Shown one piece after another: positions 1-59,880 of a DNA stretch of 59,880 bases. The position numbers and the translations under genes were made by a program. The notes beneath the pieces were generated by a model that saw only the letters and a program-made list of their open reading frames with translations, had not been told where the DNA came from and did no database searches. How positions within the stretch are numbered: position 1 is the first letter of the stretch; every line of letters starts with the position of its first letter. Source of the stretch: Escherichia phage vB_Eco_SLUR75. The stretch lies in sequence record LR025197.1. One strand, given 5' to 3'.

Positions 1-127
1 CCCTTATCAGTCGCTACACGGGCGAGCCGTTAGCTGTGTTCCATGCAGCTTAAGCTATAACGCACACAGCGCCGCGCTAGCGAGCTAATGTACATAGGTA
101 ATGGTAATGCATTAGCTCGGGCGAAAC
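1..127. repeat. Terminal redundancy, identical to 59754..59880
   Basis: Exact 127-nt identity between window start and end. 127 is the maximal k-mer of common de Bruijn assemblers, so the simplest reading is a circular-contig overlap rather than a biological terminal repeat. Confidence 0.85.
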
Positions 128-489
128 AGGCGCACAGCGTTGCGCACAGCTCGCACAGCGCACACAGACCCACGCAGGCCCAGCCGCGCGACCCGACCCA
201 TCCTTTTCCAGGTACTTGGATCGCTGGGGCGTGCCTTATCCATCCTGATAGTAAGTCCTTGCCTAAATCTCACCTGTCACATTCCTATCCACCTACATCC
301 ATGACCCCCCACCTACCTTCTTTTTGAATATATTGCGCTCATCCTTTCTAAATATATGGATTTTGGTAGTAAATTCTGAGTCGTCAACGTATAATTCGTC
401 TTGTAGCTGCTCCATAGCTATCATCTTTAAGCGGATGCAACCAATTTCTATCAGTTCACACCTGTTTTTAGAGCATCGAGGAGGTATTT

Positions 490-741
490 ATGTGCGACTC
501 CAGTGCAAGCGCTGCACCCAGCACCTCCAGCAATGTGGTTACAGAGGTAAATGCAATGCGATTAGGCCCATATCGCGGGTATTATGGTCGGGCAGCATGG
601 AATGACGCTACTCAACGTTTTGAAGGCTGGATTATCTGTCCGGAACGTGTTAAATTTCATTCCGTAAAAGAGAAAAATATCGTTCTTAATTTTCAAAAAT
701 GTGTCACTAAATATGTAGAGGAGCAAGAAGAATGCGTGTAA
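490..741 (+). CDS. Hypothetical early protein (83 aa)
   Basis: ATG preceded by strong RBS GAGGAGG; first gene after the 5' noncoding region. Confidence 0.5.
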   Translation: MCDSSASAAPSTSSNVVTEVNAMRLGPYRGYYGRAAWNDATQRFEGWIICPERVKFHSVKEKNIVLNFQKCVTKYVEEQEECV

Positions 742-974
742 AAGACGAGCAAAAGACAGTTGACTACTTCGGAATGCAAATTGTTGTTCCGGAATGGGTT
801 AAATGGCTTGCTGTCGATGGTGACGGCAAATTATTCGGTTATGAATGTGAGCCCGACATTTTAGTTAATGAAGATTGGGATGAATGGTACAGTGAAGAAG
901 GTAAATGCCGCTGCATTACAGAAGTCATCCTTGAAGAAGAACATTGGTCACAAACCTTAGTGGAGCTTTTTTAA
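732..974 (+). CDS. Small protein, paralog family member A (80 aa)
   Basis: Shares WLAVDGDGKLFGYECEP and C-terminal HWSQTLVEL motifs with ORFs 1316..1618 and 40076..40330. Confidence 0.55.
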   Translation: MRVKDEQKTVDYFGMQIVVPEWVKWLAVDGDGKLFGYECEPDILVNEDWDEWYSEEGKCRCITEVILEEEHWSQTLVELF

Positions 975-1264
975 TGCACGTAGAAGATATTGTTGAAGGT
1001 AAAGAGTATCGTTTACTGACCGATATTGGTGGTGTCGGATATACTCCGGATGATGCAGCTTGTTTTAATGTCCTTCCGCAAGGTGCTATCGTGACAGTTA
1101 ACAAGGTTGTTACCGATTTATACAGCGTTCATGACGGCAGATGGCCACATGCAGTTATTGTTACCTTCGGTAAAGATGGTTATGTGGACCTTGATGGCGG
1201 AGACGACACTTACGAAGTCGCTTATACAGGTCTGGTGAGTCCCAATTTCCTGGAAGAAGTATAA
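974..1264 (+). CDS. Hypothetical early protein (96 aa)
   Basis: Internal ATG (M11 of track ORF 944..1264) overlapping the upstream stop as TAATG; start uncertain. Confidence 0.45.
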   Translation: MHVEDIVEGKEYRLLTDIGGVGYTPDDAACFNVLPQGAIVTVNKVVTDLYSVHDGRWPHAVIVTFGKDGYVDLDGGDDTYEVAYTGLVSPNFLEEV

Positions 1265-1315
1265 TTATCAATCTATAATGGGCTCTACGGAGCCCTTAAT
1301 TATCTGGAGGTTGTT

Positions 1316-1618
1316 ATGCTGTATTTAGGAATGGACGAAACTGGACACGCGATCCCTTCTGTTAACAAGGAGACGCGAGTATTTACAGACTATTACGGGT
1401 CTGCTGTCCCTGTTGAGCCCTGGGCTAACTTTATCGCTGTAGACGCAGACGGTAAAGTACATTGTTATGACGCCAAACCTTCTTGCTATGAATCTGGTAA
1501 GCAATGGATGCTTGGCGTATACGGTTTGCATGTTCGCTACTGCGGCGAAGTTGACATTGAAGGTGTGGACTGGCGCGATACGCTAAGGGAAATCAAAGAA
1601 TATAGGCTTAACCCATGA
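1316..1618 (+). CDS. Small protein, paralog family member B (100 aa)
   Basis: RBS GGAGG; motifs FIAVDADGKVHCYDAKP and GVDWRDTLREI shared with paralogs A and C. Confidence 0.55.
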   Translation: MLYLGMDETGHAIPSVNKETRVFTDYYGSAVPVEPWANFIAVDADGKVHCYDAKPSCYESGKQWMLGVYGLHVRYCGEVDIEGVDWRDTLREIKEYRLNP

Positions 1619-1839
1619 AAATATTCATGATACTAGGCGTTATAGTTGCCGCTTTCGTTGTATTTGCAATTGTAGACTCTAAAGAAATGGAGCGGCAAAA
1701 CTGCCAACGCACTGGTAACAGCCGTGAGGATATCATTTGGCAATATATTTACGATGCAAAAGGTAATGTTATGTCAATGTATCCTCAGGTTATTACTGAG
1801 TATGAATATAAATGCAATGACCGTAACAGGTGGAGATAA
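1615..1839 (+). CDS. Small membrane protein (74 aa)
   Basis: ATGA start/stop overlap with the upstream gene; N-terminal hydrophobic helix ILGVIVAAFVVFAIV. Confidence 0.5.
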   Translation: MKIFMILGVIVAAFVVFAIVDSKEMERQNCQRTGNSREDIIWQYIYDAKGNVMSMYPQVITEYEYKCNDRNRWR

Positions 1840-1841
1840 TA

Positions 1842-2321
1842 ATGGAAGTTACTGAAGCTGCTAAACGCATGGTAAAATTCTATGTCGGTTCTGATGCACC
1901 TTTAATTCGCGCTTTTGGTCAGGAACTTTATGTTTTCCAGGGCGATCGAGAGGAGGCTGAAGAAATTGCTCAGGCAATCCTCGATATGCAAGCAAAAGCG
2001 GATCGTGCGGAAGCCCTTGAAGCCGAATGGCGTGCTCAGGAAGAACGTGCCGAAAATGCTGAAACTAACCTTGTCGACATGCGTGCTGCTGAGCACGCTC
2101 TATCTGATTCTTATATTCGTTTGCGTCAAATTGTTGGTGCAATGAATCCGCCTGGTGTGAGCAGCGAAGAGGTGTGGGCGCATACCGAGAAGAAGGCTCA
2201 AGAGTTGCGTGATCGCTGCGAAGCTCTGGAAGCTATAGCAAAGGACTTCTTGCGTCGTAATAAATATGGTCCTTTGTTCTATCGTGATTTGTATAACCGT
2301 TTTAAGGAGATTGTGAAATGA
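1842..2321 (+). CDS. Hypothetical protein, acidic coiled-coil (159 aa)
   Basis: ATG at M5 of the track ORF (track start 1830 is GTG), preceded by GGTGGAG. Confidence 0.5.
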   Translation: MEVTEAAKRMVKFYVGSDAPLIRAFGQELYVFQGDREEAEEIAQAILDMQAKADRAEALEAEWRAQEERAENAETNLVDMRAAEHALSDSYIRLRQIVGAMNPPGVSSEEVWAHTEKKAQELRDRCEALEAIAKDFLRRNKYGPLFYRDLYNRFKEIVK

Positions 2322-2587
2322 TTACTGCTCAAGAAGCTCGTGAATTAAGCGATAAGCTGGATATTAGCGAAGATATTGAATTTATCAGTGACAGCATTCG
2401 CGTAGCTGCTACAAAGGGATACAATAAAGTATCACTGGTAACCAAATACGGCGCTGTTGGCAATCCTGACACTCAAGACCCGACCACTATGAAGATTGCT
2501 AAATGGTTAGCTGATTCTGGTTTTACGGTGTTATATTATCCTTCAATGGACCAACGTGATAACGAGCGTACTGAGGTAGCATGGTGA
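2318..2587 (+). CDS. Hypothetical protein (89 aa)
   Basis: ATGA overlap with the upstream stop (translational coupling). Confidence 0.5.
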   Translation: MITAQEARELSDKLDISEDIEFISDSIRVAATKGYNKVSLVTKYGAVGNPDTQDPTTMKIAKWLADSGFTVLYYPSMDQRDNERTEVAW

Positions 2588-2654
2588 TTGAAGAAAATAT
2601 CAAATATTGGAAAGGCTTTATTGACGAAATGTTGAAACCATTGGAGAAGAAATA

Positions 2655-3047
2655 ATGCTATTAGTCGTCACCGGAGGTCGAGATTTTAAGCATGTGGAGT
2701 ATATTTATGCTCAATTGGATAAGCTGCATATGCAAAGAAGGATAACCACACTTCGCCACGGTGACGCTGACGGTGTTGACCGCATTTGCGCACAGTGGGC
2801 AGAGCGCAACGGTATTAAGACAGAAGCGTTCCCTGCCCCGTGGGACAATCTTTCCTTACCAAATACCAAGATACGGTATAACGCCAAGGGTGCTTATAAT
2901 GCACAAGCTGGCGCATACCGTAACCAATTAATGCTGAATACTGATCCTAAACCAGATCACGCTATTGTGTTTCCTGGCGGAGCTGGTACTATGGATATGT
3001 ACAGACGGATTAAAGCATCCGGTATTCCTTATACTTTAGCGGAGTAA
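2655..3047 (+). CDS. SLOG/LOG-like Rossmann-fold protein (130 aa)
   Basis: VVTGGRD near N-terminus, HGDADGVD, and VFPGGAGTMD resembling the LOG-family PGGxGT motif. Confidence 0.4.
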   Translation: MLLVVTGGRDFKHVEYIYAQLDKLHMQRRITTLRHGDADGVDRICAQWAERNGIKTEAFPAPWDNLSLPNTKIRYNAKGAYNAQAGAYRNQLMLNTDPKPDHAIVFPGGAGTMDMYRRIKASGIPYTLAE

Positions 3048-3050
3048 ATA

Positions 3051-3521
3051 ATGGCTGACGTTAAAACTATTGTTGATGCAATGGACGAGTCCAAAGACTG
3101 CCAACTGAAGAAGTCGTTTGAAGTAAAACAGGTTACAGAGACTCAGTTGGTCTGTAATTTTGCGCGTTATTGTGGACTGGGGCGCGGGAAAGACTGGAAC
3201 GGGCTTATTGTTATGCCCACATCGCAGATTCTCGTTTACGTCCGCAATATTGTAGAAGATCTTTTGCGTCTTCAAATAGATATTGGTGACGTAGAAATTA
3301 ACATGACTGCGAGCTCTACCATTGTGGTTAAATGGCAGTCGGGCGAGACACTGCGTTTGGAAGCGTGCCATTGTGCTAAGAGCCTACACCACCTGCGCGG
3401 TTGTCATTACCAGTTCGTTGGGTTTGTACATCCGCAAGGGTTAAGCGAGCGTACGGCGCTTGTAGCGCGTTTGCTGCTGCGTCCTTATAATAACGAGCCG
3501 GAAGTTATATACGAGGCATAA
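3051..3521 (+). CDS. Hypothetical protein (156 aa)
   Basis: ORF packed directly after the upstream gene; no recognisable motif. Confidence 0.5.
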   Translation: MADVKTIVDAMDESKDCQLKKSFEVKQVTETQLVCNFARYCGLGRGKDWNGLIVMPTSQILVYVRNIVEDLLRLQIDIGDVEINMTASSTIVVKWQSGETLRLEACHCAKSLHHLRGCHYQFVGFVHPQGLSERTALVARLLLRPYNNEPEVIYEA

Positions 3522-3522
3522 A

Positions 3523-3948
3523 ATGTCAGTAAATTTTGTCAAACAGCCAACTTTAAATACATGCGTTTCTGCGTGTTTGGCAATGATCCTTAATAAACCT
3601 GTCGAAAAGGTCATTGAGGAATTTCATAGTCGTTATTATAACAACTGGGAAATCACTATCAGCGAATATTTGACTAAAAACGGCGTCCCGCATCATTGTT
3701 CAGAAGGTGGTGGGCGTGAAACTTTGCATATGGGAGGTTTGTTCCTGTGCACGGTGCCAAGTCTTAATATTCCTGGCGCATTGCACCAGATTGTGATTGA
3801 TATGACAGATCACAAGTTTATTGTGCATGATCCAATTAAAGGATGGGAAGGTAAAAAGTTCTATGTTGGTCCGGATCAAGATCCTGAAGAGCCTGGAGCT
3901 TTTATCATTCATACTTGGGTCAAAGACGTTGAAATCCTGCCTTATTAA
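3523..3948 (+). CDS. Putative papain-fold cysteine peptidase, C39-like (141 aa)
   Basis: N-terminal QPTLNTCVSACLAMIL resembles the C39 catalytic Cys signature; candidate His in HKFIVHDP. Confidence 0.4.
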   Translation: MSVNFVKQPTLNTCVSACLAMILNKPVEKVIEEFHSRYYNNWEITISEYLTKNGVPHHCSEGGGRETLHMGGLFLCTVPSLNIPGALHQIVIDMTDHKFIVHDPIKGWEGKKFYVGPDQDPEEPGAFIIHTWVKDVEILPY

Positions 3949-4010
3949 TTTTCTTGCTATCACATAACCCTTCATTGTATTGTGTACCCATCGAATAAGA
4001 GGGGTACACA

Positions 4011-4196
4011 ATGACCAAACTATACGCCGGATTGTTTTTATTTGCGACGTTAATGTTCGCTGGGCTTTATACCTATACAGTAGTCGAACAAACTTCCACG
4101 GTTATCCGAATCTTTGCAAGTACAGGGCTTTGCATCTGTCTTATTCTATTTGTTTTATGCATTGTTATTATCCAAGACCAAAGGAAAGTTAAATGA
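4011..4196 (+). CDS. Small membrane protein (61 aa)
   Basis: RBS AAGAGGGG; two predicted TM helices. Confidence 0.5.
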   Translation: MTKLYAGLFLFATLMFAGLYTYTVVEQTSTVIRIFASTGLCICLILFVLCIVIIQDQRKVK

Positions 4197-4657
4197 CCAC
4201 AATTGCGTTCGATGGAAAAGTATTAGCTGCGGACCGTGGAGTTATGCGCGGGGAAGCTGTGACTGCTTATAAGAAAGTTCATAGCGTGAATGGACATCGT
4301 GGACGGTTTTTACTTGGCTTGTGCGGTTTGACGGCATTTACCGATCAGGTGTTGCGTTATTTTAATAGCGCGGAACCTGTTAAGTTCCCTGATATTAAAC
4401 TTTACAGTAAAGATGATGATTACGGGCAAACTTGCGGTCTTGCTGTCACTCCGGAAGGTACTTGCCATTTTATTTATAATGATGGTACTTTGAGCGAGCC
4501 CATGCTGGATGGATGGGGATCTGAGGGTAGCGGTTGTGTGTTTGCCGCTGGTGCATTAGCCGCTGGTGCAAGCGCAAGCGAAGCTATTGAGCTGGCAATT
4601 AAACACACCACATGCGCATTCCTGGGAGTTGATACAATATCATTTGAGGGTTTTTAA
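4193..4657 (+). CDS. HslV/proteasome-beta-like Ntn-hydrolase (154 aa)
   Basis: Begins MTTIAFDGKVLAAD (Thr directly after Met, as in HslV TTIVSV...); Gly/Ala-rich GSEGSGCVFAAGALAAG...EAIELAI resembles the HslV C-terminal region. Confidence 0.45.
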   Translation: MTTIAFDGKVLAADRGVMRGEAVTAYKKVHSVNGHRGRFLLGLCGLTAFTDQVLRYFNSAEPVKFPDIKLYSKDDDYGQTCGLAVTPEGTCHFIYNDGTLSEPMLDGWGSEGSGCVFAAGALAAGASASEAIELAIKHTTCAFLGVDTISFEGF

Positions 4658-4918
4658 ATGACTACATTCAGTCACCTGATCCCACCTGCTTATCATAGTA
4701 AGGTAGTTGACCACGGGACGCATGTTGTAATTGGTGGCGAAATCTTTATCACAGATAACGAGGAAATCGCCATTGCAATTATTGACAGCACTCAGCATGA
4801 CTTTATGGTTATCCTGCAACACGAACCAGATAACTTCACTTTTTACTCCAGCTACGGGGTCGATAAAGGTGGAAAAAGCCTTGTTGCTTTCTACATTAAC
4901 GACTGGTTTGACGGGTAA
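4658..4918 (+). CDS. Hypothetical protein (86 aa)
   Basis: ATG immediately after the upstream stop. Confidence 0.45.
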   Translation: MTTFSHLIPPAYHSKVVDHGTHVVIGGEIFITDNEEIAIAIIDSTQHDFMVILQHEPDNFTFYSSYGVDKGGKSLVAFYINDWFDG

Positions 4919-5000
4919 TCTCCTTAGATCAATTCTTCTTGCGCCGTATCAAGTTTCTCTGTTACCCTTGAGTGGTTCATGTCAAGCGGAGGAACTCGAT

Positions 5001-5438
5001 ATGGCACTTCAACCTCGTGGTATTCGTAATAACAATCCAGGCAATATTCGCTGGGGTGACAATTGGCAGGGCTTAGTTCCTGCTGATAAGCGAACCGATA
5101 AATCTTTTGCGCAATTCACGCAACCGATTTACGGCATTCGTGCGCTAGCGAAAATCCTGACAAACTACACCAAACGTGAAGGCTTGCCCAATGTGGGTAA
5201 GAAAAACATCGACACTGTACGTGAAATTATCGCTCGCTGGGCACCGCCTAACGAAAACGATACGGAAGCGTATATTCGCTCTGTTGCCAAAGCAATTGGT
5301 GTTCAACCTAACGATCCAATTAATGTCTTCGACAAGGCAATTATGTCAGGATTGGTGAAAGCAATCATTCGTCATGAAAATGGCATGATGCCCTATACCG
5401 ATGACGTAATTAACCGCGCTATTGCAATGGTACTTTAA
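5001..5438 (+). CDS. Putative endolysin (145 aa)
   Basis: ATG at M91 of track ORF 4731..5438 with RBS GGAGGAA; sits directly upstream of holin/spanin genes; conserved GIRNNNPGNIRWG motif; followed by a terminator hairpin. Function is by context only. Confidence 0.35.
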   Translation: MALQPRGIRNNNPGNIRWGDNWQGLVPADKRTDKSFAQFTQPIYGIRALAKILTNYTKREGLPNVGKKNIDTVREIIARWAPPNENDTEAYIRSVAKAIGVQPNDPINVFDKAIMSGLVKAIIRHENGMMPYTDDVINRAIAMVL

Positions 5439-5442
5439 CTGA

Positions 5443-5465
5443 CGGGGCGTTAGCCCCTTTTATTT
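5443..5465 (+). terminator. Rho-independent terminator
   Basis: GGGGC-gtta-GCCCC hairpin followed by TTTTATTT. Confidence 0.6.
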
Positions 5466-5474
5466 GGAGGGAAC

Positions 5475-5819
5475 ATGTTCAATTCACCCAACGAACATTG
5501 GGCAGTTCTAGCGGGGTTTGCGTTTATCTCCCTCATTGGGGGAGCTCTCGGTTATGTCATGCGTACAATAGACGCTGGTAAGAAAGTACGGGCAAGCATT
5601 GCATTTCTTGAAGGCTTATCCGCCGCTTTCTTTGGCGTTATAATGTATGCGATCTACAGGGAGTTTAACATCAGCCTTTGGTTCGCTTTTGGCCTTGCTG
5701 GCCTATTTGCTTGGGCAGGTTCACGTGCTACGCTAAAAGCCCTAACGTCGCTTATAGCTTCACGGACAGGGATCAAACTCGATTCAGGGGACTGCAAACA
5801 TGAAAACGATTCTAAATAA
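5475..5819 (+). CDS. Putative holin (114 aa)
   Basis: Three predicted TM segments with a charged C-terminal tail; position in lysis cassette. Confidence 0.5.
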   Translation: MFNSPNEHWAVLAGFAFISLIGGALGYVMRTIDAGKKVRASIAFLEGLSAAFFGVIMYAIYREFNISLWFAFGLAGLFAWAGSRATLKALTSLIASRTGIKLDSGDCKHENDSK

Positions 5820-6276
5820 CTTCTTCAGTTTTATAAAAACTAAACCGCGTCTGTTTATCGAGTATTTGATGATCGGCGCGGTTGTGTTTTTATGCGGGGT
5901 GGCTGCATACTTGTGGTCACAGAACGAGCTCAGCAAAACTAATTTAAATCATGCTGAGCAAAGACTAACCGTTGTAGAACGGGACAATGCAAAGCTGGGC
6001 GAAGCTGTTGTATTTCTTGCATCCCAACGGGAGAAGGATACTGAATCCTATCGAAAATTGGCTTCAGCGATTGAAAGTGAGCAACATAACCACAGGTTGC
6101 TTCAGGACAAATTAAAAGCACTGGAGAAAAGCAATGCCGACGTCAAAGCTTATCTTAATGAGCGTGTTCCTGATGATTTGCGCAGGCTGCTCGACGGAGA
6201 TACAACCTCCACCACAGCCACAGATAGTCAAGATAAAACTTCCGGCTCATCTGTTGGTAGAATGTCGGGAAGTTGA
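5800..6276 (+). CDS. Putative i-spanin, Rz-like (158 aa)
   Basis: N-terminal TM helix LMIGAVVFLCGVAAYLW followed by a coiled-coil periplasmic domain; overlaps the o-spanin gene. Confidence 0.5.
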   Translation: MKTILNNFFSFIKTKPRLFIEYLMIGAVVFLCGVAAYLWSQNELSKTNLNHAEQRLTVVERDNAKLGEAVVFLASQREKDTESYRKLASAIESEQHNHRLLQDKLKALEKSNADVKAYLNERVPDDLRRLLDGDTTSTTATDSQDKTSGSSVGRMSGS

Positions 6277-6439
6277 TAAATATCCTTTGGTTTATACAAG
6301 GGACATTATCCAACGTTTGCAGGATACAGAAACAGCTCTGACTGAATGTAAACTGAGGGTTAAGGAAATCATACGCTATGAAGCTGAAAATGTTTCGCTT
6401 GATTTTGTAGGATCAAGCAATTATATTCAGCCTAAATAG
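6134..6439 (+). CDS. Putative o-spanin lipoprotein, Rz1-like (101 aa)
   Basis: Signal peptide with lipobox-like MICAGCS, proline-rich QPPPQPQ; starts inside the i-spanin gene in another frame. Confidence 0.5.
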   Translation: MPTSKLILMSVFLMICAGCSTEIQPPPQPQIVKIKLPAHLLVECREVDKYPLVYTRDIIQRLQDTETALTECKLRVKEIIRYEAENVSLDFVGSSNYIQPK

Positions 6440-6459
6440 CAATAAGAAAGGGGGCTTCC

Positions 6460-7017
6460 ATGAACGGGGCAAGTCAAGAGCAATATGATCGTGACTGGAC
6501 GAATTACATCCAGTATGCAAATAGCTTGTCCGCTGAAGAGATGGCAATACGTGACAAAGTTGTTGCTGAGTACATGTTCGACTACAATTGGACTAACGCT
6601 TGCATGAGATGCGGGTTCAATGCTATGTTTGCACAGGAGCTTGGCCAACGCTTTGCCACGGACTGTTATGTTCGATGGAAGCTCAAGGAGATTGAAAGAT
6701 CCCGTGTTCAACGTACTTCTGAGCAAGCTAACATTGAAGCAGACCTTGAGCGTCAGCATATCATTGAAGCATTAAAACGTGAAGCTCATTATACAGGACC
6801 GGGATCTTCTCAAGCTGCTAGAGTCGCCGCATTGGGCAAGCTTGCACAAATTTATGATTTGGATGCTCCCAAGAAGGCTAAGATTGATGTTACTAACAGA
6901 GGCGGCGTAATGATAGTCCCTGCTGTAGCAAATATTGACGAATGGGAAAAAACTGCATCCGAGTCTCAACAACGACTAGTTAAAGAGACTGAAGATGGAG
7001 CTAAACCGACAACCTGA
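6460..7017 (+). CDS. Putative terminase small subunit (185 aa)
   Basis: Size and position immediately upstream of, and overlapping, the large terminase gene. Confidence 0.45.
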   Translation: MNGASQEQYDRDWTNYIQYANSLSAEEMAIRDKVVAEYMFDYNWTNACMRCGFNAMFAQELGQRFATDCYVRWKLKEIERSRVQRTSEQANIEADLERQHIIEALKREAHYTGPGSSQAARVAALGKLAQIYDLDAPKKAKIDVTNRGGVMIVPAVANIDEWEKTASESQQRLVKETEDGAKPTT

Positions 7018-8554
7018 TAACATGCCGCGAGTCGTCTGGAAACCACATCCAGGTTCACAGACACTCGCTCTATCCTGCCCCGCTGATATTATCCTATACC
7101 ACGGAACTCGCGGTCCTGGAAAAACGGACTGCCAGCTTATGCGTTTCCGTAAGAATGTTGGTGTAGGGTACGGTAAATTTTGGAAGGGTATTATATTCGA
7201 CCGTGAATATAAAAATCTTGATGACCTTGTAACTAAATCCCAGCGTTGGTTTCCTGAATTTAAAGACGGGGCTAAATTCCTTAGCTCTAAGTCTGATTAT
7301 AAATGGGTTTGGCCTACAGGTGAAGAGCTACTGTTCCGCGTTGCTTGTAAAGAAAAGGATTACTGGTCTTATCACGGTCACGAATACCCATTTATCGGAT
7401 GGAACGAATTAACAAAATATCCGGACGGGCGTTTGTTTGAAGCTATGATGTCCTGTAACCGTTCATCTTTCTTACCAGAAGATAACCCAATTATTAATCC
7501 AGATGGTACGGTCACATATTTACCGGATATCCCTCTTGAAGTGTTTGCTACCAGTAACCCGTTTGGTGCGGGGCATAACTGGGTTAAGAAACGCTTCATT
7601 GACGCTGCACCGATGGGTAAAATACTCAGGAAGACTACGCGAGTGTTTAACCCGAGGACGCAGAAAGACGAAGATGTGGTTACGACGCAATGCCATATCT
7701 TTGGTTCGTACCGTGAAAACAAAAACCTAAGTCCAAAATATATTGCAGAACTTATGTCTATCACAGACCCGAACAAGCGTGCTGCATGGTTGGGCGGGAG
7801 CTGGGATATTACATCCGGTGGTATGTTCGATGATCTGTGGCGTAGCACTGTTCACAAAGTACGACCATTCCCGATTCCAGCGAGTTGGAAGATTACACGT
7901 TCTTTCGACTGGGGTTCTTCAAAACCGTTCTCTGTCGGTTGGTGGGCTATTAGTGATGGTTCGGATGTTGTGCGTGAAGATGGCACTACATTCTCCACGG
8001 TCCGCGGTGACCTGTTTAGGATTAACGAATGGTATGGGACCAACGGTAAAACAAACGAAGGTCTACATTTGCTGGACTCAGAAATTGCAAGCGGTATACT
8101 GGAGCGGGAATTGGCCTGGGGTATACACGATCGTGTAGTTCCTGGTCCTGCGGATAACTCCATTTGGGATCTGGAGAACAATAACTCCACCGCTGCAACA
8201 ATGGCGAAGAAAATTCGTCTTAACGGGAAGTTATACGACGGTATACATTGGAAGCGCAGTGATAAGTCTGCTGGGTCACGTAAACGGGGCTGGCAGAAAA
8301 TGCGTGAGTTCCTTAAAGCTGCACTGCGGGAAGATGCGAACGGTAAACCTTTGCCCGGTCCGCGCGAGAATCCAGCAATGTACATTTTTGATAACTGCAA
8401 CTATTTCTTTGAGCTGGTTCCAAGTCTACCTCGCGATGAAGTAGATCAGGACGACGTTGATACGGAATGTGAAGACCATATGGGTGATGAAGTTCGTTAT
8501 ATGGTTCTGGATCAAGCTGTTTATACAGGTGTTGGCAAAACTATCGGTATTTAA
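6995..8554 (+). CDS. Terminase large subunit (519 aa)
   Basis: N-terminal P-loop-like HGTRGPGKTD, size typical of TerL, directly upstream of portal. Alternative start at M10 (7022). Confidence 0.8.
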   Translation: MELNRQPDNMPRVVWKPHPGSQTLALSCPADIILYHGTRGPGKTDCQLMRFRKNVGVGYGKFWKGIIFDREYKNLDDLVTKSQRWFPEFKDGAKFLSSKSDYKWVWPTGEELLFRVACKEKDYWSYHGHEYPFIGWNELTKYPDGRLFEAMMSCNRSSFLPEDNPIINPDGTVTYLPDIPLEVFATSNPFGAGHNWVKKRFIDAAPMGKILRKTTRVFNPRTQKDEDVVTTQCHIFGSYRENKNLSPKYIAELMSITDPNKRAAWLGGSWDITSGGMFDDLWRSTVHKVRPFPIPASWKITRSFDWGSSKPFSVGWWAISDGSDVVREDGTTFSTVRGDLFRINEWYGTNGKTNEGLHLLDSEIASGILERELAWGIHDRVVPGPADNSIWDLENNNSTAATMAKKIRLNGKLYDGIHWKRSDKSAGSRKRGWQKMREFLKAALREDANGKPLPGPRENPAMYIFDNCNYFFELVPSLPRDEVDQDDVDTECEDHMGDEVRYMVLDQAVYTGVGKTIGI

Positions 8555-8565
8555 CTGGAGGGTAT

Positions 8566-10062
8566 ATGGGTATTGATGCAACTCACCCGCTATATGACAA
8601 GTGGAAGGACGCATGGGTTAAGTGCAACGACTGCTATGAGGGTGAAGATAAAATTAAGGAAGAAGGTGTTAAATATCTACCACCTTTAGCTTCCATGATT
8701 ATTGATGGGATGAATAATCCTAATGATTTGGGCTTTCAACGTTGGCTCGCTTATCGTCTGCGTGCTAACTTCCCTGACGATTATTCAAGTGCGGTTACAA
8801 ACAATTTAGGTCTGCTACACCAGAAGCCTCCTACAATCCAGCTCCCACCTGAAATGGAATACATGCGGGAGCTGTGTACTGCGGACGGTGAAGACATTAT
8901 TGCTCTGCTACGTCGCATCAATGAAATGCAGTTAAAAAATGGACGTTTGGGCCTGCTGCTGGACTTGCCGAAAGGTGAGGATGTAAATAACAGACCTTAT
9001 ATTAGCGTTTATGATGCTTTATCCATTATCAACTGGGATGATGGTAAAGATGAATTGGGCAATATCAACTTGAACATGGTTGTTCTGGATGAAAGCGGTC
9101 CTGTACGTGTCAATCAGTTTGACTGGAAAGAAGAGAAGCGTTATCGCGTTCTACAATTAGGTCCAATGGACACAGATGAAGTAGCAGGTGGAGCGGTCTA
9201 CTCCCAACATCTGTTTATTAACAATACCAATTATGATGAAGGGCAAATGATTGCTCCTTATTATAAAGGTAATACGCTGGATGAAATTCCTTTCCAGTTT
9301 GTCAATACAACAGATATTACCCCAGCACCGGAAGCGCCGCCATTGTTGGGTCTTGCTAACATTTGTCTAAGCATGTACCGAAGTGACGCGGATTACCGCC
9401 AATGCTTGCATATGCAGGGTCAGGATACTTTAGTTGTTGTTGGTGGTTCCATGGAAAATGGAGATAAAGCCCCTCAGCGTATTGGTCCTGGTGCAGTCAT
9501 TAACGTTTCTCAGGGAGGTGACGCTAAATATGTAGGTGTTAGCGGTGACGGTTTGTCCGAGCAACGTCTCGCACTGGTAGCGGATAAGCAGGAAGCCCAA
9601 ATTAAAGCCGGGCAAATGGTAAACAATACCAAGAGTACGCAGGAATCAGGCGAAGCTATGAAAACGCGTATTGCTGCGCGTACAGCTAGTTTGATTCGGA
9701 TTGCGTATACTGGTGCGGCTGGTCTGGAAAACTTGCTGAAGGTTTGCGCTAAGTGGATGGGCGCTGATCCCGAGAAAGTTGTGGTTAAGCCTAATCTTGA
9801 ATTTACCAAGAGCATGTTTAACGGTCAGGACTTTGTTCAAATTATTACTGCACGCAACCTTAAGGCTCCGATCAGCTTGCAGTCTATTCATGGCTGGCTT
9901 GTTGATCAGGGCTTAACCACACTAAGCTTTGAAGAAGAAATGGCAATTCTTGAAGAAGAGCTTAAGAAGTGGCCTCTGCCCGATGATGCTAAAGCTGATT
10001 TAAACGCAGAGCAGCAAGTAAGCAAAGATCCTAAGGAAGACGACGCTTCCGATAAAGAATAG
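8566..10062 (+). CDS. Portal protein (498 aa)
   Basis: About 500 aa, between terminase and scaffold/capsid genes; acidic C-terminus. Confidence 0.75.
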   Translation: MGIDATHPLYDKWKDAWVKCNDCYEGEDKIKEEGVKYLPPLASMIIDGMNNPNDLGFQRWLAYRLRANFPDDYSSAVTNNLGLLHQKPPTIQLPPEMEYMRELCTADGEDIIALLRRINEMQLKNGRLGLLLDLPKGEDVNNRPYISVYDALSIINWDDGKDELGNINLNMVVLDESGPVRVNQFDWKEEKRYRVLQLGPMDTDEVAGGAVYSQHLFINNTNYDEGQMIAPYYKGNTLDEIPFQFVNTTDITPAPEAPPLLGLANICLSMYRSDADYRQCLHMQGQDTLVVVGGSMENGDKAPQRIGPGAVINVSQGGDAKYVGVSGDGLSEQRLALVADKQEAQIKAGQMVNNTKSTQESGEAMKTRIAARTASLIRIAYTGAAGLENLLKVCAKWMGADPEKVVVKPNLEFTKSMFNGQDFVQIITARNLKAPISLQSIHGWLVDQGLTTLSFEEEMAILEEELKKWPLPDDAKADLNAEQQVSKDPKEDDASDKE

Positions 10063-10157
10063 TTGCAACTTCCAAGTTGATTGGTTTATATTAACGAACA
10101 CGGGGCTGGGACGGCTCAGCTCCAAAAACGTCACACGGGTGACAACGGAGATAAGAA

Positions 10158-11030
10158 ATGAAAAAGAGTTCTGTAGCTATTAGTGTTGGTATGGCTTTAA
10201 TTAATCCACGCGCTCGCGGTGAAGGTGATGTGGAACTGGAATACGAATATGCATCTGAGGAAGAGATCCCGGCAGAGTTTGCAACTCTTTACGCAGAGCA
10301 GGGCGGTAAATACGTTCTTGCAAAAGTTAAAGGTGTAGCCCCTGCTGATAGCGTTCGTCGTCTGGAAAGTGCGTTAGCTAAAGAACGTAACGACCATCGT
10401 CAGGTGAAGCAACAGATTAGCGCACTTGGGCGTCCGGTTGAAGAAGTCCTTGCGGACCTTGATCGTATCCCTCAACTGGAAGCTGCCGCTAACGGTAAAG
10501 GTACTCCGGAAGACATCGAAAAGATGGTTAAAGCCCGTCTTGCTCCGCTCGAGCGTCAATTGCAAACTGTGGCAGCTGAACGCGATTCCGTTAAGCAGGA
10601 AATTGAAGGCTACCGCACTCGCGAAACTAAAGCGAAAATTAAAGACGCAGTTATTGCCGCTGCATCCGGTGCTAAGCTGCGTCCGTCTGCTATCGAAGAT
10701 GCGGTGACTTATGCACAGTTGCAAATGACAGTCGACGAAAACGGCAATGTGGTTACGAAAGATGGGGCGGGTGTAACTCCATACCTAACCCCGGCGGATT
10801 GGCTTAACGAGATCCTCCCGAAACGTCCTCACTGGGTTGAGGGTTCTGCTGGTGGCGGTGCATCTGGTCCGGGTGCTGGCGGTCATCACGGTGAAGACCC
10901 ATACAGTCACGACGGTTGGAACATCTCTAAGCAGATGAATCTCTGGAAAACTAATCAATCTTTAGCTAAACGCTTAGCTGAAAAGAATGGCGTAGATCCG
11001 CTGAAGCCTGTACGTCCTGCTAAGAAATAA
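10158..11030 (+). CDS. Putative scaffolding protein (290 aa)
   Basis: Charged coiled-coil protein between portal and major capsid genes. Confidence 0.55.
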   Translation: MKKSSVAISVGMALINPRARGEGDVELEYEYASEEEIPAEFATLYAEQGGKYVLAKVKGVAPADSVRRLESALAKERNDHRQVKQQISALGRPVEEVLADLDRIPQLEAAANGKGTPEDIEKMVKARLAPLERQLQTVAAERDSVKQEIEGYRTRETKAKIKDAVIAAASGAKLRPSAIEDAVTYAQLQMTVDENGNVVTKDGAGVTPYLTPADWLNEILPKRPHWVEGSAGGGASGPGAGGHHGEDPYSHDGWNISKQMNLWKTNQSLAKRLAEKNGVDPLKPVRPAKK

Positions 11031-11152
11031 GTTGACATCCCGACGTCCCTGATGTTAAGTTTCAACACATCAGGGACACGGGTTCCTAAACAGCCTTCCA
11101 CGGGGAAAGGCTACCAACAGTAAACAAATCAATCCTTTTCCTGGAGACAAGT

Positions 11153-12214
11153 ATGTCTAAATCTAAAATTATTCTGCCATTTGGTCGTGGTGAAACTGAC
11201 CTAACTCGTTTGACGGATGTCATTGTCCCTGAGATCTTCACTGGTTATGTGCAGACGCAGACCGCTGAACTTTCTGCCCTGATTCAATCCGGTGCGGTTG
11301 TGATGGACGAGCGTTTATCAGCTAACCTTGCTGGTGCAGGTCTGACTTTTAACGAGCCGTTCTATAACGACCTGAAAGATGAAGACGAAGATATCGCGGT
11401 TGATAAAGGTAATCCGTCAAAACCGTCTAATATCACTACCGGATCTGAAGTTCAGGTTCGTATGAGTCGTTCAAAATCCTGGGGTTCTGCGGATCTGGTA
11501 TCAGCTTTGATCGGTAACGACCCAATGACCGCTATCGGTAATCGCGTGTCTGCGTGGTGGGTTCGCCGTCTGCAAGCTGCATACATCGCAACCTGGAAAG
11601 GTGTATTTGCTAATGCGAAGAAATCTCATAACGACGATTTGACTTTCGACATTTCTGGCGAGTCCTTTACGAATAACCAGACCAACTTTACCGCGTCTAA
11701 CTTCATCAACGCAACTGCAACGATGGGCGATGCTGCTCGCGGTCTGACCATGATTATGGTACACTCTACCGTTCGTAACCGTATGCGTCAGTTGAACCTG
11801 ATCGACTTCATTCCAGATGCTCGCGGTGAAACTCAGTTTGAGTATTATCAGGGTCTGCGTATTATTGAAGACGACTCCATGCCGCACGATCCGTCTACTG
11901 GTGTGTTTGAAAGCTGGCTGTTCGGCCCGGGCGCGACTGCAATGGGTGCTGGATCACCGAAAGTTCCGACCGCTGTGGTGCGTGACGAAGCCGCTAACCA
12001 AGGCGCTGGTGAAGAAGTTCTTCACAACCGTGTTGAATGGATTCTGCATCCAGTTGGTCATGCTTGGGCTGCTGCTCAAACTGCTAAAGGTGGTCCGTCT
12101 AACGCTGCTACCACTAACAACCTGGCCCATGAAGATTCCTGGCGTCGTGCGTTCCCTGAGCGCAAGCAGCTTAAAGTTGCACGCCTGATCACTCGTGAGT
12201 ATCAGGGTTCCTAA
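11153..12214 (+). CDS. Major capsid protein (353 aa)
   Basis: Position after scaffold; flanked by a TTGACA-plus-hairpin element upstream and a terminator downstream. Confidence 0.7.
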   Translation: MSKSKIILPFGRGETDLTRLTDVIVPEIFTGYVQTQTAELSALIQSGAVVMDERLSANLAGAGLTFNEPFYNDLKDEDEDIAVDKGNPSKPSNITTGSEVQVRMSRSKSWGSADLVSALIGNDPMTAIGNRVSAWWVRRLQAAYIATWKGVFANAKKSHNDDLTFDISGESFTNNQTNFTASNFINATATMGDAARGLTMIMVHSTVRNRMRQLNLIDFIPDARGETQFEYYQGLRIIEDDSMPHDPSTGVFESWLFGPGATAMGAGSPKVPTAVVRDEAANQGAGEEVLHNRVEWILHPVGHAWAAAQTAKGGPSNAATTNNLAHEDSWRRAFPERKQLKVARLITREYQGS

Positions 12215-12245
12215 GGCTTCACTCAACGCCGCGCTGTAGTATTTT

Positions 12246-12272
12246 GGGGACATCTTATGTCCCCTCTTTTTT
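12246..12272 (+). terminator. Rho-independent terminator after capsid gene
   Basis: GGGGACA-tctta-TGTCCCC hairpin followed by TCTTTTTT. Confidence 0.6.
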
Positions 12273-12284
12273 AGGAGAACAACC

Positions 12285-12608
12285 ATGCGTTATCAACGTT
12301 ATGAACGACATGACTTGATGGAAAAATCGTTGCAGGTGGAGCCAATTTCAATTACTCTCGATCCTGCTACGATTGACACCACAACTTCAGAAGTAAAAAC
12401 GGTTACTGTTAAAATAAACTTTGTCCCAGGCGGAACTACAAACAAAGCGTATAGCGCGTCAGTTGACGGTTCCTCTGCTACAATTAAAGACAACGGGGAC
12501 GGTACAATTACTGTGACCACAACCGAAAGCAGTGGTACTTCAAACTTGACAGTAACGTCCAAGGCAAAGGATAGTGTTACTGGTACATGTGTTATTAATG
12601 TGACCTAA
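12285..12608 (+). CDS. Ig-like (Big_2-type) domain protein, likely capsid decoration (107 aa)
   Basis: Thr/Ser-rich beta-strand pattern VTVKINF...GDGTITVTTTESSGTSNLTVTSKA typical of bacterial Ig-like domains. Confidence 0.55.
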   Translation: MRYQRYERHDLMEKSLQVEPISITLDPATIDTTTSEVKTVTVKINFVPGGTTNKAYSASVDGSSATIKDNGDGTITVTTTESSGTSNLTVTSKAKDSVTGTCVINVT

Positions 12609-12624
12609 AAATAAGGATTAAACA

Positions 12625-13278
12625 ATGAAGACATTAATTGAAGCATTGTTAGAACTTGATCCGGATAACCCGAATCATTGGACTAGCGACGGTCTACCTA
12701 AAGTTGACGCTCTGCGTTTCGCTACCGCTAACCCGTCTTTAACCCGCGACGATATTACAACTGCTGCTCCGCTGTTTACCCGCGATAACCGCGTGCTGGA
12801 AGAGCCCGAGGCAGTGGAACCTGTTAAATCTGCTGATCCAGTTTTACATGAAGCTGTCAAACAGGAGAAAGCTCATGAAGAACAAAAGAAAGTCGCGGTT
12901 GCAACGATGCAAATCGAAGTTAAGATTAGCGAAGCACTGCGTGCTCTTCTGGAGCCGGAAAAAATCGGTGACGCTTCCAGCTTAACCGATGAAGAACTCA
13001 AAGCGAAGCGCGAAAAGCTTAGCAATGTGGTTAAAGAGATTGCCCACACTAAGCACGCGTTGGAGCTCGCTATCGCAGACGTTCAAGCGGATCTGGATAA
13101 GATTATCGTTGAGCAGGAGCGTCGTCGTCCTAAGTCCGGTCTTACTGCAACTCAGATGTATCTTGAAGCGCAGAAAAAACGTAAACCGGAAGACATGCTT
13201 TCTGACCATCGCTTCCAGAACCCTATTGACGATCCGGTCGCCCGTATGGTTGCACGTAATATGATGCGTCGAGGTTAA
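12625..13278 (+). CDS. Hypothetical head-associated protein (217 aa)
   Basis: In structural module; charged coiled-coil. Confidence 0.45.
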   Translation: MKTLIEALLELDPDNPNHWTSDGLPKVDALRFATANPSLTRDDITTAAPLFTRDNRVLEEPEAVEPVKSADPVLHEAVKQEKAHEEQKKVAVATMQIEVKISEALRALLEPEKIGDASSLTDEELKAKREKLSNVVKEIAHTKHALELAIADVQADLDKIIVEQERRRPKSGLTATQMYLEAQKKRKPEDMLSDHRFQNPIDDPVARMVARNMMRRG

Positions 13279-13416
13279 CCATGGAAATGAGCCATAGACA
13301 ATATGTGTTGTGGCTCCTCCGACGTAATAGAAAACGGCGTCAAGAAGACGCCGTTTCTGTTCCTGAAGAAGAGCTCCCGCCACTTATCCCTACAACCATC
13401 GCAATGAGGAAGAAAG

Positions 13417-13923
13417 ATGGAGATTCCACTGATAGTTGAAGATGGTACTGGTGTACCGGACGCCAACAGTTATGTCACCATTGAACAAGTCCGCATGTAT
13501 GCAGCAATGCGAGGTATTGTACTTCCAAGTGAAGACGAAGATCTAAAGACAAAGATCTTTGATGCTATGGATTTTGTGGAAGGGTACAGCCAACGCTTTA
13601 AAGGTTATAAAATTAACCCACAGCAACCGCTAAATTGGCCACGCTACGGGGTGTTTGTGGACGGGTTCGAGCTACCCCAAAGCCCCTTACCAAAGGCGCT
13701 TATAAACGCTGTTTGCCAGCTTACAGCGGACTCAGCTACTGGCGGTCCTCTTAATGGGAAAACTACTGCATATGCAGTCAAAAGAACTAAAGTAGAAGGT
13801 CTTGAGATTGAATACGCAACTGGTAGCACAGCACAGTCAGGTCCAGCAAAAACATATGATAAAGCTATGACGTTTTTATCACCTTTGCTGGGTTATCAGA
13901 TGGGTAATAGATTGATACGGTGA
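13417..13923 (+). CDS. Putative head-tail adaptor/connector (168 aa)
   Basis: Position between capsid and tail genes; call by synteny only. Confidence 0.4.
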   Translation: MEIPLIVEDGTGVPDANSYVTIEQVRMYAAMRGIVLPSEDEDLKTKIFDAMDFVEGYSQRFKGYKINPQQPLNWPRYGVFVDGFELPQSPLPKALINAVCQLTADSATGGPLNGKTTAYAVKRTKVEGLEIEYATGSTAQSGPAKTYDKAMTFLSPLLGYQMGNRLIR

Positions 13924-13926
13924 TTT

Positions 13927-14307
13927 ATGAGCTTTCCTTACGAACAGCTAGTTGAAGCTGCAAAGCAAATGATCAACGATGCTGGTGTTAACTGTACCCT
14001 TGTTGTTATGGAGCAAGGGGAAGGTCAAGACGAATGGGACGATCCAAGCGTTGAAAAACGCTACCCATTCATTGGAGCTTTCCTTTCACCGAAGGAAAAG
14101 ATGATTGGTGGCAGTCTTGTTTCTGCTGGTGAACTGAAAGTGTTGACTTACCCAATGACACCTCCATTGACTCGCGATAAAGCAATGACTGCACGCATTG
14201 AGCGTGTGTCACCGGATGGGGAACTGGAAGTGTGGACAATAAATGAGTTTGTTGATACACGACCAGCTAACGTTTCTGTTCTTTACACTTTTAAGGTGAC
14301 GCGATAA
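13927..14307 (+). CDS. Putative head closure / neck protein (126 aa)
   Basis: Synteny; tightly packed. Confidence 0.4.
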   Translation: MSFPYEQLVEAAKQMINDAGVNCTLVVMEQGEGQDEWDDPSVEKRYPFIGAFLSPKEKMIGGSLVSAGELKVLTYPMTPPLTRDKAMTARIERVSPDGELEVWTINEFVDTRPANVSVLYTFKVTR

Positions 14308-14714
14308 TGGGATTCGGGGCGGATATTCGACGTGCAAGTCAGAAGGTACTTGTTCAGACAAGCGAGCAGGCCAAAAAAGTCGTTGTCAAGTTCACAGAGA
14401 ACGTGATACAGGATACTCCTGTTAAGACCGGACGCACAAAAGGTGGTTGGCGGTCATCCATTGGTGCGCCGTATGCAACGGAAACTATCCGCCTCGATCC
14501 TACTGGAGAGATGGCTAAAGCTGAAGCCCGAGTTGTTGCACGCCAACTACCTAATGATAAAGACTGGACTTTCTATTTTAGCAACCTGACACCATATGCT
14601 GGCAAACTGGAGTTCTTAGGTTGGTCACAGCAAGCCCCGAACGGTATGGTTCGTATTAACGTAGCGAAGCTTCCAATGTTGATACGTCAAGCTATAGCAG
14701 AAGGAAAACTATAA
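14307..14714 (+). CDS. Putative tail completion / neck protein (135 aa)
   Basis: Synteny; start overlaps upstream stop. Confidence 0.4.
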   Translation: MGFGADIRRASQKVLVQTSEQAKKVVVKFTENVIQDTPVKTGRTKGGWRSSIGAPYATETIRLDPTGEMAKAEARVVARQLPNDKDWTFYFSNLTPYAGKLEFLGWSQQAPNGMVRINVAKLPMLIRQAIAEGKL

Positions 14715-15163
14715 TGCTTGGATACGATTTCATTAATGATGCATTTAATAAGATGCTACGCGAAGCAGTTGGACTGGATATTGGTATAGCGTGGAAGAAT
14801 AAGAAGTTCACACCTAAAGCCAACCAGATGTGGTTAAAGGCAATCAATGCTCCCGCTTCCACTTACGCTGCAACGCTAGGTGATAACGGTCTGAATGAAA
14901 TTCCAGGCTTCTACCAAATCACAGTATATAGCCCTTTAAACACTGGAACGTCTAAGCAGAATCAAATCTTGGATTCTATTCGGAAAAAGTTTAAACTGGG
15001 CTTGCGTATCCCGTGCCCGGATGACCACACGTTACGGATTGTCAGTTTAGACTTTTCGCAAGGTGGACAAACTTCGCTGAACGATTTTACCAAAGGCGGG
15101 GTTGAAGATAACTGGGACGTTAACTTTATCACAATCTATTGGTCGGCTCGTGAGCCGAGGTAA
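14714..15163 (+). CDS. Putative tail terminator / neck protein (149 aa)
   Basis: Synteny, immediately upstream of the major tail protein gene. Confidence 0.4.
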   Translation: MLGYDFINDAFNKMLREAVGLDIGIAWKNKKFTPKANQMWLKAINAPASTYAATLGDNGLNEIPGFYQITVYSPLNTGTSKQNQILDSIRKKFKLGLRIPCPDDHTLRIVSLDFSQGGQTSLNDFTKGGVEDNWDVNFITIYWSAREPR

Positions 15164-15177
15164 GAGAGGATCTAAAT

Positions 15178-16101
15178 ATGGCTACAGGTTCACGTTATTC
15201 GTGTTACTACGTCAAAGAAGATGTAAGCAACACTACGCCAGCGAGTGCGAAGTTTACTCCGTTCCGTGTGACCAGCTCCGGTCTGGACATTAATATTGCA
15301 ACGCTGGAATCTGAAGAACTGCGCGATGACGCTGAAACTGCGGACTTCCGCCTCGGTGCTCGCAGTGTTGAAGGTACAGTAACGGGCGAAATGTCCTTCG
15401 GCACCTTCGATGATCTTATTGCTGCTGCACTTCGTGGGGAGTGGCAAGACAACGTCCTTAAAGGCGGTATTATCCGTCAGTCATTTACTTTCGTAGACTA
15501 TAACGCAGATCTACCGTCAGGTAAATATACAATTTATCGCGGTTGCGAAGTTAATAGCATGACTTTCTCATTGTCTGCGGAAAACATGACCACAGTGGAA
15601 TTCGGTATTGTTGGTCGCTCAATGGAAATTGCGGAATCGCTTCCATCTGGTGCAACTATTAAAGAGCGTACGACTACTTCACCGATGGATGGTTTCTCCG
15701 GCCGCTTGCTGGAAAACAACGAAGAAATCAGCGTTATTACGGAAATCGGTCTTACCGTTGAAAACGATATTGCGCCACGCTTTGTTGTTGGTTCTAAGTT
15801 CTCCATTGAACCGTCCGCTGGTCGTCGTGCGGTAACTGGTACAGCTAACGTGTACTTCCTGGATAACAAGCTGCGTATGAAGTATCTGGATGAAGTGGAA
15901 ACTTCAATCAAGTTTGATCTGATTGACCCAAGCAATCCGGAACAAAAATACACTGTGGAAATTCCTCGCGTGAAATTCACTGAAGCTCCGCGTCCTATTG
16001 ACGGTGAAGGGGATATCATGCTTAATATGGGCTACCGCGGATTGCTGGACCCAGCAACCGCAAGTTCCATCAAAATTACCCGCGTTGTAGCGGGAGCCTA
16101 A
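15178..16101 (+). CDS. Major tail (tube) protein (307 aa)
   Basis: Position upstream of the chaperone pair and tape measure gene. Confidence 0.6.
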   Translation: MATGSRYSCYYVKEDVSNTTPASAKFTPFRVTSSGLDINIATLESEELRDDAETADFRLGARSVEGTVTGEMSFGTFDDLIAAALRGEWQDNVLKGGIIRQSFTFVDYNADLPSGKYTIYRGCEVNSMTFSLSAENMTTVEFGIVGRSMEIAESLPSGATIKERTTTSPMDGFSGRLLENNEEISVITEIGLTVENDIAPRFVVGSKFSIEPSAGRRAVTGTANVYFLDNKLRMKYLDEVETSIKFDLIDPSNPEQKYTVEIPRVKFTEAPRPIDGEGDIMLNMGYRGLLDPATASSIKITRVVAGA

Positions 16102-16110
16102 GGATAAGAA

Positions 16111-16518
16111 ATGACCGACACCAAAAAAGCCAAAGTTGCAGTAGCTAAAAGCTTCCGTGATTTTAAAACTGTGAGCCGGGCCAACGACCCGGCAAACACT
16201 AAGCCTATGAATGTGGTTATTCCTGGTGTAGGCGACACTGGCGAAAAACTCTACATTCGTAGCCGCTACTGCACAGAGTATCGTGACGCAGAATTGAAAG
16301 CACAACGTCAACTGTTAGCACTTATGCAGGGTAAAGACGGTGAAGTAACGGATGCTATGAAGGAAGATATCCTTACCCGTTCACTGTGTAACCTTGTAGC
16401 AGGTTGGACTTTTGACGAGCCGCCGACTGTTGACAACGTGTTTGAGTTCTTAACGGAGAACCCAACTGTCCGAGAAGATCTTAACGTATTTGCCGCCAAA
16501 GATAGTAATTTTTTCTAA
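16111..16518 (+). CDS. Tail assembly chaperone, G-like (135 aa)
   Basis: Immediately upstream of the tape measure gene; 3' end carries slippery heptamer T_TTT_TTC. Confidence 0.7.
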   Translation: MTDTKKAKVAVAKSFRDFKTVSRANDPANTKPMNVVIPGVGDTGEKLYIRSRYCTEYRDAELKAQRQLLALMQGKDGEVTDAMKEDILTRSLCNLVAGWTFDEPPTVDNVFEFLTENPTVREDLNVFAAKDSNFF

Positions 16519-16916
16519 AAGCGCGCAGACAGTTAATTGATAAGAAGATCCTCCAATGGGAACTAAATAGCAAAGTCCCCGGCGGGGGATCTTCTTTATT
16601 ATCGCAACTGCAAAAGGTTGAGGAACAGTCTGGTAAGACGCCACCTAAGCTTAAAGAATATCGGGAAAAGGAAATACCGGTTTGCTTTGAATACCTGTCT
16701 ACTTTATTTGATGACATTTACACTGGAGGGGATTTTAGTTATACAGAATTGCACAGCTATCAGGTAACAATGGGCTTACATCTTCAACCGTACGAATGCG
16801 AAATACTGCGACAGCTATGGCTTGAAAAGCGCGTGTCTGAAGCTGAACAAAATGCTAAACTCATGGAAAGTCAAATGCAAAATCAGAATAAAGGTAGAAG
16901 GAAAAGGAGAAGGTAA
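16111..16916 (+). CDS. Tail assembly chaperone frameshift product, GT-like (about 268 aa)
   Basis: Fusion of the G-like ORF with the -1 frame extension (LKARRQLIDKK...NKGRRKRRR); requires ribosomal slippage at 16509..16515. Confidence 0.6.
16509..16515 (+). other. Programmed -1 ribosomal frameshift slippery site (T TTT TTC)
   Basis: X_XXY_YYZ heptamer in the zero frame two codons before the chaperone stop; the -1 frame is open for 133 codons, ending at the TAA that overlaps the tape measure ATG. Confidence 0.65.
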
Positions 16917-19900
16917 TGGCCGAAACTGCTTCGCTAGTAATCAGAGTTGACGCGAAAGGGATTAGCACAGCGGACTCCATGCTGCGCAACCTTGCGCGTA
17001 CAGGTGACACAGCGGAGCGTTCCGCTCAACGTGTCACATCAAGCTATAAAACATTGTCTAACACATCTAACGAACTTGCAACTGTCACAAGTCGTTTAGA
17101 TGCTGCAATCGTAGGAATGATCAGCGTTGACACCATTAGTCGTGTTATATCGCTGTCTGACTCCTGGACCATCCTTACCAACAAACTTGAACTAGCTCGT
17201 ATGGGTAATGAAACCGTTGCGGATTCCCAGCAACGTGTATTTGATATTGCTCAGCGGTCACGTACAAGCTTGGAAGCAACTGCAACTCTATATTCCCGTC
17301 TCCAGCGTGCAATGAAGAATACTGGTATGACGGGTATGGAGCTTGGACGTATCACTGAAACAATCAACAAAGCGATGATTGTTTCCGGTGCAACGTCACA
17401 TGAAGCAAGCGCTGCATTGATTCAGTTTTCGCAAGCAATGGCATCCGGTGTTCTGCGTGGGGATGAATTCCGCTCTGTTGCAGAACAAGCTCCGCGCTTA
17501 ACTCAAATCATGTCCGATGCATTAGGTGTTACCATTGGACAATTGCGCGAAATGGCCTACAGCGGCAAGTTAACCGCCGATGTGGTTATCAAATCGTTGT
17601 CTGGTGCTGCGGATACAATTGATAAAGAATTTAGCCGCACTATGCCAACGTTTAACCAGCAATGGACGGTTGCAACAAACAACTTGACTAAGTTCATGGG
17701 CGAATCCCAAAAGACTCAAGGTGCGGTTGCTGCATTGGGACAGACGTTTGTTGCATTATCCGAAAACTTAGGAACGGTTGTAACGGTTGGTTCAGCTTTA
17801 GCCACAGTAATTACCGCCCGTATCATTACGGCGATGCTTGCTAAGACTAAAGCGTCTATAGCTGCTGCAAAAGCATCTCAGATGGAAGCTGCACAGACTG
17901 CGGCAACTACTGCTGTGATGCAAAGCTCTATTGGCGTTACTGCACAGAAAGCGGCGGCCGATCGTGCTGCTTCGCTTGCAGCGTTACAGGTTGCTCGCGG
18001 GTCATTAGCGGTTGCTAAGGGTACGGCAGCGGAAGCAGGTGCACGTCTTGCGCTTATTAACGCTACCCGTGCGCATTCGGCAGCAATTATGGCGGACGTA
18101 CAAGCGCGGCAAGCGCTCAATGCTGCGCTTAATGCAACTGTACCAGCCGCAAGCCGTGCAGCTACAGCAATGAGCGTGCTGCGCGGTGCTATGGGGTTAA
18201 TTGGCGGTCCTGTTGGTGTAGCAATGCTGGCAGCGGGTGCAATTTACTCCTATAAAGCATCGCTGGAAGCTGGTCGTGCGGAAAACAATCAGTTTGCGGA
18301 TAGTGTTGATACTGTACGCGATAAACTGATGCAGATGACAGAAGCTCAGTTGGCAGCTAACGCAGTTAAAGCTCGCGCAATTCTCCCCGAACTTGAAGAG
18401 CAAATGAAGCGGGAGCAAACTGCTCTTAAATCTGCAACGGAAACGCAGAAGTTCTATGAAGCACAATTAAAACGTCGCGCTGCGTCCGGTCGTAATACAG
18501 CTAGTGCCGAGAAGAATTTACAGATTGCTACGGATAACGTCAAGCTTGCTGCTGAACGTGCTGAAGAAGCTCAACGCCGTTACAACAATGTCTTAGAAAT
18601 GACAAGCCCTGCTATCGAGAAGATAATTCCGTTAGCTCGTCAGCTTGCAGCGGATATGAAAGCAGTGCTTAATATCAAATCCGGTCCGCTTATTGACGAG
18701 AAAGTGCTTGATCGTTTTAAAGGCCAGTTAGGTGATGTCAACCGTGAGATTGATGTTAATACGGTTAAGGGTGCTGGCAATGCTCGCCAAGCTGCAATCC
18801 TTAGTGGACTGTATCAGACGCTGGGCAAGGATGCGGATACATACGGAAGTCTTATTCGCAAAGTAGCTATGGGCCAGGACGTTAGCTCAGAGGCAACAAG
18901 CGAATCCGCTAAAGAGCTTGTTAAATATGCTCAAGATTTAGCGCAAGCTCTTGGCAAAAACTACGATCTTGAAGAAGCAGAGAGAAACCGGACTAAAGCT
19001 ACAAAAGACGGTATTAAAGCAGAACAACAGAACGCCAAAGTTATTGACGATTTACGCAACAAGCTTAACGAAGTAACCACAGGAGTTAAGGAAAACGCCA
19101 AAGCAAAAGCTCAAGCTGTGGCTTTAAACAAGCTCAATACGTCTGCAACTGCCGCGGAAAAAGCAGAAGTTATGAGTCTTGCTGCTGCGATTTATGAAGC
19201 GGAAGAAGCTCAAAAGAAACTGGACGAGCGTAAAAAGAATCGTAAAGTTGCTCAAGGTCTGTTAGATGAAGGTATGACGGACTATGAAAAAATCGCGTAT
19301 GAGCAAAATACTAAGATTGCGGATCTTAATGCAAAACAACGGGCGGATGATCTAGCTCACTATCAGCTTTACGAAGACGCTAAGACGCAAGTCCTGAAGA
19401 AAGCGAGCATGGAAAGGGAAAATCTGGATAAAGTCCTTATGAACCGAATGATATCCTTTTCTCAGGAATCCTTAGGCATCATAATGGATGGCCTGTCGCA
19501 GGCTGTAAGCCAGCAGAACTTCTTTTATAAATCTATGTTTGCAGCACAGAAAGCAATGCAAATCCCATCAATCCTTGCTAACACGGAAACGGCAGCATCT
19601 GCGGCGCTTGCATGGGGTACACAGCAAGGAGGTGCTACGATGGGTGCAACAATGGCAGCTATAGTGAAAACTATGGGTTATGCGTCCGCTGCTACTGTGG
19701 GTGGCTTAGCGATTGCTGGTATGGCTCACGACGGTATTGATAACGTTCCGCGTGAAGGTACATGGTTGCTGGATAAGGGTGAACGTGTACTTAATGCTCC
19801 GTCTAATGACAAGTTAAATCGCTTCCTGGATAGCCAAGCTTCACAACAAGGTGGCGTGAATATGTCCGGTGGTGTTAGCATTGTTCAGTATATCACGGTG

Positions 19901-20032
19901 CAAGGAAATGGCGATGCAGCACTCACACAAGCCATGCAAAAAGCGGCCCGTGATGGCGCTGAGCAGGGATATAATAAAGTTCTTAATGACTTTGCATCCC
20001 GAGGAACAATTCGTAGAACTGCAATGGGGTAA
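16916..20032 (+). CDS. Tape measure protein (1038 aa)
   Basis: Very long Ala/Gln-rich alpha-helical protein downstream of the frameshifted chaperone pair. Confidence 0.85.
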   Translation: MAETASLVIRVDAKGISTADSMLRNLARTGDTAERSAQRVTSSYKTLSNTSNELATVTSRLDAAIVGMISVDTISRVISLSDSWTILTNKLELARMGNETVADSQQRVFDIAQRSRTSLEATATLYSRLQRAMKNTGMTGMELGRITETINKAMIVSGATSHEASAALIQFSQAMASGVLRGDEFRSVAEQAPRLTQIMSDALGVTIGQLREMAYSGKLTADVVIKSLSGAADTIDKEFSRTMPTFNQQWTVATNNLTKFMGESQKTQGAVAALGQTFVALSENLGTVVTVGSALATVITARIITAMLAKTKASIAAAKASQMEAAQTAATTAVMQSSIGVTAQKAAADRAASLAALQVARGSLAVAKGTAAEAGARLALINATRAHSAAIMADVQARQALNAALNATVPAASRAATAMSVLRGAMGLIGGPVGVAMLAAGAIYSYKASLEAGRAENNQFADSVDTVRDKLMQMTEAQLAANAVKARAILPELEEQMKREQTALKSATETQKFYEAQLKRRAASGRNTASAEKNLQIATDNVKLAAERAEEAQRRYNNVLEMTSPAIEKIIPLARQLAADMKAVLNIKSGPLIDEKVLDRFKGQLGDVNREIDVNTVKGAGNARQAAILSGLYQTLGKDADTYGSLIRKVAMGQDVSSEATSESAKELVKYAQDLAQALGKNYDLEEAERNRTKATKDGIKAEQQNAKVIDDLRNKLNEVTTGVKENAKAKAQAVALNKLNTSATAAEKAEVMSLAAAIYEAEEAQKKLDERKKNRKVAQGLLDEGMTDYEKIAYEQNTKIADLNAKQRADDLAHYQLYEDAKTQVLKKASMERENLDKVLMNRMISFSQESLGIIMDGLSQAVSQQNFFYKSMFAAQKAMQIPSILANTETAASAALAWGTQQGGATMGATMAAIVKTMGYASAATVGGLAIAGMAHDGIDNVPREGTWLLDKGERVLNAPSNDKLNRFLDSQASQQGGVNMSGGVSIVQYITVQGNGDAALTQAMQKAARDGAEQGYNKVLNDFASRGTIRRTAMG

Positions 20033-20035
20033 TAT

Positions 20036-20620
20036 ATGCTCACTTGGCCCGAAGAAATTAGACCGTCTGAGATGGAATGGTATCTAGTTTCAAACTCTGT
20101 AGAATTTACAAGCCCCTTCAATGGGGCTTCCCAAACTGTGTCCTATCCTGGATCACGATGGGAAGCAACGTTGACATTTAGTAATTTAAATGACTGGCAA
20201 TCCAGAAAGCTCGAATCAACATTAGCTAAGCTTGATGGTAAAGCTGGTCGAATCATGCTCCAGGATTTTGGTCGTTGGGGACGTGCACCGATTGGATCAC
20301 CTGTGGTTAACGGTGCAAACAATACAGGGACAACTTTATCAACTAAAGGTTGGACGCCTAATAGAAAGGTTTTATGGGAAGGGGATTACATCGCAGTAAA
20401 CGATGAATTAAAATTAATAACCGAGGATGCTTGGAGCGATTCTTCTGGTAACGTGATATTAAATATCGCCCCGATGCTAAGGACTATTCCACCGAATGGG
20501 GCTAAAATCGAAACTCAAAAGCCACAAGGGGCTTTCCGGTTAGCGGAAAATACTAACGGGGTTAAGCGTCAGCCAGCTTTTAATAATTCATTCACTCTAA
20601 AATTCTCGGAGGCGTTCTAA
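20036..20620 (+). CDS. Minor tail protein (194 aa)
   Basis: Synteny after tape measure. Confidence 0.5.
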   Translation: MLTWPEEIRPSEMEWYLVSNSVEFTSPFNGASQTVSYPGSRWEATLTFSNLNDWQSRKLESTLAKLDGKAGRIMLQDFGRWGRAPIGSPVVNGANNTGTTLSTKGWTPNRKVLWEGDYIAVNDELKLITEDAWSDSSGNVILNIAPMLRTIPPNGAKIETQKPQGAFRLAENTNGVKRQPAFNNSFTLKFSEAF

Positions 20621-21204
20621 TGCTATTCAGTCCTTTCAGCGATACGCTTCTCAACGCAATGGAGCAGCCGAACGTTAGTCTGGTGCTTGCTGCGGAAATT
20701 GACTTTCCTTCTGGTGTAACGCGTGTGCATACTGGGACAGGGGTTGTTGTTATTAATGGTCAAACTTTCCTTGGCGTTGGTACTCTTGGGGACGTTGGGT
20801 CAGTGACTGAGGAAAACAGCACTAGCTCCAGCACAATGTCCATGGCGCTTAGCGGTCTGGACATGAGTCTTGTTGGGGAGACATTAAACGAAGAAGTTAT
20901 CGGGCGTAATGTTGTTTGCTATATTGCAGTGATGAACGATCAAGGTAATGTCATTGCTGCTAATATTTTATTTGAAGGTTTTATTACAGACACCGCATTA
21001 CAAGCAGGTCAACAGAATGCCTTGAGTTATGTTATTTCCAACGTGTTTGAGCGTTGGTCACAAGGTTTACCGGATCGCTATACAGATGAAAGTCAACAGC
21101 GTTTATATCCAGGCGACCGTTTCTTTAGATACATTGCACAAATGGCTGAACGTTCAATCTTTTGGGGGAGTAAGAAAGATGCGCCAGGGTTCTCCTATGA
21201 GTAA
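20620..21204 (+). CDS. Minor tail protein (194 aa)
   Basis: Synteny; start overlaps upstream stop. Confidence 0.5.
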   Translation: MLFSPFSDTLLNAMEQPNVSLVLAAEIDFPSGVTRVHTGTGVVVINGQTFLGVGTLGDVGSVTEENSTSSSTMSMALSGLDMSLVGETLNEEVIGRNVVCYIAVMNDQGNVIAANILFEGFITDTALQAGQQNALSYVISNVFERWSQGLPDRYTDESQQRLYPGDRFFRYIAQMAERSIFWGSKKDAPGFSYE

Positions 21205-21613
21205 GTTGCCGGGCTGGCAGACACGTTTATTAACCACAGTAAAGGAGTTGTCATCGACTCCTTTTTCTTGGGGTGAAAATGATTGCTGCACCTTCGCGGC
21301 TAAATGTGTTGATGCGCAATACGGCACAAATATCTACGAACAAGTTGCTGGAAAATATAGTACCGAGCTTGGAAGTAAAAAGTTCACTATTGAAAGAGTT
21401 GGAACCGCTTACCTTCCATTGTTATTGGATACTTACCTCAGCGAACGAGTTGACAAGAACTATGCGCAAAGAGGCGATGTGGTTACATTTGAGGGAGCAT
21501 TGGGCTTAACTGCTGGCATATTATGGACTGGATATGTATGGGCTATGGGTCCGAACGGTGTGGAAACATTCCCGCTTAATAAGATCAAAATTACGGATAT
21601 TTGGAGGGTCTAA
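21179..21613 (+). CDS. Tail assembly protein with NlpC/P60-like domain, lambda gpK C-terminus-like (144 aa)
   Basis: ATG at M51 of track ORF with RBS GGGGGAG; ENDCCTFAAKC resembles the Cys motif of the lambda K NlpC/P60 domain. Confidence 0.5.
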   Translation: MRQGSPMSKLPGWQTRLLTTVKELSSTPFSWGENDCCTFAAKCVDAQYGTNIYEQVAGKYSTELGSKKFTIERVGTAYLPLLLDTYLSERVDKNYAQRGDVVTFEGALGLTAGILWTGYVWAMGPNGVETFPLNKIKITDIWRV

Positions 21614-24600
21614 TGCCACCAGCAATAATTGGAGCAGCGATAGCTTTAGGTGCGTCAGCTGCTGCTGCGGCTAGTATTATTTCGGCTACTACCGCTCTCG
21701 TTATCGGTATTGCTGCAACCGCGGCAGGTGCTCTTTTGACTAAGACACCAAATATGAACTTTGATGCTTACAAGGGTCAGCAAGAGCGTAAACAGGTTCT
21801 GCGTGCAGCTACAGCGTCACGTTCTGTTGTATATGGCACGACCGTAGCGTCCGGACTATTAGCATTTGCGGAGGAAGAAGCTGGAGATCAAGATGAAGGT
21901 GAATGGATGCATCTTGTTGTCGTTCTTGCCAGTCATAAATTGGAAGGTATTGAAACGATTTGGTTGGGCGATGACGGAATTGATTGGTTTGGTGAAAACG
22001 CTACTTGGGAGTTCCATAACGACCGTCAGACTGTTGACCCATTCATGTTAAAACATTGTCCTTCCTGGAAGGAGGATATGATTGGCAAGGGTATTGCATG
22101 GCTACGTTTAAGCTTAAAGTTTGATGCTGAAAAATTCCCATCCGGTTTGCCAAACGTCAAGGTGTTGAAAAAGGGACGTAGAATTTATGACCCACGTTCC
22201 GGTCAAACTGTCTTTAGCGATAACGCTGCTCTTGTTATTCTTGATTATTTCCGCACGTATTTAAAGCGCAAGGACGAGAATATTAACTGGGACCAATTCA
22301 AGGAAGCTGCTAACATCTGCGATGAGTTTGTTACTAACGCAGATAACACTACGGAAAGACGCTATCGCATTAACGGGGAGTTTGAAGTGGACGAAGCACC
22401 TGCCAAAATCCTTGATGCTATGCTTGAAGCTTGCGGTGGGGAACTAACCTATATTGGCGGTAAGCATGGTCTGTTAGTTGGTGCTTATTACGGCCCAGCC
22501 ACCATGACTTTGGATGAAAGCTGCATTGCTGGGGATATTAAAATAATCCCTGAGACATCTTATAAAGAGCGTACCAATACCATTACAGGTACATTCGTCG
22601 ACCCGAAGCAAACATACGCTGAAGCAGATTTTCCTCCAGTTGTGGTTAAGGAATGGGTGGAAAAAGATGGCGGTGAAATAACGCAAGACATGGATTTCCG
22701 CTTTGTTACAAGTGAATATCAAGCTCAACGTCTTGCTAATATTATTTTACGTCGTAAGCGTGTTGGTCGAACAATTGAAGTTCCGTGTAACATGAAGGGG
22801 TATAAATTCCGCCCAGGCATGTATGTCAACGTAACCATTTCAAACATCGGAATGAAAAACGTTGAGATGCGCGTTACTAAATGGTCATTCGATCCTAAAG
22901 GTGGGATTAATCTTGTCCTTCGTCAAGACTTCCTGGAAATGTGGGACGACGCTATTGGTAAACCAATGGAGCGCCCGGATCTGGTAGACCTTCCGTCTGG
23001 TGCTATTGCTCAACCGCAAAACCTTCAGTATCAGGTATTGCAGATTAGCGATGTTGTGCAGGGTGTTTTAACGTGGAGCAATATTGGGCAGGTAGCATAT
23101 AACCGCGTAGCCGTGCGACAGGGAGGTACAACGGTTTGGACCGCACAAGTCCCTGGCCAAAACGTTCGCGTTACTGGGTTGCTGCGGGGCGCGTATACAG
23201 CGCATGTTCAAGCGGTAGCTTATAGCGGGGCAGTATCGCCGGAAGCATATCTGGAATTCAATATTCAAGCACCACCTCCGCCAACTTCTGTTGAAGTGCA
23301 ACAGGGTTACTTTGCTATAAGTTTGATCCCAAAATCTGCGGATATTGCAAACGTTAGCACGCAGTATGATTTCTGGACTTCCGGTGAAACAAGATTGTCT
23401 TCCGTGTCTACAGACATTGTAGAACGCGAAGCAACTCGTAAAGGTATGGGTACAACTTGGACGTCGGAAGGGTTGAAGAATGACCACACTTATTACTGGT
23501 ATGTCCGCACCATTAACGCTTTCGGATCATCTGCATTTGTAGAAGTAGCTGCATTGTGCTTTACAACAGCTACAGATTTGATGCCACAAATTGATTCTGA
23601 ATTCAAGAAGACGGAGACTTATAAAGAGCTCACTACTGAAATCACAGGTGTTAAAGATGGAGTTACTCAGCTTAGCCAAACTGTAGTGCAAACTGAAAAG
23701 CGTTTAAGTCAAAGCGTTAGCAATGTTCAACAAAGCGTTATCACTTTGGATGGTGTTGTTCAGGATCATGGCGTTACCATTAATAAACAAGGACAGCTCA
23801 TCGATGCACAGGGTAAGTTGATTGACACTCAAGGTAAGACTATTGAAACGGTTAGCGCGACCGTGCAGGAGACAAGTAAAGCAGTTGTAGATCTGGAAGG
23901 TAATGTTAACGCTCAATGGGGTGCTAAAGTACAGGTAGATAGTAAAGGGCAAAAATACGTTGCTGGTATGCAGTTAGGTATGGAAGGGTCCGGTGGAGCT
24001 GTTCAGTCTTACTTCATGGTAAGTGCTAACAACTTTGCTATCTATAACCCGACAAATAGCGTAGCAGAACTAGCATTTGCTGTTAAGAACGGTCAAGTGT
24101 TCATGAAGGCTGCGTTTATTGAAAATGGTACTATTGACAGCGCTAAAATTTCAAATCAAATTCAGTCAACAAACTACGCAAACAATAGCGCGGGTTGGAT
24201 GATTAACAAGAATGGTAGCGCTCAGTTTAACAACGTAACGATAAGAGGTACTGTATACGCTAGCAACGGATCTTTCACAGGCACAGTGAACGCAACAAGC
24301 GGTAAATTCAAGGGTACTGTGGAAGCTACCAGTTTTGTGGGTGATGTTGCGAATATGTGTGTCATTGCTGAGTCTGCAATACCAAACACACAAACTACAA
24401 GTTCAAGAACCTGGACAAAAACTTTCAAAGACTCATCTGGTTCAACATTATCTAAAGACTTTGTGTTGCTATTAAGTTATAGTTTAACCGCATATACATC
24501 AAATCAGGCGAGTCGTATAATTGTGACTGCTAACATAGGGGGGACATCAATTACAAGGAGGATTGAGCGAGCTGCCAATGGACCTGCGATGGATGTAACC

Positions 24601-24735
24601 ATACCTTTAGCAGTGAAAGGAAAGACAGCGTCGAGCGTAACAATAAGCGTTAAGGAGGAGTATACGAACGTCTATGGGAGCTACTTGCGCCCATCTGTAA
24701 TATTAATGACTCGCGGAACTGGTAGTTGGTCGTAA
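21613..24735 (+). CDS. Tail tip / central fiber protein, lambda gpJ-like (1040 aa)
   Basis: C-terminal segments align by eye with lambda J ([22 protein letters not shown] vs [41 protein letters not shown] vs YYFYIRSVNTVGKSAFVEA). ATG at M5 of track ORF (track start is TTG). Confidence 0.8.
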   Translation: [1040 protein letters not shown]

Positions 24736-24742
24736 TAAATAA

Positions 24743-24770
24743 TTAACCCCTCAAACGAGGGGTTAATTTT
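24743..24770. terminator. Bidirectional terminator hairpin
   Basis: AACCCCTC-aaac-GAGGGGTT with A-run upstream and T-run downstream; between convergent J-like and lipoprotein genes. Confidence 0.6.
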
Positions 24771-25003
24771 CAATAATCAATCACACAGTTTGAAGGTGAG
24801 CCAATTCGTCGGTATTCGTGATCAATTTCATGACACCATTGCCCAGTCATTGGAAGCTTTTCGGTATCATAAATTAAAGAACCGTTACCATCGCGATCCA
24901 AAGGTTTTGGAACGACGCCGGAATTAGGTTTACCAGTATTTAAACCATTACCACATGCGGTAAGGGACAAACATAATGCCAGCATAATTAGAGCGTGTTT
25001 CAT
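24770..25003 (-). CDS. Small lipoprotein, candidate superinfection-exclusion protein (77 aa)
   Basis: Signal peptide with lipobox LSLTAC|G; sole opposite-strand gene in the tail module, between the J-like and tail fiber genes. Confidence 0.55.
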   Translation of the reverse strand: MKHALIMLALCLSLTACGNGLNTGKPNSGVVPKPLDRDGNGSLIYDTEKLPMTGQWCHEIDHEYRRIGSPSNCVIDY

Positions 25004-25085
25004 CGGGACTCCTTTGTGTTGTTGTCAAGGTTCAATTTTAATATACTTGTTGTGTTGAGTAAGTCAAATAAATGTGGGAGATATT

Positions 25086-28000
25086 ATGGCAACTCGTTTA
25101 CGTGGTACTTTAGTTGATGGTTTGAATAAGCCTATTATCAACGCTACAGTTGCGCTTTTAGCTAAAGGAAACAGTCTTACCGTATTATCCGGCAGCGAAG
25201 CTATCTTTAAAACAAGTGCAACCGGAACTTATGATATTACAGTCCAGACAGGTTATTACAAGGTTATTATCGGTCCACAGGGCGTAGAGCCATATAAAGC
25301 TGGTGAAATTGCTATTTACGCGGATAGTAAAGAAGGTACGCTGAATAACTATTTAACTACATGGGCACCGGAAGAGCTAACTCCGGAAGTTATTACTCAG
25401 GTAAAAGATTTGGTTGCACAAGCTGAGACAGCTAAGAACGCTTCATCCACGTCTGCTACTAAATCCGAACAGGAGCGAGTTAAAGCAGAAGCTGCTGCTA
25501 AAAAAGCGGAAGACACTGCTAATGGTATGAAAGCCTCTATTGGCTTAACTACTGCCCCAAGACATGTTGCAAATATTACAGTAGAACCTACAGCATTCTT
25601 AGGCTTCATACGAATTGTACGATCTACCACAGTCGGTTATCCAGATATAGCTTCATCAGAAAACGTATTGGCTGGTTTTATTTCTGCTATGGACGGAACC
25701 CCTGGATATGTCGGGGTATTTGTTGGTGACTTCACCGGAACTGTATACACTTATCGTTGGACTAAGAATGTTGGCGCGGTATGGTGGAAACAAGTTAACT
25801 ACTCTACTGTCAACAGATATACCCAGCTTAACGCAGAAACTAATTTTACAAACCAATTGGGTAACGCCAAACTTCTTATTGACAATAATAAAGTTTGGGG
25901 TGCTTATGATAACGACAATAAACGCTATATACCCCTTGCAATAGCTCAGGGTGGTACTGGCGCGGTAAATGTTAATGATGCTTTGGAAAACTTTGGGTTA
26001 GGTCGTAACTCCGCGCCACGTTTCAAACATCTTGATCTGGACAATGCATCAAATTCTACACAAGCAGCTTCTGGAATTCTAAACGGCTACCTCCGTGATT
26101 CTAGCGGTGTGCAAAGAACTAAGCATAGATTATATTCAGAAATTAAAAGCGATGGGAAAGCGTGGTTAACCATGCAGATCTATTCTGATGAATCTACGCA
26201 GAAGACTTTAGGTTATAACATTGACGGCGATTTCCAAATTGTACGTAATTTTATCGGGCAGTCCTTACAATTATCGGATTTAACCACAACTCATAAAAAT
26301 CTACAGATTGATAGATTTAAGCAGTTGTCCGCTGGAACAAGGGTCTACGGAGGTCCAGCCGATGAGCGATATTTTGAAGTTCATACCGGGGCCTGGGGTG
26401 TTTATAACGTAACAGAAAAGAAATGGATACCTTTAGCCATATCACAAGGTGGGACGGGAGCTGTTACAGTTGCGGACGCCAAGAAGAACCTTTTAATCCC
26501 GGACGGAGGTCTTGATTCGGCTACCCGTGTGGATAAACCCGCTGGAGCGGAAGATGCTAAGTATTATCCAATCATTATTAGCCAACCTAGCGGGTATGAT
26601 GGCACGTACCTAACAGAAATTGAAATGAGCACTCCCAGCAGAAGTGCTGCACAAAGTCCTAACTCTAACATCTTAAGAGCTTGGATTCGAAGCGCTGGAT
26701 GGAGCGATAAAGGTACTGTTGGCTTTGGGAATTTCTTTGCTTATGATAGTAAAGAGGTTGCAATTTTATGTATACGTGGCACATCTAGAGGTCAATATCC
26801 TCATAATGCTGTTTACGTAAAGGGCGATGCTTTCCCTGTTTATATTAGGAAGACTGTTGGATCCACAATTACAGTTCCCACTTCTGACTGGTCTGCAGAT
26901 CCAAATGCGTCAGATAAGTGTGTTTATAAATGGGGCATCACAGGCGATTTAGATGGTATTGGTGATGAATATGGGTGTCGAAATATACTAAACTTTGTCA
27001 AAGGTTTGAACGGATTTTATTGTAACGACTATTTCCGTGATGCTGGAGGGAATGCTTATCTTAAGGATGGGATGAATTATGGAGGTGATATAAAATTACA
27101 ACTCCGTAAATTGGAAATAAACGGTAATCTTACCGCAGGGAACGCTATAACTGCTTTCGGTCCTACTGTAGCAAATAATACATTTGTATCACAGTTAACA
27201 AATGCGGATTCTAGTCAAGCATTGCATCAAAGCGAGTTTAGAGCTGGGGAAAGCGGTGGGCAAATTGTTGTTCGGGATATGTCAGCAGTAGCCAATCATA
27301 AATTCTTTAACTTTAATCTAGACGGAAGCTTCAGTCCGCCAAACGGATTATTGTCTTCTACTGGTGTGGATTGGAACAGTCAAATTAATACCGTCAATAA
27401 GTTCTATGGAATTGCCGGACAAGTTAACTCAGCAGAAAACAATGTTGTTTACGGGGGCATTCACGTAGGTTTTAGCGGTAATTATGCATTTCAACTAGCT
27501 GGTAGAAATAACAAAGCAAGTTTTCGTACATTTGAAGCAGGCACACCTGGACCTTGGATGCGTCTTATTACTGATCAGTATGCAGACTTCAAAGTACCAA
27601 TTTTTGCTAACAAGAATGGTGAAGCTATAACCATTAAATCGACAGTAGATGACAACTCTGAATCTGGATATATCGCTGGGAGGAATAACGCTAATACCCG
27701 TTTGTGGTATATAGGGAAGTCCGGACCTCAAGAAACTGTGGTTATCCGTAATGATATGAATGGAAACCAAATACTCTTAAGGGACGGTGCAGGCGATATA
27801 AGCTTGGATACAAAAGACGGGAACAAAGTTGTATTTGCAAAAGCTTCCAACTTTAGACTTGTTAATAGTAATGGAAAATATACAAGGTTAGTAACATCAG
27901 GAAGTTCAACTCATGCAATTAGCATGGACAACTGGGGTACAAGCGCAAGACCTACTGTGTTCGAATGTAAGTATGAAGACTATAGCACTTCTGCTAACGT

Positions 28001-28472
28001 TGGTTGGATATACTACGGTCAGGTAAATACAGATGGAAGCCGAACATTTCAGGTAAACGGAACTGTCGGTTGTACTAGTGTTGTTCAAAGCTCAGACCGA
28101 GATCTTAAAGACAACATTAAGACTATTGCAGATGCAACTAAAGCATTGCGTAAAATGAATGGCTACACATATACTCTCAAGGAAGATGGTTTACCCTATG
28201 CTGGTGTAATCGCTCAAGAAGTTATGGAAGCTCTACCTGAAGCGGTTAGCAGTTTCACAAAGCATGAGTATATGGAAGGCCAAGATGGAGAAGGTAATGA
28301 TACAAGATATGATCTTGGAAAACGTTATCTTAATGTAGACTACTCCGCGGTAACTGGTCTTCTGGTTCAGGTTTGTCGTGAAGCAGATGACCGCATTACA
28401 AAACTTGAAACTGAAGTTGAGGAACTCAAAAAATTAGTTGCAACACTTGTTAATAAAGAACCACTACCATAA
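25086..28472 (+). CDS. Tail fiber with C-terminal intramolecular chaperone, peptidase S74-like (1128 aa)
   Basis: C-terminal SDRDLKDNIKTI...GYTYTLKEDG...YAGVIAQEV matches the self-cleaving chaperone motif; internal duplicated IPLAI(A/S)QGGTGAV motif. ATG at M5 of track ORF (track start 25074 is GTG). Confidence 0.8.
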   Translation: MATRLRGTLVDGLNKPIINATVALLAKGNSLTVLSGSEAIFKTSATGTYDITVQTGYYKVIIGPQGVEPYKAGEIAIYADSKEGTLNNYLTTWAPEELTPEVITQVKDLVAQAETAKNASSTSATKSEQERVKAEAAAKKAEDTANGMKASIGLTTAPRHVANITVEPTAFLGFIRIVRSTTVGYPDIASSENVLAGFISAMDGTPGYVGVFVGDFTGTVYTYRWTKNVGAVWWKQVNYSTVNRYTQLNAETNFTNQLGNAKLLIDNNKVWGAYDNDNKRYIPLAIAQGGTGAVNVNDALENFGLGRNSAPRFKHLDLDNASNSTQAASGILNGYLRDSSGVQRTKHRLYSEIKSDGKAWLTMQIYSDESTQKTLGYNIDGDFQIVRNFIGQSLQLSDLTTTHKNLQIDRFKQLSAGTRVYGGPADERYFEVHTGAWGVYNVTEKKWIPLAISQGGTGAVTVADAKKNLLIPDGGLDSATRVDKPAGAEDAKYYPIIISQPSGYDGTYLTEIEMSTPSRSAAQSPNSNILRAWIRSAGWSDKGTVGFGNFFAYDSKEVAILCIRGTSRGQYPHNAVYVKGDAFPVYIRKTVGSTITVPTSDWSADPNASDKCVYKWGITGDLDGIGDEYGCRNILNFVKGLNGFYCNDYFRDAGGNAYLKDGMNYGGDIKLQLRKLEINGNLTAGNAITAFGPTVANNTFVSQLTNADSSQALHQSEFRAGESGGQIVVRDMSAVANHKFFNFNLDGSFSPPNGLLSSTGVDWNSQINTVNKFYGIAGQVNSAENNVVYGGIHVGFSGNYAFQLAGRNNKASFRTFEAGTPGPWMRLITDQYADFKVPIFANKNGEAITIKSTVDDNSESGYIAGRNNANTRLWYIGKSGPQETVVIRNDMNGNQILLRDGAGDISLDTKDGNKVVFAKASNFRLVNSNGKYTRLVTSGSSTHAISMDNWGTSARPTVFECKYEDYSTSANVGWIYYGQVNTDGSRTFQVNGTVGCTSVVQSSDRDLKDNIKTIADATKALRKMNGYTYTLKEDGLPYAGVIAQEVMEALPEAVSSFTKHEYMEGQDGEGNDTRYDLGKRYLNVDYSAVTGLLVQVCREADDRITKLETEVEELKKLVATLVNKEPLP

Positions 28473-28488
28473 CCACATCTAACTTCCA

Positions 28489-28514
28489 CAGCGCGTCTTC
28501 GGGCGCGCTTTTTA
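28489..28514 (+). terminator. Rho-independent terminator after tail fiber gene
   Basis: AGCGCG-tcttcggg-CGCGCT hairpin followed by TTTTT. Confidence 0.6.
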
Positions 28515-28643
28515 TTGGCTGTCAATCCCAATTTACAAAATCTTTACATTTGGATCATTGTAAAAAGCATGTTAAGGGCTATGCTTTACTTCGTAACCAG
28601 TTGGTTACATCCGCTTAACAAATCCATATATGGAGATTTTCCT

Positions 28644-29351
28644 ATGTCTGACATGACTCTTTTACCTACTAATCTCGGTGGCGACGGTTTCGGTGGTGAA
28701 GCTGGTGCGGCTGGTATCGGTGGCGCGATCGGTGGCTTAATTGGTTCCTGGATCGGTAATGGTTGGGGCGGCAATGGTGGTTGGGGTGGTCGCGGTAACT
28801 TCGCTGGTCCGGTGGAAGTGCAAGCTTCTGTTGACACCAACGCAATTCTGCAAGCTATCAACAACGGTACTCTTCAGACCATTCAGGGGCAGAACGGTAC
28901 TAACCTGACTGTTGAGCGCTCCGCTGCTTCTACCTATAACGGTATTACTCAGCAGAACACTCAAAACCTGCTGGCTTCCGTTCAGGGCTTTGCTGGTCTG
29001 AACACGCAGATCCAGGGCGGCACCAGCCAAGTGCTCGCGGCTCTGTGTAACAACGAAGCAGCTAACATTACCCGCTCCTTCCAGGCTCAGTTAGAAGCTC
29101 AGAAGTGTTGCTGCGAAACCAACCTGAACATCGAGCGTCAAGCAGAAGCTACTCGTGCTCTCCTGCGCGATCAGCACGCACAAGCGCAAGCTGTTCTGAT
29201 CTGTGACCTGAAGTCCCAGTTGCAGGAAGCTCGCTTTGCAAACTCTCAGTTGGCGCAGACGGCTGGCCTTACCTGTAAAATCAATCAGGTTGAGCAGTTA
29301 GTTAACTTTAAACTGCCAACTCCTCCGACTCCTCCGACTGGCTGCTGCTAA
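28644..29351 (+). CDS. Glycine-rich protein with C-terminal Cys motifs (235 aa)
   Basis: ATG at M44 of track ORF with RBS TGGAG; N-terminal GGDGFGGEAGAAGIGGAIGGLIGSWIGNGWGGNGGWGG, Gln/Asn/Thr-rich middle, C-terminal CCCE...PTPPTPPTGCC. Confidence 0.5.
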   Translation: MSDMTLLPTNLGGDGFGGEAGAAGIGGAIGGLIGSWIGNGWGGNGGWGGRGNFAGPVEVQASVDTNAILQAINNGTLQTIQGQNGTNLTVERSAASTYNGITQQNTQNLLASVQGFAGLNTQIQGGTSQVLAALCNNEAANITRSFQAQLEAQKCCCETNLNIERQAEATRALLRDQHAQAQAVLICDLKSQLQEARFANSQLAQTAGLTCKINQVEQLVNFKLPTPPTPPTGCC

Positions 29352-29372
29352 TCGTTGAAGTGTGGTTAAACT

Positions 29373-29408
29373 AAAGCGCCTTTCGCTCCTCCGCTTGGGG
29401 CGCTTTTA
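29373..29408 (+). terminator. Putative terminator hairpin
   Basis: AAGCGCC ... GGCGCTT stem with a long loop, followed by TTTT. Confidence 0.4.
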
Positions 29409-29422
29409 ACAGAGGTAATATC

Positions 29423-29791
29423 ATGAGCCACATTAAAATCGCAACGATGGGAATACCACGGGTTAAATTGCCTAAGGTTGCTTTACCTCGCATTAGCGTA
29501 GGTGAGCACCACCATGAACACGAGAAAGAGGAATATAAACATGCTCACTCTTATGCTCGAGATCATGAACATATGGCAGCTATGTCAAATGTTCTTGACC
29601 GGATGGAAGAACCTCCGCATACGTGGGCGGCGTACCACGACAAGCCCGGCGGTATGATGTCCATTGTTGAAATGGAATACCGCGAATTAATGGAGTGTAA
29701 GAAAGAAGGCGACCGCGCAGGGATCATGAAAGAGTTGACTGATCTTGCCGCAGCTTGTACTTGCGCTCTTCAAAAAATGAAAGATATGTAA
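29423..29791 (+). CDS. His-rich protein, possible MazG-like NTP pyrophosphohydrolase (122 aa)
   Basis: GEHHHEHEKEEYKHAHSYARDHEH metal-binding-like stretch; EMEYRELME...MKELTDL resembles the ExxE...ExxD pattern of MazG/HisE proteins. Confidence 0.3.
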   Translation: MSHIKIATMGIPRVKLPKVALPRISVGEHHHEHEKEEYKHAHSYARDHEHMAAMSNVLDRMEEPPHTWAAYHDKPGGMMSIVEMEYRELMECKKEGDRAGIMKELTDLAAACTCALQKMKDM

Positions 29792-29806
29792 GAATAGGAA
29801 GCCGAC

Positions 29807-30337
29807 ATGCAAAACGTAAACGCAGGAATGGGCGTAACCCAGTTCAACGGGATGAAACCGAAAAACTCCATCAACATGGGCGGTGTTGATTGGACGTTAC
29901 GTCGGGACGCTACCGATTCAACTACCATGTTCCCACACCAGAAGGTGAGCTGGCTTAATGCTGGCTGTGAACCTATGGGTGATGGAAGGGTTCATTACTG
30001 TTGGATTATGGGAGTGATACCGCCTACGCCGGGCACTATCGAACGACCCGTGAATGTGATGTATGTCGGCTTCCACCAGTTCAAGATCACAATTGCTCCA
30101 AACTCCATTAGTCAGTCAGATCTTGATCGTATGCATGTTTACGTCAGCGATGGTACAGACTTCGCAGGGGATTTTATTAGTAAGTTTCTTGGTATGCAAC
30201 CAGAGCAGCCTGTAGAAGCACGCGAGCATATTAGCCCGTGGCCACCCATGATTGATCAGGAAGTGCTGCAACCAAAGACCGCTCAAACGGTCCCTCAGAA
30301 ACCGGAGCAGAAGGTGAAACCAAATGACGAAGAATGA
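29807..30337 (+). CDS. Hypothetical protein (176 aa)
   Basis: RBS-like GGAAG upstream; no recognisable motif. Confidence 0.5.
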   Translation: MQNVNAGMGVTQFNGMKPKNSINMGGVDWTLRRDATDSTTMFPHQKVSWLNAGCEPMGDGRVHYCWIMGVIPPTPGTIERPVNVMYVGFHQFKITIAPNSISQSDLDRMHVYVSDGTDFAGDFISKFLGMQPEQPVEAREHISPWPPMIDQEVLQPKTAQTVPQKPEQKVKPNDEE

Positions 30338-30608
30338 AGGTATTGATAAAGTCGTTGAAGGGCTTTCTATTCGTGCTCATGTTATAGCAGACGAAGGTCA
30401 TGATCAACTCACAATTATGAAATCTGCATTCAGCGATTTTAAGTCTCTTGGAAACTTAAGCGGGTTAATGACTGTGGTGTCGACCGGAAAATTAACCCAG
30501 CAGCAAATCAGTCTGGCTCAGCGTATTGCTGTTAAAGTTATTGCGGTACTTGGGATGATTGAAGCTGAAAAGCCCAGTTCCAAGCAGGATAACGAAAGCG
30601 ACCTTTAA
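30324..30608 (+). CDS. Hypothetical protein (94 aa)
   Basis: Overlaps upstream gene end. Confidence 0.45.
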   Translation: MTKNEGIDKVVEGLSIRAHVIADEGHDQLTIMKSAFSDFKSLGNLSGLMTVVSTGKLTQQQISLAQRIAVKVIAVLGMIEAEKPSSKQDNESDL

Positions 30609-30619
30609 GGAGGTCTACT

Positions 30620-30823
30620 ATGTGTGGTAATACTAACCGTTGCTGTCTAGGCAGTCCTGCAACACAAGCAGGTATACTTCAGGGGCAATTAGCTCAAGCA
30701 GCGTGTAATTGCAAAACTTTTCAACCAGTAGCGCCAACTCCTGTGTTTGTGAATGCTTTTGCACCGCCTGTTTTCAATACTTTTGGCGTATACCCATACG
30801 GTGCTTTCTTTCGTATATTCTAA
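30620..30823 (+). CDS. Small Cys-rich protein (67 aa)
   Basis: RBS AAGGAGG; CCLGS...CNCK cysteines; last gene of the forward arm. Confidence 0.45.
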   Translation: MCGNTNRCCLGSPATQAGILQGQLAQAACNCKTFQPVAPTPVFVNAFAPPVFNTFGVYPYGAFFRIF

Positions 30824-30825
30824 GA

Positions 30826-30855
30826 AGAGAAAGGGGGCAAACGCCCCCTTTCTTT
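30826..30855. terminator. Bidirectional terminator at convergence of the two arms
   Basis: AGGGGGC-aaac-GCCCCCT hairpin flanked by A-run and T-run; stops of converging genes at 30823 (+) and 30854 (-). Confidence 0.7.
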
Positions 30856-31135
30856 AACGCTTATGAAAAGCTGACAGGATTGCAAGTGTTACAGCACCCA
30901 ATCCGACGACGGTAGCATAAGTGAGTTGGTGTTGAACTTTAACAAAGCCATAATAGGTGCTAGGGATGTCTACAATCCCAAACGCCATAGCAAAACTGGT
31001 CCCAAGCAGTGCTACAGCAAGGGCGCGTAATAACGCCCTGCTCATTGCTGTAAAGCCCTTCTCATTACTATCTCCGGTCATTATAACAACAATGATTAGA
31101 AATAGCGAAACGACAACTAATAGATATTCCATCAT
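30854..31135 (-). CDS. Small membrane protein (93 aa)
   Basis: Three predicted TM helices. Confidence 0.5.
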   Translation of the reverse strand: MMEYLLVVVSLFLIIVVIMTGDSNEKGFTAMSRALLRALAVALLGTSFAMAFGIVDIPSTYYGFVKVQHQLTYATVVGLGAVTLAILSAFHKR

Positions 31136-31338
31136 TTGCGTCTCCTGTACATGTATTGATCATACGCAGTCGCAATAATAGTGACTGGCCAGCAAGCGAG
31201 TATACATAGAAGACTTACAATCTTCTCCCAACGTTTCTTATGGGCTAGCGCATAATCATAGTTATTCCAACAAAAGAAATAAGTCATTGTTGCAATAACT
31301 GCACCAATTACAAAATACATAACCACATATTCATGCAT
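31132..31338 (-). CDS. Small membrane protein (68 aa)
   Basis: Two predicted TM helices; ATGA coupling to neighbour. Confidence 0.5.
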   Translation of the reverse strand: MHEYVVMYFVIGAVIATMTYFFCWNNYDYALAHKKRWEKIVSLLCILACWPVTIIATAYDQYMYRRRK

Positions 31339-31525
31339 CGGTAAACTCCCAAATCAGAGTATAATTATTTCCCGCTTGTACATAGCGGCCTGGACGTGGA
31401 TCGAAGCTTTTCACTGAAAACTCCAGCGTTCCAGCGCTATATAGTTGCACCTTTTGTCCGTCCCACGGTCCGCCTATCAATTTAAAAGTCTGTCGATAAC
31501 CTTTTGCAGCTTTAGCCATGCTCAC
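31331..31525 (-). CDS. Hypothetical protein (64 aa)
   Basis: Overlaps neighbouring ORF ends. Confidence 0.4.
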   Translation of the reverse strand: MSMAKAAKGYRQTFKLIGGPWDGQKVQLYSAGTLEFSVKSFDPRPGRYVQAGNNYTLIWEFTDA

Positions 31526-31561
31526 TCCTTAAATACCCGCGCGAACGCGGGTATTATTTTA

Positions 31562-31759
31562 TTACGCTTCCGGTGATGGTTCATCAGGAACAACAATAAC
31601 GTCGGCTAAAACTTTTAACGCTTCTTGTTGCTCCGCGGTCATATTATTCCAGTAATAGACGTGAATGTAAACTACTGGTTTGTCACCATGTTGCCACGGT
31701 TCGCGACTTACTACATCCGCAGCTAAATCGCTTGCTACGCTCTTTTCTTTACCAGCCAT
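31562..31759 (-). CDS. Hypothetical acidic protein (65 aa)
   Basis: ORF with upstream RBS-like sequence. Confidence 0.4.
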   Translation of the reverse strand: MAGKEKSVASDLAADVVSREPWQHGDKPVVYIHVYYWNNMTAEQQEALKVLADVIVVPDEPSPEA

Positions 31760-31791
31760 GCTAATGTACCCCTTTAAGGTTTTACACGCGG

Positions 31792-32085
31792 CTAGCCCCC
31801 AAAAGTACCCATATGATCAAGGGTTCTAATGCGCTGCTCCAGCCAACGTGCGTTCTTTTCAAAATGTTTATTGGTACGCGCTGCTTTGCACGCATCAATA
31901 ATACCTAACTCACATCCAAGCTGCGTTTGTCCCATCACGTAAGAATGGGTTAACATGCTGGATACAAGCTCTTCACATTGTAACTTAATAGGATGGTCTT
32001 GGCATAGTTTCTTTGCTGCATCTTTTAAATCCACAGCTTGGACACCAGGCGCTATCAACAAAGTTACGAGTAATAAACGTTTCAT
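31792..32085 (-). CDS. Secreted Cys-containing protein (97 aa)
   Basis: N-terminal signal peptide MKRLLLVTLLIAPGVQA; four Cys in the mature part. Confidence 0.5.
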   Translation of the reverse strand: MKRLLLVTLLIAPGVQAVDLKDAAKKLCQDHPIKLQCEELVSSMLTHSYVMGQTQLGCELGIIDACKAARTNKHFEKNARWLEQRIRTLDHMGTFGG

Positions 32086-32369
32086 TATGCTTTCCCTTTA
32101 CGACATAAGGCTTGAAGTTCCAGAAGCGCATCAATGTCTTCCTGTGGAGTTACACCAACGTGAATTGGATATTTAGCGCGACATTCGTTGCCGACTTCAA
32201 CAGTGTGGTTAATGTAGCCGTAAACACATCCACCAATAAGAGTGAAGATAAGCGCAACAATCATTGTAAGGTACTTACCTTGTTTGCGTTCTTCATTTTG
32301 TTTATTAAGCTGACGGTTAAGTTCTACCGCGTCGATTTTACCTTTATTGTAATCGTCTACTAAGCTCAT
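32085..32369 (-). CDS. Membrane-anchored protein (94 aa)
   Basis: ATG at M20 of track ORF with RBS GAGGAG; single TM helix. Confidence 0.45.
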   Translation of the reverse strand: MSLVDDYNKGKIDAVELNRQLNKQNEERKQGKYLTMIVALIFTLIGGCVYGYINHTVEVGNECRAKYPIHVGVTPQEDIDALLELQALCRKGKA

Positions 32370-32433
32370 TTTGTATCTCCTCTTGTTGTATGCATATATT
32401 AAAACAGACCCGCGAAGGGTCTGCAAGTAGAAT

Positions 32434-34419
32434 TTAGGCGTATCCCATGTCTTCGAGATACTTCTCTGCTTTAGCTATATAAGCATCATAATCTATGTCG
32501 TCCGGCACTTTATCCGGTAGCGTCATGATCGGAACACCTCCCGCGCTACCAGCTACACGGTTGCCCGTGTTAGCATAGATTATTTCAGGTGTTTCTTCAT
32601 TAGTGCTTAAGTACCAGCGTACAACCTTACCCAAAAATTCGCCATTCCATACCGCGCCACCTTTTACCGCACGTAAGATAATGAATTTTCTAATATCGTT
32701 GCAATTGCGTATAGTACGAGAAACAGGCGTACCGTGGGCCAAACATTCACATACAGCTTCCATAATAATCTCACCAGTACAGTTCTTTTGAAGACCTGTC
32801 TTTGCGAACCACCCTTTACGCTTAATTTCAACATTTCCTTCCTCGTCAGGTTCTTTTACTGCAACATAGTTATTGACGTTAGCACTGTACAGCTTGTCAT
32901 AGTAGTTGGATTCCATTTCAAAACCTGTTACGGATTCCCACCACTTGATCATATTATCAACGAAGTCCTGCATGTGGTCCGGATACTTAACCACAATACC
33001 GTCCGTGTTGGCTGAAATTACTTTAACACCATTTAACTCAAATGCTTCAATAAGCATCAACAGTGAAAGCTGTCCGGTTAATGTAACTTGTATCAATAAT
33101 TGCGGCGCGTACAGTACGGACCACATAGACCCCAGCTTACCAAACGATCCGTTGATAACGATCTTCAGCGTGTTGGCTGTGTTTTTGTCCCCTGAGTGCT
33201 TAGCTGCAATACGACGATCTACAATACTCTTATAAACACGAAGGAACGCTGGTCCCAACTGTTCTGGATATAAGCCCTGATTAAGAATGATTGTAGGATA
33301 ATAAGACGTTACGTCAATGTCCCGCTTTTTGATACCAGGCTCTTTACCGTGGCCAGCACACTCTTCGGAGCTATGCAAACCACCAATACCCATACGGTAG
33401 ACACCGTCCGCAATCTTGATTTCAAGACCTGTCAATGCAGGAGGTAAGCTGACACCACCGTTATCGCTAACAATAAAGCGACAGTCCCGAACAATATCCA
33501 AAACACTATTCATCAAAGGTGTTTGAAAACGAATAAAGTCCGGTATGTTGTATACATACTTTGTTCCAGGATAAACTTGCGGACGCTGTGGGCGCACGCC
33601 CGTCAACGCTTGGATTTCGTGCTTAATTACGTCTTCTGCAATTTGTGCATCGGAGCGTGAACGCAGGTCCACACCGTACTCTTGCGACATAATTTCACGA
33701 AGGTGTAAAGGTTCTTGTAATGCAATAAAACATTCTTCCGTCTGTACAAGGTCGTTAATACAGTACCAGCGCACAATAAGCATCTGGTCTTGCGTCAACA
33801 TTGTATTAGGCTTGAACGGTAAATCCTGCATACGACGAGTATGTACACGTCCGCCGTATTGTTTCAAACCGCCGGACCCAGGCAGCACTTCCATGATATC
33901 GATGTGGTTAACGTTCTGCATACGCTTGAGACGGTAACTCTTCAATACATCCGAAGGACGCCAGTCTTCAACGATTATTTTATCAGTTGCGTCTTTAAGC
34001 TGAGCATTAGAGCAGCCGTTAAGCGCAAGCGTAGCAATGGGCATATCGTACCCGTTACCGTTAAAGCTCACGATAAGGAAGTTTGTCATTACCCAGTTAA
34101 GTAGCAAGCAATTCAAACTACAACCGTGATACATCTCGAAGTAGACAACTTTCTTAGTTCGCACTCCGCGAAATGCAATTAAGAAATAATTTGGATAACA
34201 TTCTATATCATATACAAGCGGTTCGCGGTTAATCCATGCTTGAATAAGTTCGTCCTGTGTGTACAGGTTGTATTGGAAGTTCCGCGCTTCCTCAAGGTTA
34301 GGCAAATAATCCGGGCGCTCCCAAGTGCGCTCCGGCGGTAAACGTTTAACTTTTTCTTTCTTTGCTTTTGGCTCAGGCGGTAAGTCCTGCCAAAAGAAAC
34401 CAATAGCATCTGTCCGCAT
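32434..34419 (-). CDS. DNA polymerase, family B, with 3'-5' exonuclease domain (661 aa)
   Basis: Exo I LVYDIECY, Exo II NGNGYDMPI, pol motif A-like DIDVTSYYPT, motif B KIVINGSFGKLG, motif C-like ISANTDGI. Start at M19 of track ORF, overlapping upstream stop as TAATG. Confidence 0.8.
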   Translation of the reverse strand: MRTDAIGFFWQDLPPEPKAKKEKVKRLPPERTWERPDYLPNLEEARNFQYNLYTQDELIQAWINREPLVYDIECYPNYFLIAFRGVRTKKVVYFEMYHGCSLNCLLLNWVMTNFLIVSFNGNGYDMPIATLALNGCSNAQLKDATDKIIVEDWRPSDVLKSYRLKRMQNVNHIDIMEVLPGSGGLKQYGGRVHTRRMQDLPFKPNTMLTQDQMLIVRWYCINDLVQTEECFIALQEPLHLREIMSQEYGVDLRSRSDAQIAEDVIKHEIQALTGVRPQRPQVYPGTKYVYNIPDFIRFQTPLMNSVLDIVRDCRFIVSDNGGVSLPPALTGLEIKIADGVYRMGIGGLHSSEECAGHGKEPGIKKRDIDVTSYYPTIILNQGLYPEQLGPAFLRVYKSIVDRRIAAKHSGDKNTANTLKIVINGSFGKLGSMWSVLYAPQLLIQVTLTGQLSLLMLIEAFELNGVKVISANTDGIVVKYPDHMQDFVDNMIKWWESVTGFEMESNYYDKLYSANVNNYVAVKEPDEEGNVEIKRKGWFAKTGLQKNCTGEIIMEAVCECLAHGTPVSRTIRNCNDIRKFIILRAVKGGAVWNGEFLGKVVRWYLSTNEETPEIIYANTGNRVAGSAGGVPIMTLPDKVPDDIDYDAYIAKAEKYLEDMGYA

Positions 34420-35372
34420 TAGACACGTTCTCCAATTAACACACCGCGAAGATTTTCCCCAAAGAATGCGCAAGGTTGCGGATATAAACTAAAGTCCGCA
34501 GTCTTAACCACATTTTCGAGTAATAACAGGATGTCAATATTGTAAACTCCCGTTATTGATCTGTCCTGCAATACGAAGCTTGCACCTTCCGCATCATCGT
34601 AATGAGTACGCGCTAGACCGTTTTCAATATATACGCGAGGACGATCTTCCGCAAAAGGTTTAATTTTATGCAAGCCCTCAAAAAGACCTGGATCAACAGG
34701 ATGTGCATTGCATTGAACATTTAAAATACGACGAATATCAGGCCACTCCGCATCAATAAGCTGTGTTCGCAACCAGCGACCTTCCGGATAATGAAATGTT
34801 ACATTGTTCTTGCTAACCTGAATATGTGTCGGGTTAGCTTTAATGCGCAGTATTTCTTTAATAGCAACAGACGGTATTATGCAGTCAATAGGGAATTGAT
34901 TACCAAACCAATATTCCGCAATGGTGACGTTATTTGTAGCAAACAGGCTACCGTTATTAATCAGGATACCGCAAGCCCACGGGCGGGACGCATCCGAGCC
35001 TACGAACGGAGCAACGGATTTCACACCGTGTACGAAGCGAGCACCGTCTATTTCGTATAAATCGCCTTCAGGGAATACGTGAGGCGTTTCTTTGTCAATG
35101 CAGCGTATAGCAACACGAAACGGTCCGGACTTGATATTAAGTTTACCGTTAGCCATCATTGTTAACTGTACGGTTTCGTCACAGTTTGAAATAGCTTTAA
35201 TCATAGGTCCAGCTTCGGGCTTGCAATCAATATCCAGCTCAATAGGGCTACCCAGTGCAATAACACCGTTAAAGCCCTGTACCTGTCCATCACGGATAAG
35301 AAAGCTGGTAAGCCCTTCTACCAGTTCCTTTTTAGCGACGGAGCCTTGAACAAATTTAAGAGCGTCTAACAT
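34419..35372 (-). CDS. Hypothetical protein coupled to DNA polymerase (317 aa)
   Basis: Stop overlaps the polymerase start by 1 nt; no recognisable catalytic motif. Confidence 0.5.
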   Translation of the reverse strand: MLDALKFVQGSVAKKELVEGLTSFLIRDGQVQGFNGVIALGSPIELDIDCKPEAGPMIKAISNCDETVQLTMMANGKLNIKSGPFRVAIRCIDKETPHVFPEGDLYEIDGARFVHGVKSVAPFVGSDASRPWACGILINNGSLFATNNVTIAEYWFGNQFPIDCIIPSVAIKEILRIKANPTHIQVSKNNVTFHYPEGRWLRTQLIDAEWPDIRRILNVQCNAHPVDPGLFEGLHKIKPFAEDRPRVYIENGLARTHYDDAEGASFVLQDRSITGVYNIDILLLLENVVKTADFSLYPQPCAFFGENLRGVLIGERV

Positions 35373-35599
35373 TAGCGATCCTCGATTGCTCTAATTGTGG
35401 TTAAATCTAATTCACAGGTTGGAGGGTATCCATAAAGTCCCATTTGTTTTCCTTGTGCATTAAACCATGTACCTGACGGATCCTGCCACTGCTTAGGTGT
35501 CTTGTGGAGAAATACTACTCTGTTTTCACCGTAATAATTAATTCTTACGCCTGTGTGAGTATATTTACGTTTACCTTTTGGTCTTCTTAAGTTAGCCAT
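35372..35599 (-). CDS. Hypothetical basic protein (75 aa)
   Basis: Start/stop overlaps with both neighbours. Confidence 0.45.
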   Translation of the reverse strand: MANLRRPKGKRKYTHTGVRINYYGENRVVFLHKTPKQWQDPSGTWFNAQGKQMGLYGYPPTCELDLTTIRAIEDR

Positions 35600-36519
35600 C
35601 AGAACAACTCCATTACACGATCACGGAATGTGCCGTCATGGGTAGCGTTAATGTTTGCAGCAATTACACCATAAGCCCATAAATTGAAGGCAGCACGTGA
35701 TTCATAGATTGTTGATAAACGTTCGTAAGTGAAACCGTTTTGCTCAAGGTATTTAAGGACAGCGTCTTGTTCAATCTCAGTTAATGTTGAAACATGCTTA
35801 CCAAAATGATGGCGGTCCGGTGACTTATCGGATACGCGCATTGGACCCCACGGAGGAGTAACCACACTTCCAAACGCTGCCGCTTGAATCCAGGAGGATG
35901 AGTCACAGCTATACCACGGGTAACGCTCCATAATGGTTGTGGACGTAATACCAAACGCATGAAGTTTAATCTTAGCACGTCCGCTACCGTCGCAAATATA
36001 TTTGTCCCACATGCGGTCAAGCCAAGTCTTAAGCGTGTCCGTGGAACGTCCTACCATACCCCCGATAGTGATATATTCGTAGTTCTTCATGTAGTATTCA
36101 AGATAGCGGAAGTCCTCCCCAAAGTGAAAGCAAGGTAACGGTTTAGCACCGCGTGCTTCCATTTCAAGTTGGTTACGGTAGGTTTGCAACGGATCACCGA
36201 TACCATCGAGCACCGACGCCATTACTGCGCCATCTTCTACGCGAAGGATGTCTTTGTTGCGCTTGATGTATTCGCAGTATTCAACAATATCAATGTGAGC
36301 ACCTAACGAGTGCGCGGAGAATGCACCGGAGTCGAGAAACACTTTAGCCCCGTCCGCACGCATTTGATCAACATACTTCTGACGCCCAACGTAGTGGTAG
36401 GATTCCAAAATATGAGGCAGATTGCGCGTGATATTTTTCTCATGCTCTGACAGCTTTTCATAACGCTGCTGGCCAGGCATATATCCGTTCGTGTAAACTG
36501 CTGCCATAAAAACGTTCAT
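35599..36519 (-). CDS. dpdA: DpdA-like 7-deazaguanine DNA transglycosylase, TGT superfamily (306 aa)
   Basis: KVFLDSGAFS motif as I recall for phage DpdA; co-located with the preQ0 synthesis genes. Confidence 0.65.
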   Translation of the reverse strand: MNVFMAAVYTNGYMPGQQRYEKLSEHEKNITRNLPHILESYHYVGRQKYVDQMRADGAKVFLDSGAFSAHSLGAHIDIVEYCEYIKRNKDILRVEDGAVMASVLDGIGDPLQTYRNQLEMEARGAKPLPCFHFGEDFRYLEYYMKNYEYITIGGMVGRSTDTLKTWLDRMWDKYICDGSGRAKIKLHAFGITSTTIMERYPWYSCDSSSWIQAAAFGSVVTPPWGPMRVSDKSPDRHHFGKHVSTLTEIEQDAVLKYLEQNGFTYERLSTIYESRAAFNLWAYGVIAANINATHDGTFRDRVMELF

Positions 36520-36749
36520 TTTTGGAACGGTCCTCCAAACTGATCAATTAGTTCTAAAGTACGCCACGCTTCATTAAATGCTTCGTCCGCTCGATGTTTA
36601 GCGTCAATAAGCTGCTGCTTTAAAACATCTGTAGGCGCGTCATTCTGTATTGCAGAGCAAGCATCCGCAGTACCTGCTTTAAGCTGGTAGAATGCTGTCT
36701 CTAAGATTAGTTGTCTTGACATATTTCCTCCAATGACTAAAAAGCCCAT
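36516..36749 (-). CDS. Hypothetical protein (77 aa)
   Basis: ATGA-type overlap with dpdA start. Confidence 0.45.
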   Translation of the reverse strand: MGFLVIGGNMSRQLILETAFYQLKAGTADACSAIQNDAPTDVLKQQLIDAKHRADEAFNEAWRTLELIDQFGGPFQK

Positions 36750-36793
36750 ATCAGTATTATGACCGATATGGGCTTGATCTGTAAAGCTATCTA

Positions 36794-37435
36794 TTATTTA
36801 CAAGCTTCGAGAAACTCCCGGCGCCATTCTTTGCCAATATCGCTACCATGCCACAGTTCTGTAGCGCCCCGGAACGCTTTGGTAATAGTAGAGCTGCCGC
36901 ATACCTGCTTAACACCGCGCGACTCCATGCACATATGCTTGGCGTCAATATAAACACATACAGCTTTCGGGTTTAAATGCTCCTGAATAGCGTCTGCAAT
37001 CTGGTTAGTAAGACGTTCCTGAACTTGCAGTCGACGACTAAAAGCATCCACAACGCGAGACAGCTTACTAAGCCCAACAATCTTCCCATTGGGGACATAA
37101 CCAACAACAGCATGACCGATGATAGGAGCCATGTGATGCTCACAATGACTGTATACAGGAATATCACGGACAATGACCATTTCATTGGTGTTTTCCGCCC
37201 CATCCTCAAAGGTTTTAAACAGACCAGCGATATCTACATCGTAACCGCTAAACCATGTAGCATAAGCTTTAGCGACACGGTCTGGAGTCTCTGCTAATCC
37301 TGGACGTAATTCAATGCAATCTTCAATCTGAGTTAGTAAAGTATGCACCGCGCGAGCAATACGGAATTGAGTACCTTCGTTATCAATAGTAAATTTTGGC
37401 ATGGTTTGCAGTTTCCTTGTTGTTAATGTGGTCAT
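36794..37435 (-). CDS. folE: GTP cyclohydrolase I (213 aa)
   Basis: [20 protein letters not shown] and RLQVQERLT motifs match E. coli FolE. Confidence 0.9.
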
Positions 37436-37436
37436 A

Positions 37437-37973
37437 TTACAGGCTATAGTTTACGTGACATTTCGAAGTTTCTTCGATGGTGCATTCTACAAGTTGAACA
37501 CCATGTTCGTCAAGCAGTTGCGGACCAATCACGTCAACCATATATGCAGCTAAGTTTTCCGCAGTTGGGTTGAATGGTAAAGCTACCAATGAGCTTAAGA
37601 AATGCTCATGGTCTTCATGTTCCAGAGGACAACTCGGGCGACTTGCTGCAATTTTCAAAGCGTCAATCAAATTATCACGATTCCAATGCAGGAACTTATG
37701 ATCCCAATTATCTTCCAGCCACTGGCAGAGCGTAGTTTTAACCACACTAAAGTCGATAACTCGGCCCACATGGTCCAGCTTAGCTCGCTCTTTTACTTCG
37801 ACGTTGACAAGACCTCCGCCCATTTCAATTGGTACTTCTTTAACTGTTTCTTTCGGCGCAACCTTAAAGTGAAACTTATAGTTGTGACCGTGAAGGTGAC
37901 GACACTTGCTTTCATGCCCTACAACACGATGTCCAGCGCAAATTTCATGTGAACGAATTACTGTATAACTCAT
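37437..37973 (-). CDS. queD: 6-carboxy-5,6,7,8-tetrahydropterin synthase (178 aa)
   Basis: [22 protein letters not shown] (CxxH...C..HGH zinc/catalytic motif). Confidence 0.85.
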
Positions 37974-38560
37974 TTTAATACCTCTTTAGACTGTTCAATT
38001 TCTAACGCACGCTGCGCCGACGCAATAATGTCTTTCAAATCTTCTACCACATGCTTATGACCGCGTTCGCCAGGCTGCAACGCCTTTTTAATCAAATGTT
38101 GTAAAGCTGGGTTAGTTGTCTTCCAAGCTTCCAAGACATCATACACGTCCACGATGCATTTTACAACATTCCCATTTTGATCTTTACCATAAATAACTTT
38201 CTGATATTTATTCATGGGAATTTTAGACGGTTCGTATTTCGTAAAAACCGCACCATTAAATGTATTACTTATGCTTATTCCAGAAGAAGGTTGATTGTAC
38301 AATCCGGAGCGAGTGTTTTCGCTAGCCTGTTTGACGTAATCATCCGCAACGATATAGCGCCAGGCTATAATATCTTGAACTTTATAAGGGCTATTTTCAT
38401 CCATAGCTGAACGCCCTTCCATAGCCCAATCCCATCCATGTAATAGATTCTTAACGTGTGTGCCGTTGCGCAAACGAACTTCAAACTTCTCATTACGAAG
38501 AAAAATAGGCATTCCTTTACCGTCGTGTTGGTGCCAAATTTTATTCAAATTATCTTTCAT
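37970..38560 (-). CDS. Hypothetical protein inside the 7-deazaguanine cluster (196 aa)
   Basis: First ATG (M16) of track ORF, which begins with TTG; 2 nt after upstream stop. No QueF motif or other signature. Confidence 0.5.
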   Translation of the reverse strand: MKDNLNKIWHQHDGKGMPIFLRNEKFEVRLRNGTHVKNLLHGWDWAMEGRSAMDENSPYKVQDIIAWRYIVADDYVKQASENTRSGLYNQPSSGISISNTFNGAVFTKYEPSKIPMNKYQKVIYGKDQNGNVVKCIVDVYDVLEAWKTTNPALQHLIKKALQPGERGHKHVVEDLKDIIASAQRALEIEQSKEVLK

Positions 38561-38562
38561 TT

Positions 38563-39042
38563 TTACGCTCTCGCTGTACGTGAATGAACTTCGTAAACAA
38601 CCCAAAGGATAGCAGACGCTGTGAACTTACTTAAGCTCATTGCTACCATCGATCCCGGATTAACAATACCTATAATACTTAAGAACACAATGGAGTCAAT
38701 TGGTACAGCTACCAAAGAGCTGATAAATACTCGTTGATGGAAAGGCTTCTTGGTGACCGTGTATACTACATAGTCCGCAAACTCACTAAGCGCAAAAGAC
38801 GCAACGGATGCAACTACAACCGCAGGATTACCGAACACCCAGCTAAGGATGCAACCAACAATCATTGCAGGGATGACGCCTTTGCCAGCGTTACGCTGTG
38901 CGTAATCACGCAGAACAAAGATAATGCCTACAAAGAAAGCCATCATGGGGACTACGCCAAGTGGCGTATTAAGCATCGGAAGGTAGGAAAAGCCCAGGTT
39001 TACGAATGTAATTGCAGCCAGATAAGCAACGATAAATTTCAT
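38563..39042 (-). CDS. Integral membrane protein, possible queuosine-precursor transporter (159 aa)
   Basis: Four to five predicted TM helices; located between queC and queD. Transporter assignment is inference from context only. Confidence 0.3.
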   Translation of the reverse strand: MKFIVAYLAAITFVNLGFSYLPMLNTPLGVVPMMAFFVGIIFVLRDYAQRNAGKGVIPAMIVGCILSWVFGNPAVVVASVASFALSEFADYVVYTVTKKPFHQRVFISSLVAVPIDSIVFLSIIGIVNPGSMVAMSLSKFTASAILWVVYEVHSRTARA

Positions 39043-39162
39043 ACTTTTGTTCTCCAGTTTTAACAGCGTTATTCGCTGGTTGTTGGGTTTAAAAGCTTTA
39101 GTAGTATAGTTGGGTTACCGCACCCTAAACAATGCGCTAGCGGTGCGGTTTTCGCGGTAAGA

Positions 39163-39870
39163 TCAAGCTTTGCTAATAAATTCGCTGTACCCTTTAGCAC
39201 GAAGTTTACACGCTGGACATTCCCCGCAACCGTATCCCCAGTCATGCAGAGTACGACGGACGCCATTATAGCACGTATGGGACTGCTCAATTACTGTGGT
39301 TAAGAAACCAACCTTATCCGCCAGCTCAAACGTTTCCGCTTTGTTTAAACGCATAAGCGGAGTAACAAAATGGATATCTGTTTCATATCCAACGTTTAAG
39401 GTAGCTTCAAGTAGATCTACAAACTGCTGACGGCAATCCGGATAACCGCTATAGTCCGTTTCACAAACGCCTGTAACCACATATCGAGCTCCAACCTTCT
39501 GCGCGTAGGCGTGCGCGGTAGTCAGGAAAAGAGCATTACGGTTTGGCACAAAGCTTGCCGGAAGGTTGTTGTGCTGTTCGTGATGTTCGTTAACATCACC
39601 TTCATTCCCGATTAAAGCACTATTGCCGATCTGTTTCAAAGCAGGTAATTCAAAGACAACAAACGGGACATTGTGCTCTTTACAAATTTGATTAGCACAA
39701 GCCAGCTCAATGTTATGACGTTGACCGTATGCAAAACCGATAGCGTAGACTTTGTCATAGTTATTAAGTGCAAGACCTAGACAAGTCACGCTGTCCTGGC
39801 CGCCAGACAGGACGACAACGGCGGAGTTATGATTTTTTACAGGGAATACCAGTTTATCTAATTTATTCAT
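39163..39870 (-). CDS. queC: 7-cyano-7-deazaguanine (preQ0) synthase (235 aa)
   Basis: PP-loop VVLSGGQDS, GVCETDYSGYPDCR, C-terminal Cys cluster CYNG...GCGECPACKLR; aligns with E. coli QueC. Confidence 0.9.
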   Translation of the reverse strand: MNKLDKLVFPVKNHNSAVVVLSGGQDSVTCLGLALNNYDKVYAIGFAYGQRHNIELACANQICKEHNVPFVVFELPALKQIGNSALIGNEGDVNEHHEQHNNLPASFVPNRNALFLTTAHAYAQKVGARYVVTGVCETDYSGYPDCRQQFVDLLEATLNVGYETDIHFVTPLMRLNKAETFELADKVGFLTTVIEQSHTCYNGVRRTLHDWGYGCGECPACKLRAKGYSEFISKA

Positions 39871-40075
39871 TTACTTCACCTTTAATATCACAAGGGTTAA
39901 TTGTTACGTTAGACATTACAATTGGGTGATTACGCGCTCCAATTGTGCTAACGTAATTAATATCTAATTCTACATGCACGCCCTGCATAGTAGCATGGGC
40001 AATTGAAGAATTAAGTTTTTCTACCAGCTCAGTGATCATTTCCTGATGCTGTTTCGCTTCTTCCAAAGTGATCAT
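39863..40075 (-). CDS. Hypothetical protein (70 aa)
   Basis: Overlaps queC start by 8 nt. Confidence 0.45.
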   Translation of the reverse strand: MITLEEAKQHQEMITELVEKLNSSIAHATMQGVHVELDINYVSTIGARNHPIVMSNVTINPCDIKGEVNE

Positions 40076-40330
40076 TTAAACCTCCGTTAATGTTTGAGTC
40101 CAGTCTAAGCCTTCAAGATCTACATCAGCTATTTCATCGTACTCGTAAGCTTCCGGATCTGCTGGCAACCATCTATCAAAGCGATGGCTAAGTTCTGGAG
40201 GAATTGCTTCATATCCCCAAACCTTCCCATCCTTGTCGGCTGCCAGATAATCAACTCGACTTGGAACGGTTAAAGTGACACCACAAAAATTAACATCTTT
40301 AGTATGCACAACCTGGCTTAACACACGCAT
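40076..40330 (-). CDS. Small protein, paralog family member C (84 aa)
   Basis: YLAADKDGKVWGYEAIP and GLDWTQTLTEV motifs shared with paralogs A and B. Confidence 0.55.
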   Translation of the reverse strand: MRVLSQVVHTKDVNFCGVTLTVPSRVDYLAADKDGKVWGYEAIPPELSHRFDRWLPADPEAYEYDEIADVDLEGLDWTQTLTEV

Positions 40331-41037
40331 TATTCCACTCCGATATATTTGTGAACCTGAAGCTGCAACGTGTAACCGTGTTTCATACAGCTTTGGACAA
40401 CGGCTTGGATATTACTGTGGTTAAGGTCTTCATCCTGCTCGTCCATTGGCTGTAAATATATCTTACCCTTGAAACCCTTCGGAGGTCTAGCGATAAATGG
40501 CGTAGCTTGATGATCTAATGCTTGAAGAGGTAAACCATCTTCCACGTTTACACAGCACGCTTTAAGTACATATTTAAATGCATTAGCGCGGCGCAGCACA
40601 GAAGGATGAATCTTTGAGGTCTTGGGACTACATACAATTACAGGTAACTGGGAAAAGTTCTTAGGTAAAGGCATAGACCCATTAGTTTCAATTTGCACCA
40701 AATAGCCGCGCGATAACAGTTGTTCAATAAACGGGTTAATTTGCTGACGGAACGGTTCACCCCCAGTGATAACCACAAGTGAGGTGCTATTACCTGATTC
40801 CAGCTTACGGCTTTCGATTAAACGCATAATATCGACAATATGATAAAGACTACGACCAACAGTATAATCGGTATCACAGCCAGGGCATTGCAGATTACAC
40901 CCAGCAAGACGCACAAATACAGCAGGTTGGCCGCAGAATGGACCTTCACCCTGAATGGTAGAGAATACCGAATGCACGTCTAAATACATATCGTTTTCTT
41001 TAGAACGGGACTCGGGAGCTTGTTGATTAATATTCAT
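40330..41037 (-). CDS. queE: 7-carboxy-7-deazaguanine synthase, radical SAM (235 aa)
   Basis: FSTIQGEGPFCGQPAVFVRLAGCNLQCPGCDTDY aligns with E. coli QueE; strong RBS GAGGA before the ATG. Confidence 0.85.
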   Translation of the reverse strand: MNINQQAPESRSKENDMYLDVHSVFSTIQGEGPFCGQPAVFVRLAGCNLQCPGCDTDYTVGRSLYHIVDIMRLIESRKLESGNSTSLVVITGGEPFRQQINPFIEQLLSRGYLVQIETNGSMPLPKNFSQLPVIVCSPKTSKIHPSVLRRANAFKYVLKACCVNVEDGLPLQALDHQATPFIARPPKGFKGKIYLQPMDEQDEDLNHSNIQAVVQSCMKHGYTLQLQVHKYIGVE

Positions 41038-41059
41038 CTTAAATCCTCTAGTGAAAAAG

Positions 41060-41081
41060 AAAGCGCCTCATTGGGCGCTTT
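41060..41081 (-). terminator. Terminator hairpin downstream of KA-rich gene
   Basis: AGCGCC-tcattg-GGCGCT stem; on the reverse strand it is followed by a T-rich run. Confidence 0.5.
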
Positions 41082-41106
41082 CATTATAACGTGATATGTT
41101 TTGATA

Positions 41107-41919
41107 TTACAAGCCGTTCAGGGCTTCCGGTACTGGCATAGGTACGCGACCAGTTACACCATTAAACTTCTTCCAACGTGCATACTGAGTTTTAACAGTA
41201 TCTTCGTTCAGACCGTGACGACCTGCCAGATTCAGAACATAAGAGATTGGAGCAGGCTGACCCAGCGTAGCGCTAATCTGATCCATCAGGGCCCAGGCAC
41301 GACCGCAGGAAGTTTCAGGTTGCGGACGACGAACACCATTCTGTTCAGGCATACGGTTCGCTTCTTTCGCTTTTTCACGTTCAGCTTTTTCGCGGGCTTT
41401 TTCAGCAGCCTTTTCAGCCTGTTTAGCAGCGCGGATCTTGTCTTTGAAGCCTTTGATAGACGAATCCAGTTCGTCAACCATGCTCTGAGCAGCAGTTACT
41501 GCACCGGACAGATCTTCACCTTTGGATTTTTTAACAACTGCTTTCAGATCTTTCAGAGCATTCTTTAAATGCTTCAGCTGTTCGGAACCCTTAGATTCTG
41601 CTTCCGTAATCTGTTCAACAGTGCTTTCATCGGTAATACCGGATAAAGCAAACTTCACGGTTTCAACTGCCTGGGAAAGAGCGGTAAATTTATTTTCCGC
41701 TTCAATACGAATTTCAGCTTGTTTCTTTTCAGCGGCAGCTTTTTTCTCTGCTTCTTTTTTCTCTTTTGCTACGCGTGCAGCTTCAGCAGCAGCGGCTTTT
41801 TTAGCCTCTGCGTCGTTAGCAGTAGCTTCTTTCTTTGCAGGCTTAGCAGATTTTGCAGCGGCAGCAGCGGCTGCGGCAGCAGCGGCTTTCTTATCTTCAA
41901 TATTACTCATTTTCTTCAC
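41107..41919 (-). CDS. Lys/Ala-rich histone H1-like protein with conserved C-terminal domain (270 aa)
   Basis: N-terminal KKAAAAAAAAAAAKSAKPAKKEA and KEKKEAEKKAAAEKK repeats; C-terminal domain shares a motif with ORF 57541..58122. Confidence 0.6.
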   Translation of the reverse strand: MKKMSNIEDKKAAAAAAAAAAAKSAKPAKKEATANDAEAKKAAAAEAARVAKEKKEAEKKAAAEKKQAEIRIEAENKFTALSQAVETVKFALSGITDESTVEQITEAESKGSEQLKHLKNALKDLKAVVKKSKGEDLSGAVTAAQSMVDELDSSIKGFKDKIRAAKQAEKAAEKAREKAEREKAKEANRMPEQNGVRRPQPETSCGRAWALMDQISATLGQPAPISYVLNLAGRHGLNEDTVKTQYARWKKFNGVTGRVPMPVPEALNGL

Positions 41920-42037
41920 TCCGAATTATTATGGGTTCGTTTGTTACCAACGGGGTTAAATGTACCAAAGGATTTTGTGACACGCAACCCCTTACATAAA
42001 CATTTTTAAAAATATTTTTGATCAGGGTTAGAACTTA

Positions 42038-42532
42038 TTAGCTCTTCGCACCTCTGCCCGGTGTCCATGCTGCTTGCAATGCGGGTTGCTCACAAATGAC
42101 CCTGGCACCGGAAATAATACCACCCTCCCGTTCAGCATCGTATTTGACACGGGCAGGTTTCCAAAGTCCTTCATCCATTGACGGTACGTATTGCCCAAGT
42201 TGAGGCGAGCAAAAGCCCTGGATATCATATTCCACACAGAATTCGGCTTGTGCGCTAATTTGGGCGTGATCCAGGATTGTTTCTGGAAGTTGCGTAAAGT
42301 AATCAGACAAAATGCGCTCAACGATTTCCCGTTCATATGGTGCAGCTCCTAAGTTTTCTGTCAGGTTAATATAAAGCATTTGAAGATCAACATCTTCAAG
42401 ATCTTTTAAATCGTTTACTGGTGTTACCAGTGTTGACTCCGGACAACAGATAATTCCAAGTTGGTGTAGTGTCAACCAATTGGGATGTTTTGCCAAGAGT
42501 TCAAATTTATCTGTATCAATTAGGACGTACAT
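42038..42532 (-). CDS. Hypothetical protein (164 aa)
   Basis: ORF with RBS-like GGGGATTG upstream; no recognisable motif. Confidence 0.5.
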   Translation of the reverse strand: MYVLIDTDKFELLAKHPNWLTLHQLGIICCPESTLVTPVNDLKDLEDVDLQMLYINLTENLGAAPYEREIVERILSDYFTQLPETILDHAQISAQAEFCVEYDIQGFCSPQLGQYVPSMDEGLWKPARVKYDAEREGGIISGARVICEQPALQAAWTPGRGAKS

Positions 42533-42591
42533 TGCAATCCCCTATAAATAAGTAATGCCCCAATAGTAGGGGCATTAGATGTTGAAGTCAA

Positions 42592-44568
42592 TTAGAACGG
42601 GACGTAATCCGGATCATCTACTTGTACAGGGTTAACCACATTGTTCACCGTTATGCCTTGCGTATTCTGCGAAACAATATCGTCCCAGCTTACATCATCG
42701 TTATAGCTCGGACCTTCTGTTGTTCCATCCTGCCCGTATACTTTAACCTGAATTGCTTCGTCGTCCTGTGGGGCTTCAAACTTACCGAAGCACGTACCGT
42801 CATAATCATAGTTCAATATCTCAGGCCACTTCTTATTGGTATGAACTTTGATGTATTTTGGTGTTTTAAGCATTGCAGCAACATCAAGAGCTTCTTCTAT
42901 AGTTTGTGGTAAAGGTAAATGTGTCCTTTTCTTCCACCATGCGACAGCTTTACGACCTGCCCAGTCCCCATGAAGCAGAGCTACCCATTCGCTGAATATT
43001 TTACTACCGCAATAATAAGTCACCTTCATTGTTGGAGGTTTAGAGCTGTCATTGCGTTTAGTATGCTTTGCATAAGTAACATGCGTAACTTTGAAGTCTT
43101 CAACTACTGGAATATCCTGCTTGATCAGGGCTTCCGTACTTGCAGCTTTCTTGAGTTTGGTCTGGAACTTAAACTCATGACCGCAAAAGCCTTCTTTAAC
43201 GTAATCCGTCCCGCGTAGCCTAAATCCTTTCAGATATAATTGTTGAACTTGTTCCTGTGTGACGCTGTCCATTGGGATTGGTGCGAAGCCACCGCAATAG
43301 CGAGCGGATGCATGATTATACGACCCACATACATCGCATTCTTTAACCGGAGCAGTACCAGCACCTTTTTCGCCAGGGCGCTTGGGTTTAACAGGGTCGT
43401 TAATAGGGCCCAAACGGCGCGTATTACCGCTGAAATCCAGTACAAGGCAGTTCTGCTTGGGGCTTGCCGCAATAGCTTGTAAGCGCCCCTCCTGCGTGGA
43501 AAGATCAAAGCCCTCCGCGTACACCGGACGCGTACCGCGACCCAGCATCTGGACCCATAGCACCGCCGACGCAGTGGGGCGGAGCATGATAATTAAGTCC
43601 AGCATTGGATGATCAAAACCTGTGGTTAAGACGTTATTGTTAGTTAATGCTCGAAATTCACCGCGCTTAAACTTTTCAATAATCTCGTCACGTTCTTTTG
43701 CATCAAGCTTAGAGTGAATACATCCACAGCTAATACCCATATCGTTCAGCATATCACACGCGTCTTTAGCGTGTTCAATACCAGAACAAAATATAAGCCA
43801 GCTTTGACGGTCTTCACCACATTCAATTGCTTCCTCAAGTGCGCGGAGTGTTGCGTCATCGCGGTTTACCGCACTTTGCAGCTCACTCTGGATAAACTCA
43901 CCGCCGCGTTTACCTACCCCGTTGAGGTCCAGCTCCATCTTAGTACGCTTTGGCACAACCGGAAGAAGATAACCTTGTTCCAGGAACCAGTTGAAGGCTT
44001 CCGGAGTAGTTGCATCAAACGTTACCTTATCAAATAACGCATCATCGTCTTCGTTTTCCTTAACAATTGAACCATACCCCAGTCGATAAGGTGTAGCAGT
44101 AAGACCGATAATTTTTAAGTAAGGGTTAACTTCACGCAACGCTGCAAAGAACTTCTTATACATTGTTGCATCACGCGGACTAATAAGATGCGCTTCGTCC
44201 ACAAAAATAAGATCAACTTTGCCGAACTTTTTCGGATGCTTAGCAACGGACGCAATCCCTGCAAAGGTAATAAGATTATAGACTTCTTTACGCTTCAAAC
44301 CCGCGCTGTAAATACCTGCTGGCGCTTCGGGCCAGACTTTCATTAATTTATCATAGTTTTGTGCAATTAACTCTTTGACGTGAGTTAACATCATTACGCG
44401 CTGGTTTGGATACCATTTGTAAAGCAGATCGAGGAACCCCGCGATAACGAGCGATTTTCCTGTCCCTGTTGGTAACAGGATCAAAGGGTTCCCCGCGTTA
44501 CCCTTTTCAGCATCAAAATAGCGGAATACGCTATAAACTGCTTCCTGTTGATAATCGCGGAGTTGCAT
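42592..44568 (-). CDS. SF2 DEAH-box DNA helicase (658 aa)
   Basis: Walker A LLPTGTGKS, motif II FVDEAHLIS, Q-motif-like DYQQEAV; C-terminal Cys pairs. Confidence 0.7.
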   Translation of the reverse strand: MQLRDYQQEAVYSVFRYFDAEKGNAGNPLILLPTGTGKSLVIAGFLDLLYKWYPNQRVMMLTHVKELIAQNYDKLMKVWPEAPAGIYSAGLKRKEVYNLITFAGIASVAKHPKKFGKVDLIFVDEAHLISPRDATMYKKFFAALREVNPYLKIIGLTATPYRLGYGSIVKENEDDDALFDKVTFDATTPEAFNWFLEQGYLLPVVPKRTKMELDLNGVGKRGGEFIQSELQSAVNRDDATLRALEEAIECGEDRQSWLIFCSGIEHAKDACDMLNDMGISCGCIHSKLDAKERDEIIEKFKRGEFRALTNNNVLTTGFDHPMLDLIIMLRPTASAVLWVQMLGRGTRPVYAEGFDLSTQEGRLQAIAASPKQNCLVLDFSGNTRRLGPINDPVKPKRPGEKGAGTAPVKECDVCGSYNHASARYCGGFAPIPMDSVTQEQVQQLYLKGFRLRGTDYVKEGFCGHEFKFQTKLKKAASTEALIKQDIPVVEDFKVTHVTYAKHTKRNDSSKPPTMKVTYYCGSKIFSEWVALLHGDWAGRKAVAWWKKRTHLPLPQTIEEALDVAAMLKTPKYIKVHTNKKWPEILNYDYDGTCFGKFEAPQDDEAIQVKVYGQDGTTEGPSYNDDVSWDDIVSQNTQGITVNNVVNPVQVDDPDYVPF

Positions 44569-44569
44569 A

Positions 44570-45478
44570 TCAATCTTTCCCGTAATAATTAGCTACTTGA
44601 TAGTTTCGACAACCAACTTTCTGCCCTTGCGTATCCACTGCGGCGGAATGGAAATTGCAATACCATGTTCCATCTTCTTTTGGTTCAAGGAATTGGCATG
44701 TGCGGCAGTTTACTTCCGGCATAGTTTTACGCCAGCATAGTGAGGAGTGATCGCACCATTTACATTCGAAGAAAGTGGAATCTTTAAATGCGCGGTCCGG
44801 AATATCTGTAGCAATAGCAATCTGCACACCACGATCAATATACATGTCCGCGGTAACAGGATCAAACGGAATAATTTCTGCGTAAACTTCATCGTCATTC
44901 TTGTTTACAGCAAGATATAACGCTGCGCCAAGACCTAGTTTTCGCATGTACACGTTCATCTGTACATAGTGCTCAGGTTTGGCTTCTTTAACACCTTTAG
45001 CTTTCAGCTTTTTAAAAGACTTATCGTTATGCGTCTTCATTTCGGTGAGCACAGGCATCCCAGGCTGCACGTCCGGACAACCTATAACCACACCATCGCA
45101 GGAACCGCCAAAGTGTCCGCCAGCTTCGCTGATACGGAACTGGTGTCCATTTTCGTCCTGCTGATAGACCTGCATACCTGCCGCAAGAAGCATAGCAATG
45201 AAACGCGCTTCTTCAAGATGTCCGCGGTTAAACAGTCGAAGCTGGCGTCCGTCAAACTCTTTGCGTGTAGCCCAGCGATATCCATAGAAAAGCTTGCGTG
45301 CGCATTGCTGCCCAATAAGGGAAGCGCCTAAGTGGCTGCGGTTACCGCTTTCAGGGCGATAAGCGTCTTCAATTGTGGGAATGACTACGCCAAGATACTT
45401 ACGGTAAGTCCCACCCTGATCTTTTTGCACACCGTCATTGATCGCTTGAAGTGTTTTTTCTGCAATATAAATAGCCAT
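44570..45478 (-). CDS. PD-(D/E)xK exonuclease, Cas4/RecB-like (302 aa)
   Basis: SCDGVV...LTEMKTH (D...ExK) and C-terminal CKWCDHSSLC (CxxCxxxxxC) with additional Cys. Confidence 0.5.
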   Translation of the reverse strand: MAIYIAEKTLQAINDGVQKDQGGTYRKYLGVVIPTIEDAYRPESGNRSHLGASLIGQQCARKLFYGYRWATRKEFDGRQLRLFNRGHLEEARFIAMLLAAGMQVYQQDENGHQFRISEAGGHFGGSCDGVVIGCPDVQPGMPVLTEMKTHNDKSFKKLKAKGVKEAKPEHYVQMNVYMRKLGLGAALYLAVNKNDDEVYAEIIPFDPVTADMYIDRGVQIAIATDIPDRAFKDSTFFECKWCDHSSLCWRKTMPEVNCRTCQFLEPKEDGTWYCNFHSAAVDTQGQKVGCRNYQVANYYGKD

Positions 45479-45543
45479 TGGAATACCTTAGAAAAATAAG
45501 CCGTCTTTCGACGGCTTATGGACACTACAGAGGGAGGGTTATC

Positions 45544-46431
45544 TTACTGCTGCCACGGCGGGACTGCTGCTTGTGCCGGATGCGGTTCAGCTTGCTGCTG
45601 CGGCTGAGCTTGCTGCTGAGGTGCTGCTGCCTGGCCCGGCTGTGCTACCTGCTGCGCCCACGGCTGCTGAGCTGCTTCCGGTGCTACTGGCTGTTGTACC
45701 GGAGCTTGCTGCACTGGCTGCTGAGGTGCTGCGTTTTGAGCAGGATTATCCCACGGCTGCGGTGCGGCATTCTGCCACGGTTGTGCTGCTGCGCCCTGCT
45801 GTGGTGCTTGTTGCTGCTGCACAGGCTGCTGAACTGGCTGCTGTTGCTGCACCGGAGCTTGCTGCTGTACAGGCGCTTGCTGTTGCTGAGCAAACGGGTT
45901 AGCTGCTGGTTGCTGTGGTGCTGCGCCCGGGAAAGCTGGCTGCTGAGCTGGCGCACCTGCACCGAACGGGTTAGCTACTGCCGCTTGAGCACCCATTGCT
46001 GGAGCACCTGCTTCTTTTTCCGCATACTTAACCGGATCGTTGATGTTAGCATAACCGTTAGGCTCGTTGCTGTCTTCATAACCTTCCTGAGAACGAACTT
46101 TCAGACGCAGGTTCAGCGGAATGTTATGCAGTTGAGCAGGAGTATCCCAGCGAATTACGCCAACCGCATGGGAAAGCGCGCCCAGTTGCTCGTAAGCGAT
46201 ACGCACGGTATCTTCGTTATCGTTGATAACGTTATAACGAGCGAAGATTTTACGACCTTTAGCAAAACCATCAATGATGCTAAACGTTACCTGGATCGCC
46301 ATACCGCCATTTTTGGTCGCTTTGAACTCAGACGCTTCAATTACCGCTTTATACCAACCTTTTGGCAATGCGCCATAAGAAGGTGCTTGATAGCTGCTCG
46401 CGTCAAAAGAGAATTTAGTTGGCATAGTCAT
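45544..46431 (-). CDS. Putative ssDNA-binding protein (DUF669-like) with Gln/Pro/Ala-rich tail (295 aa)
   Basis: Adjacent to and coupled with the Sak4-like ATPase gene; C-terminal low-complexity QQAPVQQQ tail. Confidence 0.4.
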   Translation of the reverse strand: MTMPTKFSFDASSYQAPSYGALPKGWYKAVIEASEFKATKNGGMAIQVTFSIIDGFAKGRKIFARYNVINDNEDTVRIAYEQLGALSHAVGVIRWDTPAQLHNIPLNLRLKVRSQEGYEDSNEPNGYANINDPVKYAEKEAGAPAMGAQAAVANPFGAGAPAQQPAFPGAAPQQPAANPFAQQQQAPVQQQAPVQQQQPVQQPVQQQQAPQQGAAAQPWQNAAPQPWDNPAQNAAPQQPVQQAPVQQPVAPEAAQQPWAQQVAQPGQAAAPQQQAQPQQQAEPHPAQAAVPPWQQ

Positions 46432-47159
46432 TAGTTAATACCTTTCATTTTGTTGATAACAGAACCTAAGTGTGGGACTTCAACCGCATCTAAACGTCCC
46501 GAACGATCCTTAGCGATTGTATTAAAGTCCGGTTGAGTTTGCAAGTAACGATACGAGTTACCTTGCTGATCCTTATTTACATTCAGACGAAACACTTCGT
46601 CGAAGAAGTAAGGGAGCATTTGCCCCAATTTGGATCCAGGCATAGATGGAGCATACGCGGTAACACCGGAGACTTCATCTTTGTCTTTGCCCATTTTAGC
46701 AGACATATAAACATGTTTGCCAGGAATATCGCGAAATTTACGGATCAGATCTTGCATCTTTTCAAGCAAAGTACCATAAGCTTGACGAGGATCTTTCGTT
46801 CCCTTTTTCGCGTTGTTTAAACATTGTTCAGCAATTTCGCTCAAGCTGTCAAGCGCAATAGAATCGAAATACTGCTGGTTAGCTGGAGTTACGCACCACT
46901 GATAAGCCGCTTCAACGTCTTCCAGACATTTCACTTCAATTACCGGAATATCGTAAACGATGGGCAAACCCATGTTACCATAAACACGGTTAAGGTTTTC
47001 CGCTGCAATAGACAACAGACCGGATTCTGCGCTGATTAAAATTGGTTTAGGTAATGTGGCTACAAGGCTGGTTTTACCCATACCTGCTTCACCGTAAACC
47101 AGAATTTTGACACCTGTGTCCTGCACAACTTGTGAAGACATTTTAATTTCAATGGCCAT
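46431..47159 (-). CDS. Sak4-like RecA-fold recombination ATPase (242 aa)
   Basis: Walker A ILVYGEAGMGKTSL near N-terminus; size typical of Sak4. Confidence 0.6.
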   Translation of the reverse strand: MAIEIKMSSQVVQDTGVKILVYGEAGMGKTSLVATLPKPILISAESGLLSIAAENLNRVYGNMGLPIVYDIPVIEVKCLEDVEAAYQWCVTPANQQYFDSIALDSLSEIAEQCLNNAKKGTKDPRQAYGTLLEKMQDLIRKFRDIPGKHVYMSAKMGKDKDEVSGVTAYAPSMPGSKLGQMLPYFFDEVFRLNVNKDQQGNSYRYLQTQPDFNTIAKDRSGRLDAVEVPHLGSVINKMKGIN

Positions 47160-47224
47160 TTAACGCCTCTCTTTTAAGTTCGCGCTCATTGTAACGTAAT
47201 ATACTTTGAACCCTCAATTACTTT

Positions 47225-48139
47225 TTAATCTAAAACCTGATCACTTTCATCGCGGAAATGCATAAAGTTTGCAAAACGCGGTTTATCTTTCACGCCATGA
47301 GGGAAGTGTTTATATGAAATAGTCCGACCTTTAATTTTGTCAGGGTTATTCCAATAATAAATCTTATCCTCTTGCGTTAGTTTACCAGGACTAACGTTGA
47401 TTGTATTGCCCGTCTTAACGTCTTTACAAACCAACGTCCCGATCATACCGTTAGGAACTTTATTTTCCTGATGTGAAGATCGTGTAGTCCTTCCCAGCTC
47501 GTTAACAGTAGCTTCATTAAGATTAGTTTCACCCTCAATAATATCAAGGACAATAGCATCTTCCTGAATAAAGCGTTTAATACGAAGATATCCACCTTCA
47601 CGAACTGTGCCGCGCCCATGTTTATAAGGCTTGTCAGGATCACGGATAATAATACCTTCATAACCCATATCAAGCCAGATGTTTTCCCAGTAGAGCAACT
47701 CTTCTAAAGACTTAACCACATACATTGGCACAACTTGCAGGTCGAGCAATTCACCTTTCGCGTGCTGTGTGGTTATAAAATCTTTCATCATGTTGTAGCG
47801 GGCTTCATAGCCCAGCTCTGCAACACTCTCAGCGCACAGATCAAAGATGTGCCATTTCAGGAACGGTTCACCTTCAATTGTGTTTACCGCACTGGTTGTT
47901 TTACGACACAGGTCTGGATCTGTTTCCACCCCTGCTGCAAGCTCACCGTCATAGCCCATGTATTGAGAACCGCTGAAAATTGCGCTGGTATGGCGGTTTT
48001 TAAACAGCTTTAAGCTTCGCCCTACTATCTGCCCGTCCGGATTTAAACCGCGCACACCGTCGATTTTAGGCAGTATACAGCACGGAAACTTAATCTTTTC
48101 TTCAACCGCGTCAGTCGCTAAATGTGGCTTGAATGCCAT
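47225..48139 (-). CDS. ATP-dependent DNA ligase (304 aa)
   Basis: Motif I KIDGVRG (KxDGxR adenylation lysine), motif IV-like EGIIIRDP. Confidence 0.8.
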   Translation of the reverse strand: MAFKPHLATDAVEEKIKFPCCILPKIDGVRGLNPDGQIVGRSLKLFKNRHTSAIFSGSQYMGYDGELAAGVETDPDLCRKTTSAVNTIEGEPFLKWHIFDLCAESVAELGYEARYNMMKDFITTQHAKGELLDLQVVPMYVVKSLEELLYWENIWLDMGYEGIIIRDPDKPYKHGRGTVREGGYLRIKRFIQEDAIVLDIIEGETNLNEATVNELGRTTRSSHQENKVPNGMIGTLVCKDVKTGNTINVSPGKLTQEDKIYYWNNPDKIKGRTISYKHFPHGVKDKPRFANFMHFRDESDQVLD

Positions 48140-48148
48140 ATGTCCTCC

Positions 48149-48802
48149 TTACATTTCATAGTCAAAGTCTGACCAGTCTGAGCGAGTTGTAATTGAATTT
48201 ACGCCCATACCTTTACCCATAGAACGCCGCCAAACGGTTGCAGCTTTTTGAGCTTTCTCTTTCATACGAGTATTGCGACGTAAATGTCCGCTGCCCTTTT
48301 TAGGTCTATTTTCCTTTTTCTTTGCTTCGGAAATAAGCTCTTTGCATTCCTGCAAACGGATCTTGCTTCTTTCCAATCGCATAGCAGAACGCGCACGTTC
48401 ATCGCAAAATCTTTGGGCTTTACTACGCTGGTCCTGATTACTTGTATGACCTTTAACGTGGCGAAACTCAATAGTAAGATTATATTTACGAAGTTGATCG
48501 TTCAACCATTTGAAAGCTACACCTTCCTGTTCACTCTTCCAGCTTGCCTCTTTATACACTTTAATAGCTGTTGAACAATCTGTTTGCACAATTAAATGAT
48601 CGCCCGGATGGATTAATTTAGCCTTCATTCCCTCCCAAATAACATTACAGATTGCCATTGTTTCAGCTGCATTATTATCAGGAGCTCCGCGTAACGGTCC
48701 ACCGTTAGCGTTATTTCCACGGTTGCACACTACCCAGCCACCGTATCCCGCGGCTTTTGTATTTGGACAAAAACTTGCATCAGATATAATTGTTACTCTC
48801 AT
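48149..48802 (-). CDS. RNase H-like nuclease with basic C-terminal extension (217 aa)
   Basis: Catalytic-residue pattern ISDASF...AETMA...VQTDCS...VKGHTSNQ...DERA. Confidence 0.6.
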   Translation of the reverse strand: MRVTIISDASFCPNTKAAGYGGWVVCNRGNNANGGPLRGAPDNNAAETMAICNVIWEGMKAKLIHPGDHLIVQTDCSTAIKVYKEASWKSEQEGVAFKWLNDQLRKYNLTIEFRHVKGHTSNQDQRSKAQRFCDERARSAMRLERSKIRLQECKELISEAKKKENRPKKGSGHLRRNTRMKEKAQKAATVWRRSMGKGMGVNSITTRSDWSDFDYEM

Positions 48803-48843
48803 TATTTATCCTTAATAAAAAGGGGTCTGTTGACCCCTTATAG

Positions 48844-49074
48844 TTATGCAGGAATGGATTCTTCCGGTGCTTCCGGAATAACAATCTCGATCTCTTCCTC
48901 ATTCTGGAAGGTTAGTTGAAACCCGTCTCCTGGACGCCCGAAAGCAAAGGTAAGGGCTATCGTATTATCCTGCTCGTAATGACAGATACTTTCTACTTTC
49001 ATTTCGTTACCGTAAAAGTCACGGTAAATCATTCCAGGTAGCGCATCGGTCGCTTTGATCTTTCTTACAGCCAT
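48844..49074 (-). CDS. Hypothetical protein (76 aa)
   Basis: ORF with RBS-like sequence upstream. Confidence 0.45.
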   Translation of the reverse strand: MAVRKIKATDALPGMIYRDFYGNEMKVESICHYEQDNTIALTFAFGRPGDGFQLTFQNEEEIEIVIPEAPEESIPA

Positions 49075-49085
49075 TATTCCCCCGT

Positions 49086-49877
49086 TTACAGTTTGTCTTT
49101 GAACTCTTCGATATATTGCTCGATCGGATACTGCTTACGCTTGAAACGATCAAACAAGATTTTAGCAGATTCTACGTCTTCGTCGCTCTCTTTACTTGCG
49201 CCCGGTGCCATAAAATCACGCCATGTAAAACCGTTCAGATTATGCATCTTAGCGATGTGCTTGTTGTAACGGCTTTCCCAGTCCACACGCGGACCTTCCA
49301 TCTTGCGTAAACCGCGCCCAAGCACCTGTACATACAAATCTTTCTGACGTTGTACAGCTTCACCATTATAAGGTCCGGTTTTAAACTCAACAACACTACC
49401 GTTAAGATCTGCACCATCCGCAAAGTTGTGTAGCATAGTTTCAATAACGTCATTCAATGTTGGAACCGTCACTTTGCCCTGGGCAATGCCTGCCAAATAA
49501 CCGACGTTTTCTTCACCGTACAACTCGATCAGTTCTTTCTTGGTTGCTTCTGCTTCTTTGTTTGCGGACAAAGCCAACATCTGTTGTTCGAACATGTGTT
49601 CCTGTTCCAGGAAGTGAGCATAGCGCTCTTCGTCTACTTTGCACACAATCCATTTATATTCAACATCCTTGCTGAAGTCCGGATACTGATCTACTTCTAC
49701 TACTTCCGTAGTAAAGAACTTGCCGTTATATTGAATAACAACTGTATCGCCCGGCTGCAATTCGTCACTTTCCAGAGCACGGTAGGTATAAAGGCGACCA
49801 CCTGCTTCAAACTTAACTTTGACAGTTACAACGCCTTTTAACAGAGCATGATAAGCTTTCTGAAATTCTTTACGCAT
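49086..49877 (-). CDS. Hypothetical protein (263 aa)
   Basis: ORF in replication arm; no recognisable motif. Confidence 0.5.
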   Translation of the reverse strand: MRKEFQKAYHALLKGVVTVKVKFEAGGRLYTYRALESDELQPGDTVVIQYNGKFFTTEVVEVDQYPDFSKDVEYKWIVCKVDEERYAHFLEQEHMFEQQMLALSANKEAEATKKELIELYGEENVGYLAGIAQGKVTVPTLNDVIETMLHNFADGADLNGSVVEFKTGPYNGEAVQRQKDLYVQVLGRGLRKMEGPRVDWESRYNKHIAKMHNLNGFTWRDFMAPGASKESDEDVESAKILFDRFKRKQYPIEQYIEEFKDKL

Positions 49878-49918
49878 TTTAGTTTCCTCTTGGGCGGATT
49901 GACCGCCCGTTAATGTGG

Positions 49919-50329
49919 TTAGGCTTTATTCGGCACAATTTCCAGAGACGCGGAACCAACTTTCGATTCAACGCACTGGTTAAAGACTGCGGCTTGCTCC
50001 GCTGTAAGTTTACGCCAAGCCGCAACTTTCAACACAGGTTTATTTTCCACAAGCTGATCAACGTTAACACCAACTTTAATCAGATCGCCCAGGATTCCGT
50101 TAAGGCTTGGAAGATCAATCTTGCGATCAATCTTGTGTGTCATTTTCATAACCCCGCCAGTAATTTCAACTTTATTAGTCCCTTCTGATGGAGCAGGGAA
50201 ATAGGACTTAATAATCTTTTCGCGTAGTGCTCGCTCGCGAGCTTGAAGCTTTTGTAATTCTGCTTTGGTTTTATACCACTCAATTACATCTGCTTCTGTT
50301 GCTTGTACTGCTTTATCTGCGTCGAACAT
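49919..50329 (-). CDS. Hypothetical protein (136 aa)
   Basis: ATG at M21 of track ORF, preceded by AGAGGA RBS. Confidence 0.5.
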   Translation of the reverse strand: MFDADKAVQATEADVIEWYKTKAELQKLQARERALREKIIKSYFPAPSEGTNKVEITGGVMKMTHKIDRKIDLPSLNGILGDLIKVGVNVDQLVENKPVLKVAAWRKLTAEQAAVFNQCVESKVGSASLEIVPNKA

Positions 50330-50570
50330 TTTTCTATCCTCTGTTGTGTTTCGATGTATGTATAATAGCACATCCATGTGACAGGGCAAGACTCAATTCG
50401 TATCAATTAATCTTTTTAAACGGATTTGTAATCTAGCAACCTTCCTCCATTCAGCATCCTCCATTAATGGTGCAGGCTTATAGGCTTCAGGTATCGGACA
50501 AGGTATATAGGGTTCCATGTCAGATATTACTTGCTTTGATAACTTTTTCTTCCGTTTACCCATAAATAGC

Positions 50571-51227
50571 CTATTTCAAATAGCGGGAAGTCATAATTGG
50601 ATGCAAAGACACTTCTTCCTCAGATGTAACCACATTGGTGGCAGGTACAAAGTTGTTGGACTTCTTGTCTCCAACTTTCCACCCTTTACCGTTACCCTTT
50701 TTAAGTTCACCCGTGCCAGTGGACCCGAAGCCGTTGGCACCGCGCTCAGTGCTCTTAAGCTCGTCCACTTCTACCAGTTGCACGCTGGGTAGCTTAATAA
50801 GCATAGCTTGCGCAATGCGATCACCATGATTGACAGTAAAACTACCATCGTTATCAATAGTAATCTTAACCTTAAGTTCCCCAGTGTAGTCGCTATCAAT
50901 GACGCCCACGCAGTTTGCCAGACGCACGTCGTTTTTGAATCCGTGTCCGCTACGGGAATAGAGCATAAGCGCGTAACCTTCAGGAATATCAAACGCTAAC
51001 CCTGTGCGGAATATGTGTTCATAAGAGAAAATGATTTGTTCACAACCTTCTTCACTCTTAAGGTCCGCGTGCAGGTCAAAGCAAGCTGCCCCAGCACTGG
51101 CAAACGATGGCAGGATTGCGGTGTCTGTTAAGCGTTTTACCCCGAGAAGAGTTGGCGCAAAGGATGTAGCAGTTATGCTAGAATTAGTCATAGAAATAGT
51201 GTGCATGTTATTTAATACGTCAGTCAT
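50571..51227 (-). CDS. dut: dUTP diphosphatase with N-terminal extension (218 aa)
   Basis: dUTPase motifs AGAACFDLHA and CVGVIDSDYTGELKV. Confidence 0.75.
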   Translation of the reverse strand: MTDVLNNMHTISMTNSSITATSFAPTLLGVKRLTDTAILPSFASAGAACFDLHADLKSEEGCEQIIFSYEHIFRTGLAFDIPEGYALMLYSRSGHGFKNDVRLANCVGVIDSDYTGELKVKITIDNDGSFTVNHGDRIAQAMLIKLPSVQLVEVDELKSTERGANGFGSTGTGELKKGNGKGWKVGDKKSNNFVPATNVVTSEEEVSLHPIMTSRYLK

Positions 51228-51236
51228 AATTTCACC

Positions 51237-51704
51237 TTATTGGATTGATCCGCGATCAATTAACCATTGTTTCGCGTGCGCTTTAAAGATAATGCGGTAG
51301 TCATCGAGACTAATTTCCGCGCGGATGGAATCTTTAACTTCATACCACTGCCATTCACCATTACTGAAGACAACCGGATTAAGCGGTAGAACGACCTTCC
51401 ATCCTTTACGTTCTATTTTATACATCAGAACTGGATATCTGCCAAGCTCTTTAGCAGATTGGACAGTCTGCTTCCACCATGTGTTTACTTGTGGCGTAGC
51501 ATGGTTTTTTACTTCAACCGCATGGTGGCATGTATTGCTGATATCACAACCACCGACAGCACTTTGATTCTGGTTTCGCTGAGCAATAGGTTTTTCCGGT
51601 AACTGCATCCCCAGCTCTGCGTAGATTTCGGCATAAATTGCATTAAAGAAATCACATACTTCCCGCTCACCGCGTTGACCTTTAGCGCGAATATTTACTG
51701 CCAT
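51237..51704 (-). CDS. Hjc-type Holliday junction resolvase (155 aa)
   Basis: N-terminal AKGQRGEREV matches the KGxxxERE motif of archaeal-type Hjc; ATG at M11 of track ORF with GGAG RBS. Confidence 0.55.
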   Translation of the reverse strand: MAVNIRAKGQRGEREVCDFFNAIYAEIYAELGMQLPEKPIAQRNQNQSAVGGCDISNTCHHAVEVKNHATPQVNTWWKQTVQSAKELGRYPVLMYKIERKGWKVVLPLNPVVFSNGEWQWYEVKDSIRAEISLDDYRIIFKAHAKQWLIDRGSIQ

Positions 51705-51776
51705 GTTTGTCTCCATAACTTTAATGTAAAACACTTCATAAAGAATTTTATATTGAAGTTATGTTGATCGCAAGGA

Positions 51777-51809
51777 ACAAAAAAGCCCAGGCATAAGGAT
51801 TCCTGGGCT
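51777..51809 (-). terminator. Rho-independent terminator (reverse strand)
   Basis: AGCCCAGG-cataaggatt-CCTGGGCT hairpin followed on the reverse strand by TTTTTTG. Confidence 0.65.
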
Positions 51810-51921
51810 CTCTTGATTGTCGGATAGCTTACTTTGACTGCCGTCTTCGTCTACCCTGGCCTACTTGTACAGCCTCGCCAAAGGCTGGTGACGGTTTGGT
51901 ACATCTGGCGCCGTCTCGTTA

Positions 51922-52085
51922 AACATCGTTTACATCGTTCAGTAAGTTGCGGGTTTACCCTGTCCGCTCCAGGAAGCCCAGCGAAAGTAGTTGCTGTAAG
52001 GAGGTACAGCTACCGCTTTCAAGGGCTTGAGTTAAGCATCGTTCACTAAGTTAATGTTGTTAAATTGTTAAACCTCGTTAACTGT
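51922..52085. repeat. Direct repeats CATCGTTCA(G/C)TAAGTT and clustered GTTAA motifs in noncoding region
   Basis: Two 16-bp near-identical copies about 104 bp apart plus a partial copy; five GTTAA within about 55 bp. Confidence 0.5.
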
Positions 52086-52121
52086 GGTTATCTTAAAGGA
52101 TGCAGTCTTGAATGGCAAGCT

Positions 52122-52436
52122 TCAATTTTGCGCGGTTCCCTTTGCCGCTTTTGGTGCTAAAGTACCATCATTTAACATCAACTCAAAACCTGTTACTTGA
52201 TCGGTTGGAACAATAGGGTAATTCATAATAGCCATGTGGATACGATGCCCTCCGTCACATTCATCGATGTATTCATTACCCCAATAGTATAAATGCCCAT
52301 CTCTTCGAATATCCATTGCTGTTGGGAAATCTACAAGAATTCTTTTGATTTCTTTTCGTCCTTCTTTATGCAGATTAGTTTCAATACGGATAAGCTCCGC
52401 ATAAATTGCTTCACAGATAGTGTTTACAATTCCCAT
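52122..52436 (-). CDS. Hypothetical protein (104 aa)
   Basis: ORF with HxxxH/Cys content (ECDGGHRIHMAI). Confidence 0.5.
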   Translation of the reverse strand: MGIVNTICEAIYAELIRIETNLHKEGRKEIKRILVDFPTAMDIRRDGHLYYWGNEYIDECDGGHRIHMAIMNYPIVPTDQVTGFELMLNDGTLAPKAAKGTAQN

Positions 52437-52439
52437 TTT

Positions 52440-52655
52440 TCATTCCTCACAGTCTTTGATATTTTTAGGGATGAGAATATAACGATTGTGTTTTGGAAAA
52501 TTATCACTGCAACAATTACAAAGACCTCCCATTACATTTTGATTACCTACAGCATGTAAAGAACCGTCTAATCCGATAATAATTACATCATTATTAATGT
52601 AACCAAATTGATCAACCGGAGCCTGGCCTTCAATAACTTCTAATTCAATTTTCAT
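52440..52655 (-). CDS. Hypothetical protein (71 aa)
   Basis: ATG at M59 of track ORF with RBS GAGGTG; the longer GTG-initiated version lacks an RBS. Confidence 0.45.
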   Translation of the reverse strand: MKIELEVIEGQAPVDQFGYINNDVIIIGLDGSLHAVGNQNVMGGLCNCCSDNFPKHNRYILIPKNIKDCEE

Positions 52656-52663
52656 CTTACACC

Positions 52664-52738
52664 TCACAGAATATACATAAACCAGAAATAACCAGCTACG
52701 AAAATAGCACCCGCAAATAATTTTAAAAGCTCGAACAT
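52664..52738 (-). CDS. Candidate 24-aa hydrophobic peptide (MFELLKLFAGAIFVAGYFWFMYIL)
   Basis: ATG with strong RBS GGAGGG; stop overlaps the RBS of the downstream gene; below the ORF-track size cutoff. Confidence 0.3.
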   Translation of the reverse strand: MFELLKLFAGAIFVAGYFWFMYIL

Positions 52739-52837
52739 TGTTCCCTCCGTTAACGTTATGCTGTAAGTATAGCAGGACTTGCGATGTGTGCAACAACTTT
52801 AGACTTGAAACGCATCTATAAAATAGCACGATTTGCC

Positions 52838-52866
52838 TTTACCTCTGATCCGTCTAGCTGTACTAT
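52838..52866 (+). promoter_or_regulatory. Sigma70-like promoter candidate for ORF 52897..53121
   Basis: TTTACC, 17-nt spacer, TACTAT. Confidence 0.3.
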
Positions 52867-52896
52867 TAACCCATAAACAGAGCGGAGGATTACAAA

Positions 52897-53121
52897 ATGG
52901 TCATGCTGAATAAAGTATATAGCACAATGGGCGCGGATTATAAAGTTGTACGTCACCCGCGTACTGGTAAATTTGAAGCATACATCCGTCCAATGGGTGA
53001 AGGTTGGATGTATTACGGTACTTATGATGACGCTGAGCAAGCTTATAAAGAAGCGGAAAGTGTAGCGGAAGCATCCGAAATTATGGCAAGGTACGACGTC
53101 GATGATTACTACCTTAACTAA
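52897..53121 (+). CDS. Isolated forward-strand gene within the reverse arm (74 aa)
   Basis: Strong RBS GGAGG 8 nt before ATG; followed by a bidirectional terminator shared with the primase gene. Confidence 0.55.
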   Translation: MVMLNKVYSTMGADYKVVRHPRTGKFEAYIRPMGEGWMYYGTYDDAEQAYKEAESVAEASEIMARYDVDDYYLN

Positions 53122-53125
53122 CAAT

Positions 53126-53149
53126 AAAGGGCCTTTCGGCCCTTTATTT
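53126..53149. terminator. Bidirectional terminator
   Basis: AAAGGGCC-tttc-GGCCCTTT hairpin with flanking A- and T-runs. Confidence 0.65.
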
Positions 53150-55490
53150 ATTCCTCTTCTCCTAAGTTTGCCATAATACCTTCAACATCTTGCGTAATGC
53201 GCCAAGCTGCGCCAGTGAATCCCAGTTTGATAGTCTCCTCCCGTGTTACCGGAACAAGAGCACCCATAGCAACCATCTCCTTGATCGTAGACTCAATTGC
53301 TGCGGACAATCCGTGGTGATAGTTTTTAAACGCGGACTTACTTGCAAGACGAGTAGTAATATCACCCCGCGTGATTATGCCTTCCTTACGCAGATCTACA
53401 CGTTTAACTTTCACCCAATCTTTAGTTAGATAATTCACACAAACCTGGCACATAGTACGGATACGAGCTTCGTCATTAGTACCGATACCCCCACTATGCC
53501 ATTCCTTCATAATGATATCCTGTCCATGACGCACAAAGTCCAAGGCCCATTGAACATGATAGGTCTGCACAACCGGATTGATCCAGTTTTCTCCCACAGC
53601 TAACAGGGCGGATAGACGTAACACCTTCAGGTGCGCACGGTTCCACGGCTGACGGATTGCTTCGTCTTTGGTTGCGTTAATATTACGGTCACATTCGTCG
53701 TTAAACTGATCACATAATGCTTCCGCATCCGGGCTAAACTGCACTTCAATACTTTGATGCTTTGCCATTGCGACTAAGGTGTGGTTAACAAGATGGCACA
53801 CCATATCCCGCAAATGCTGATCCATTGTAGTCTGCTGGTTCTTGTTTAAAGGTGGTCGATCCCCTTCATAGCGGACAACATGGAAACGGGATAAGAAACC
53901 ATCCTCCATCATTTCACGCGTCAACGCTTCAAAAAACGTGTCCGGTGTCGTTTCGCCCATGATGCTATAGGCCACACCTTGTTGAGCTTCCGTATTATTA
54001 GCCTTATCAGAATAAGACATACCACCGACAATAGACATCTGACCAGACTTTTGATAAACATCGGTGAGGTCGTTCTTGAAGCTTTGCATCGGTGAACCTG
54101 CTGGCGCTGTTGCCATTGCTTTAATAATCTTACCAAACTCACCGTTCAAGTTGATAAAAGATTGTTTGTCCGCAAAAGATTTACGCAACGCAGAGCCGGA
54201 AGCGCATCGGTCAAAAGATACAAAGCTATGAATCTGCGGAAACGGTTCCTGAAGCTGGCTAACTATATTAGATAGACCACTGTTCAACGTTTCTTTACCA
54301 ACACCAGAACGAGCAATAAGGACAAAATATCCATTAAGACCGGATTGAGGAATCTGCCAAACCTTCCCGCATACGCCAGCCATAAATCCTAGTGCTGTCA
54401 CAATAGAAATTTCTTTCACTGGTCGGACGGATGCTTTGTAGATGTACTTCGCAAGCTCCCCAGCAAGTCCCGGCGGCCAGTCAATAGCGGTTGCATCAAT
54501 AGATGTACTTTCTGCAACTACTGTCTGCCCCTGTGTTGTTTCAACAGTTACGGGCATTTCCGCTACCTGCTGCATTGCACTGTGTGCCGCTTGCATACGG
54601 GCAGCATAATCCCGCGCCAGCGCCGCTACGTTTTCCTGGGCAATGCGCTCACGCTCCATGCGACCGCGACACATACGCAAGCAACGGTCAATATGAACAT
54701 TGTTCTTATTAGCCTTCTCACGTTTGCCCAGTGCGCTATAACGGAACAGACGACGACATTGCTCATTACTTTCCGTGTAAAATGCATACATAGAAATAAG
54801 GGCAAGGTCTGCTTCAGACTGGGAAGGGAATCCCATTTCAACCCATTCACCATTAAATAACCGCGCATACTTATCACCGTTATCTGCTTCAAGTGCGCGC
54901 TGATGAATAGTTGCATCATCTTCTACCGGATCTTTTTCTACCAGTTCAATTTCATATGTCTTGCGCTGAAGATCAATTTCATTCACAAGCATCGTAAGGT
55001 AATGATCACGTTCTGCAACTGGTTTGTTGTAGACGGGATTGCCCGTGCAGATAATAAAACGCTCCTGACTATAAACCTCGACACCATCACGTCGACGACC
55101 TTTACCGATGTTACCTCTTAACCACAGGTGAACACCCAAGCCTGAGCGGCTCACTTCGGTGTAAGTATCGAACGCAGTCATGATCTGTTCGAAGCGGCGC
55201 AACTGCTCCGGCGTCGTGTGCTTCTTGGGATCAGGTTCATTGGTTGCATTCTTCACATCCAGGTCGATGCAGGTGAACGGGTCTTGTGCAGTAAGCACGA
55301 ATCCAATATAAGGTTTATTGAAATGAGCGGCGCAACCTTTGGCAGCTTCAAACGTCATAAGCATATCCGGATCGGTAACGTCCGCCGCCATCAAACGTCC
55401 AATATCGCTATCCCATACCAACGGCTTTTTATCCGCATCGGCGACCGCCCATTGTGGGAAAGCTTTAATTTCAGCGGGAAACAGTTCCAT
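53148..55490 (-). CDS. Primase-polymerase / helicase fusion (780 aa)
   Basis: N-terminal archaeo-eukaryotic-primase-like motifs CIDLDVKN and GLGVHLWLRGN; central P-loop LIARSGVGKETL. Confidence 0.6.
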   Translation of the reverse strand: MELFPAEIKAFPQWAVADADKKPLVWDSDIGRLMAADVTDPDMLMTFEAAKGCAAHFNKPYIGFVLTAQDPFTCIDLDVKNATNEPDPKKHTTPEQLRRFEQIMTAFDTYTEVSRSGLGVHLWLRGNIGKGRRRDGVEVYSQERFIICTGNPVYNKPVAERDHYLTMLVNEIDLQRKTYEIELVEKDPVEDDATIHQRALEADNGDKYARLFNGEWVEMGFPSQSEADLALISMYAFYTESNEQCRRLFRYSALGKREKANKNNVHIDRCLRMCRGRMERERIAQENVAALARDYAARMQAAHSAMQQVAEMPVTVETTQGQTVVAESTSIDATAIDWPPGLAGELAKYIYKASVRPVKEISIVTALGFMAGVCGKVWQIPQSGLNGYFVLIARSGVGKETLNSGLSNIVSQLQEPFPQIHSFVSFDRCASGSALRKSFADKQSFINLNGEFGKIIKAMATAPAGSPMQSFKNDLTDVYQKSGQMSIVGGMSYSDKANNTEAQQGVAYSIMGETTPDTFFEALTREMMEDGFLSRFHVVRYEGDRPPLNKNQQTTMDQHLRDMVCHLVNHTLVAMAKHQSIEVQFSPDAEALCDQFNDECDRNINATKDEAIRQPWNRAHLKVLRLSALLAVGENWINPVVQTYHVQWALDFVRHGQDIIMKEWHSGGIGTNDEARIRTMCQVCVNYLTKDWVKVKRVDLRKEGIITRGDITTRLASKSAFKNYHHGLSAAIESTIKEMVAMGALVPVTREETIKLGFTGAAWRITQDVEGIMANLGEEE

Positions 55491-55496
55491 ATTAAA

Positions 55497-55700
55497 TTAA
55501 GACCTCCGACGCTTATCGCCTTGCATCTTTTCCAGGGCGGGTACTGCTAAGGAACGTTTGTAGATGTACTGGTTAGCAATTCTGATGGCGCCCGGGATGC
55601 TGTCACGTATGCGCGACATCTTAAACTTAGATATGCCATAACGGTCTTCAATTTCCGCCGCCGTTATGTAGTTCAAATCAAATTCTGATTCGTGATCCAT
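55497..55700 (-). CDS. Small HTH DNA-binding protein (67 aa)
   Basis: ATG at M19 of track ORF with RBS GGAGGG; helix-turn-helix-like ITAAEIEDRYGISKFKMSRI. Confidence 0.5.
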   Translation of the reverse strand: MDHESEFDLNYITAAEIEDRYGISKFKMSRIRDSIPGAIRIANQYIYKRSLAVPALEKMQGDKRRRS

Positions 55701-55765
55701 AATACCCTCCGTTACAACCGTCCACACAATACACAGTAAAGTCTTATTTTGCAACTATTTTTGCA

Positions 55766-56494
55766 TTATTGCGGAGTTGTGATAATATGGTTACCAACTT
55801 CTAACATAACGTCTTGAGGCTCCCGTCCCTGTCTTAAGCTAATGAGCCAATTATCAATATTAGGAAGAATATTTTTAGCCTGCTCAGAATCCCTGTATAG
55901 TGCAAGATCTACCCATTGAGCCCCAAGCTTCACACGGATAGCGGTAGCGGTTTCGTAATGGTGGAGGGAACACGTAGGCCAGCGACCTCGATTGTCCCAG
56001 TCCTGGATATCGCCGCTCCGGCGCATTCTGTACCAGCGATGGGTTAGTTTATCCATTTCCTTATCCGTCAAAGCATCCCCTTTGAGCAAAGCTTGGCGCT
56101 GTATCCAGGCCTTGAGCTCGGCGTTTTCCTTGCGCCCGGTTTTACCCTTAACTACTTTTACCTTCAGTGCTTCCTCATAGGGATCGTTACCCTTGCCCAT
56201 GTGGTAATTGAATTTGCCCGTATAGCTGCGAAGCTCTTTGGCGTCCAGTTCATGTCCCAGCTTATCGCTAACCCATGCAAGGAAAGCCGTACGCTCTGCA
56301 TCCAGTTTACCCGCTTTTTGTCTTACCGCTTTTTTAACTGGTTGCTCCACATCTTCGTTGAAGTAATCCTCCACCATAGCAAGCGCCTGAGCCTTAGTGG
56401 GTACGCCCCGTAACCGCGAGCACGCTTGCACGACCCAGGCAGCAAAGCACAAATCCTTGACCACAGTTTTAGATGTAATAGTTTCTTCGCTCAT
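55766..56494 (-). CDS. Hypothetical protein, possibly replication-associated (242 aa)
   Basis: Strong RBS AGGAGG; directly downstream of the iteron/AT-rich region. Confidence 0.5.
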   Translation of the reverse strand: MSEETITSKTVVKDLCFAAWVVQACSRLRGVPTKAQALAMVEDYFNEDVEQPVKKAVRQKAGKLDAERTAFLAWVSDKLGHELDAKELRSYTGKFNYHMGKGNDPYEEALKVKVVKGKTGRKENAELKAWIQRQALLKGDALTDKEMDKLTHRWYRMRRSGDIQDWDNRGRWPTCSLHHYETATAIRVKLGAQWVDLALYRDSEQAKNILPNIDNWLISLRQGREPQDVMLEVGNHIITTPQ

Positions 56495-57163
56495 AAATCC
56501 TCCTAGTGAACTGGTAATGCCACTATAAAACAGCTATTAGCTATTTGCAAGAATTGTTTTAATATAGTGCTTAGTGGCGTACATAGTGGGCAAAAACGTG
56601 TATAGTACGCCGTTACTGGCTTTGTAAAAGTTTGCCACTATAAACCACTATCCCACTATTCACTAATTTTTTATTTTTACACAGAGCAAAGTTTATAAGT
56701 TTACGGTTTCCCCCTTATTACCCCGTTTTCAAACAAAGAATTAGTAGTAGTAGTGAAAACGTGTAAATGCCACTATCACTACTATACTATTAATTATCTG
56801 AAAAAAGTTGGGAGTATACCCCTATAAACTTATAAACTTTCAGTCAACTAACTAAAATAAAACTAATTAAACTAATATTAATAATAACTATAAATATATA
56901 TAAAATAAGGATTTATTATTATTGTATATAGTACCTATTGGTATTATGTGATGAGTTTATAGTCACTAAATAAACTCTATAAATTTTAATAAACCTGAAC
57001 GGATGCAGATCAAAAATGAGAAGTCAAGTGCTTTTGAGGGAAATTTATTGAACTATTGTGATCGGGAGGTATATCAAGCTATAATGCGCTTAATCGCGGG
57101 ATATTGGAGGAGGACTTTATTGCGCGGTTAACCGGACCAGTAGGAGGGCTGGCCCGGAGTAGT
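56495..57163. promoter_or_regulatory. Candidate replication origin / control region: CCACTAT iterons plus AT-rich tract
   Basis: At least five direct and two inverted copies of CCACTAT within about 56520..56776, two copies of AAACGTGTA, then about 200 bp of extreme AT-richness (about 56800..57000). Confidence 0.45.
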
Positions 57164-57490
57164 TTAGAGCTGTACAGGTATGAAGTGGGCTAATGTGTCG
57201 TCGGACATGATACCCGACAATTTTTCGCTTACCCATTCGGACCAAATGCTATCCGGTTCCTGGCGGTGTACAAACCAGATTTCGGATGTGCCTTCTTTGC
57301 GCATCGGCTGCACTTCTACAAGGAACTTGTCCTGCATGAGGCGGGTGAAGCATACGCTAGTCATTGGAACTGGCTTTTCGTGTTTATTGTAATAAGGAGT
57401 CAGTAATTTATTTCCGAAGTTGGCAACTTCATAAACTGTTCCTTTGCGAAGACCTCTGATGTCTGTGTAAGAGCGGATAAATGTTTTCAT
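57164..57490 (-). CDS. Hypothetical protein (108 aa)
   Basis: ORF with AGGAG-like RBS upstream. Confidence 0.5.
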   Translation of the reverse strand: MKTFIRSYTDIRGLRKGTVYEVANFGNKLLTPYYNKHEKPVPMTSVCFTRLMQDKFLVEVQPMRKEGTSEIWFVHRQEPDSIWSEWVSEKLSGIMSDDTLAHFIPVQL

Positions 57491-57540
57491 GTTTACTCCT
57501 AGGGCTCCCGCAGAAGCCCGTTGGTTGATGTGGTTATAGA

Positions 57541-58122
57541 TTATGCGTCCAGTCCGTTATATTTGCGCCAGGCGTAGAACTGAATGGCAACCGTTGTCCC
57601 GTTGTAAGAAGGCATTGCAGCTTTCATTTCTTTCAGCTCCGGCGTGCGGCCCAGTTCGGCTAAAAGTTTATCGCCCATTGCCCACACTTCGGCGGTTTTT
57701 CCTTTCAGGGGCTTGCGAGCGCCATTTTTGAAATCACAGCGAGCAGCTTTTGCATCCTGTTTTGGCGCGGCAGCTTTTGGCTCTTCAATTTTGATTTCAG
57801 AAACCTGCGTGGCAGCTTTTGCGTGTTTCATATCTTTCTCTTCCTCCTGCTCCAGAGCTTCGAGGCAGCTTTTGACGATTTCCGGATTTACCATCGGGCG
57901 CAGTACCGAGACGCTGGCAGCTGGCGCGGCGGTCGGTGCCGGGACTTTCTGCTCCGGCTGTTGCGCTTTTTTATGGTCGCGCAGCACCTGAAGCACTTCT
58001 TTCTCGACGATGTAAAAACCAATCTCGTCCTGATGGATAAGCTGTTCGTGTGCGTCGCGTGCAACCTGGCCCCAGCGGGTCTTAAGGGCGCGGCGTGCAT
58101 TCGTTTTCATGGTGTAGCGCAT
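57541..58122 (-). CDS. Hypothetical protein sharing C-terminal domain with the KA-rich protein (193 aa)
   Basis: ATG at M27 of track ORF (track start is GTG); C-terminal AEVWAMGDKLLAELG...YAWRKYNG parallels RAWALMDQISATLG...YARWKKFNG of ORF 41107..41919. Confidence 0.5.
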   Translation of the reverse strand: MRYTMKTNARRALKTRWGQVARDAHEQLIHQDEIGFYIVEKEVLQVLRDHKKAQQPEQKVPAPTAAPAASVSVLRPMVNPEIVKSCLEALEQEEEKDMKHAKAATQVSEIKIEEPKAAAPKQDAKAARCDFKNGARKPLKGKTAEVWAMGDKLLAELGRTPELKEMKAAMPSYNGTTVAIQFYAWRKYNGLDA

Positions 58123-58228
58123 TTTGTCCTGTTCGCGGTGGGTTACTTTAGACACGGTATAGCTCCTTTCGTTAATATTAGTTTGCTTATTACTGCCCAC
58201 CGTAATGATGAGCAGTGTATAAGAAAAC

Positions 58229-58477
58229 TTACTGCACGATTGCTACGAAATCGGCGGTTGCGATATCCATGCTTGCGAAAGCAACGATGCTATAGTCGGT
58301 GTCGTTGTCCGCGTTAAACGCTTTGAGGAACTGCTGTACTGCTGCTTTATGGTTAAGAGTTACGTCGACAGCGTAGTCCCAGCTATAGACTTTGCGCTTG
58401 CCAAAACCTTTAACAGCAATGCGTGCGCTTTTAGTGTTGGTTGGTGCCAAAAATTTGGTGACGATAGAAGTAGCCAT
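58229..58477 (-). CDS. Hypothetical protein (82 aa)
   Basis: ORF with GAGGA RBS upstream. Confidence 0.5.
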   Translation of the reverse strand: MATSIVTKFLAPTNTKSARIAVKGFGKRKVYSWDYAVDVTLNHKAAVQQFLKAFNADNDTDYSIVAFASMDIATADFVAIVQ

Positions 58478-58545
58478 GATGTAATCCTCGTTTTGTTTAA
58501 GTTGACTTATTATTGCCCAGTCAGATCAACTAGGCAAGATATAAA

Positions 58546-58758
58546 TCACTTAATTTGTACTAAATCGTATTCCTTGTAGATGTCGCTAATGTACATATCG
58601 AACTGGCCCATTAAGAAGATTTCGGCCTCCTCCCAGCTTGGGGCAGATACATAACCAGCTATTTTACCGGACGCGAGTTCCACTAATTTGAATTCCATGA
58701 TGTAACCCTTAATGTGGTTAAGCAGTATTGCTTTGTTGAAGTAATAATAGCCTTGCAT
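58546..58758 (-). CDS. Hypothetical protein (70 aa)
   Basis: First gene of the reverse arm. Confidence 0.45.
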   Translation of the reverse strand: MQGYYYFNKAILLNHIKGYIMEFKLVELASGKIAGYVSAPSWEEAEIFLMGQFDMYISDIYKEYDLVQIK

Positions 58759-59376
58759 CGTGATATTGAATAGGCCAAAAGTGCTATTTTAGAATTGTTT
58801 TGTATCTATAGTAGTACACATGCAGCTACGTAAAAAGTTGGCGCCAACAATACTGCAAACGATATAGATTTTGTGTGCGTCTTCCATAGTGCGGATAACG
58901 TCTATTATGTTAAATAGCTAAGTTGTTGATTTATGGTATGCCCTGCAATGCATTGGATAGTTAAGTGGTCTAAGCTATTGTTTTAAAAGGAGTTAAAATT
59001 TTGCTGTCTGCCAGCTGTAAAACGTTATGTCATTTACTGACATAAAATGTTGTCACCGAAATAGCACGTTTGGCCTAGACACAGATCAGGTCATGCGGTA
59101 CTATATAGTCAAAGGAAAGGGAAGCAGAAGTTGCAAAGTACCAATCCCGAGTAGTAAAGGTTAGGGAAAGCTGAATAGCTAAAGTACCTAACAGGTAGTC
59201 GGAAGGTGAATCGTCCGGATGAAAAAGGCCGGCAAGTGTTGAGACAAGGGCACGTTGAGTAACTCCCGAACAGGGGGCCTCCAAGACACCTTCTCCGGTC
59301 CCGCGGGATCCGGGACCTTCCGGGACTACCAACCAAAGAAGCAACAAAATAGTAGACAAAGCGAGAGGTAGGTATC
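58759..59376. promoter_or_regulatory. Divergent control region between the two arms
   Basis: About 620 bp without convincing ORFs: AT-rich proximal part, then purine-rich GC-rich segment with hairpin GGTCCCGCGGGATCCGGGACC. Confidence 0.45.
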
Positions 59377-59520
59377 ATGGTCCGCAAATACACGCTTACA
59401 CGCGCACAGCACGCGTTATTATTGCAGGTCATGCGCATGGAGTACGAAGAGACTACATGGGCGCAAGCTATGCAGACAGGGCGCGAGTTCTACGCGCAAC
59501 TAATAGCACAAAATGCCTAG
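59377..59520 (+). CDS. Candidate small ORF (47 aa)
   Basis: ATG preceded by GAGAGGTAGG; below the ORF-track size cutoff. Confidence 0.3.
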   Translation: MVRKYTLTRAQHALLLQVMRMEYEETTWAQAMQTGREFYAQLIAQNA

Positions 59521-59578
59521 ACAACATGATCGGTCTGGTGGATACTACACACATCAACCAAACAACGGGGTAAACAAA

Positions 59579-59806
59579 ATGCGTAGTTTCAAATGTGTAA
59601 GCGTAAATGCTACTGGTAACGGTCTGTTCACGGCAGGTAATGTATATGACTTCAACATGGAAAGTTATAAAGACACAACGCTTACAGGTGTAATGTTCGG
59701 TGGCGCTCGTGTCGTTCGCTGCCATTTAAACAAGAACACGGAAAATGAATATACCCTTATCAGTCGCTACACGGGCGAGCCGTTAGCTGTGTTCCATGCA
59801 GCTTAA
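59579..59806 (+). CDS. Hypothetical protein spanning the terminal-repeat junction (75 aa)
   Basis: ATG at M23 of track ORF 59513..59806; its last 53 nt lie inside the 127-nt repeat, so a partial copy occupies window positions 1..53. Confidence 0.4.
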   Translation: MRSFKCVSVNATGNGLFTAGNVYDFNMESYKDTTLTGVMFGGARVVRCHLNKNTENEYTLISRYTGEPLAVFHAA

Positions 59807-59880
59807 GCTATAACGCACACAGCGCCGCGCTAGCGAGCTAATGTACATAGGTAATGGTAATGCATTAGCTCGGGCGAAAC
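59754..59880. repeat. Terminal redundancy, identical to 1..127
   Basis: Same 127-nt sequence as the window start. Confidence 0.85.

Follow-up and report, generated by a model that had tools for sequence, protein, structure and literature searches.

Six small accessory genes at the end of the leftward arm of a Seuratvirus coliphage, and a possible role of their envelope proteins in superinfection exclusion

Introduction

Small phage envelope proteins that take no part in lysis and whose function is known are mostly exclusion proteins. To our knowledge, post-adsorption protection by small virulent siphoviruses is poorly known outside T4, phage P1, P22 and HK97. T4 Imm, P22 SieA and HK97 gp15 are small inner-membrane proteins that block DNA entry; the T4 imm gene lies directly downstream of the DNA polymerase gene, and the target class proposed for HK97 gp15 is a tape measure protein with an HK97-type segment. 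Also small siphovirus envelope proteins serving exclusion are the receptor-blocking lipoproteins of the Cor/Llp type, found in T1-, T5- and phi80-like phages. A further set of small membrane proteins is formed by the holins and antiholins, such as lambda S (class I), the S21 pinholin, T4 T and RI, and LydA and LydB of phage P1; T4 holin T is built of a short cytoplasmic N-terminus, one transmembrane (TM) segment and a periplasmic Cys-containing domain. The closest described periplasmic exclusion protein is T4 Spackle (Sp, gp61.3), a disulfide-bonded early gene product made as a 97-aa precursor with a cleavable N-terminal signal sequence and directed against the lysozyme domain of gp5, the tail-spike protein (PMC7677548).

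In the present work we analyzed a stretch of 59,880 nucleotides of Escherichia phage vB_Eco_SLUR75 (LR025197.1), hereafter the window, which is a complete genome of a Seuratvirus (Queuovirinae) coliphage. A preliminary description, made from the letters alone, had drawn attention to six small consecutive genes on its reverse strand, at 30854-32369, as a cluster of membrane or secreted proteins. These are called here P1 to P6, in the direction of transcription; the phage P1 is always named as such.

Results

The six reading frames of the preliminary description, said to be of 64-97 aa, are present at the coordinates that it gave, with the exception of the start of P4. The GTG at 31525, from which 64 aa had been counted, stands between an AAGGAG and an ATG, which makes the ATG at 31519 the better start and P4 a protein of 62 aa; this is the start used in the GenBank records, with the strong AAGGAG 6 nt upstream. 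The position of the block at the distal end of the reverse arm was borne out as well, P1 to P6 being the final genes of the leftward arm, flanked on one side by a hairpin that follows the DNA polymerase gene and on the other by a bidirectional terminator. The features are as follows:

32404..32424, reverse strand: hairpin like an intrinsic terminator, with UUUU after it, found by scan in the gap that separates P1 from the stop of the DNA polymerase gene
32085..32369, reverse strand: P1, 94 aa, equal to Seurat gp29 and DruSM1 ORF35
31792..32085, reverse strand: P2, 97 aa, equal to Seurat gp28 and DruSM1 ORF34
31562..31759, reverse strand: P3, 65 aa, equal to Seurat gp27 and DruSM1 ORF33
31532..31555, reverse strand: stable hairpin with a weak U-tail, between P3 and P4, -15.8 kcal/mol
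31331..31519, reverse strand: P4, 62 aa, equal to Seurat gp26 and DruSM1 ORF32
31132..31338, reverse strand: P5, 68 aa, equal to Seurat gp25 and DruSM1 ORF31
30854..31135, reverse strand: P6, 93 aa, equal to Seurat gp24 and DruSM1 ORF30
30830..30850, no strand assigned: bidirectional terminator where the forward and reverse arms converge

Ribosome-binding sites, coupled starts, substitution patterns and annotation across relatives establish all six as real genes. Nearly all of some 33 related phage records carry annotations for P1-P6, as hypothetical proteins, and six CDSs are annotated in the region in nearly all of the full-length ones. Among 11-12 close Seuratvirus genomes, pN/pS was 0.12 for P1, 0.19 for P2, 0.15 for P3, 0.20 for P4, 0.26 for P5 and 0.09 for P6, so that the whole set, within the range of 0.09-0.26, is under purifying selection.

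The hairpin that precedes P1 has a folding energy of -13.6 kcal/mol (z -4.2) and is a terminator by the annotations of Seurat and SA126VB; a scan upstream of P1 returned no promoter-like site, only this terminator-like structure. The hairpin between P3 and P4, also annotated as a terminator in SA126VB, divides P1-P2-P3 from P4-P5-P6 and ends just before the Shine-Dalgarno sequence of P4. At the far end, the terminator reaches -21.1 and -23.3 kcal/mol on its two strands and is given as bidirectional in the Seurat annotation. No RNA elements or repeats were found within the block, and a literature search on the CAjan transcriptome returned no phage expression study.

TM segments were called from Kyte-Doolittle windows of 19 residues at a threshold of at least 1.6. 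The division made beforehand between four envelope-targeted and two other proteins agrees with these calls: P1 has one TM segment, P5 two and P6 three, a Sec signal peptide opens P2, and P3 and P4, with no hydropathy window reaching the cut-off and no signal peptide, are soluble. Across lineages the envelope targeting of the four is kept at only 30-57% identity, and the signal peptide of P2 with its -3/-1 residues at 30-69%.

P1, preceded by an AGGAG ribosome-binding site, has its TM segment at about aa 31-54 by hydropathy, and an N-in/C-out orientation is predicted because the flank before the segment is basic (ERKQGKY) and the one after it acidic. The cytoplasmic N-terminus (aa 1-33, MSLVDDYNKGKIDAVELNR) is highly conserved. 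About 40 aa at the C-terminus make up a periplasmic domain with two invariant cysteines, C63 and C89, unlike the Cys within the TM segment, which is not invariant. The Sec signal peptide of P2 is of the classic kind (MKR, a hydrophobic core and a predicted cleavage at VQA|VD), and the -3/-1 rule holds in its diverged homologues as VNA|VD and ASA|MT. Cleavage should leave about 80 aa, for which an all-helical structure is predicted and which include four cysteines, all invariant; the AF2 model, built from a shallow alignment, shows four helices and is poor (pLDDT 55). The P2 start overlaps the P1 stop by 1 nt, an arrangement repeated in STP-SP5 and yong3 and thus seen in three lineages, which points to translational coupling; comparison of the available relatives marks P1-P2 as a coupled pair restricted to Seuratvirus. 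Homologues of P1 were found in this genus alone (52% identity in STP-SP5 and 44% in yong3), and the search of 5.8 billion proteins with P2 gave only 4 clusters. The two are not paralogues of each other, an idea ruled out by BLASTP (E 5.1).

Identity across the E. coli Seuratviruses is 95-100% for both P1 and P2. In the phages of Salmonella and Hafnia it falls to 52% and 44% for P1 and to 69% and 30% for P2, against 91% and 79% for the neighboring DNA polymerase; by these comparisons the P1-P6 block diverges strongly with host genus. P3, which follows the pair, is acidic, with a C-terminal Pro-Glu-Thr repeat whose copy number differs among phages, and is not present in yong3.

For P4, a basic protein, an all-beta structure is predicted; its LIGGPWDG motif is invariant, and aa 47-55 form a hypervariable loop that occurs in three allelic types. 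Omega was 0.07 over codons 1-46 against 0.60 in the loop. As for P2, the AF2 model is poor (pLDDT 60, shallow alignment). An exhaustive HMMER search of 1.84 billion proteins with the P4 profile retrieved 35 representative clusters of sparse, unannotated small proteins; P4 is a member of this sparse wider family.

P5, whose start overlaps the P4 stop by 8 nt, ends in a short basic tail (YRRRK) after its two TM segments and is restricted to Seuratviruses of the E. coli type, not being present in STP-SP5. Its position in yong3 is held by a three-TM protein of 98 aa, x98, which is possibly related to it (BLASTP E 0.013). The start of P6 overlaps the P5 stop as ATGA. Its three TM segments are predicted to run N-out/C-in, the TM2-TM3 loop, predicted to be periplasmic, carries the invariant motif YYG[FY]VKxQH[QK]LT, the C-terminus is FHKR, and the double Met start is not conserved. 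Homologues of 50-57% identity were found in 9NA (gp16), Sasha-like phages, eiAU (gp12) and yong3, in all of which the gene is the last of its operon. Upstream of P6 there is always a small envelope protein, even if a non-homologous one: P5, 9NA gp17, eiAU gp13 or x98.

The preliminary description had treated the six genes as one envelope-targeted module. When the order of about 91 genes, 11-13 of them for envelope proteins, was shuffled, at least four of the latter fell within six consecutive genes with P = 0.08-0.16, a clustering only weakly beyond chance. A single module does not agree with the phyletic distributions, which differ between P1-P2, P4, P5 and P6 and indicate at least three separate evolutionary histories. 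Judged by these distributions, the block is a patchwork of accessory genes with at least three independent units: a first comprises P1-P2 and then P3, a second P4, and a third P5-P6, as two multi-TM inner-membrane proteins. The sister genus Nonagvirus does not have any of the block, its arm ending at the DNA polymerase gene (checked in 9g); it was in the Seuratvirus lineage that P1-P6 were gained, at the point where the two transcription arms converge. We are highly confident of this anatomy and of the accessory status of the six genes.

Against PHROGs, Pfam, NCBIfam and PADLOC, the six proteins matched nothing beyond noise and families of unknown function. One PHROG match of P2, to a 'valyl tRNA synthetase modifier' (E 0.0016, residues 1-56), was discounted, being too weak and lying mostly over the signal-peptide end. 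PDB sequence searches with P1 and P2 had no meaningful match, and the P2 model, compared with the PDB by Foldseek, had no match at E <= 0.001, to Spackle or any other entry (best E 2.2). The search of 5.8 billion proteins with P2, P6 and P4 returned Seuratvirus-like clusters only, and scans of IMG/VR and metagenomes with the P6 and P1 profiles the same phage groups only. A prophage or host origin was rejected after no match to the block was found in 5,426 complete E. coli genomes. Of the roles suggested beforehand (superinfection exclusion, lysis timing and remodeling of the host envelope), none is linked to any of the four envelope proteins by a tool result or a paper, and a paper on KpAvs2 and Ksap1 proved to concern genes other than P1-P6.

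The phage DruSM1 is about 97.6% identical to the window over the P1-P6 region, and in its ORF-by-ORF knockout library each of the six single deletions was viable (Ojima et al.). Natural loss variants are also seen: P1 is truncated after aa 60 in SeppeHuegi, and in VogelGryff P5 is half-deleted and P6 missing.

Discussion

For P1-P2 and P5-P6 our best guess, to which we give a probability of roughly 0.3, is a role in post-adsorption superinfection exclusion or envelope protection. The envelope proteins would be made from the leftward arm, which carries the replication genes, and would change the infected cell in its inner membrane and periplasm so that a later phage fails after adsorption, at DNA entry, in a mode likened to that of T4 Imm plus Spackle, Sim of phage P1 or HK97 gp15. 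Within this scheme P1 and P2 would probably work as a disulfide-stabilized complex, the cytoplasmic N-terminus of P1 probably contacting a second partner. The dispensability of all six genes is compatible with an accessory role such as exclusion, and the host-linked divergence of P1 and P2 also speaks for it. Weighing against it are the terminator-like hairpin ahead of P1, with no promoter-like site seen upstream, the low confidence of the structure models and the weak clustering of the envelope genes.

P1, P5 and P6 are small, dispensable inner-membrane proteins, as T4 Imm, P22 SieA and HK97 gp15 are, and the P1-P6 block sits directly downstream of the DNA polymerase gene, as T4 imm does; no homology to families of the Imm, SieA or gp15 type was detected for the three in PHROGs, Pfam, NCBIfam or PADLOC. 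The tape measure protein of the window phage includes an HK97-type segment. P2 is, like T4 Spackle, a 97-aa precursor with a cleavable N-terminal signal sequence, and both are dispensable; mature P2 is predicted to be, as Spackle is, a helical, Cys-containing periplasmic protein of about 75-80 aa, the helices of P2 coming from a poor model. Spackle is an early product, and P2 is encoded in the leftward arm with the replication genes. The differences are that the mature part of T4 Spackle has two Cys and that of P2 four, and that P2 is coupled to a membrane-anchored partner and Spackle is not. Alignment of P2 with T4 Spackle by hhalign reached a probability of 11%, over the signal peptide only, and shows no homology. 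A strict Spackle-type target is also missing, since a Pfam scan detected no muralytic domain in the tape measure, distal tail, tail-tip or fiber proteins, where remote or novel domains are possible.

Action of the envelope proteins at the receptor or in lysis is unlikely. Receptor-level action is argued against by the 95-100% identity of P1 and P2 and by a separate Cor/Llp-like gene beside the tail-tip gene. The latter, at 24770-25003, encodes a predicted lipoprotein with the lipobox LTAC and is a more conventional candidate for receptor exclusion than any of P1-P6, which, unlike the Cor/Llp lipoproteins, have no lipobox. Similarity within Queuovirinae dips at the receptor-binding-protein and lateral-fiber loci (BASEL paper), and E. 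coli Seuratviruses with differing receptor-binding loci have almost the same P1 and P2, against a role of the Cor/Llp type.

A bolder form of the exclusion hypothesis would make P1-P2 an undescribed two-part siphovirus system of exclusion or envelope protection, in which a one-TM anchor and a disulfide-bonded periplasmic partner act on a conserved post-adsorption step of DNA entry, doing the same job as T4 Imm and Spackle without sequence relation to them, and would add P4 as a new small anti-BREX protein whose loop sets specificity; we regard this combination as unlikely. Seuratvirus phages are part of the BASEL collection and have been considered for therapy. If P1-P2 or P5-P6 do exclude related phages, the design of phage cocktails would be affected; if P4 is an anti-BREX factor, it would be a new small inhibitor; and if neither holds, the block is ordinary phage accessory material. 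Because the DruSM1 knockout library exists, each of these hypotheses can be quickly tested.

After exclusion, the explanation that survives best, though we find it doubtful, is counter-defense or host takeover at the envelope, by which the membrane and periplasmic proteins would neutralize membrane-associated immunity, abortive infection or a function of the host envelope, such as division, the stress response or transport, with P4 as a cytoplasmic anti-BREX factor of the same island. In the DruSM1 screen, which covered 33 different antiphage defense systems according to the legend of Figure 4A, the deletion of ORF32 (P4), verified by PCR, was the only one of the six with a phenotype, entered as 'Brex type1' in Table S1, i.e., a lower plating on BREX type I (Ojima et al.). 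The omega of 0.6 in the P4 loop on a scaffold of 0.07 is as an arms race predicts. The strong divergence of the block with host genus also speaks for counter-defense. Like the anti-BREX proteins T7 Ocr, ICP1 OrbA and DruSM1 ORF46 and ORF72, P4 is small and dispensable; it resembles none of the known anti-BREX proteins within the libraries searched and, being basic and predicted to be beta-rich, should not be an acidic DNA mimic. Against the counter-defense reading, the BREX effect is outside the complemented, validated hits, as complementation was reported for ORF46 and ORF72 and not for ORF32, and the deletions of P1, P2, P5 and P6 altered sensitivity to none of the screened defense systems (Ojima et al.); neither PADLOC nor the anti-defense families gave a match. 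On the side of counter-defense stands VogelGryff (Bas25), which lacks P5 and P6 together with neighboring genes of the forward arm and has been described as having an uncommon sensitivity to EcoRI, to HigBAC and to many heterologous restriction factors; this is a correlation only, for which other causes are possible.

It could also be that the six genes have no function in common and are unrelated passengers of an insertion-tolerant junction, their envelope targeting being coincidental and their roles including, for instance, the membrane anchoring of replication, as done by phi29 p16.7. The differing phyletic distributions of P1-P2, P4, P5 and P6 speak for it, and so do the weak clustering statistic, the junction left empty in Nonagvirus and the varying content of the junction elsewhere, with P5 missing from STP-SP5 and P3 from yong3. 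It is opposed by the presence of a small envelope protein upstream of P6 in every lineage, by the conserved coupling of P1-P2 and by the strong purifying selection, from which we take each gene to be useful. On these grounds we think that purely coincidental neighbors are not a likely answer.

The last proposal, that of lysis-timing control, would cast P5 and/or P6 as antiholins or auxiliary holins that tune a LydA-type holin, and would have P1-P2 sense periplasmic signals and delay lysis, as T4 RI does with holin T. P5 and P6 are indeed like holins and antiholins in size and TM number: P6, with three TM segments predicted as N-out/C-in, resembles the class I holins, and P5, with two TM segments in 68 aa, has the size of a pinholin, while P1 has the layout of T4 holin T. 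Regulators dispensable in the laboratory would also match the viable knockouts. However, P5 and P6 had no match in the holin and antiholin families of Pfam and PHROGs, P6, which has no conserved dual start, ends in only FHKR, where a charged C-terminal tail is typical of holins (that of P5 is the short, basic YRRRK), and the homologues of P6 in five phage groups, including 9NA, eiAU, yong3 and L025, never adjoin an endolysin or holin gene. Weakened further by a complete canonical cassette on the other strand, about 25 kb away, the lysis-timing reading is quite improbable.

That cassette, located at about 5.0-6.4 kb on the forward strand, rules out P1-P6 as the lysis genes of the phage and consists of a soluble endolysin, which does not call for a pinholin, together with a LydA-type holin, an i-spanin and an o-spanin. 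As spanins, P1-P2 were likewise rejected, P2 having no lipobox Cys and a VQA|VD cleavage as by signal peptidase I, and the TM segment of P1 being internal (aa 31-54). The holin gene, at 5475-5819, matches Phage_holin_3_3 (LydA) with an E of 4.8e-10, above the curated cut-off, and the genuine spanin genes are those at 5800-6276 and 6134-6439.

Gene content and conservation

The six small reverse-strand genes P1–P6 are real, conserved and dispensable accessory genes, four of which encode envelope-targeted proteins, and the block that they form is a mosaic. The 59.9-kb sequence is a complete Seuratvirus genome (subfamily Queuovirinae), that of a virulent E. coli siphovirus, and 33 phage records match positions 30600–32500 at at least 90% identity (SLUR76 and SLUR26, 98.7%; Greed, 98.6%). 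In the annotation of KurtStettler (Bas22), a forward arm of early, lysis and then structural genes converges on a reverse arm of replication and deazaguanine-modification genes, an arrangement with which the sign change of the GC skew at about 31 kb fits. The preliminary description had placed six consecutive reverse-strand ORFs at 30854–32369, and all were found (in transcription order):

32085–32369, reverse: P1, 94 aa, one transmembrane (TM) segment
31792–32085, reverse: P2, 97 aa, Sec signal peptide, cleavage between VQA and VD
31562–31759, reverse: P3, 65 aa
31331–31519, reverse: P4, 62 aa
31132–31338, reverse: P5, 68 aa, two TM segments
30854–31135, reverse: P6, 93 aa, three TM segments

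They correspond to Seurat gp29–gp24, respectively, and are labelled hypothetical in every related record. Each is preceded by a Shine-Dalgarno sequence, and neighbours overlap by 1 nt (P1/P2), 8 nt (P4/P5) and 4 nt (P5/P6). The P4 gene itself stands, though its start codon is most probably the ATG at 31519 rather than the GTG at 31525 first proposed. Among 11–12 close relatives pN/pS was 0.09–0.26, which places all six reading frames under purifying selection. Stable hairpins follow the DNA polymerase gene (-13.6 kcal/mol, then UUUU) and separate P3 from P4 (-15.8 kcal/mol), and a bidirectional one follows P6 (-21.1 kcal/mol).

Hydropathy and signal-peptide prediction bore out the claim that four of the six products (P1, P2, P5 and P6) are envelope-targeted and that P3 and P4 have no TM segment. 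In the diverged homologues of the Salmonella phage STP-SP5 and the Hafnia phage yong3, P2 retains its signal peptide, including the -3/-1 residues, and each of its four Cys, and P1 retains both periplasmic Cys but not the Cys within its TM segment, which argues for an oxidising, periplasmic location. The clustering, with four envelope proteins encoded by six adjacent genes, is only mildly unusual (P 0.08–0.16 by gene-order shuffling). At the C-terminus of P3 (31562–31590, reverse), phages differ in how many copies of a Pro-Glu-Thr repeat they carry: PSPEA in the window, PSPETPEA in KurtStettler and PSPETPETPEA in DruSM1 and SeppeHuegi.

Phyletic distribution

The block had been taken for a single module, a view that was not borne out, since the distributions of the six proteins differed when each was searched by tblastn against 50,697 phage records. 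P1, P2, P3 and P5 were confined to Seuratvirus, with distant copies of P1 and P2 in both STP-SP5 and yong3 and of P3 in STP-SP5 only. Weak relatives of P4 turned up in phages of Erwinia, Vibrio and Klebsiella, and a search of 1.84 billion proteins yielded 35 representative clusters for it. Homologues of P6 (50–57% identity) occur in Nonanavirus 9NA (gp16), Sasha-like phages, Eiauvirus eiAU (gp12) and yong3, in each of which they close an operon at a convergent junction; the gene just before them invariably encodes a small envelope protein, homologous or not (9NA gp17, eiAU gp13, yong3 x98). Four genes, the last of the forward arm, face P6 across the bidirectional terminator:

29423–29791, forward: F122, weak PRA-PH/MazG-like match
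29807–30337, forward: F176, 80% identical to its 9NA counterpart
30324–30608, forward: F94
30620–30823, forward: F67

These accompany P6 in 9NA, some Sasha-like contigs, eiAU and yong3, and some 9NA-like contigs carry P6 without them; relative to 9NA, F176 is much more conserved than P6 (53%). In phage 9g of the sister genus Nonagvirus, the DNA polymerase gene is the last of its arm and directly convergent with a tail-fibre assembly gene, so the entire block, some 3 kb long, is specific to its lineage and was added at this junction. It was not found in 5,426 complete E. coli genomes.

P1 and P2 form a conserved coupled pair, nearly invariant among E. coli Seuratviruses. They diverge more with host genus (P1, 52% and 44%; P2, 69% and 30% identity to STP-SP5 and yong3, respectively) than does the adjacent DNA polymerase (91% and 79%).

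All six proteins fall in PHROGs families of unknown function; no significant hit came from Pfam, NCBIfam or PADLOC, and a PDB sequence search returned nothing or noise. AlphaFold2 models of P2 (four helices, pLDDT 55) and P4 (four strands, pLDDT 60) were poor, built on shallow alignments, and Foldseek found no significant match in the PDB.

Deletions and natural variants

Single-ORF deletions have been made in the Seuratvirus phage DruSM1 (Ojima et al., bioRxiv 10.1101/2024.04.14.589459), 97.6% identical to the window over 30600–32500. Mapping the deletion primers onto the DruSM1 sequence paired its ORF30–35 with P6, P5, P4, P3, P2 and P1. All six deletions gave phage (10.1101/2024.04.14.589459), so the phage can form plaques on laboratory E. 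coli without any one of these genes; F122, F176, F94 and F67 (ORF26–29) are likewise all dispensable (Ojima et al., 10.1101/2024.04.14.589459). Natural losses agree: SeppeHuegi (Bas24; L013 1752–1934) has a stop after P1 residue 60, so that the periplasmic two-Cys domain is gone and P2 is intact, while in VogelGryff (Bas25; L007) an unrelated 666-bp gene replaces half of P5, all of P6 and F122–F67 (window 29423–31338). Bas25 is described as unusually sensitive to EcoRI (PMC8594841), HigBAC (10.1101/2024.02.24.581848) and 46 human interferon-stimulated genes (10.64898/2026.06.11.731453), a sensitivity whose link with this replacement is a correlation only. Dispensability as scored in the DruSM1 study calls for caution. 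Deletions of its DNA polymerase (ORF36) and sliding-clamp (ORF37) genes (window 32434–34419) are also marked 'synthesized: Yes' in Table S1, a surprising score for core replication genes, of which the lenient threshold of >10 plaques may be the cause.

Possible functions

The functional interpretation in the preliminary description (exclusion, lysis timing or host-envelope remodelling) is a reasonable hypothesis. Most small non-lysis phage envelope proteins with a known role are exclusion proteins, as are T4 Imm, phage P1 Sim, P22 SieA, HK97 gp15 and Cor/Llp. T4 Spackle is another (PMC7677548), to which the P2 profile aligned by the signal peptide alone (11% probability); a search of the tail proteins revealed no muralytic domain. 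We tentatively favour, at a probability of roughly 0.3, a role in which the envelope proteins would block a later phage after adsorption, at the inner membrane or in the periplasm. This reading draws on the exclusion precedent, on the near-invariance of P1 and P2 among E. coli Seuratviruses as against the similarity dips of Queuovirinae genomes at receptor-binding-protein and lateral-fibre loci (BASEL paper), and on a separate candidate for the receptor side:

24770–25003, reverse: 77-aa lipoprotein, lipobox LTAC

Lying antisense between the J-like tail-tip and lateral tail-fibre genes, and described in the Seurat annotation as an apparent moron that carries a bidirectional terminator of its own, this gene probably encodes a Cor/Llp-type receptor-blocking exclusion protein. 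In T4 (9374–12894 of its record), imm.1 and imm lie directly downstream of DNA polymerase gene 43, in the same direction, a likeness to the present small membrane-protein genes that is positional only, without homology. A 74-aa protein with an N-terminal TM segment and no family match is encoded among the forward-strand early genes (1615–1839).

A role in counter-defence or in taking over the host at its envelope is rather unlikely. Of the six deletions, only that of P4 (ORF32, PCR-checked) is listed as altering the activity of a defence system ('Brex type1' in the defence column), and the complemented hits were ORF46 and ORF72; no phenotype was recorded for deletions of P1, P2, P5 and P6 on the library of defence systems in DruSM1 (10.1101/2024.04.14.589459). 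Codons 1–46 of P4, a scaffold with an invariant LIGGPWDG motif, are strongly constrained (omega 0.07), and loop residues 47–55 before the last strand are hypervariable (three allelic forms, omega 0.60). As a lead only, this pattern fits a specificity-determining surface and is compatible with the uncomplemented BREX type I phenotype. That the six genes, mosaic as they are, have no common function is also unlikely. As phage features go, the block is of an ordinary kind, made up of proteins that lack characterised relatives, and its modest interest is slightly raised by the P1–P2 pair, the P4/BREX lead and the existing knockout library.

Lysis timing is improbable, and P1–P6 are not the lysis cassette, which is complete and lies just upstream of the terminase genes:

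5001–6439, forward: lysis cassette, including a soluble endolysin
5475–5819, forward: holin (Pfam Phage_holin_3_3/LydA, E 4.8e-10)
5800–6276, forward: i-spanin
6134–6439, forward: o-spanin lipoprotein, overlapping the i-spanin

Because the endolysin lacks an N-terminal TM segment, no pinholin is required. The Seurat annotation places a hairpin between the endolysin and holin genes.

Follow-up and report, generated by a model that had tools for sequence, protein, structure and literature searches.

What do genes of no recognized function contribute to a phage DNA modification cluster, and do they act in the modification itself? The question is raised by seven ORFs lying within or beside the deazaguanine genes of Escherichia phage vB_Eco_SLUR75 (LR025197.1), in a 59,880-nt stretch of DNA that we analyzed as a whole and call the window. 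All seven were found on the minus strand, where an earlier note on this DNA had placed them (Table 1). Positions 34419-41037 of the window are 97.8% identical in nucleotide sequence to Seuratvirus SLUR76, with the same annotated genes as neighbours, and the relatives match the region at 92-98% nucleotide identity and 84-100% coverage. This identifies the region as a Seuratvirus dPreQ0 operon of the known CAjan type; CAjan-type Seuratvirus phages make dPreQ0-modified DNA. Gene order and content are identical to those of the CAjan/Seuratvirus cluster (Hutinet 2019, PMC6884629; Kot 2020, PMC7544227): queE, small ORFs, queC, yhhQ, an ORF of 181-196 aa, queD, folE, a small ORF, dpdA, a small ORF, the clamp gene and polB. 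The differences are only alleles and indels in slots (the p84 allele; p77 present or absent); slur01 and WildeMaa carry an extra 62-aa ORF after p70, a tandem paralog of it, which SLUR75 lacks. The reading that we favor, and regard as reasonably probable as a whole, is that this operon contains a known clamp and a known, dispensable YhhQ, and that the five other ORFs are accessory cargo, with p196 and p84 being modular. The cargo would occupy variable slots of a backbone made up of queE, queC, queD-folE, dpdA and clamp-polB.

Table 1. Features of the SLUR75 window, in order of position, with the evidence on which each call rests.
Feature	Position	Strand	Evidence
80-aa paralog of p84	732..974	+	blastp 36% identity, E 6e-10
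100-aa paralog of p84	1316..1618	+	blastp 30% identity, E 2e-5
Terminator-like hairpin, directly 3' of polB	32404..32424	-	consensus scan, pattern match only
Predicted beta-type sliding clamp (DNA polymerase processivity factor), 317 aa	34419..35372	-	PHROG, TIGRFAM, Pfam and PDB matches
p75, basic protein of 75 aa (pI 9.9), between dpdA and the clamp gene	35372..35599	-	phrog_38388
DpdA C-terminal tail FRDRVMELF-COOH, candidate clamp-docking motif (context, outside the seven ORFs)	35602..35628	-	tail comparison
p77, small acidic protein in the variable folE-dpdA slot	36516..36749	-	phrog_20065; start probably 36722
p196, two-domain protein: small N-terminal beta domain, hypervariable linker, conserved C-terminal domain	37970..38560	-	AF2, homologues
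C-terminal PALQHL domain of p196 (residues 117-196)	37973..38212	-	beta hairpin + three helices
Predicted YhhQ/COG1738-like queuosine-precursor (preQ0) transporter, 159 aa	38563..39042	-	Pfam, TIGRFAM, hydropathy, relatives' annotation
p70, acidic protein of 70 aa, in the queE-queC slot	39863..40075	-	phrog_26258
p84, very acidic protein of 84 aa (pI 4.3, net charge -10), all-beta	40076..40330	-	phrog_1972 member
Terminator-like hairpin (9 bp, 6 GC, T-run), just upstream of queE	41059..41082	-	consensus scan, pattern match only
Promoter-like site by the queE-upstream hairpin	41112-41083	-	consensus scan, pattern match only

Since terminator-like hairpins flank both ends, queE through polB is likely to be one transcription unit, from which the dPreQ0 operon, the phage clamp and polB would probably be transcribed together. 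Tight translational coupling, which had been claimed for all seven ORFs, holds for five of them, p84, p70, p196, p75 and the clamp, whose junctions range from overlaps of 8 nt to gaps of 2 nt, but not for yhhQ, which begins 120 nt after queC, or for p77, 44-71 nt after folE. The overlap is 1 nt between p84 and queE and 8 nt between p70 and the queC start; the p75 frame overlaps dpdA and the clamp gene by 1 nt each, and the clamp stop overlaps the polB ATG by 1 nt, as noted before.

Two of the seven ORFs, described earlier as lacking any recognizable signature, are in fact known proteins, and for both a role with the replication or modification machinery was rightly foreseen: replication for one, precursor uptake for the other. 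By its sequence matches, the 317-aa ORF is a phage beta-type sliding clamp, an already known protein. Its full length aligns with phrog_947 "DNA polymerase processivity factor" (E 5e-82), and it matches TIGR00663 dnaN (E 2e-8), Pfam DNA_pol3_beta_2 (E 1.7e-4) and the E. coli beta clamp chains of the PDB (E 0.01) more distantly. Its homologues in SLUR76, WildeMaa and slur01 are annotated as DNA polymerase beta subunit or processivity factor, and all 77 related IMG/VR loci compared have a homologue downstream of dpdA. Like a processivity factor gene, it stands directly upstream of the phage polB. Within bacterial DnaN, it is the central domain that is matched; the SLUR75 protein is shorter (317 aa versus about 366 aa) and very divergent, scoring under the Pfam and TIGRFAM cut-offs. 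The 159-aa ORF has several transmembrane-like segments in its hydropathy profile and is, on the same kind of evidence, a YhhQ-like preQ0 transporter, as already assigned in the literature; the counterpart in WildeMaa, a phage of the BASEL collection, is annotated as preQ0 transporter YhhQ. Like E. coli YhhQ (COG1738, Vut_1, TIGR00697), it appears to be a multi-pass membrane protein, and it is located in a preQ0 cluster. Its similarity is significant to both Pfam Vut_1 (E 9e-6; 26.5 bits, cut-off 27.2) and TIGR00697 "queuosine precursor transporter" (E 6.6e-5; 22.8 bits, cut-off 50.95), under both curated cut-offs; it is a short protein, 159 aa against model lengths of 152 (domain) and 201, and transport is predicted. 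This importer would salvage the preQ0 precursor dispensably: precursor uptake agrees with the identity of the protein, but deletion of yhhQ in CAjan left modification unchanged (PMC7544227).

It had also been suggested that some of the ORFs target DpdA to replicating DNA. If targeting occurs, the sequence evidence favors instead the conserved C-terminal tail of DpdA. DpdA ends in x-[EDGT]-L-[FY] in all 67 distinct clamp-adjacent sequences, where the tail consensus after a variable linker is F-x-x-R-[VI]-Q-E-L-F. The presence of this ...R[VI]QELF ending in every clamp-adjacent DpdA suggests that the protein might bind the clamp directly. The DpdA of Rosebush lacks the tail, and no clamp gene was found in the 6.4 kb fetched around Rosebush dpdA.

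For p75, p77, p196, p70 and p84, the earlier description stands: none has a significant match in Pfam, NCBIfam, PADLOC or the PDB sequences, and what matches there are to Pfam, NCBIfam and PDB are weak and sub-threshold. This agrees with the literature, in which six of the 12 genes of the CAjan cluster are without assignment (PMC7544227). Their short lengths (68-84 aa for the small ones) and lack of known domains might suggest that certain small ORFs arose by chance in intergenic spacers and are not genes, but we consider this highly improbable: each small ORF matches a PHROG family (E 1e-22 to 8e-58), proteins are conserved beyond nucleotide drift, divergent homologues (31-55% identity) occur in the same slots, Shine-Dalgarno-like sequences and start/stop overlaps are seen, and AF2 models p84 with confidence (pLDDT 86.7). 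For p75, the family match is to phrog_38388 (E 8e-58); tblastn found the protein in 35 phage records, all Seuratvirus-type, at 99% identity or more in 26; its homologue in Hafnia phage yong3 is 31% identical. By this distribution, p75 is specific to Seuratvirus. For p77, the alignment to phrog_20065 (E 2e-40) begins at residue 10, and the most likely start is Met10 at 36722, giving 68 aa rather than 77, because GGAGG lies 6 nt upstream and 68 aa is the length of most cluster members. This protein occurs in 21 phage records, and Enterobacter phage EC151 has an unannotated ORF, 55% identical, in the same slot; in its place, slur01, Nonagvirus and PaMx25 have an HNH endonuclease, and WildeMaa and yong3 a different small ORF. 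In yong3, Klebsiella phage K4PH164 and Providencia phage PSTCR7, the queE-queC slot likewise holds a homologue of p70 (phrog_26258, E 2e-50). Of additional note, the database label "radical SAM" for p70 is spurious: the protein has one Cys and lacks the CxxxCxxC motif.

A role of these five ORFs in the modification pathway, as first proposed, is opposed by co-occurrence. Among 80 metagenomic IMG/VR loci whose DpdA is at least 59% identical, the p196 C-domain is present in 10, p70 in five, p84 and p75 in three each and p77 in one; dpdA and the clamp gene are immediate neighbours in 46 of 77 loci. All five families are absent from the clusters of PBPA162, PaMx25, Vibrio phage 83AMN, BcepGomr, Shewanella phage S0112, Rhizobium phage RHEph06 and Rosebush. 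Conversely, the PALQHL domain of p196 is found in 726 phage records and dpdA in 221 (368 and 3, respectively, among Salmonella phages); most PALQHL-carrying phage genomes lack dpdA, and the p84 family is likewise common in dpdA-less phages. The same slots in other lineages carry HNH endonucleases, a NADAR-domain protein (Pfam 1e-23), DUF3268, DUF1653, alternative alleles and extra ORFs. Moreover, DpdA of phage 9g alone inserts dPreQ0 into plasmid DNA in E. coli, and together with Gat-QueC it modifies 9-18% of G in plasmids (PMC6884629). The five ORFs are thus lineage-restricted accessory genes; as most related modification clusters lack them, they probably stand outside the modification chemistry. 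The slots recall the variable "moron-like" accessory slots of phage operons, which hold homing HNH endonucleases or counter-defence genes such as NADAR: the backbone is conserved, and at set junctions in it one small gene is exchanged for another, unrelated one. In sister lineages the occupants include an HNH endonuclease, 48% identical between Nonagvirus and PaMx25, and a NADAR-domain protein. For p70, p75 and p77, small lineage-specific proteins, we infer host takeover or counter-defence as most likely, because the same slots in sister lineages hold like cargo.

Several observations sit uneasily with cargo. The coupling to the que genes is tight, with start and stop codons overlapping at queE, queC, queD and dpdA. 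One PALQHL protein is kept inside the deazaguanine cluster, despite rearrangement, in every enterobacterial Queuovirinae lineage examined (Seuratvirus, yong3, Nonagvirus, EC151 and K4PH164, five in all). The queE-queC slot is kept by p70 homologues in at least four lineages (Seuratvirus, yong3, K4PH164 and PSTCR7, with two further IMG/VR loci), p84 follows queE in Seuratvirus and some Nonagviruses, and within Seuratvirus the conservation of p75 equals that of DpdA. Coupling and retention would be compatible with helpers restricted to the lineage, which might for example make modification more efficient. It has thus to be asked whether the five ORFs are dedicated deazaguanine-pathway helpers in enterobacterial Queuovirinae: p70 and p84 might be partners of QueE and QueC, and p196 might handle precursor or nucleotide pools so that about 25-30% of G is modified. 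In favor of such helpers, no more than 0.03-0.3% of G in plasmids is modified by DpdA on its own (PMC6884629), and elsewhere the queC-queD slot holds nucleotide enzymes, dUTPase or MazG. We nevertheless judge this unlikely: the families are missing from at least 85% of related dpdA loci, even from the dPreQ0-making Pseudomonas Iggyvirus group (PMC10484667; PBPA162 examined), they are widespread in phages without dpdA, and p77 and p84 are swapped for other genes or alleles in near-identical phages.

Within the accessory cargo, p196 matches phrog_23361 (E 5e-100). Among 56 Seuratvirus-type homologues, identity is 75% over residues 1-45, 37-45% over residues 46-116 and 91% over residues 117-196; in the AF2 model, pLDDT is 69 for the whole protein and 80-88 for the C-domain, and the linker at residues 82-109 is of low confidence. 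The C-domain, which we call PALQHL, is by sequence a widespread phage module that Pfam does not describe, present in 2377 representative clusters (E<=1e-3), with no Pfam model and no PDB entry matching it. It stands alone in SETP3 gp21 (76 aa), is N-terminal in a BRCT protein and in Itty13 gp60, and is C-terminal in many others. Its invariant residues include Y119, DVYDV 138-142, PALQHL 151-156, K158, K159, G164, R166, H168, K169, D174, D177, S181 and R184; this wealth of invariant polar and basic residues suggests that the domain binds a small phosphorylated ligand or nucleic acid. In nucleotide or DNA metabolism it would serve as an enzyme or as a ligand-binding unit, and it could be a very distant relation of DUF3310, the domain at residues 122-184 of the T7 gp1.7 nucleotide kinase.

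If that relation were taken literally, p196 would be a gp1.7-type (DUF3310/SaV-like) nucleotide kinase feeding phage DNA synthesis, its position in the que cluster being incidental. This is conceivable, although we are doubtful of it. Foldseek matched the domain to BFVD entries named "SaV-like" (E 1.4e-4) and "Nucleotide kinase" (E 0.06, probability 0.87), but these names are automatic annotations. Both are domains of about 60-80 aa at the ends of phage proteins with variable partner regions, and hhalign places them colinearly over 75 columns (KY~HY, VDVY~IEVI, LQHLIKKALQPGERG~LGNILKYRLRAGKKS), yet with a probability of 0.2%, and of just 0.1-2% over the comparisons made, which lends the link no statistical support. 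An Acinetobacter phage PALQHL protein (at its N-terminus) and gp1.7 (in its DUF3310 part) are both matched by the family phrog_23238, which suggests that the two domains are interchangeable. The invariant H, K, K, R, H and K of PALQHL would suit such an enzyme, but the conserved residues of the two domains differ, fold-level matches are weak, and no sequence or profile match is significant: no PALQHL member matches Pfam DUF3310, even at E<=5, and PALQHL proteins match no nucleotide-kinase PHROG.

In the cargo reading, p196 and p84 would form one modular phage protein system, in which the 80-aa PALQHL C-domain is joined to swappable N-terminal beta modules that direct or regulate it, p84 being a free-standing copy of such a module. 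The three-copy paralog family noted earlier for the 84-aa ORF is real, with its two other copies confirmed by blastp. A p84-like domain is fused to a PALQHL domain in at least seven proteins, and in Nonagvirus FritzHoffmann a p84 homologue and a PALQHL protein are near neighbours.

Over the whole of 34419-41037, the sequence shares 97.8% identity with Escherichia phage vB_Eco_SLUR76 and 92-96% with about 30 further Seuratvirus genomes (Queuovirinae), among them CAjan, Seurat, slur01 and WildeMaa, the last from the BASEL collection. The annotated relatives share one gene string on the minus strand: helicase, two hypothetical genes, queE, small ORFs, queC, yhhQ, an ORF of 181-196 aa, queD, folE, a small ORF, dpdA, a small ORF, the clamp gene and polB. 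The locus is an already-described system. CAjan carries dPreQ0 in place of about one quarter of its G, and six of the 12 genes in its cluster (folE, queD, queE, queC, yhhQ and dpdA) have been assigned, the other six not (PMC7544227). All seven ORFs singled out as unassigned in the earlier note are present at their coordinates. Since the six unassigned genes of CAjan are in print, the finding repeats a published open item, and it treats two genes that have assignments as if they had none; taken alone, it contributes little. The tight coupling claimed for the seven holds for p84, p70, p196, p75 (each named by its length in residues) and the clamp gene, and for polB as well (junctions of -8 to +2 nt), but not for yhhQ and p77, which our junction analysis found to be preceded by gaps of 120 nt and 44-71 nt, respectively. 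With hairpins at both ends, the deazaguanine genes, the clamp gene and polB look like a single transcription unit; from these pattern matches, queE through polB is probably transcribed as one.

Window coordinates of the features discussed
Feature	Position	Strand	Remark
Terminator-like hairpin	32424-32404	-	directly after polB; pattern match
polB	32434-34419	-	
Clamp gene	34419-35372	-	317 aa
p75	35372-35599	-	
DpdA C-terminus	35602-35628	-	conserved tail; compared loci L005-L007, L012-L019, L025-L104
p77	36516-36749	-	
p196	37970-38560	-	
PALQHL domain	37973-38212	-	residues 117-196 of p196
yhhQ	38563-39042	-	159 aa
p70	39863-40075	-	
p84	40076-40330	-	
p84 paralog	732-974	+	80 aa
p84 paralog	1316-1618		
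Terminator-like hairpin	41082-41059	-	just upstream of queE; strong; pattern match
Promoter-like site with the hairpin of the row above	41059-41112	-	upstream of queE
Low-complexity protein	41107-41919	-	270 aa, upstream of queE
SF2 helicase	42592-44568	-	
Low-complexity protein	45544-46431	-	295 aa

The seven ORFs had been described as lacking any recognisable signature. This stands for five of them, on which Pfam, NCBIfam and PADLOC were uninformative, but not for the 317-aa and 159-aa proteins, both of which have family matches. The larger of the two (317 aa) is covered from end to end by its match to phrog_947, “DNA polymerase processivity factor” (residues 1-317, E 5e-82). It also matches TIGR00663 dnaN (E 2e-8; 33.6 bits, the curated threshold of 137.65 not being reached), Pfam DNA_pol3_beta_2 (E 1.7e-4; 22.3 bits, short of the cut-off of 27) and, at E 0.01, chains of the E. 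coli beta clamp; the annotation of this ORF in relatives (processivity factor or DNA polymerase beta subunit) agrees. By these matches, it is a predicted divergent beta-type clamp that scores under curated cut-offs. Its stop overlaps the polB start, and the clamp-polB pair is kept in all complete related loci. Across genera, PolB keeps the C-terminal pattern Y[IL]..[AS]E.[YI]L...G[YW], followed by 0-3 residues; this end may be the polymerase’s own contact with the clamp or a partner.

The 159-aa protein is polytopic, with hydropathy windows of at least 1.6 at residues 3-48, 52-93 and 104-137, and is annotated as YhhQ in WildeMaa. It matches Vut_1 (E 9e-6) with 26.5 bits, just under the gathering score of 27.2 and thus borderline for Pfam, and TIGR00697, “queuosine precursor transporter,” with E 6.6e-5 and 22.8 bits, below the threshold of 50.95. 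We regard it as a putative YhhQ-type preQ0 importer, the evidence for import being indirect. In CAjan, deletion of yhhQ left the modification unchanged and in full (PMC7544227); the gene is therefore dispensable while de novo synthesis works.

We compared clusters from 13 isolate phages and from 80 IMG/VR loci retrieved by DpdA alignment. The backbone queE-queC-queD-folE-dpdA-clamp-polB is conserved in them, with variable genes at its junctions, which we call slots. The co-occurrence check proposed in the earlier note did not favor a shared role, as the five uncharacterised families appeared in only 1-10 of the 80 dpdA loci: The PALQHL domain, which is the conserved C-terminal part of p196, was present in 10 (Seuratvirus and Nonagvirus only), p70 in five, p84 in three, p75 in three and p77 in one. 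The YhhQ-like protein was found in 5/80. Seven other dpdA phage lineages contained none of the five families. The p84, p70 and PALQHL families are present also in phages without dpdA; in Salmonella phages, the PALQHL domain occurs in 368 records and dpdA in three. In 46 of 77 loci, dpdA directly adjoins the clamp gene.

Unrelated genes fill the slots in other lineages, among them those for HNH endonucleases, a NADAR-domain protein, DUF3268, DUF1653, dUTPase and MazG. Elsewhere, a different small ORF or an HNH endonuclease gene takes the place of p77. At the folE-dpdA junction, the HNH endonucleases of FritzHoffmann (comparison locus L005, 10331-10825, in its own coordinates as for all L-numbers) and Pseudomonas phage PaMx25 (L013, 9558-10004) share 48% identity, and an endonuclease is annotated there in slur01 (L003, 5181-5639); this junction looks like a recurrent homing-endonuclease site. 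The queC-queD slot, filled here by yhhQ and p196, carries an annotated dUTPase in a Vibrio phage (L016, 7594-8088) and an annotated MazG-like nucleotide pyrophosphohydrolase in a Shewanella phage (L018, 1762-2325). Between dpdA and the clamp gene, the slot of p75, Enterobacter phage EC151 has a gene (L007, 8634-9053) annotated as “swarming motility protein,” the product of which matches the Pfam NADAR domain (E 1e-23). Among NADAR proteins are hydrolases that undo the ADP-ribosylation of guanine by DarT, and the EC151 gene may be a counter-defence gene.

Plasmids in E. coli were modified by 9g DpdA alone or with Gat-QueC (PMC6884629). Taking this sufficiency of DpdA together with the rarity of the five families in dpdA loci, the variability of the slots and the occurrence of the PALQHL domain without dpdA, our comparison argues that the five uncharacterised ORFs are lineage-restricted cargo, not pathway components. 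A role with modification or replication, which had been suggested for all seven, is thus retained for the clamp and YhhQ, genes that were already known, while the distribution data do not support it for the other five. These could instead be lineage-specific helpers of deazaguanine modification: The PALQHL-domain protein stays inside the cluster in 5/5 enterobacterial Queuovirinae lineages, and p70 holds its slot across several lineages. Against the distributions just described, we consider such helpers unlikely. As lineage-restricted slot cargo, the small ORFs can probably be left out of work on a minimal deazaguanine pathway.

Searches with the five ORFs against Pfam, NCBIfam, PHROGs and PADLOC returned only PHROG families of unknown function. 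Phmmer and profile searches of PDB sequences gave no significant match for them; the weak ones, to calpain, beta-glucuronidase and an “SH3 fold domain-containing protein,” are probably noise. The acidic p70 is labelled “radical SAM” in PHROG 26258 and in RefSeq (NC_028831, NC_028776). We reject this assignment: The protein has a single Cys, no CxxxCxxC motif and no Pfam Radical_SAM match, and at 70 aa it falls short of a radical SAM TIM-barrel-sized domain. The label probably spilled over from the adjacent QueE. Homologs of p70 lie in the queE-queC slot of yong3, Klebsiella phage K4PH164 and Providencia phage PSTCR7. In slur01 (L003, 8662-8850) and WildeMaa (L002, 8676-8864), p70 is followed by an extra 62-aa ORF, which is distantly related to p70 as a tandem paralog (E 7e-5 by HMM prior to its inclusion) and is absent from the window and from SLUR76. 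The basic p75 is Seuratvirus-restricted; 26 records have it, like DpdA, at 99% identity or higher, and the yong3 version shares 31%. By-eye inspection of p75 found no canonical clamp-binding motif. Records with p77 number 21, and EC151 carries it as an unannotated ORF. Its start is most likely Met10 (36722), since GGAGG precedes this codon, most cluster members are 68 aa long and the PHROG alignment begins at residue 10.

In our homology search, full-length relatives of p196 were confined to Seuratvirus-type phages, and many more proteins matched its last 75-80 residues at 70-78% identity. Their alignment gives an invariant block of Y119, DVYDV, PALQHL.KKAL..G.RGHK and D..DI..S..RA. The AF2 model of p196 (pLDDT 69 overall, 80-88 in the C-domain) consists of a small N-terminal beta domain and a disordered linker, then a beta hairpin and three helices. 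Identity among 56 Seuratvirus-type homologs is 75% in the N-terminal 45 residues, 37-45% in residues 46-116 and 91% in the C-domain. The PALQHL domain was found in 726 of 50,697 phage records, with a full-length p196 match in only 33, and in at least 2377 representative clusters at 50% identity in a library of 1.84 billion proteins. It stands alone as the 76-aa gp21 of Salmonella phage SETP3, which adjoins a repair exonuclease; it is N-terminal in a BRCT/zinc-ribbon protein and in gp60 of Pseudomonas phage Itty13, and C-terminal in many others. PALQHL-domain genes lie beside small ORFs or beside recombination and nucleotide genes of the early region. When 34 long PALQHL-domain proteins were scanned with Pfam for fused domains, a single RNHCP match was obtained. 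The “DNA ligase” of Aeromonas phage PhAER-6 (L011, 3977-5185) comprises only PALQHL, zinc ribbon and BRCT domains, with no ligase catalytic domain detected, and therefore provides no ligase link.

The PALQHL domain has no Pfam model and no PDB relative by sequence or profile search or by Foldseek of the p196 model, which found nothing in the PDB at E<0.28 and matched no solved DUF3310 structure. A relationship to the DUF3310 domain of the T7 gp1.7 nucleotide kinase is a lead, not membership. Among BFVD viral models, Foldseek matched p196 to entries named “SaV-like” (E 1.4e-4) and “Nucleotide kinase” (E 0.06), and one PHROG joins an N-terminal module to either a PALQHL or a DUF3310 domain. The DUF3310 model (PF11753) matches T7 gp1.7 at 4.5e-23; it matched neither p196 nor 37 family members (E<=1), nor seven divergent members (E<=5). 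By hhalign, the PALQHL family and T7 gp1.7 are colinear over 75 columns, but the probability is 0.2% (E 0.3), with a gp1.7 profile that was shallow and built of T7-like sequences only; none of three runs was significant. Since this profile comparison is far from significant, we do not file p196 under DUF3310. The literature on DUF3310 and on PALQHL sequence motifs yielded nothing relevant. Very large, strongly conserved and absent from Pfam, the PALQHL family is a good target for characterisation.

The assignment of p84 to a three-copy family was borne out, with paralogs recovered at E 6e-10 (732-974) and 2e-5 (1316-1618). p84 matches the phrog_1972 profile (E 1.3e-22), and the alignment shows the invariant columns of the motif that it shares with its paralogs, FG..L.VP.WV.YLA.D.DG....Y...P...W....V.LEG.DW..TL. 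The protein is very acidic (pI 4.3, net charge -10). A role as a DNA mimic or anti-restriction protein on the basis of this acidity is speculation, as no fold match and no PADLOC or anti-defence support was obtained. Two p84 alleles (98% and about 49% identity) are found behind queE in Seuratvirus, and some Nonagviruses have a 52%-identical copy after queE; in the Nonagvirus FritzHoffmann, a copy lies two genes from the PALQHL-domain protein. The IMG/VR dpdA-locus comparison found no p84 in 9g/JenP-type loci, and the family reaches jumbo phages and T1-like Klebsiella phages. A p84-like domain lies within at least seven PALQHL-domain proteins (family HMM, E 2e-8 to 4e-3, in a set of about 260), and Itty13 gp60 has a C-terminal match to the phrog_1972 profile. 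From such fusions, the PALQHL domain and modules of the p84 type may act together.

The clamp-adjacent DpdA proteins in our alignment end in x-[EDGT]-L-[FY] in 67 of 67 distinct sequences, most commonly QELF (37), RELF (10), MELF (5) and QDLF (5). The consensus, F-x-x-R-[VI]-Q-E-L-F-COOH, follows a variable, high-entropy linker. The tail is present in the 13 isolate phages examined as well, including a QSLW form in a distant Edwardsiella phage, the DpdA of which ends in KQSLW and the clamp gene of which lies four genes downstream. Rosebush DpdA has no such tail, and no clamp gene was found within the 6.4 kb fetched around its dpdA. The bacterial clamp-binding motif is QL[SD]LF, and the DpdA tail resembles its [SD]LF end. 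From this resemblance, the tail may be a short linear motif for docking on the clamp; it could instead be structural. If the tail docks on the phage clamp, dPreQ0 insertion would take place at the replication fork or immediately behind it. A clamp-docking tail is a testable idea of how a post-replicative base-exchange enzyme keeps pace with phage replication, and our literature search found no paper on a link between DpdA and a sliding clamp. The remaining interest of the locus lies in this tail and in the undescribed PALQHL/p84 module family. We tentatively propose, as possible rather than probable, that the link between modification and replication resides in the DpdA tail and that, separately, PALQHL and p84 modules form a large undescribed two-part phage system. 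The 80-aa p84 paralog ends in TLVELF, like the DpdA tail (VMELF); other members of the p84 family end in TL.E[VL], and the likeness may be a coincidence.

Upstream of queE, the low-complexity 270-aa protein is rich in Ala, Lys and Glu and is 40% identical to a Nonagvirus protein. A second low-complexity protein on the flank of the module, of 295 aa, has a long C-terminal half rich in Gln, Pro and Ala. The SF2 helicase ends in DDPDYVPF, and its relatives in DFDDDIPF, DLDDDIPF or EEDLDVPF, endings that we take for the acidic motif at the C-terminal tip of E. coli SSB (DDDIPF). This suggests that the helicase may imitate the SSB tail and thereby recruit SSB-binding partners.

What the first reader, a model, noticed from the sequence alone, without database searches (positions are those of the whole stretch)
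35599..41037. Complete preQ0 pathway plus DpdA: predicted 7-deazaguanine modification of virion DNA
A tightly packed co-directional block on the reverse strand encodes FolE ([15 protein letters not shown]), QueD (CxxH...HGHNY), QueE (radical-SAM CNLQCPGCDTDY, QGEG N-terminus) and QueC (SGGQDS PP-loop, Cys4 tail), i.e. every step from GTP to preQ0, together with a TGT-fold DpdA-like protein (FLDSGAFS). In described phage systems of this type DpdA exchanges guanine in DNA for a 7-deazaguanine base, protecting against host restriction. QueC here is not fused to an amidotransferase and no QueF-like protein is evident, so the predicted base is 2'-deoxy-preQ0 unless one of the unassigned genes in the block tailors it further.
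Basis: partly seen in the sequence, partly recalled or inferred. Interest (0 to 1): 0.8.

Follow-up and report, generated by a model that had tools for sequence, protein, structure and literature searches.

The report
Known Seuratvirus dPreQ0 DNA-modification gene cluster

Summary
Window 35599-41037 (- strand) holds ten tightly packed genes in the order queE, hyp84, hyp70, queC, yhhQ-like, hyp196, queD, folE, hyp77, dpdA. FolE, QueD, QueC and QueE give strong profile hits. DpdA hits the phage family strongly, and its predicted fold is closest to the solved bacterial DpdA and the tRNA-guanine transglycosylases.

The whole window is a complete Seuratvirus genome (Queuovirinae), about 97% identical to Escherichia phage vB_Eco_SLUR76. 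DpdA and QueE are 100% identical in protein sequence to those of phage CAjan. YhhQ is 99% identical and QueC 98%.

For CAjan, published LC-MS/MS found dPreQ0 replacing about 32% of G. Deleting dpdA, folE or queC abolished or strongly reduced the modification and restored restriction sensitivity. Nanopore sequencing placed it at GA and GGC motifs. In this window 28% of G lie in those motifs.

The QueC is unfused. No QueF, amidotransferase, DpdB/DpdC or methyltransferase was found among the proteins scanned. The unassigned genes in the block do not look pathway-specific. The predicted base is therefore dPreQ0.

The parts
35599..36519 (-). dpdA: phage DNA-guanine transglycosylase (preQ0 insertase), 306 aa
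36516..36749 (-). hyp77: small protein of unknown function. The true start is probably at 36722, giving 68 aa as annotated in CAjan and SLUR76.
   Evidence: phrog_20065 at 2.1e-40, matching residues 10-77. No Pfam or PADLOC hit. 92.6% identical to the CAjan homologue but only 36% to the gene at that position in WildeMaa. Overlaps the dpdA start by 4 nt.
36794..37435 (-). folE: GTP cyclohydrolase I (GTP to H2NTP), 213 aa
   Evidence: PF01227 2.6e-63; TIGR00063 193.4 bits against a cut-off of 181.6. CEHH...HMC zinc-ligand motifs are present. 86.5% identical to CAjan and 97% to WildeMaa. The weak QueF hits (25-30 bits, below cut-off) are most simply read as similarity between related folds (my reading, from my own knowledge).
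37437..37973 (-). queD: 6-carboxytetrahydropterin synthase, 178 aa, with an insertion relative to the Pfam model
   Evidence: PF01242 3.9e-22, matched in two stretches; phrog_2389 2.8e-54; TIGR03367 62 bits, below its 89-bit cut-off. The Cx3HGH motif (C24-RHL-H28-G-H30) is present. Only 76% identical to the CAjan and WildeMaa QueD.
37970..38560 (-). hyp196: two-domain protein of unknown function. The listed ORF runs to 38605 from a TTG; homologues start at the ATG at 38560.
   Evidence: phrog_23361 6.5e-100. The C-terminal domain of about 65 aa is nearly invariant in many phage proteins with different N-termini. Two of these were traced to contigs that show no 7-deazaguanine genes. No Pfam, PDB-sequence or Foldseek match. 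AF2 model pLDDT 66, pTM 0.36.
38563..39042 (-). yhhQ-like: short (159 aa) Vut_1/YhhQ-family membrane protein, putative preQ0 transporter
   Evidence: PF02592 9.3e-6 (26.5 bits against a 27.2-bit cut-off); TIGR00697 6.6e-5. Many homologues carry a precomputed PF02592 hit, and some are named queuosine precursor transporter or YhhQ. 158/159 identical to the CAjan 'putative preQ0 transporter'. Deleting yhhQ in CAjan did not change the modification.
39163..39870 (-). queC: 7-cyano-7-deazaguanine (preQ0) synthase, 235 aa, not fused to a Gat domain
   Evidence: PF06508 7.2e-75, covering residues 17-230; TIGR00364 243 bits against a cut-off of 150. It matches only positions 132-351 of the 418-position phrog_1550. 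SGGQDS PP-loop and a four-Cys tail are present. 98% identical to CAjan QueC.
39863..40075 (-). hyp70: small protein of unknown function
   Evidence: phrog_26258 2.4e-50. That family's 'radical SAM' label has no support from Pfam here. 93% identical to the CAjan homologue.
40076..40330 (-). hyp84: small protein of unknown function, member of a three-copy family in this genome
   Evidence: phrog_1972 1.3e-22. Paralogues at 732-974 and 1316-1618 (blastp 1e-10 and 5e-6). Present in WildeMaa and SLUR76; no gene is annotated at this position in CAjan.
40330..41037 (-). queE: radical-SAM 7-carboxy-7-deazaguanine synthase, 235 aa
   Evidence: TIGR04322 5.7e-28, TIGR04508 3.7e-27 and three further QueE models, all below their equivalog cut-offs. 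phrog_2076 5.9e-69. CxxxCxxC cluster motif. 235/235 identical to CAjan QueE.
41059..41082 (-). Terminator-like hairpin with a T run, just upstream of queE. It probably ends the preceding transcription unit.
   Evidence: Nine-pair stem with 6 GC pairs, followed by TTTTT. This is a consensus match only, and the number of such sites in the region is not above the shuffle expectation.

Best explanation
The block is the dPreQ0 DNA-hypermodification module of a Seuratvirus coliphage.

FolE, QueD, QueE and QueC convert GTP through H2NTP, CPH4 and CDG into the free base preQ0. DpdA is a TIM-barrel transglycosylase of the TGT superfamily. After replication it removes guanine from double-stranded phage DNA and inserts preQ0 in its place. 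In CAjan this happens at GA and GGC motifs.

The result is a virion genome with roughly 28-32% of its G replaced by 2'-deoxy-7-cyano-7-deazaguanosine. This blunts type I and type II restriction. A short YhhQ-like membrane protein probably scavenges external preQ0 and is dispensable.

Shown here: gene content, family membership, the DpdA fold, protein identity to CAjan, and motif density. Shown in the literature for CAjan: the chemistry, the gene requirements, the target motifs and the protection. Inferred: that this phage behaves like CAjan, and that QueD and QueE (not deleted in CAjan) catalyse their canonical steps.
For: - **Family membership:** profile hits for all five enzymes.
- **Identity to CAjan:** DpdA and QueE 100%, YhhQ 99.4%, QueC 97.9%. 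All nine published DpdA pocket and catalytic residues are kept.
- **Taxonomy:** the block is 97.9% identical over 100% of its length to SLUR76, and 92-96% to Seurat, Greed, slur01 and the BASEL Seuratvirus phages. The whole window is about 97.3% identical to SLUR76 over 90.5%.
- **CAjan chemistry and genetics:** dPreQ0 at 70,628 per 10^6 nt (about 32% of G), absent in the dpdA deletion mutant, which becomes restriction-sensitive. Deleting folE or queC removes the phage-driven modification, deleting yhhQ does not, and the motifs are GA and GGC.
- **Motif density here:** 28.3% of G, or 63,193 per 10^6 nt, lie in GA or GGC.
- **In vivo protection:** BASEL Seuratvirus phages resist type I and II restriction-modification systems.
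- **No further tailoring enzymes:** no Gat domain, QueF, DpdB/C or methyltransferase in the Pfam and PADLOC scans.
Against: - Nothing was measured on this phage's own DNA.
- QueD (76%), FolE (86.5%) and hyp196 (57%) differ from the CAjan alleles, and hyp84 is not annotated in CAjan. So the central part of the block is not the experimentally tested version.
- Several hits fall below the curated equivalog cut-offs: QueE, QueD in NCBIfam, and YhhQ.
- The DpdA structural model is of only moderate confidence (pLDDT 64).
Confidence: 0.93

Rival explanations
1. The product is tailored beyond preQ0 (for example to dADG, dG+, dPreQ1 or a new derivative) by one of the unassigned genes in the block: hyp77, hyp196, hyp70 or hyp84.
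For: Four ORFs in the block have no assigned function. hyp196 is only 57% identical to its CAjan counterpart, and hyp84 is not annotated in CAjan. New tailoring enzymes for 7-deazaguanines are still being discovered (PMC10516641).
Against: - CAjan carries homologues of hyp77, hyp196 and hyp70, yet its DNA holds dPreQ0 only; all other species are below 6 per 10^6 nt.
- The conserved domain of hyp196 occurs in phage contigs that show no 7-deazaguanine genes.
- hyp84 has two paralogues in the early region, outside the block.
- None of these ORFs has a Pfam hit at E <= 0.01, and hyp70 and hyp84 are 70 and 84 aa.
- There is no Gat, QueF, ArcS or DpdC signal anywhere among the proteins scanned.
Confidence: 0.04
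2. The genes serve tRNA modification. On this view the 'queuosine tRNA-ribosyltransferase', as older annotations call it, boosts queuosine or preQ0 in host tRNA rather than modifying DNA.
For: Many GenBank records of relatives still name the gene queuine or queuosine tRNA-ribosyltransferase. The fold is shared with the tRNA-guanine transglycosylases.
Against: - The identical protein in CAjan is required for dPreQ0 in DNA.
- The protein is 306 aa, consisting of the TIM barrel plus a helical tail.
- No Pfam TGT hit, and no PDB sequence hit even at E <= 10.
- The window has no tRNA genes, and no QueF, QueA or QueG was found among the proteins scanned, so queuosine could not be completed.
Confidence: 0.02
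3. The cluster is present but inactive in this isolate, so the virion DNA is unmodified.
For: There are no direct data on this phage. The QueD allele diverges from the tested CAjan one.
Against: All ten ORFs are intact, and every catalytic motif checked is present. Coding sequences are conserved at 92-98% nucleotide identity across dozens of isolates. DpdA alone still inserts host-made preQ0 at about 12-fold lower level in CAjan folE and queC deletion mutants.
Confidence: 0.01

Closest known systems
Escherichia phage CAjan (Seuratvirus cajan) dPreQ0 system: FolE-QueD-QueE-QueC-DpdA plus YhhQ (Hutinet 2019, PMC6884629; Kot 2020, PMC7544227)
   Same: Same genus, same gene order, and the same position next to the DNA polymerase genes. 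DpdA and QueE are 100% identical, YhhQ 99% and QueC 98%. GC content is the same (44.7%) and the GA/GGC motif load is similar.
   Different: The FolE (86.5%), QueD (76%) and hyp196 (57%) alleles diverge. This window has hyp84 and lacks two small CAjan ORFs, those at L002 5346-5669 and 7561-7749.
Escherichia phage vB_Eco_SLUR76 / SLUR26 (Seuratvirus; Sazinas 2017, PMC5758909)
   Same: Nearest sequenced relatives. The block is 97.9% identical over 100% of its length, with the same ten genes. The whole genome is about 97% identical over 90%.
   Different: About 5.7 kb of the window has no counterpart in SLUR76. This is mainly the distal tail-fibre region (25748-28133) and small early genes. No modification chemistry for the SLUR phages turned up in the papers I read.
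Enterobacteria phage 9g / Nonagvirus dG+ (archaeosine) system
   Same: Same subfamily (Queuovirinae). It shares the FolE-QueD-QueE core and the same DpdA type.
   Different: 9g has QueC fused to a glutamine-amidotransferase domain (Gat-QueC), which gives dG+ instead of dPreQ0. Here QueC is unfused.
Bacterial Dpd system (Salmonella Montevideo DpdA/B/C; PDB 7ui4; PMC10164549)
Pseudomonas phage iggy (Queuovirinae-like) dPreQ0 system (PMC10484667)
   Same: A dPreQ0 modification inserted by a phage DpdA, protecting against restriction enzymes (abstract).
   Different: iggy DpdA targets GA only and modifies about 16.5% of G. The CAjan-type DpdA found here targets GA and GGC.

Membership tests
Phage DpdA (9g/CAjan type, 'DpdA1') within the TGT superfamily | TGT-like (beta/alpha)8 barrel fold | tested here: met
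Phage DpdA (9g/CAjan type, 'DpdA1') within the TGT superfamily | Two catalytic aspartates and the preQ0/guanine pocket residues | tested here: met
   D63, D206, S64, F67, D105, H132, G153, G154 and F189, as listed by Kot 2020, are all present. D63, S64, F67, D105, H132, G153, G154, F189 and D206 are invariant in 32 homologues.
Phage DpdA (9g/CAjan type, 'DpdA1') within the TGT superfamily | Sequence membership in the phage family | tested here: met
   phrog_887 at 8.2e-96. 306/306 identical to CAjan DpdA. 2811 homologues at E <= 1e-5.
Phage DpdA (9g/CAjan type, 'DpdA1') within the TGT superfamily | Guanine to preQ0 exchange activity on DNA | not testable with these tools
   Shown genetically for the identical CAjan protein.
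Bacterial DpdA (NCBIfam NF041059 equivalog) | Score at or above the curated cut-off (200 bits) | tested here: not met
   16.9 bits, E 2.2e-3, over 66 residues. PADLOC DpdA gives 15.6 bits. The protein works like a bacterial DpdA but is not a member of that equivalog.
Bacterial Dpd modification module | Partner proteins DpdB (ATPase) and DpdC | tested here: not met
   No such hits in the PADLOC scan of 10 proteins, nor in the Pfam scans of the block and 40 other window ORFs.
GTP cyclohydrolase I FolE | Profile score above the curated cut-off, and zinc-ligand motifs | tested here: met
   PF01227 213 bits against 27. TIGR00063 193.4 bits against 181.6. CEHH and HMC motifs are present.
QueD (6-carboxytetrahydropterin synthase) | PTPS fold family with the Cx3HGH signature | tested here: met
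   PF01242 78.9 bits against 22.4. C24-x3-H28-G-H30 is present. The NCBIfam equivalog TIGR03367 gives 62.4 bits, below its 89.25-bit cut-off, because of an insertion that splits the match.
QueE (7-carboxy-7-deazaguanine synthase) | Radical-SAM cluster motif and best hits to QueE models | tested here: inconclusive
   CxxxCxxC motif is present. The five best NCBIfam hits are all QueE models (E 6e-28 to 2e-20), but each is below its equivalog cut-off (98 bits against 200 for the best). phrog_2076 at 5.9e-69. 100% identical to CAjan QueE, which has not itself been deleted or assayed.
QueC (preQ0 synthase), unfused form | Score above cut-off, PP-loop, Cys4 zinc site, and no Gat domain | tested here: met
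   TIGR00364 243 bits against 150.3. PF06508 covers residues 17-230 of 235. SGGQDS and C...CxxCxxC are present. The upstream ORF is a 70-aa protein with no GATase hit.
YhhQ / Vut_1 (queuosine precursor transporter) | Profile score above the cut-off | tested here: inconclusive
   PF02592 gives 26.5 bits against a 27.2-bit cut-off. TIGR00697 gives 22.8 bits against 50.95. However, many homologues of 40-97% identity carry precomputed PF02592 hits, and some carry YhhQ names. At 159 aa it is shorter than the 183-201-aa homologues named queuosine precursor transporter.
YhhQ / Vut_1 (queuosine precursor transporter) | preQ0 transport activity | not testable with these tools
   Deleting yhhQ in CAjan gave no modification phenotype. 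Transport by the phage protein was not shown in the papers I read.
Genus Seuratvirus (Queuovirinae) | Genome-wide nucleotide similarity to named members, and the queCDE/folE/dpdA signature | tested here: met
   About 97.3% identity over 90.5% of the window to SLUR76. 92-98% identity across the block to more than 30 Seuratvirus records. The signature is described in PMC5758909 and PMC8594841.

The most novel reading that the evidence does not exclude
The central third of the block (36.5-38.6 kb: hyp77, folE, queD, hyp196) is a recombinant allele set that differs from the experimentally tested CAjan version. hyp196 carries a highly conserved C-terminal domain of about 65 aa that has no Pfam family, is spread across unrelated phages and has no known function. 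The evidence does not exclude that this domain, or the divergent QueD with its insertion, changes the level or chemistry of the modification, or that the domain defines an undescribed family of phage DNA- or nucleotide-handling proteins.
Probability: 0.05. Interest if true: 0.45.

Novelty: already known. Interest (0 to 1): 0.12.

Why it matters
It matters mainly for annotation. The window is a Seuratvirus genome whose DNA should carry dPreQ0 on roughly 28-32% of its guanines, at GA and GGC. This has practical consequences:
- partial resistance to many type I and type II restriction enzymes;
- lower nanopore read quality, as seen for modified CAjan DNA;
- care when cloning or digesting the virion DNA.

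It adds no new biology. The system has been characterised genetically, chemically and by nanopore sequencing in a phage whose DpdA is identical to this one.

Tried and rejected
1. **A function for hyp196 (37970-38560).** Pfam at E <= 10, a PDB sequence search, an AF2 model (pLDDT 66, pTM 0.36) and Foldseek against the PDB all gave nothing significant. The genomic context of distant homologues showed no link to 7-deazaguanine genes. I therefore rejected it as a tailoring enzyme, and its function stays unknown.

2. **A preQ1 riboswitch or other RNA element** in the 120-nt gap upstream of yhhQ, or anywhere in the window. Rfam gave no hit at gathering thresholds over the whole window and only chance-level hits in the block. 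A conserved hairpin follows the queC stop, with a fold z-score of only -2.2.

3. **Promoter and terminator scan of the block.** The counts are not above the shuffle expectation. Only the hairpin at 41082-41059 looks like a real terminator.

4. **A PDB sequence search with DpdA** found nothing even at E <= 10. The relationship was visible only by fold.

5. **QueF.** FolE gives weak QueF hits (25-30 bits, below cut-off). I read these as similarity between related folds, not as a QueF.

6. **Bacterial Dpd partners (DpdB, DpdC).** None were found.

7. **A fused Gat-QueC.** Rejected on length and domain coverage.

Full report
**Observation.** The region 35599-41037 holds ten co-directional ORFs on the - strand. 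In order of transcription they are:
- queE (41037-40330)
- hyp84 (40330-40076)
- hyp70 (40075-39863)
- queC (39870-39163)
- a yhhQ-like gene (39042-38563)
- hyp196 (38560-37970)
- queD (37973-37437)
- folE (37435-36794)
- hyp77 (36749-36516)
- dpdA (36519-35599)

Neighbouring genes overlap by 1-8 nt or are separated by 1-2 nt. There are two exceptions: a 44-nt gap before folE and a 120-nt gap before yhhQ.

**Family assignments.** The profile searches are unambiguous for four of the enzymes.
- FolE: PF01227 2.6e-63, and TIGR00063 above its cut-off.
- QueD: PF01242 3.9e-22, with the Cx3HGH signature.
- QueC: PF06508 7.2e-75, and TIGR00364 above its cut-off.
- QueE: its five best NCBIfam hits are all QueE models (down to 5.7e-28), although each is below its equivalog cut-off. 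phrog_2076 gives 5.9e-69.

DpdA has no Pfam hit. Against the bacterial DpdA models it gives only weak hits (E about 1e-3). It matches the phage family phrog_887 at 8.2e-96.

**What the window is.** Megablast of the block finds 56 phage records.
- Escherichia phages vB_Eco_SLUR76 and SLUR26 match at 97.9% identity over 100% of the block.
- Thirty more records cover at least 80% of the block, at 92-96% identity. They include Seurat, Greed, slur01, CAjan and the BASEL Seuratvirus phages.
- The records inspected are classified Queuovirinae; Seuratvirus.
- A local blastn of the whole window against SLUR76 gives about 97.3% identity over 90.5%, in a circularly permuted, reverse orientation.

The window is therefore a complete Seuratvirus genome.

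**Comparison with the experimentally characterised system.** Identity of the window proteins to phage CAjan:

| Protein | Identity to CAjan |
|---|---|
| DpdA | 306/306 |
| QueE | 235/235 |
| YhhQ | 158/159 |
| QueC | 230/235 |
| FolE | 86.5% |
| QueD | 76% |
| hyp196 | 57% |

Hutinet et al. 2019 (PMC6884629) found 70,628 dPreQ0 per 10^6 nt in CAjan DNA. That is about 32% of G, with every other 7-deazaguanine below 6 per 10^6. A dpdA deletion removed the modification and made the DNA fully digestible.

Kot et al. 2020 (PMC7544227) added four results:
- folE and queC deletions lose the phage-driven modification; for the queC mutant, LC-MS/MS found a residual dPreQ0 level about 12-fold lower, attributed to host-made preQ0.
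- A yhhQ deletion has no effect.
- The targets are GA and GGC.
- Modelling places D206 as the nucleophile and D63 as the second catalytic aspartate. All nine named pocket and catalytic residues are present here.

In this window 28.3% of G, or 63,193 per 10^6 nt, lie in GA or GGC. This is close to the CAjan measurement.

Maffei et al. 2021 (PMC8594841) describe dPreQ0 as the signature feature of Seuratvirus. They show that these phages resist type I and II restriction-modification systems in vivo but remain sensitive to type III.

**Is the base tailored further?** Five lines of evidence say no.
- QueC is unfused. The protein is 235 aa, and the domain covers residues 17-230. It matches only the C-terminal part of a phrog whose profile extends a further 131 positions at the N-terminus.
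- Pfam scans of the block and 40 other ORFs found no QueF, GATase, ArcS-like, DpdC or methyltransferase domains. These were the non-structural ORFs of 100 aa or more plus some shorter ones. Only replication and nucleotide-metabolism genes, a holin and a SLOG-domain protein gave hits. PADLOC found no DpdB or DpdC.
- The weak QueF hits of FolE fall below cut-off.
- hyp196 has a nearly invariant C-terminal domain of about 65 aa, shared by many phage proteins with unrelated N-termini. Two of these lie on contigs that show no 7-deazaguanine genes.
- hyp84 has two paralogues in the early region of this genome. hyp77, hyp196 and hyp70 have homologues in CAjan, whose DNA contains only dPreQ0.

Tailoring by these genes is therefore unlikely (about 4%).

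The 159-aa membrane protein at 38563-39042 is a short-form member of the YhhQ/Vut_1 family. Its Pfam hit is 9.3e-6, just under the cut-off. Many homologues carry PF02592, and some are named queuosine precursor transporter. It is annotated as a preQ0 transporter in CAjan and WildeMaa. I searched for a preQ1 riboswitch in the 120-nt leader and found none.

**Mechanism.**
1. GTP is converted to H2NTP by FolE.
2. H2NTP is converted to CPH4 by QueD.
3. CPH4 is converted to CDG by the radical-SAM enzyme QueE.
4. CDG is converted to preQ0 by the ATP-dependent QueC.
5. DpdA then exchanges guanine for preQ0 in duplex phage DNA at GA and GGC after replication. It most likely uses the TGT double-displacement chemistry, through a covalent Asp206-C1' intermediate.

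Steps 1-4 follow from family membership and from established knowledge of the queuosine pathway. Step 5 is shown genetically in CAjan, but its chemistry is inferred from homology.

Unlike the bacterial DpdA, which needs the DpdB ATPase (PMC10164549), the phage enzyme has no detectable partner in this genome.

The module sits directly upstream of the clamp-like and DNA polymerase genes (34419-35372 and 32434-34473). This fits expression alongside replication.

**Verdict.** The system is already known: it is the defining feature of the genus, with an identical key enzyme in the model phage. Interest is low. The only loose ends are the unknown small genes and the divergent allele of the central part of the block.

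Noticed in passing
window 37970-38560 (-), residues about 118-190 of the protein: The C-terminal domain of about 65 aa of hyp196 (consensus NKYQR..VDVYDVL.AW.V.NPALQHLIKKALQPGERGHK..DLKDIIASAQRA) has 24 invariant positions across 40 phage proteins with unrelated N-termini. Two of those proteins lie on contigs that show no 7-deazaguanine genes. There is no Pfam, PDB or Foldseek match, so this looks like an unannotated, widespread phage domain.
   Followed up: partly
window 40076-40330 (-), 732-974 (+), 1316-1618 (+): hyp84 in the block belongs to a three-copy family of small proteins in this genome (blastp 1e-10 and 5e-6; phrog_1972). No gene is annotated at the block position in CAjan.
   Followed up: partly
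window 36516-38605: The block is mosaic relative to CAjan. DpdA, QueE, YhhQ and QueC are 98-100% identical, but FolE is 86.5%, QueD 76% and hyp196 57%. hyp77 is 93% identical to CAjan yet only 36% to the gene at that position in WildeMaa. This suggests allele exchange inside the cluster among Seuratvirus phages.
   Followed up: partly
window 39043-39162 (-), hairpin about 39149-39118: The 120-nt queC-yhhQ intergenic region is 99% identical in CAjan and WildeMaa. It holds a GC-rich hairpin (ACCGCACC...GGTGCGGT) just after the queC stop, with no T run. The fold z-score is -2.2, and there is no Rfam match and no preQ1 riboswitch.
   Followed up: partly
window 41059-41112 (-): A promoter-like site (TTGTAA-18-TATAAT, 41112-41083) lies directly next to a strong terminator-like hairpin with a T run (41082-41059). 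Both sit between the gene for the 270-aa Ala/Lys-rich protein and queE, and may mark a transcription-unit boundary.
   Followed up: no
window 41107-41919 (-) and 57541-58200 (-): A 270-aa protein with a poly-Ala and Lys/Glu-rich low-complexity N-terminal half shares a C-terminal domain of about 69 aa (30% identity, E 1e-4) with a 219-aa early-region protein. The CAjan homologue is annotated as containing an 'FtrA domain', which Pfam does not support here.
   Followed up: no
window 2655-3047 (+): A 130-aa protein has a YAcAr / YspA-related SLOG domain (PF10686, 2.1e-18). The counterpart in SLUR76, by position in the genome alignment, is annotated 'phosphoribosyl transferase'. It may be a nucleotide-binding or nucleotide-processing protein, with no obvious link to the preQ0 pathway.
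   Followed up: no
window 25074-28472 (+), especially 25748-28133: The 1132-aa tail-fibre ORF has no or only weak (72%) nucleotide similarity to the nearest relative SLUR76 over about 2.4 kb, whereas the flanks are 97-98% identical. This looks like a host-range module swap.
   Followed up: no
whole window: No tRNA genes were found (ARAGORN), and no Rfam family reaches its gathering score. GC skew changes sign near 30 kb, where gene orientation switches from the + strand (structural genes) to the - strand (replication and modification genes).
   Followed up: yes
window 45478-46434 (+) versus 45544-46431 (-): A 318-aa ORF on the + strand is a shadow of the real - strand gene. That gene is 295 aa with a DUF669 hit (PF05037, 8.3e-15). 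This is a caution for naive ORF calling here.
   Followed up: yes

Follow-up and report, generated by a model that had tools for sequence, protein, structure and literature searches.

The window analysed here, 59,880 nt of Escherichia phage vB_Eco_SLUR75 (LR025197.1), is a Seuratvirus (Queuovirinae) coliphage genome. Between positions 42500 and 48200 its DNA is 96-98.6% identical to CAjan, Skure and other Seuratvirus genomes, with CAjan and Skure both at 98.6% in this region. The minus strand of this interval carries a run of recombination and replication genes punctuated by terminator-like hairpins. In the direction of transcription, the features are as follows.

48839-48820, minus strand: terminator-like hairpin upstream of RNase H (terminator scan)
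48149..48802, minus strand: RNase H, 217 aa (PF00075, E 3e-9; phrog_531, E 8.5e-39)
47225..48139, minus strand: ATP-dependent DNA ligase, 304 aa, KIDG at 25 (DNA_ligase_A_M and OB_2; phrog_114, E 2.6e-59)
46431..47159, minus strand: Sak4, putative core-only RecA-like ATPase, 242 aa (AAA_24, phrog_124, TIGR01618, hhalign to phage 73)
45544..46431, minus strand: predicted DUF669-family OB-fold ssDNA-binding protein (SSB), 295 aa (PF05037, PHROG SSB families, AlphaFold OB fold)
45496..45519, minus strand: intrinsic-terminator-like hairpin between the SSB and nuclease genes (terminator scan; 10-bp stem, GAAA loop, TTTTT)
44570..45478, minus strand: Cas4-like PD-(D/E)xK nuclease, 302 aa (phrog_1990, invariant motifs, AlphaFold fold)
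42592..44568, minus strand: RadD-like SF2 DEAH helicase, 658 aa (ResIII and Helicase_C, phrog_16, PDB 6jde, NCBIfam RadD)
42553..42577, minus strand: terminator-like hairpin just past the helicase stop codon (terminator scan)

An initial annotation, made from the sequence alone, had placed genes for a Sak4 ATPase, a DUF669-like SSB and a Cas4-like nuclease here, flanked by a DEAH helicase and an ATP-dependent ligase. All three genes are present at these minus-strand coordinates and both flanks are as it described. HMM family searches, chosen beforehand as the check on which that reading would stand or fall, returned strong matches in Pfam and PHROG and support the three identities. An open reading frame on the plus strand (45478-46434, 318 aa) was rejected as a gene; it reads the Q/A/P-rich SSB tail in antisense, and its composition is high in L, R and C.

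Families and predicted folds of the proteins

Sak4 matches Pfam AAA_24 (PF13479; E 1.2e-27, 97.4 bits against a cut-off of 27), phrog_124, 'Sak4-like ssDNA annealing protein' (E 1.7e-59), and TIGR01618 phage_P_loop (E 2e-14), and AAA_24 is matched by all 32 aligned homologues. The GEAGMGKTS motif reported initially lies at residues 23-31 (Walker A GEAGMGKT, 23-30) and a Walker B-like IALDS at residues 101-105. K29, T30, E45, D104 and R204 are invariant in the 32 homologues, in which E45 would be the catalytic glutamate and R204 the arginine finger. Core-only Sak4 proteins have been defined as those with <290 aa and without a RecA C-terminal or DnaB domain (PMC2896510); this protein, with AAA_24 spanning residues 16-220 of 242, is of core-only size. 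It aligns over its full length with Sak4 of Pseudomonas phage 73 in hhalign (probability 99.9, E 1.3e-33, 222 columns), and BLASTP gives 28% identity (E 3e-30). The RecA-like fold of the Sak4 family has been established by profile-profile comparison (PMC2896510). Here, the Sak4 profile aligned weakly to E. coli RecA in hhalign (E 0.008, probability 5%), although the Walker A and B motifs line up, and no RecA-family match was found for Sak4 in HMM searches of the PDB. PDB searches with single sequences of the three module proteins found nothing meaningful, and those with the Sak4 and nuclease alignment profiles gave spurious matches only (Nic96 and ankyrin repeats). Sak4 is 100% identical in several deposited phages.

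The SSB matches PF05037 across profile positions 2-138 of 138 (E 8e-15, 55.6 bits against a cut-off of 21), as well as phrog_6015 'SSB' (E 1.6e-36) and phrog_13350. Its folded N-terminal domain occupies approximately residues 1-140; the other ~150 residues form the linker that had been noticed as a Q/P/A-rich tail, and their composition is indeed 33% Q, 25% A and 19% P. SSB length in relatives ranges from 262 to 302 aa, with the variation lying in this tail. The AlphaFold model (pLDDT 77) has an OB fold with five strands and an inserted helix. Foldseek places DNA-bound PrgE (8s4t) as its best PDB match (E 3.4e-6, probability 1.0, TM 0.51-0.62), followed by bacterial SSBs at E ~1e-2, and DUF669/SSB proteins are matched in BFVD. 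A T7 gp2.5-like identity was rejected; gp2.5 is absent from the top 50 fold matches.

The C-terminus of the SSB reads AVPPWQQ (PPW codons at 45553-45561). It lacks the partner-contacting acidic/aromatic tip that is NDYPPF in HK620 and DDDIPF in bacteria, and the 150-residue tail contains three acidic residues. All 67 complete relatives listed have a proline-tryptophan tip close to the C-terminus, nearly always PPW, with APW and PFW as variants; an automated test covering the last 12 residues only flagged 63 of the 67. This conserved, non-acidic tip is apparently undescribed.

The nuclease matches phrog_1990 'Cas4-domain exonuclease' (E 6e-118) and, weakly, the RecE-like phrog_434. It contains EMK at residues 146-148 and QMNVY at 173-177, and the CxxCxxxxxC cluster of the initial annotation is CKWCDHSSLC (CxxCx5C) at residues 239-248. 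Across 44 homologues H87, E89, E90, D128, E146, K148, Q173, Y177 and all eight cysteines are invariant. Four cysteines (C59, C239, C242 and C248) make up a Cas4-type set and are the predicted Fe-S ligands. The other four (C258, C261, C274 and C290) form a further zinc-ribbon-like element at the C-terminus. The AlphaFold model (pLDDT 90) has its best PDB match in Cas4 SSO0001 (4ic1; E 5e-4, probability 1.0, TM 0.37/0.51), which is a modest score, and lambda Exo (3sm4, E 2e-3) scores similarly, as does Cas4 Pcal_0546 (4r5q, E 3e-3). The protein has no Pfam match at E <= 5, so it falls below the Cas_Cas4 (PF01930) and PDDEXK_1 thresholds, and NCBIfam gave no match. Within its family Cas_Cas4 is matched by 5 of 44 members and PDDEXK_1 by 9 of 44, all weakly, and weak Exo5 and Zn_ribbon matches also occur among the members. 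Its neighbours are Sak4, SSB, helicase and ligase genes, and inspection of genes near the module revealed neither cas genes nor CRISPR arrays. The protein is therefore best called Cas4-like rather than Cas4 proper.

The helicase has GTGKS at residue 35 and DEAH at residue 124. Residues 3-348 match E. coli RadD (6jde, E 1e-54), and NCBIfam heli_RadD_YejH (NF053632) is matched over profile positions 1-359 of 573 (E 1.8e-78) at 264 bits, below the equivalog cut-off of 720. These matches identify a homologue of the RadD motor core, not an orthologue. A 70-residue acidic extension at the C-terminus ends in DDPDYVPF (tip codons 42595-42615), and the equivalent Nonagvirus tail ends in DFDDDIPF, the bacterial SSB C-terminal (SSB-Ct) motif. 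Of the 150 helicase-family representatives that match best, approximately one in six have such a tip, and the acidic SSB-Ct-like tail of the helicase is apparently undescribed. Folding of the tail back onto the enzyme's own RadD-type SSB-Ct pocket was considered but lacks support, since only one of the three arginines framing the pocket in RadD has a basic counterpart: Arg21, Arg49 and Arg145 (PMC10238739) align with D19, N55 and K152 here. This is weak evidence, from a single phmmer pairwise alignment to 6jde with an insertion nearby.

Gene order and transcription units

Related loci in IMG/VR indicate that the conserved unit consists of four genes, Sak4, SSB, nuclease and RadD-like SF2 helicase, so that the helicase is part of the module and not merely a flank of the three genes first named. 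The order Sak4, DUF669, nuclease, helicase on one strand has no exceptions in 80 loci wherever the contig is long enough, and 49 of the 80 contain all four genes. The DUF669 gene comes next after Sak4 in 75 loci; in the remaining five no gene was detected past Sak4, which lies within ~260 nt of the contig end. The nuclease gene always precedes the helicase gene. In 24 of the 80 loci Sak4 is immediately preceded by the ligase gene.

Coupling of the three genes, as initially claimed, holds in part. The Sak4 stop codon overlaps the DUF669 gene start (TAATG), whereas the SSB and nuclease genes are separated by 65 nt that contain the hairpin at 45496-45519. The helicase gene starts 1 nt beyond the nuclease stop codon. 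The hairpin RNA folds with a dG of -18.3 kcal/mol (z -4.26), which none of 200 shuffled sequences equals, and at the equivalent site a hairpin with a T-run but another sequence recurs in 20 of the 49 related loci, most of them from the closest clade. It splits the block into a Sak4-SSB pair and a nuclease-helicase pair, two putative expression units. With the terminator-like hairpin upstream of RNase H, the genes from RNase H through ligase and Sak4 to SSB form a putative transcription unit with RNase H as its first gene. The promoter scan was uninformative (18 sites against 16.9 expected by chance), and a candidate upstream of sak4 (TTGAGG-18-TACAAT) was set aside since the scan is at chance level.

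Comparison with described systems

The module is ordinary for its phage group, and near-identical E. coli phages carry annotations of it already. Genes gp48-gp52 of CAjan (NC_028776) have the same identities and order as in the window, and RefSeq labels gp49 a 'Cas4-domain exonuclease', gp50 a 'DUF669-containing hypothetical protein' and gp51 a 'Sak4-like ssDNA annealing protein'. Seuratvirus relatives (CAjan, Skure, Seurat and the BASEL Bas phages) differ from the window only by point differences and SSB tail length, and not in function.

The resemblance to Sak4 modules described in other phages, to which the initial annotation had pointed, is borne out by the gene order of phage 73, by the HK620 gene pair and by a survey of Firmicutes phages. 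In Pseudomonas phage 73 (PA73), gp032-gp029 encode Sak4, SSB, Cas4-domain exonuclease and SF2 helicase in the same order, followed as in the window by a clamp-like protein and DNA polymerase. Each of the four has its homologue in the window, at 28-42% identity (nuclease 33%, E 3e-59; helicase 42%, E 3e-167). Phage 73 differs in lacking ligase and RNase H genes upstream, in having an N-terminal extension on its nuclease, and in having a helicase without the acidic C-terminal extension and tip. Its Sak4 gave recombineering activity (PMC2896510), although at only ~4-fold over background (PMC5928155).

In HK620, the sak4 gene (HkaL) lies directly upstream of and overlaps a DUF669-type ssb gene (HkaK), as here, and ~80% of sak4 genes adjoin an ssb gene (PMC5928155). 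HK620 Sak4 is, like that of the window, a short Walker A/B ATPase of Pfam AAA_24. Its annealing activity depends on ATP and is stimulated by the partner DUF669-type SSB by way of the SSB C-terminus, a functional interaction that has been shown experimentally (PMC5928155). The proteins themselves are remote: BLASTP aligns the Walker A region only, hhalign probabilities are 16% for Sak4 and 1% for the SSB, the HK620 SSB does not match the current Pfam DUF669 model, and the HK620 proteins belong to other PHROGs (2872 and 743). The SSBs also end differently, in NDYPPF in HK620 and PPWQQ in the window, and the HK620 module is paired with Abc2, a RecBCD hijacker, whereas the window has its own nuclease and helicase. 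Direct comparison with HK620 is thus nearly empty, and the link to biochemistry runs through shared family profiles and phage 73 rather than close homology. In Firmicutes phages, sak4 is found most often upstream of ssb/DUF669 and ResIII/Helicase_C helicase genes (PMC8093625).

More distant parallels exist in lambda Red (Exo and Beta) and RecET, in which the same logic combines a PD-(D/E)xK 5'->3' exonuclease with an annealase. The annealase of those systems is Rad52-like, whereas that of the window is predicted to be RecA-like and ATP-dependent; the window nuclease additionally has Cas4-type cysteine ligands and a zinc-ribbon-like tail, and the block includes a dedicated SSB and a helicase. 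E. coli RadD (YejH), which accelerates RecA strand exchange (PMC8887467), offers a second parallel in that a RecA-family protein and SSB are joined by a RadD-type accelerator (PMC8887467, PMC10238739). The window helicase differs from RadD in its C-terminal half and itself bears an SSB-Ct-like tip.

Proposed role and significance

From the genes, profile-level families, invariant motifs, predicted SSB and nuclease folds, gene order and transcription-unit signals, we infer biochemical activities, resection polarity, Sak4-SSB and nuclease-helicase partnerships and a biological role. Most probably, the module is the Seuratvirus block for recombination and recombination-dependent replication, consisting of Sak4, DUF669 SSB, Cas4-like nuclease and RadD-like helicase and following RNase H and ligase. 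By analogy with characterised homologues, the putative Fe-S PD-(D/E)xK nuclease would resect DNA ends in the 5'->3' direction, probably acting with the helicase encoded 1 nt downstream, and the exposed single strand would be coated by the DUF669 OB-fold protein. Sak4 would then anneal complementary strands in an ATP-dependent manner and may be stimulated by the C-terminal tip of its cognate SSB; this last step is weakened because the SSB has no HK620-type acidic/aromatic tip. Branched intermediates would be processed or accelerated by the RadD-like helicase, as RadD does for RecA, nicks would be sealed by the ligase, and junctions would be resolved by a junction endonuclease encoded further upstream. 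Broken phage genomes could be repaired in this way and concatemers formed for packaging.

A different reading, which we consider unlikely, treats the genes as accessories of the replication fork, with the DUF669 protein as replicative SSB, Sak4 loading or regulating the adjacent helicase and the nuclease processing flaps or primers. The module does lie within the replication arm, among genes for RNase H, ligase, prim-pol, DNA polymerase and a clamp-like protein, and no second SSB match was seen among the window genes tested (Pfam, PHROG). In many database records the Sak4 homologue has no more specific label than 'ATPase' or 'NTP-binding helicase protein', and phi11 DNA replication needs both Sak4 and its cognate Ssb (PMC5499656). 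However, that defect in phi11/80alpha was attributed to recombination-dependent concatemer formation (PMC5499656), so the fork and recombination readings overlap and are not mutually exclusive. Oligonucleotide recombination in vivo is promoted by phage 73 and HK620 Sak4 (PMC2896510, PMC5928155), and nucleases of the Cas4/lambda Exo type and RadD-like helicases are enzymes of recombination and repair, not fork components. The window also encodes a 780-aa protein of the NrS-1 prim-pol type (53148-55490); the RadD-like enzyme is therefore probably accessory, and the replicative helicase is probably encoded elsewhere than in the module.

It is very improbable that the nuclease, possibly with the helicase, serves anti-defence or host takeover unconnected with Sak4 (by degrading host DNA or by disturbing CRISPR adaptation, a role that has been proposed for Cas4 carried by phages): its motifs and fold are Cas4-like, a hairpin parts nuclease and helicase from Sak4 and SSB, and a retron defence system detects the helicase (PMC12746101). 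Against this, the four genes stay strictly co-linear in distant phages, even where Sak4 identity falls to 28% (phage 73), which points to one common pathway; the neighbouring genes examined include nothing of CRISPR-cas type; and lambda Exo and RecE, with which annealases are classically paired, belong to the same nuclease fold family.

Within the recombination module, partner-docking tails may have been redistributed in this lineage, with the disordered helicase tail as a functional SSB-Ct mimic and the phage's own SSB bearing a non-acidic PPW tip. We put this forward tentatively and regard it as somewhat less than an even prospect. If true, the helicase tail would dock the module onto SSB-Ct pockets of host genome-maintenance proteins, phage Sak4 or phage polymerase, and it could also compete with host SSB for SSB-Ct-binding pockets.

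These findings confirm that PHROG-style automated annotation of Seuratvirus genomes is sound, and otherwise they change little. A Sak4 module is recognisable from motifs alone, without tools. The predicted ATP-dependent annealase, cognate SSB, nuclease and RadD-like helicase are of practical interest as a small recombination kit, complete in itself and derived from a virulent coliphage, that might be tested as a recombineering tool. Phage sensing is a second field to which the module is relevant, because its helicase is known to trigger retron defence: the 658-aa Seuratvirus helicase 'Heli22' triggers Retron-Eco11 (PMC12746101). The SSB-Ct-like tip of the helicase, the PPW tip of the SSB, the zinc-ribbon-like tail of the nuclease and the conserved terminator-like hairpin that divides the block could reveal the connections of phage recombination proteins among themselves and with the SSB interactome of the host.

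Gene content and order of the module

Ligase, Sak4, DUF669, nuclease and helicase are encoded by five consecutive minus-strand genes in the ORF list.

Genes of the Sak4 region and the basis of their assignment
47225-48139, minus strand: ATP-dependent ligase (ORF list; KIDG motif)
46431-47159, minus strand: Sak4, 242 aa (Pfam AAA_24, E = 1.2e-27; phrog_124 'Sak4-like ssDNA annealing protein', E = 1.7e-59)
45544-46431, minus strand: DUF669 SSB, 295 aa (Pfam DUF669, E = 8e-15; PHROG SSB families)
44570-45478, minus strand: Cas4-like nuclease, 302 aa (no Pfam match; phrog_1990 'Cas4-domain exonuclease', E = 6e-118)
42592-44568, minus strand: DEAH helicase, 658 aa (ORF list; DEAH motif)

The initial annotation recognized a module of three coupled genes, Sak4, SSB and nuclease, and this observation is confirmed: strong Pfam/PHROG matches support the family identity of all three. 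The motifs it quoted are all found (GEAGMGKT(S), CKWCDHSSLC, EMK, QMNVY, DEAH and KIDG), as is the Q/P/A-rich SSB tail (33% Q, 25% A and 19% P over the final 150 residues). Coupling holds for Sak4 and DUF669, whose stop and start codons overlap (TAATG), but not for DUF669 and the nuclease, which are 65 nt apart. The helicase gene starts 1 nt past the nuclease stop. What the analysis shows directly is gene content, families, motifs, synteny and two predicted folds.

Megablast of region 42500-48200 matches 34 deposited phage records, 32 of them with a query coverage of 80% or more. The best match is Escherichia phage Skure (98.6% identity), followed by the likewise near-identical Seuratvirus phages CAjan (98.4%) and Seurat (96.8%); this places the window among the coliphage genomes of Seuratvirus (Queuovirinae). 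These phages are siphoviruses with a 7-deazaguanine DNA-modification gene cluster. The cluster (queC, queD, queE, folE and a TGT/DpdA-like gene) is present at 35599-41037, directly downstream of the module, which fits a member of the Queuovirinae. Elsewhere in the genome, the 51237-51734 protein, named 'RusA-like Holliday junction resolvase' in the CAjan RefSeq record, has its Pfam match to PDDEXK_15 (phage PD-(D/E)xK endonuclease; E = 1.9e-13) and not to RusA.

Gene order was assessed in 80 IMG/VR loci with Sak4 relatives (51-100% identity) by searching their ORFs with HMMs built from our own alignments. Sak4, DUF669, nuclease and helicase occur in this order on a single strand, without exception, in every locus that extends far enough. 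All four genes are present in 49 of the 80 loci. Of the 80, 24 have the ligase directly upstream, and 13 have RNase H as well. The same order occurs in Pseudomonas phage 73 and in Nonagvirus SE1, and in a published survey sak4 likewise precedes ssb/DUF669 and helicase genes of the ResIII/Helicase_C type (PMC8093625). The conserved module is larger than initially stated and includes the helicase. CAjan RefSeq gp49 and gp51 are already named Cas4-domain exonuclease and Sak4-like, and gp50 is noted as DUF669; a literature search found no discussion of Sak4 specifically in Queuovirinae. Given these prior labels and the lack of departure from the known kind, the module is rated as already known.

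Sak4 and its SSB partner

At 242 aa, Sak4 is under the 290-aa upper limit that defines core-only Sak4 proteins (PMC2896510), and deposited proteins from several phages are 100% identical to it. Alignment of 32 homologues shows no variation at the Walker A Lys/Thr, at E45, at the Walker B Asp (D104) or at R204. Phage 73 Sak4 is a full-length homologue (hhalign probability 99.9, E = 1e-33, 28% identity); it has been assayed by oligonucleotide recombineering (PMC2896510), with recombineering about 4-fold above background (PMC5928155). The biochemically characterized HK620 Sak4 is only remotely related but likewise belongs to AAA_24 (30 bits for the HK620 protein). Alignment with E. coli RecA by hhalign gives a weak match with Walker A and B in register, and PDB HMM searches with Sak4 gave no relevant match; assignment of a RecA-like fold rests on the family literature (PMC2896510, PMC8093625).

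About 80% of sak4 genes adjoin an ssb gene (PMC5928155). DUF669 residues 1-160 were modelled by AlphaFold (pLDDT 77) as a five-stranded fold with a helix inserted. Among solved structures, the closest to this model is the pCF10 plasmid protein PrgE (E = 3e-6, probability 1.0, TM 0.5-0.6), an OB-fold protein that binds ssDNA as a filament (PMC11137577). One matched PrgE entry is DNA-bound; canonical bacterial SSBs follow with weak scores, and the matching predicted viral structures are DUF669/SSB proteins. The SSB tail is essentially uncharged and ends in AVPPWQQ. It differs from HK620 SSB exactly where the latter has an NDYPPF tail that stimulates Sak4, and it has no acidic tip. PPW followed by 2-12 further residues occurs in 67/67 complete SSB relatives, two minor variants among them (a regular expression limited to the last 12 residues flagged 63/67), and is near-invariant in the alignment. 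The SSB therefore has a conserved short C-terminal motif instead of a classical acidic tip. By analogy, PPW may be the functional counterpart of the HK620 tail. The motif lies a few residues from the C-terminus (45547-45561 for the C-terminal codons here), and in relatives it often precedes KK or Q-rich residues. Short tandem repeats of 12 and 18 nt in the Q/A/P-tail coding sequence probably explain tail-length variation among relatives (262-302 aa). An L/R/C-rich plus-strand ORF of 318 aa (45478-46434), antisense to the DUF669 gene, was rejected as an artefact of the CAG/GCN-rich coding of this tail.

Nuclease and putative expression units

The nuclease belongs to a large, tightly conserved family (4903 matches) without a precomputed Pfam domain; thresholds of Pfam Cas_Cas4 and PDDEXK_1 were not reached. 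H87, E89, E90, D128, E146, K148, Q173 and Y177 are invariant in 44 homologues, as is the Cas4-type Cys set C59, C239, C242 and C248. A second Cys set (C258, C261, C274 and C290, within residues 258-291; 44606-44707) follows the Cas4-type cluster and is likewise invariant; in the model it forms a small beta element, with weak Zn_ribbon_RPB9/Elf1 matches in some family members. The AlphaFold model (pLDDT 90) best matches Cas4 SSO0001, lambda exonuclease and Cas4 Pcal_0546, with modest scores (E = 5e-4 to 3e-3, TM 0.37-0.52). The gene has no CRISPR neighbours. 'Cas4-like Fe-S PD-(D/E)xK exonuclease' is the defensible name, and by analogy with Cas4 and lambda Exo its polarity would be 5'->3'.

The 65-nt gap between DUF669 and the nuclease contains a GC-rich hairpin at 45519-45496 (10-bp stem, GAAA loop, T-run) with a folding energy of -18.3 kcal/mol (z = -4.3; 0/200 shuffles fold as well). 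Of 49 related loci, 20, most of them in the closest clade, have a hairpin with a T-run at this position; the stems are unrelated in sequence. Similar terminator-like sites lie at 48839-48820 (upstream of RNase H) and 42577-42553 (just past the helicase). These signals suggest expression as two units, RNase H-ligase-Sak4-SSB and nuclease-helicase. A promoter scan gave sites at chance level, so no promoter was assigned. Four strong minus-strand terminator-like hairpins (41059-41082, 42553-42577, 45496-45519 and 48820-48839) divide the leftward gene arm into units.

RadD-like helicase and proposed pathway

Helicase residues 3-348 are homologous to the motor core of E. coli RadD (PDB 6jde, E = 1e-54), and the NCBIfam RadD model matches at E = 1.8e-78, under its equivalog cut-off. 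RadD, itself stimulated by the SSB C-terminus, speeds strand exchange by RecA (PMC8887467, PMC10238739). Heli22, the likewise 658-aa helicase of Seuratvirus Bas22, triggers Retron-Eco11 and has been classed with UvsW and D10, which are branch-processing helicases (PMC12746101). Several close helicase homologues (P0363, P0365, P0391, P0417 and others) are 800-1583 aa long with the match split into 3-5 stretches, a pattern that points to inteins or other insertions interrupting this gene in some phages. A homing endonuclease is recorded in this region in one Seuratvirus entry.

The helicase has a 70-residue acidic, probably disordered C-terminal extension (14 D/E, 2 K/R; 42592-42801) that ends in DDPDYVPF (tip codons 42595-42615) and that the phage 73 helicase lacks. 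C-termini in which an acidic stretch leads into [IVL]PF are found in 15 of 34 complete helicases from related loci; among the 150 best-matching cluster representatives of a library of 1.8 billion proteins, about 24 have one. The SE1 helicase ends in PDFDDDIPF and E. coli SSB in MDFDDDIPF (PMC10238739); DDDIPF-type tips of helicase relatives are identical to the bacterial SSB C-terminal motif. No other ORF in the window has an acidic C-terminus that closes with Pro-Phe; a single further pattern match ends in …EILPY. A literature search found no description of an SSB-Ct-like helicase tip. In a pairwise alignment, the RadD pocket arginines that bind SSB-Ct are not conserved in the phage enzyme, so binding of the tail to its own RadD-type pocket is unsupported. 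The tail might instead dock onto host SSB-interacting proteins, Sak4 or the phage polymerase; polymerase docking would resemble the T7 gp4 tail.

A 780-aa 'DNA primase' (53148-55490) contains an NrS-1 polymerase helix-bundle domain, which suggests a primase-polymerase of NrS-1 prim-pol type. Because the replicative helicase probably comes from this protein, the RadD-like enzyme most likely has an accessory role in recombination. The main alternative, that the genes are purely replication accessories, overlaps with the recombination picture more than it competes with it. The strict synteny makes an anti-defence function of the nuclease improbable.

We infer the activities and partnerships in the best-supported recombination pathway as follows. 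The Cas4-like nuclease, probably with the co-translated helicase, would resect DNA ends, and the DUF669 SSB would coat the exposed 3' tails. Sak4 would then anneal complementary strands in an ATP-dependent, SSB-stimulated reaction, and the RadD-like helicase would process the joints before the ligase seals nicks and a junction endonuclease resolves junctions. The outcome would be genome repair and concatemer formation, a role that genetic work has demonstrated for the Sak4 and Ssb of staphylococcal phages (PMC5499656).
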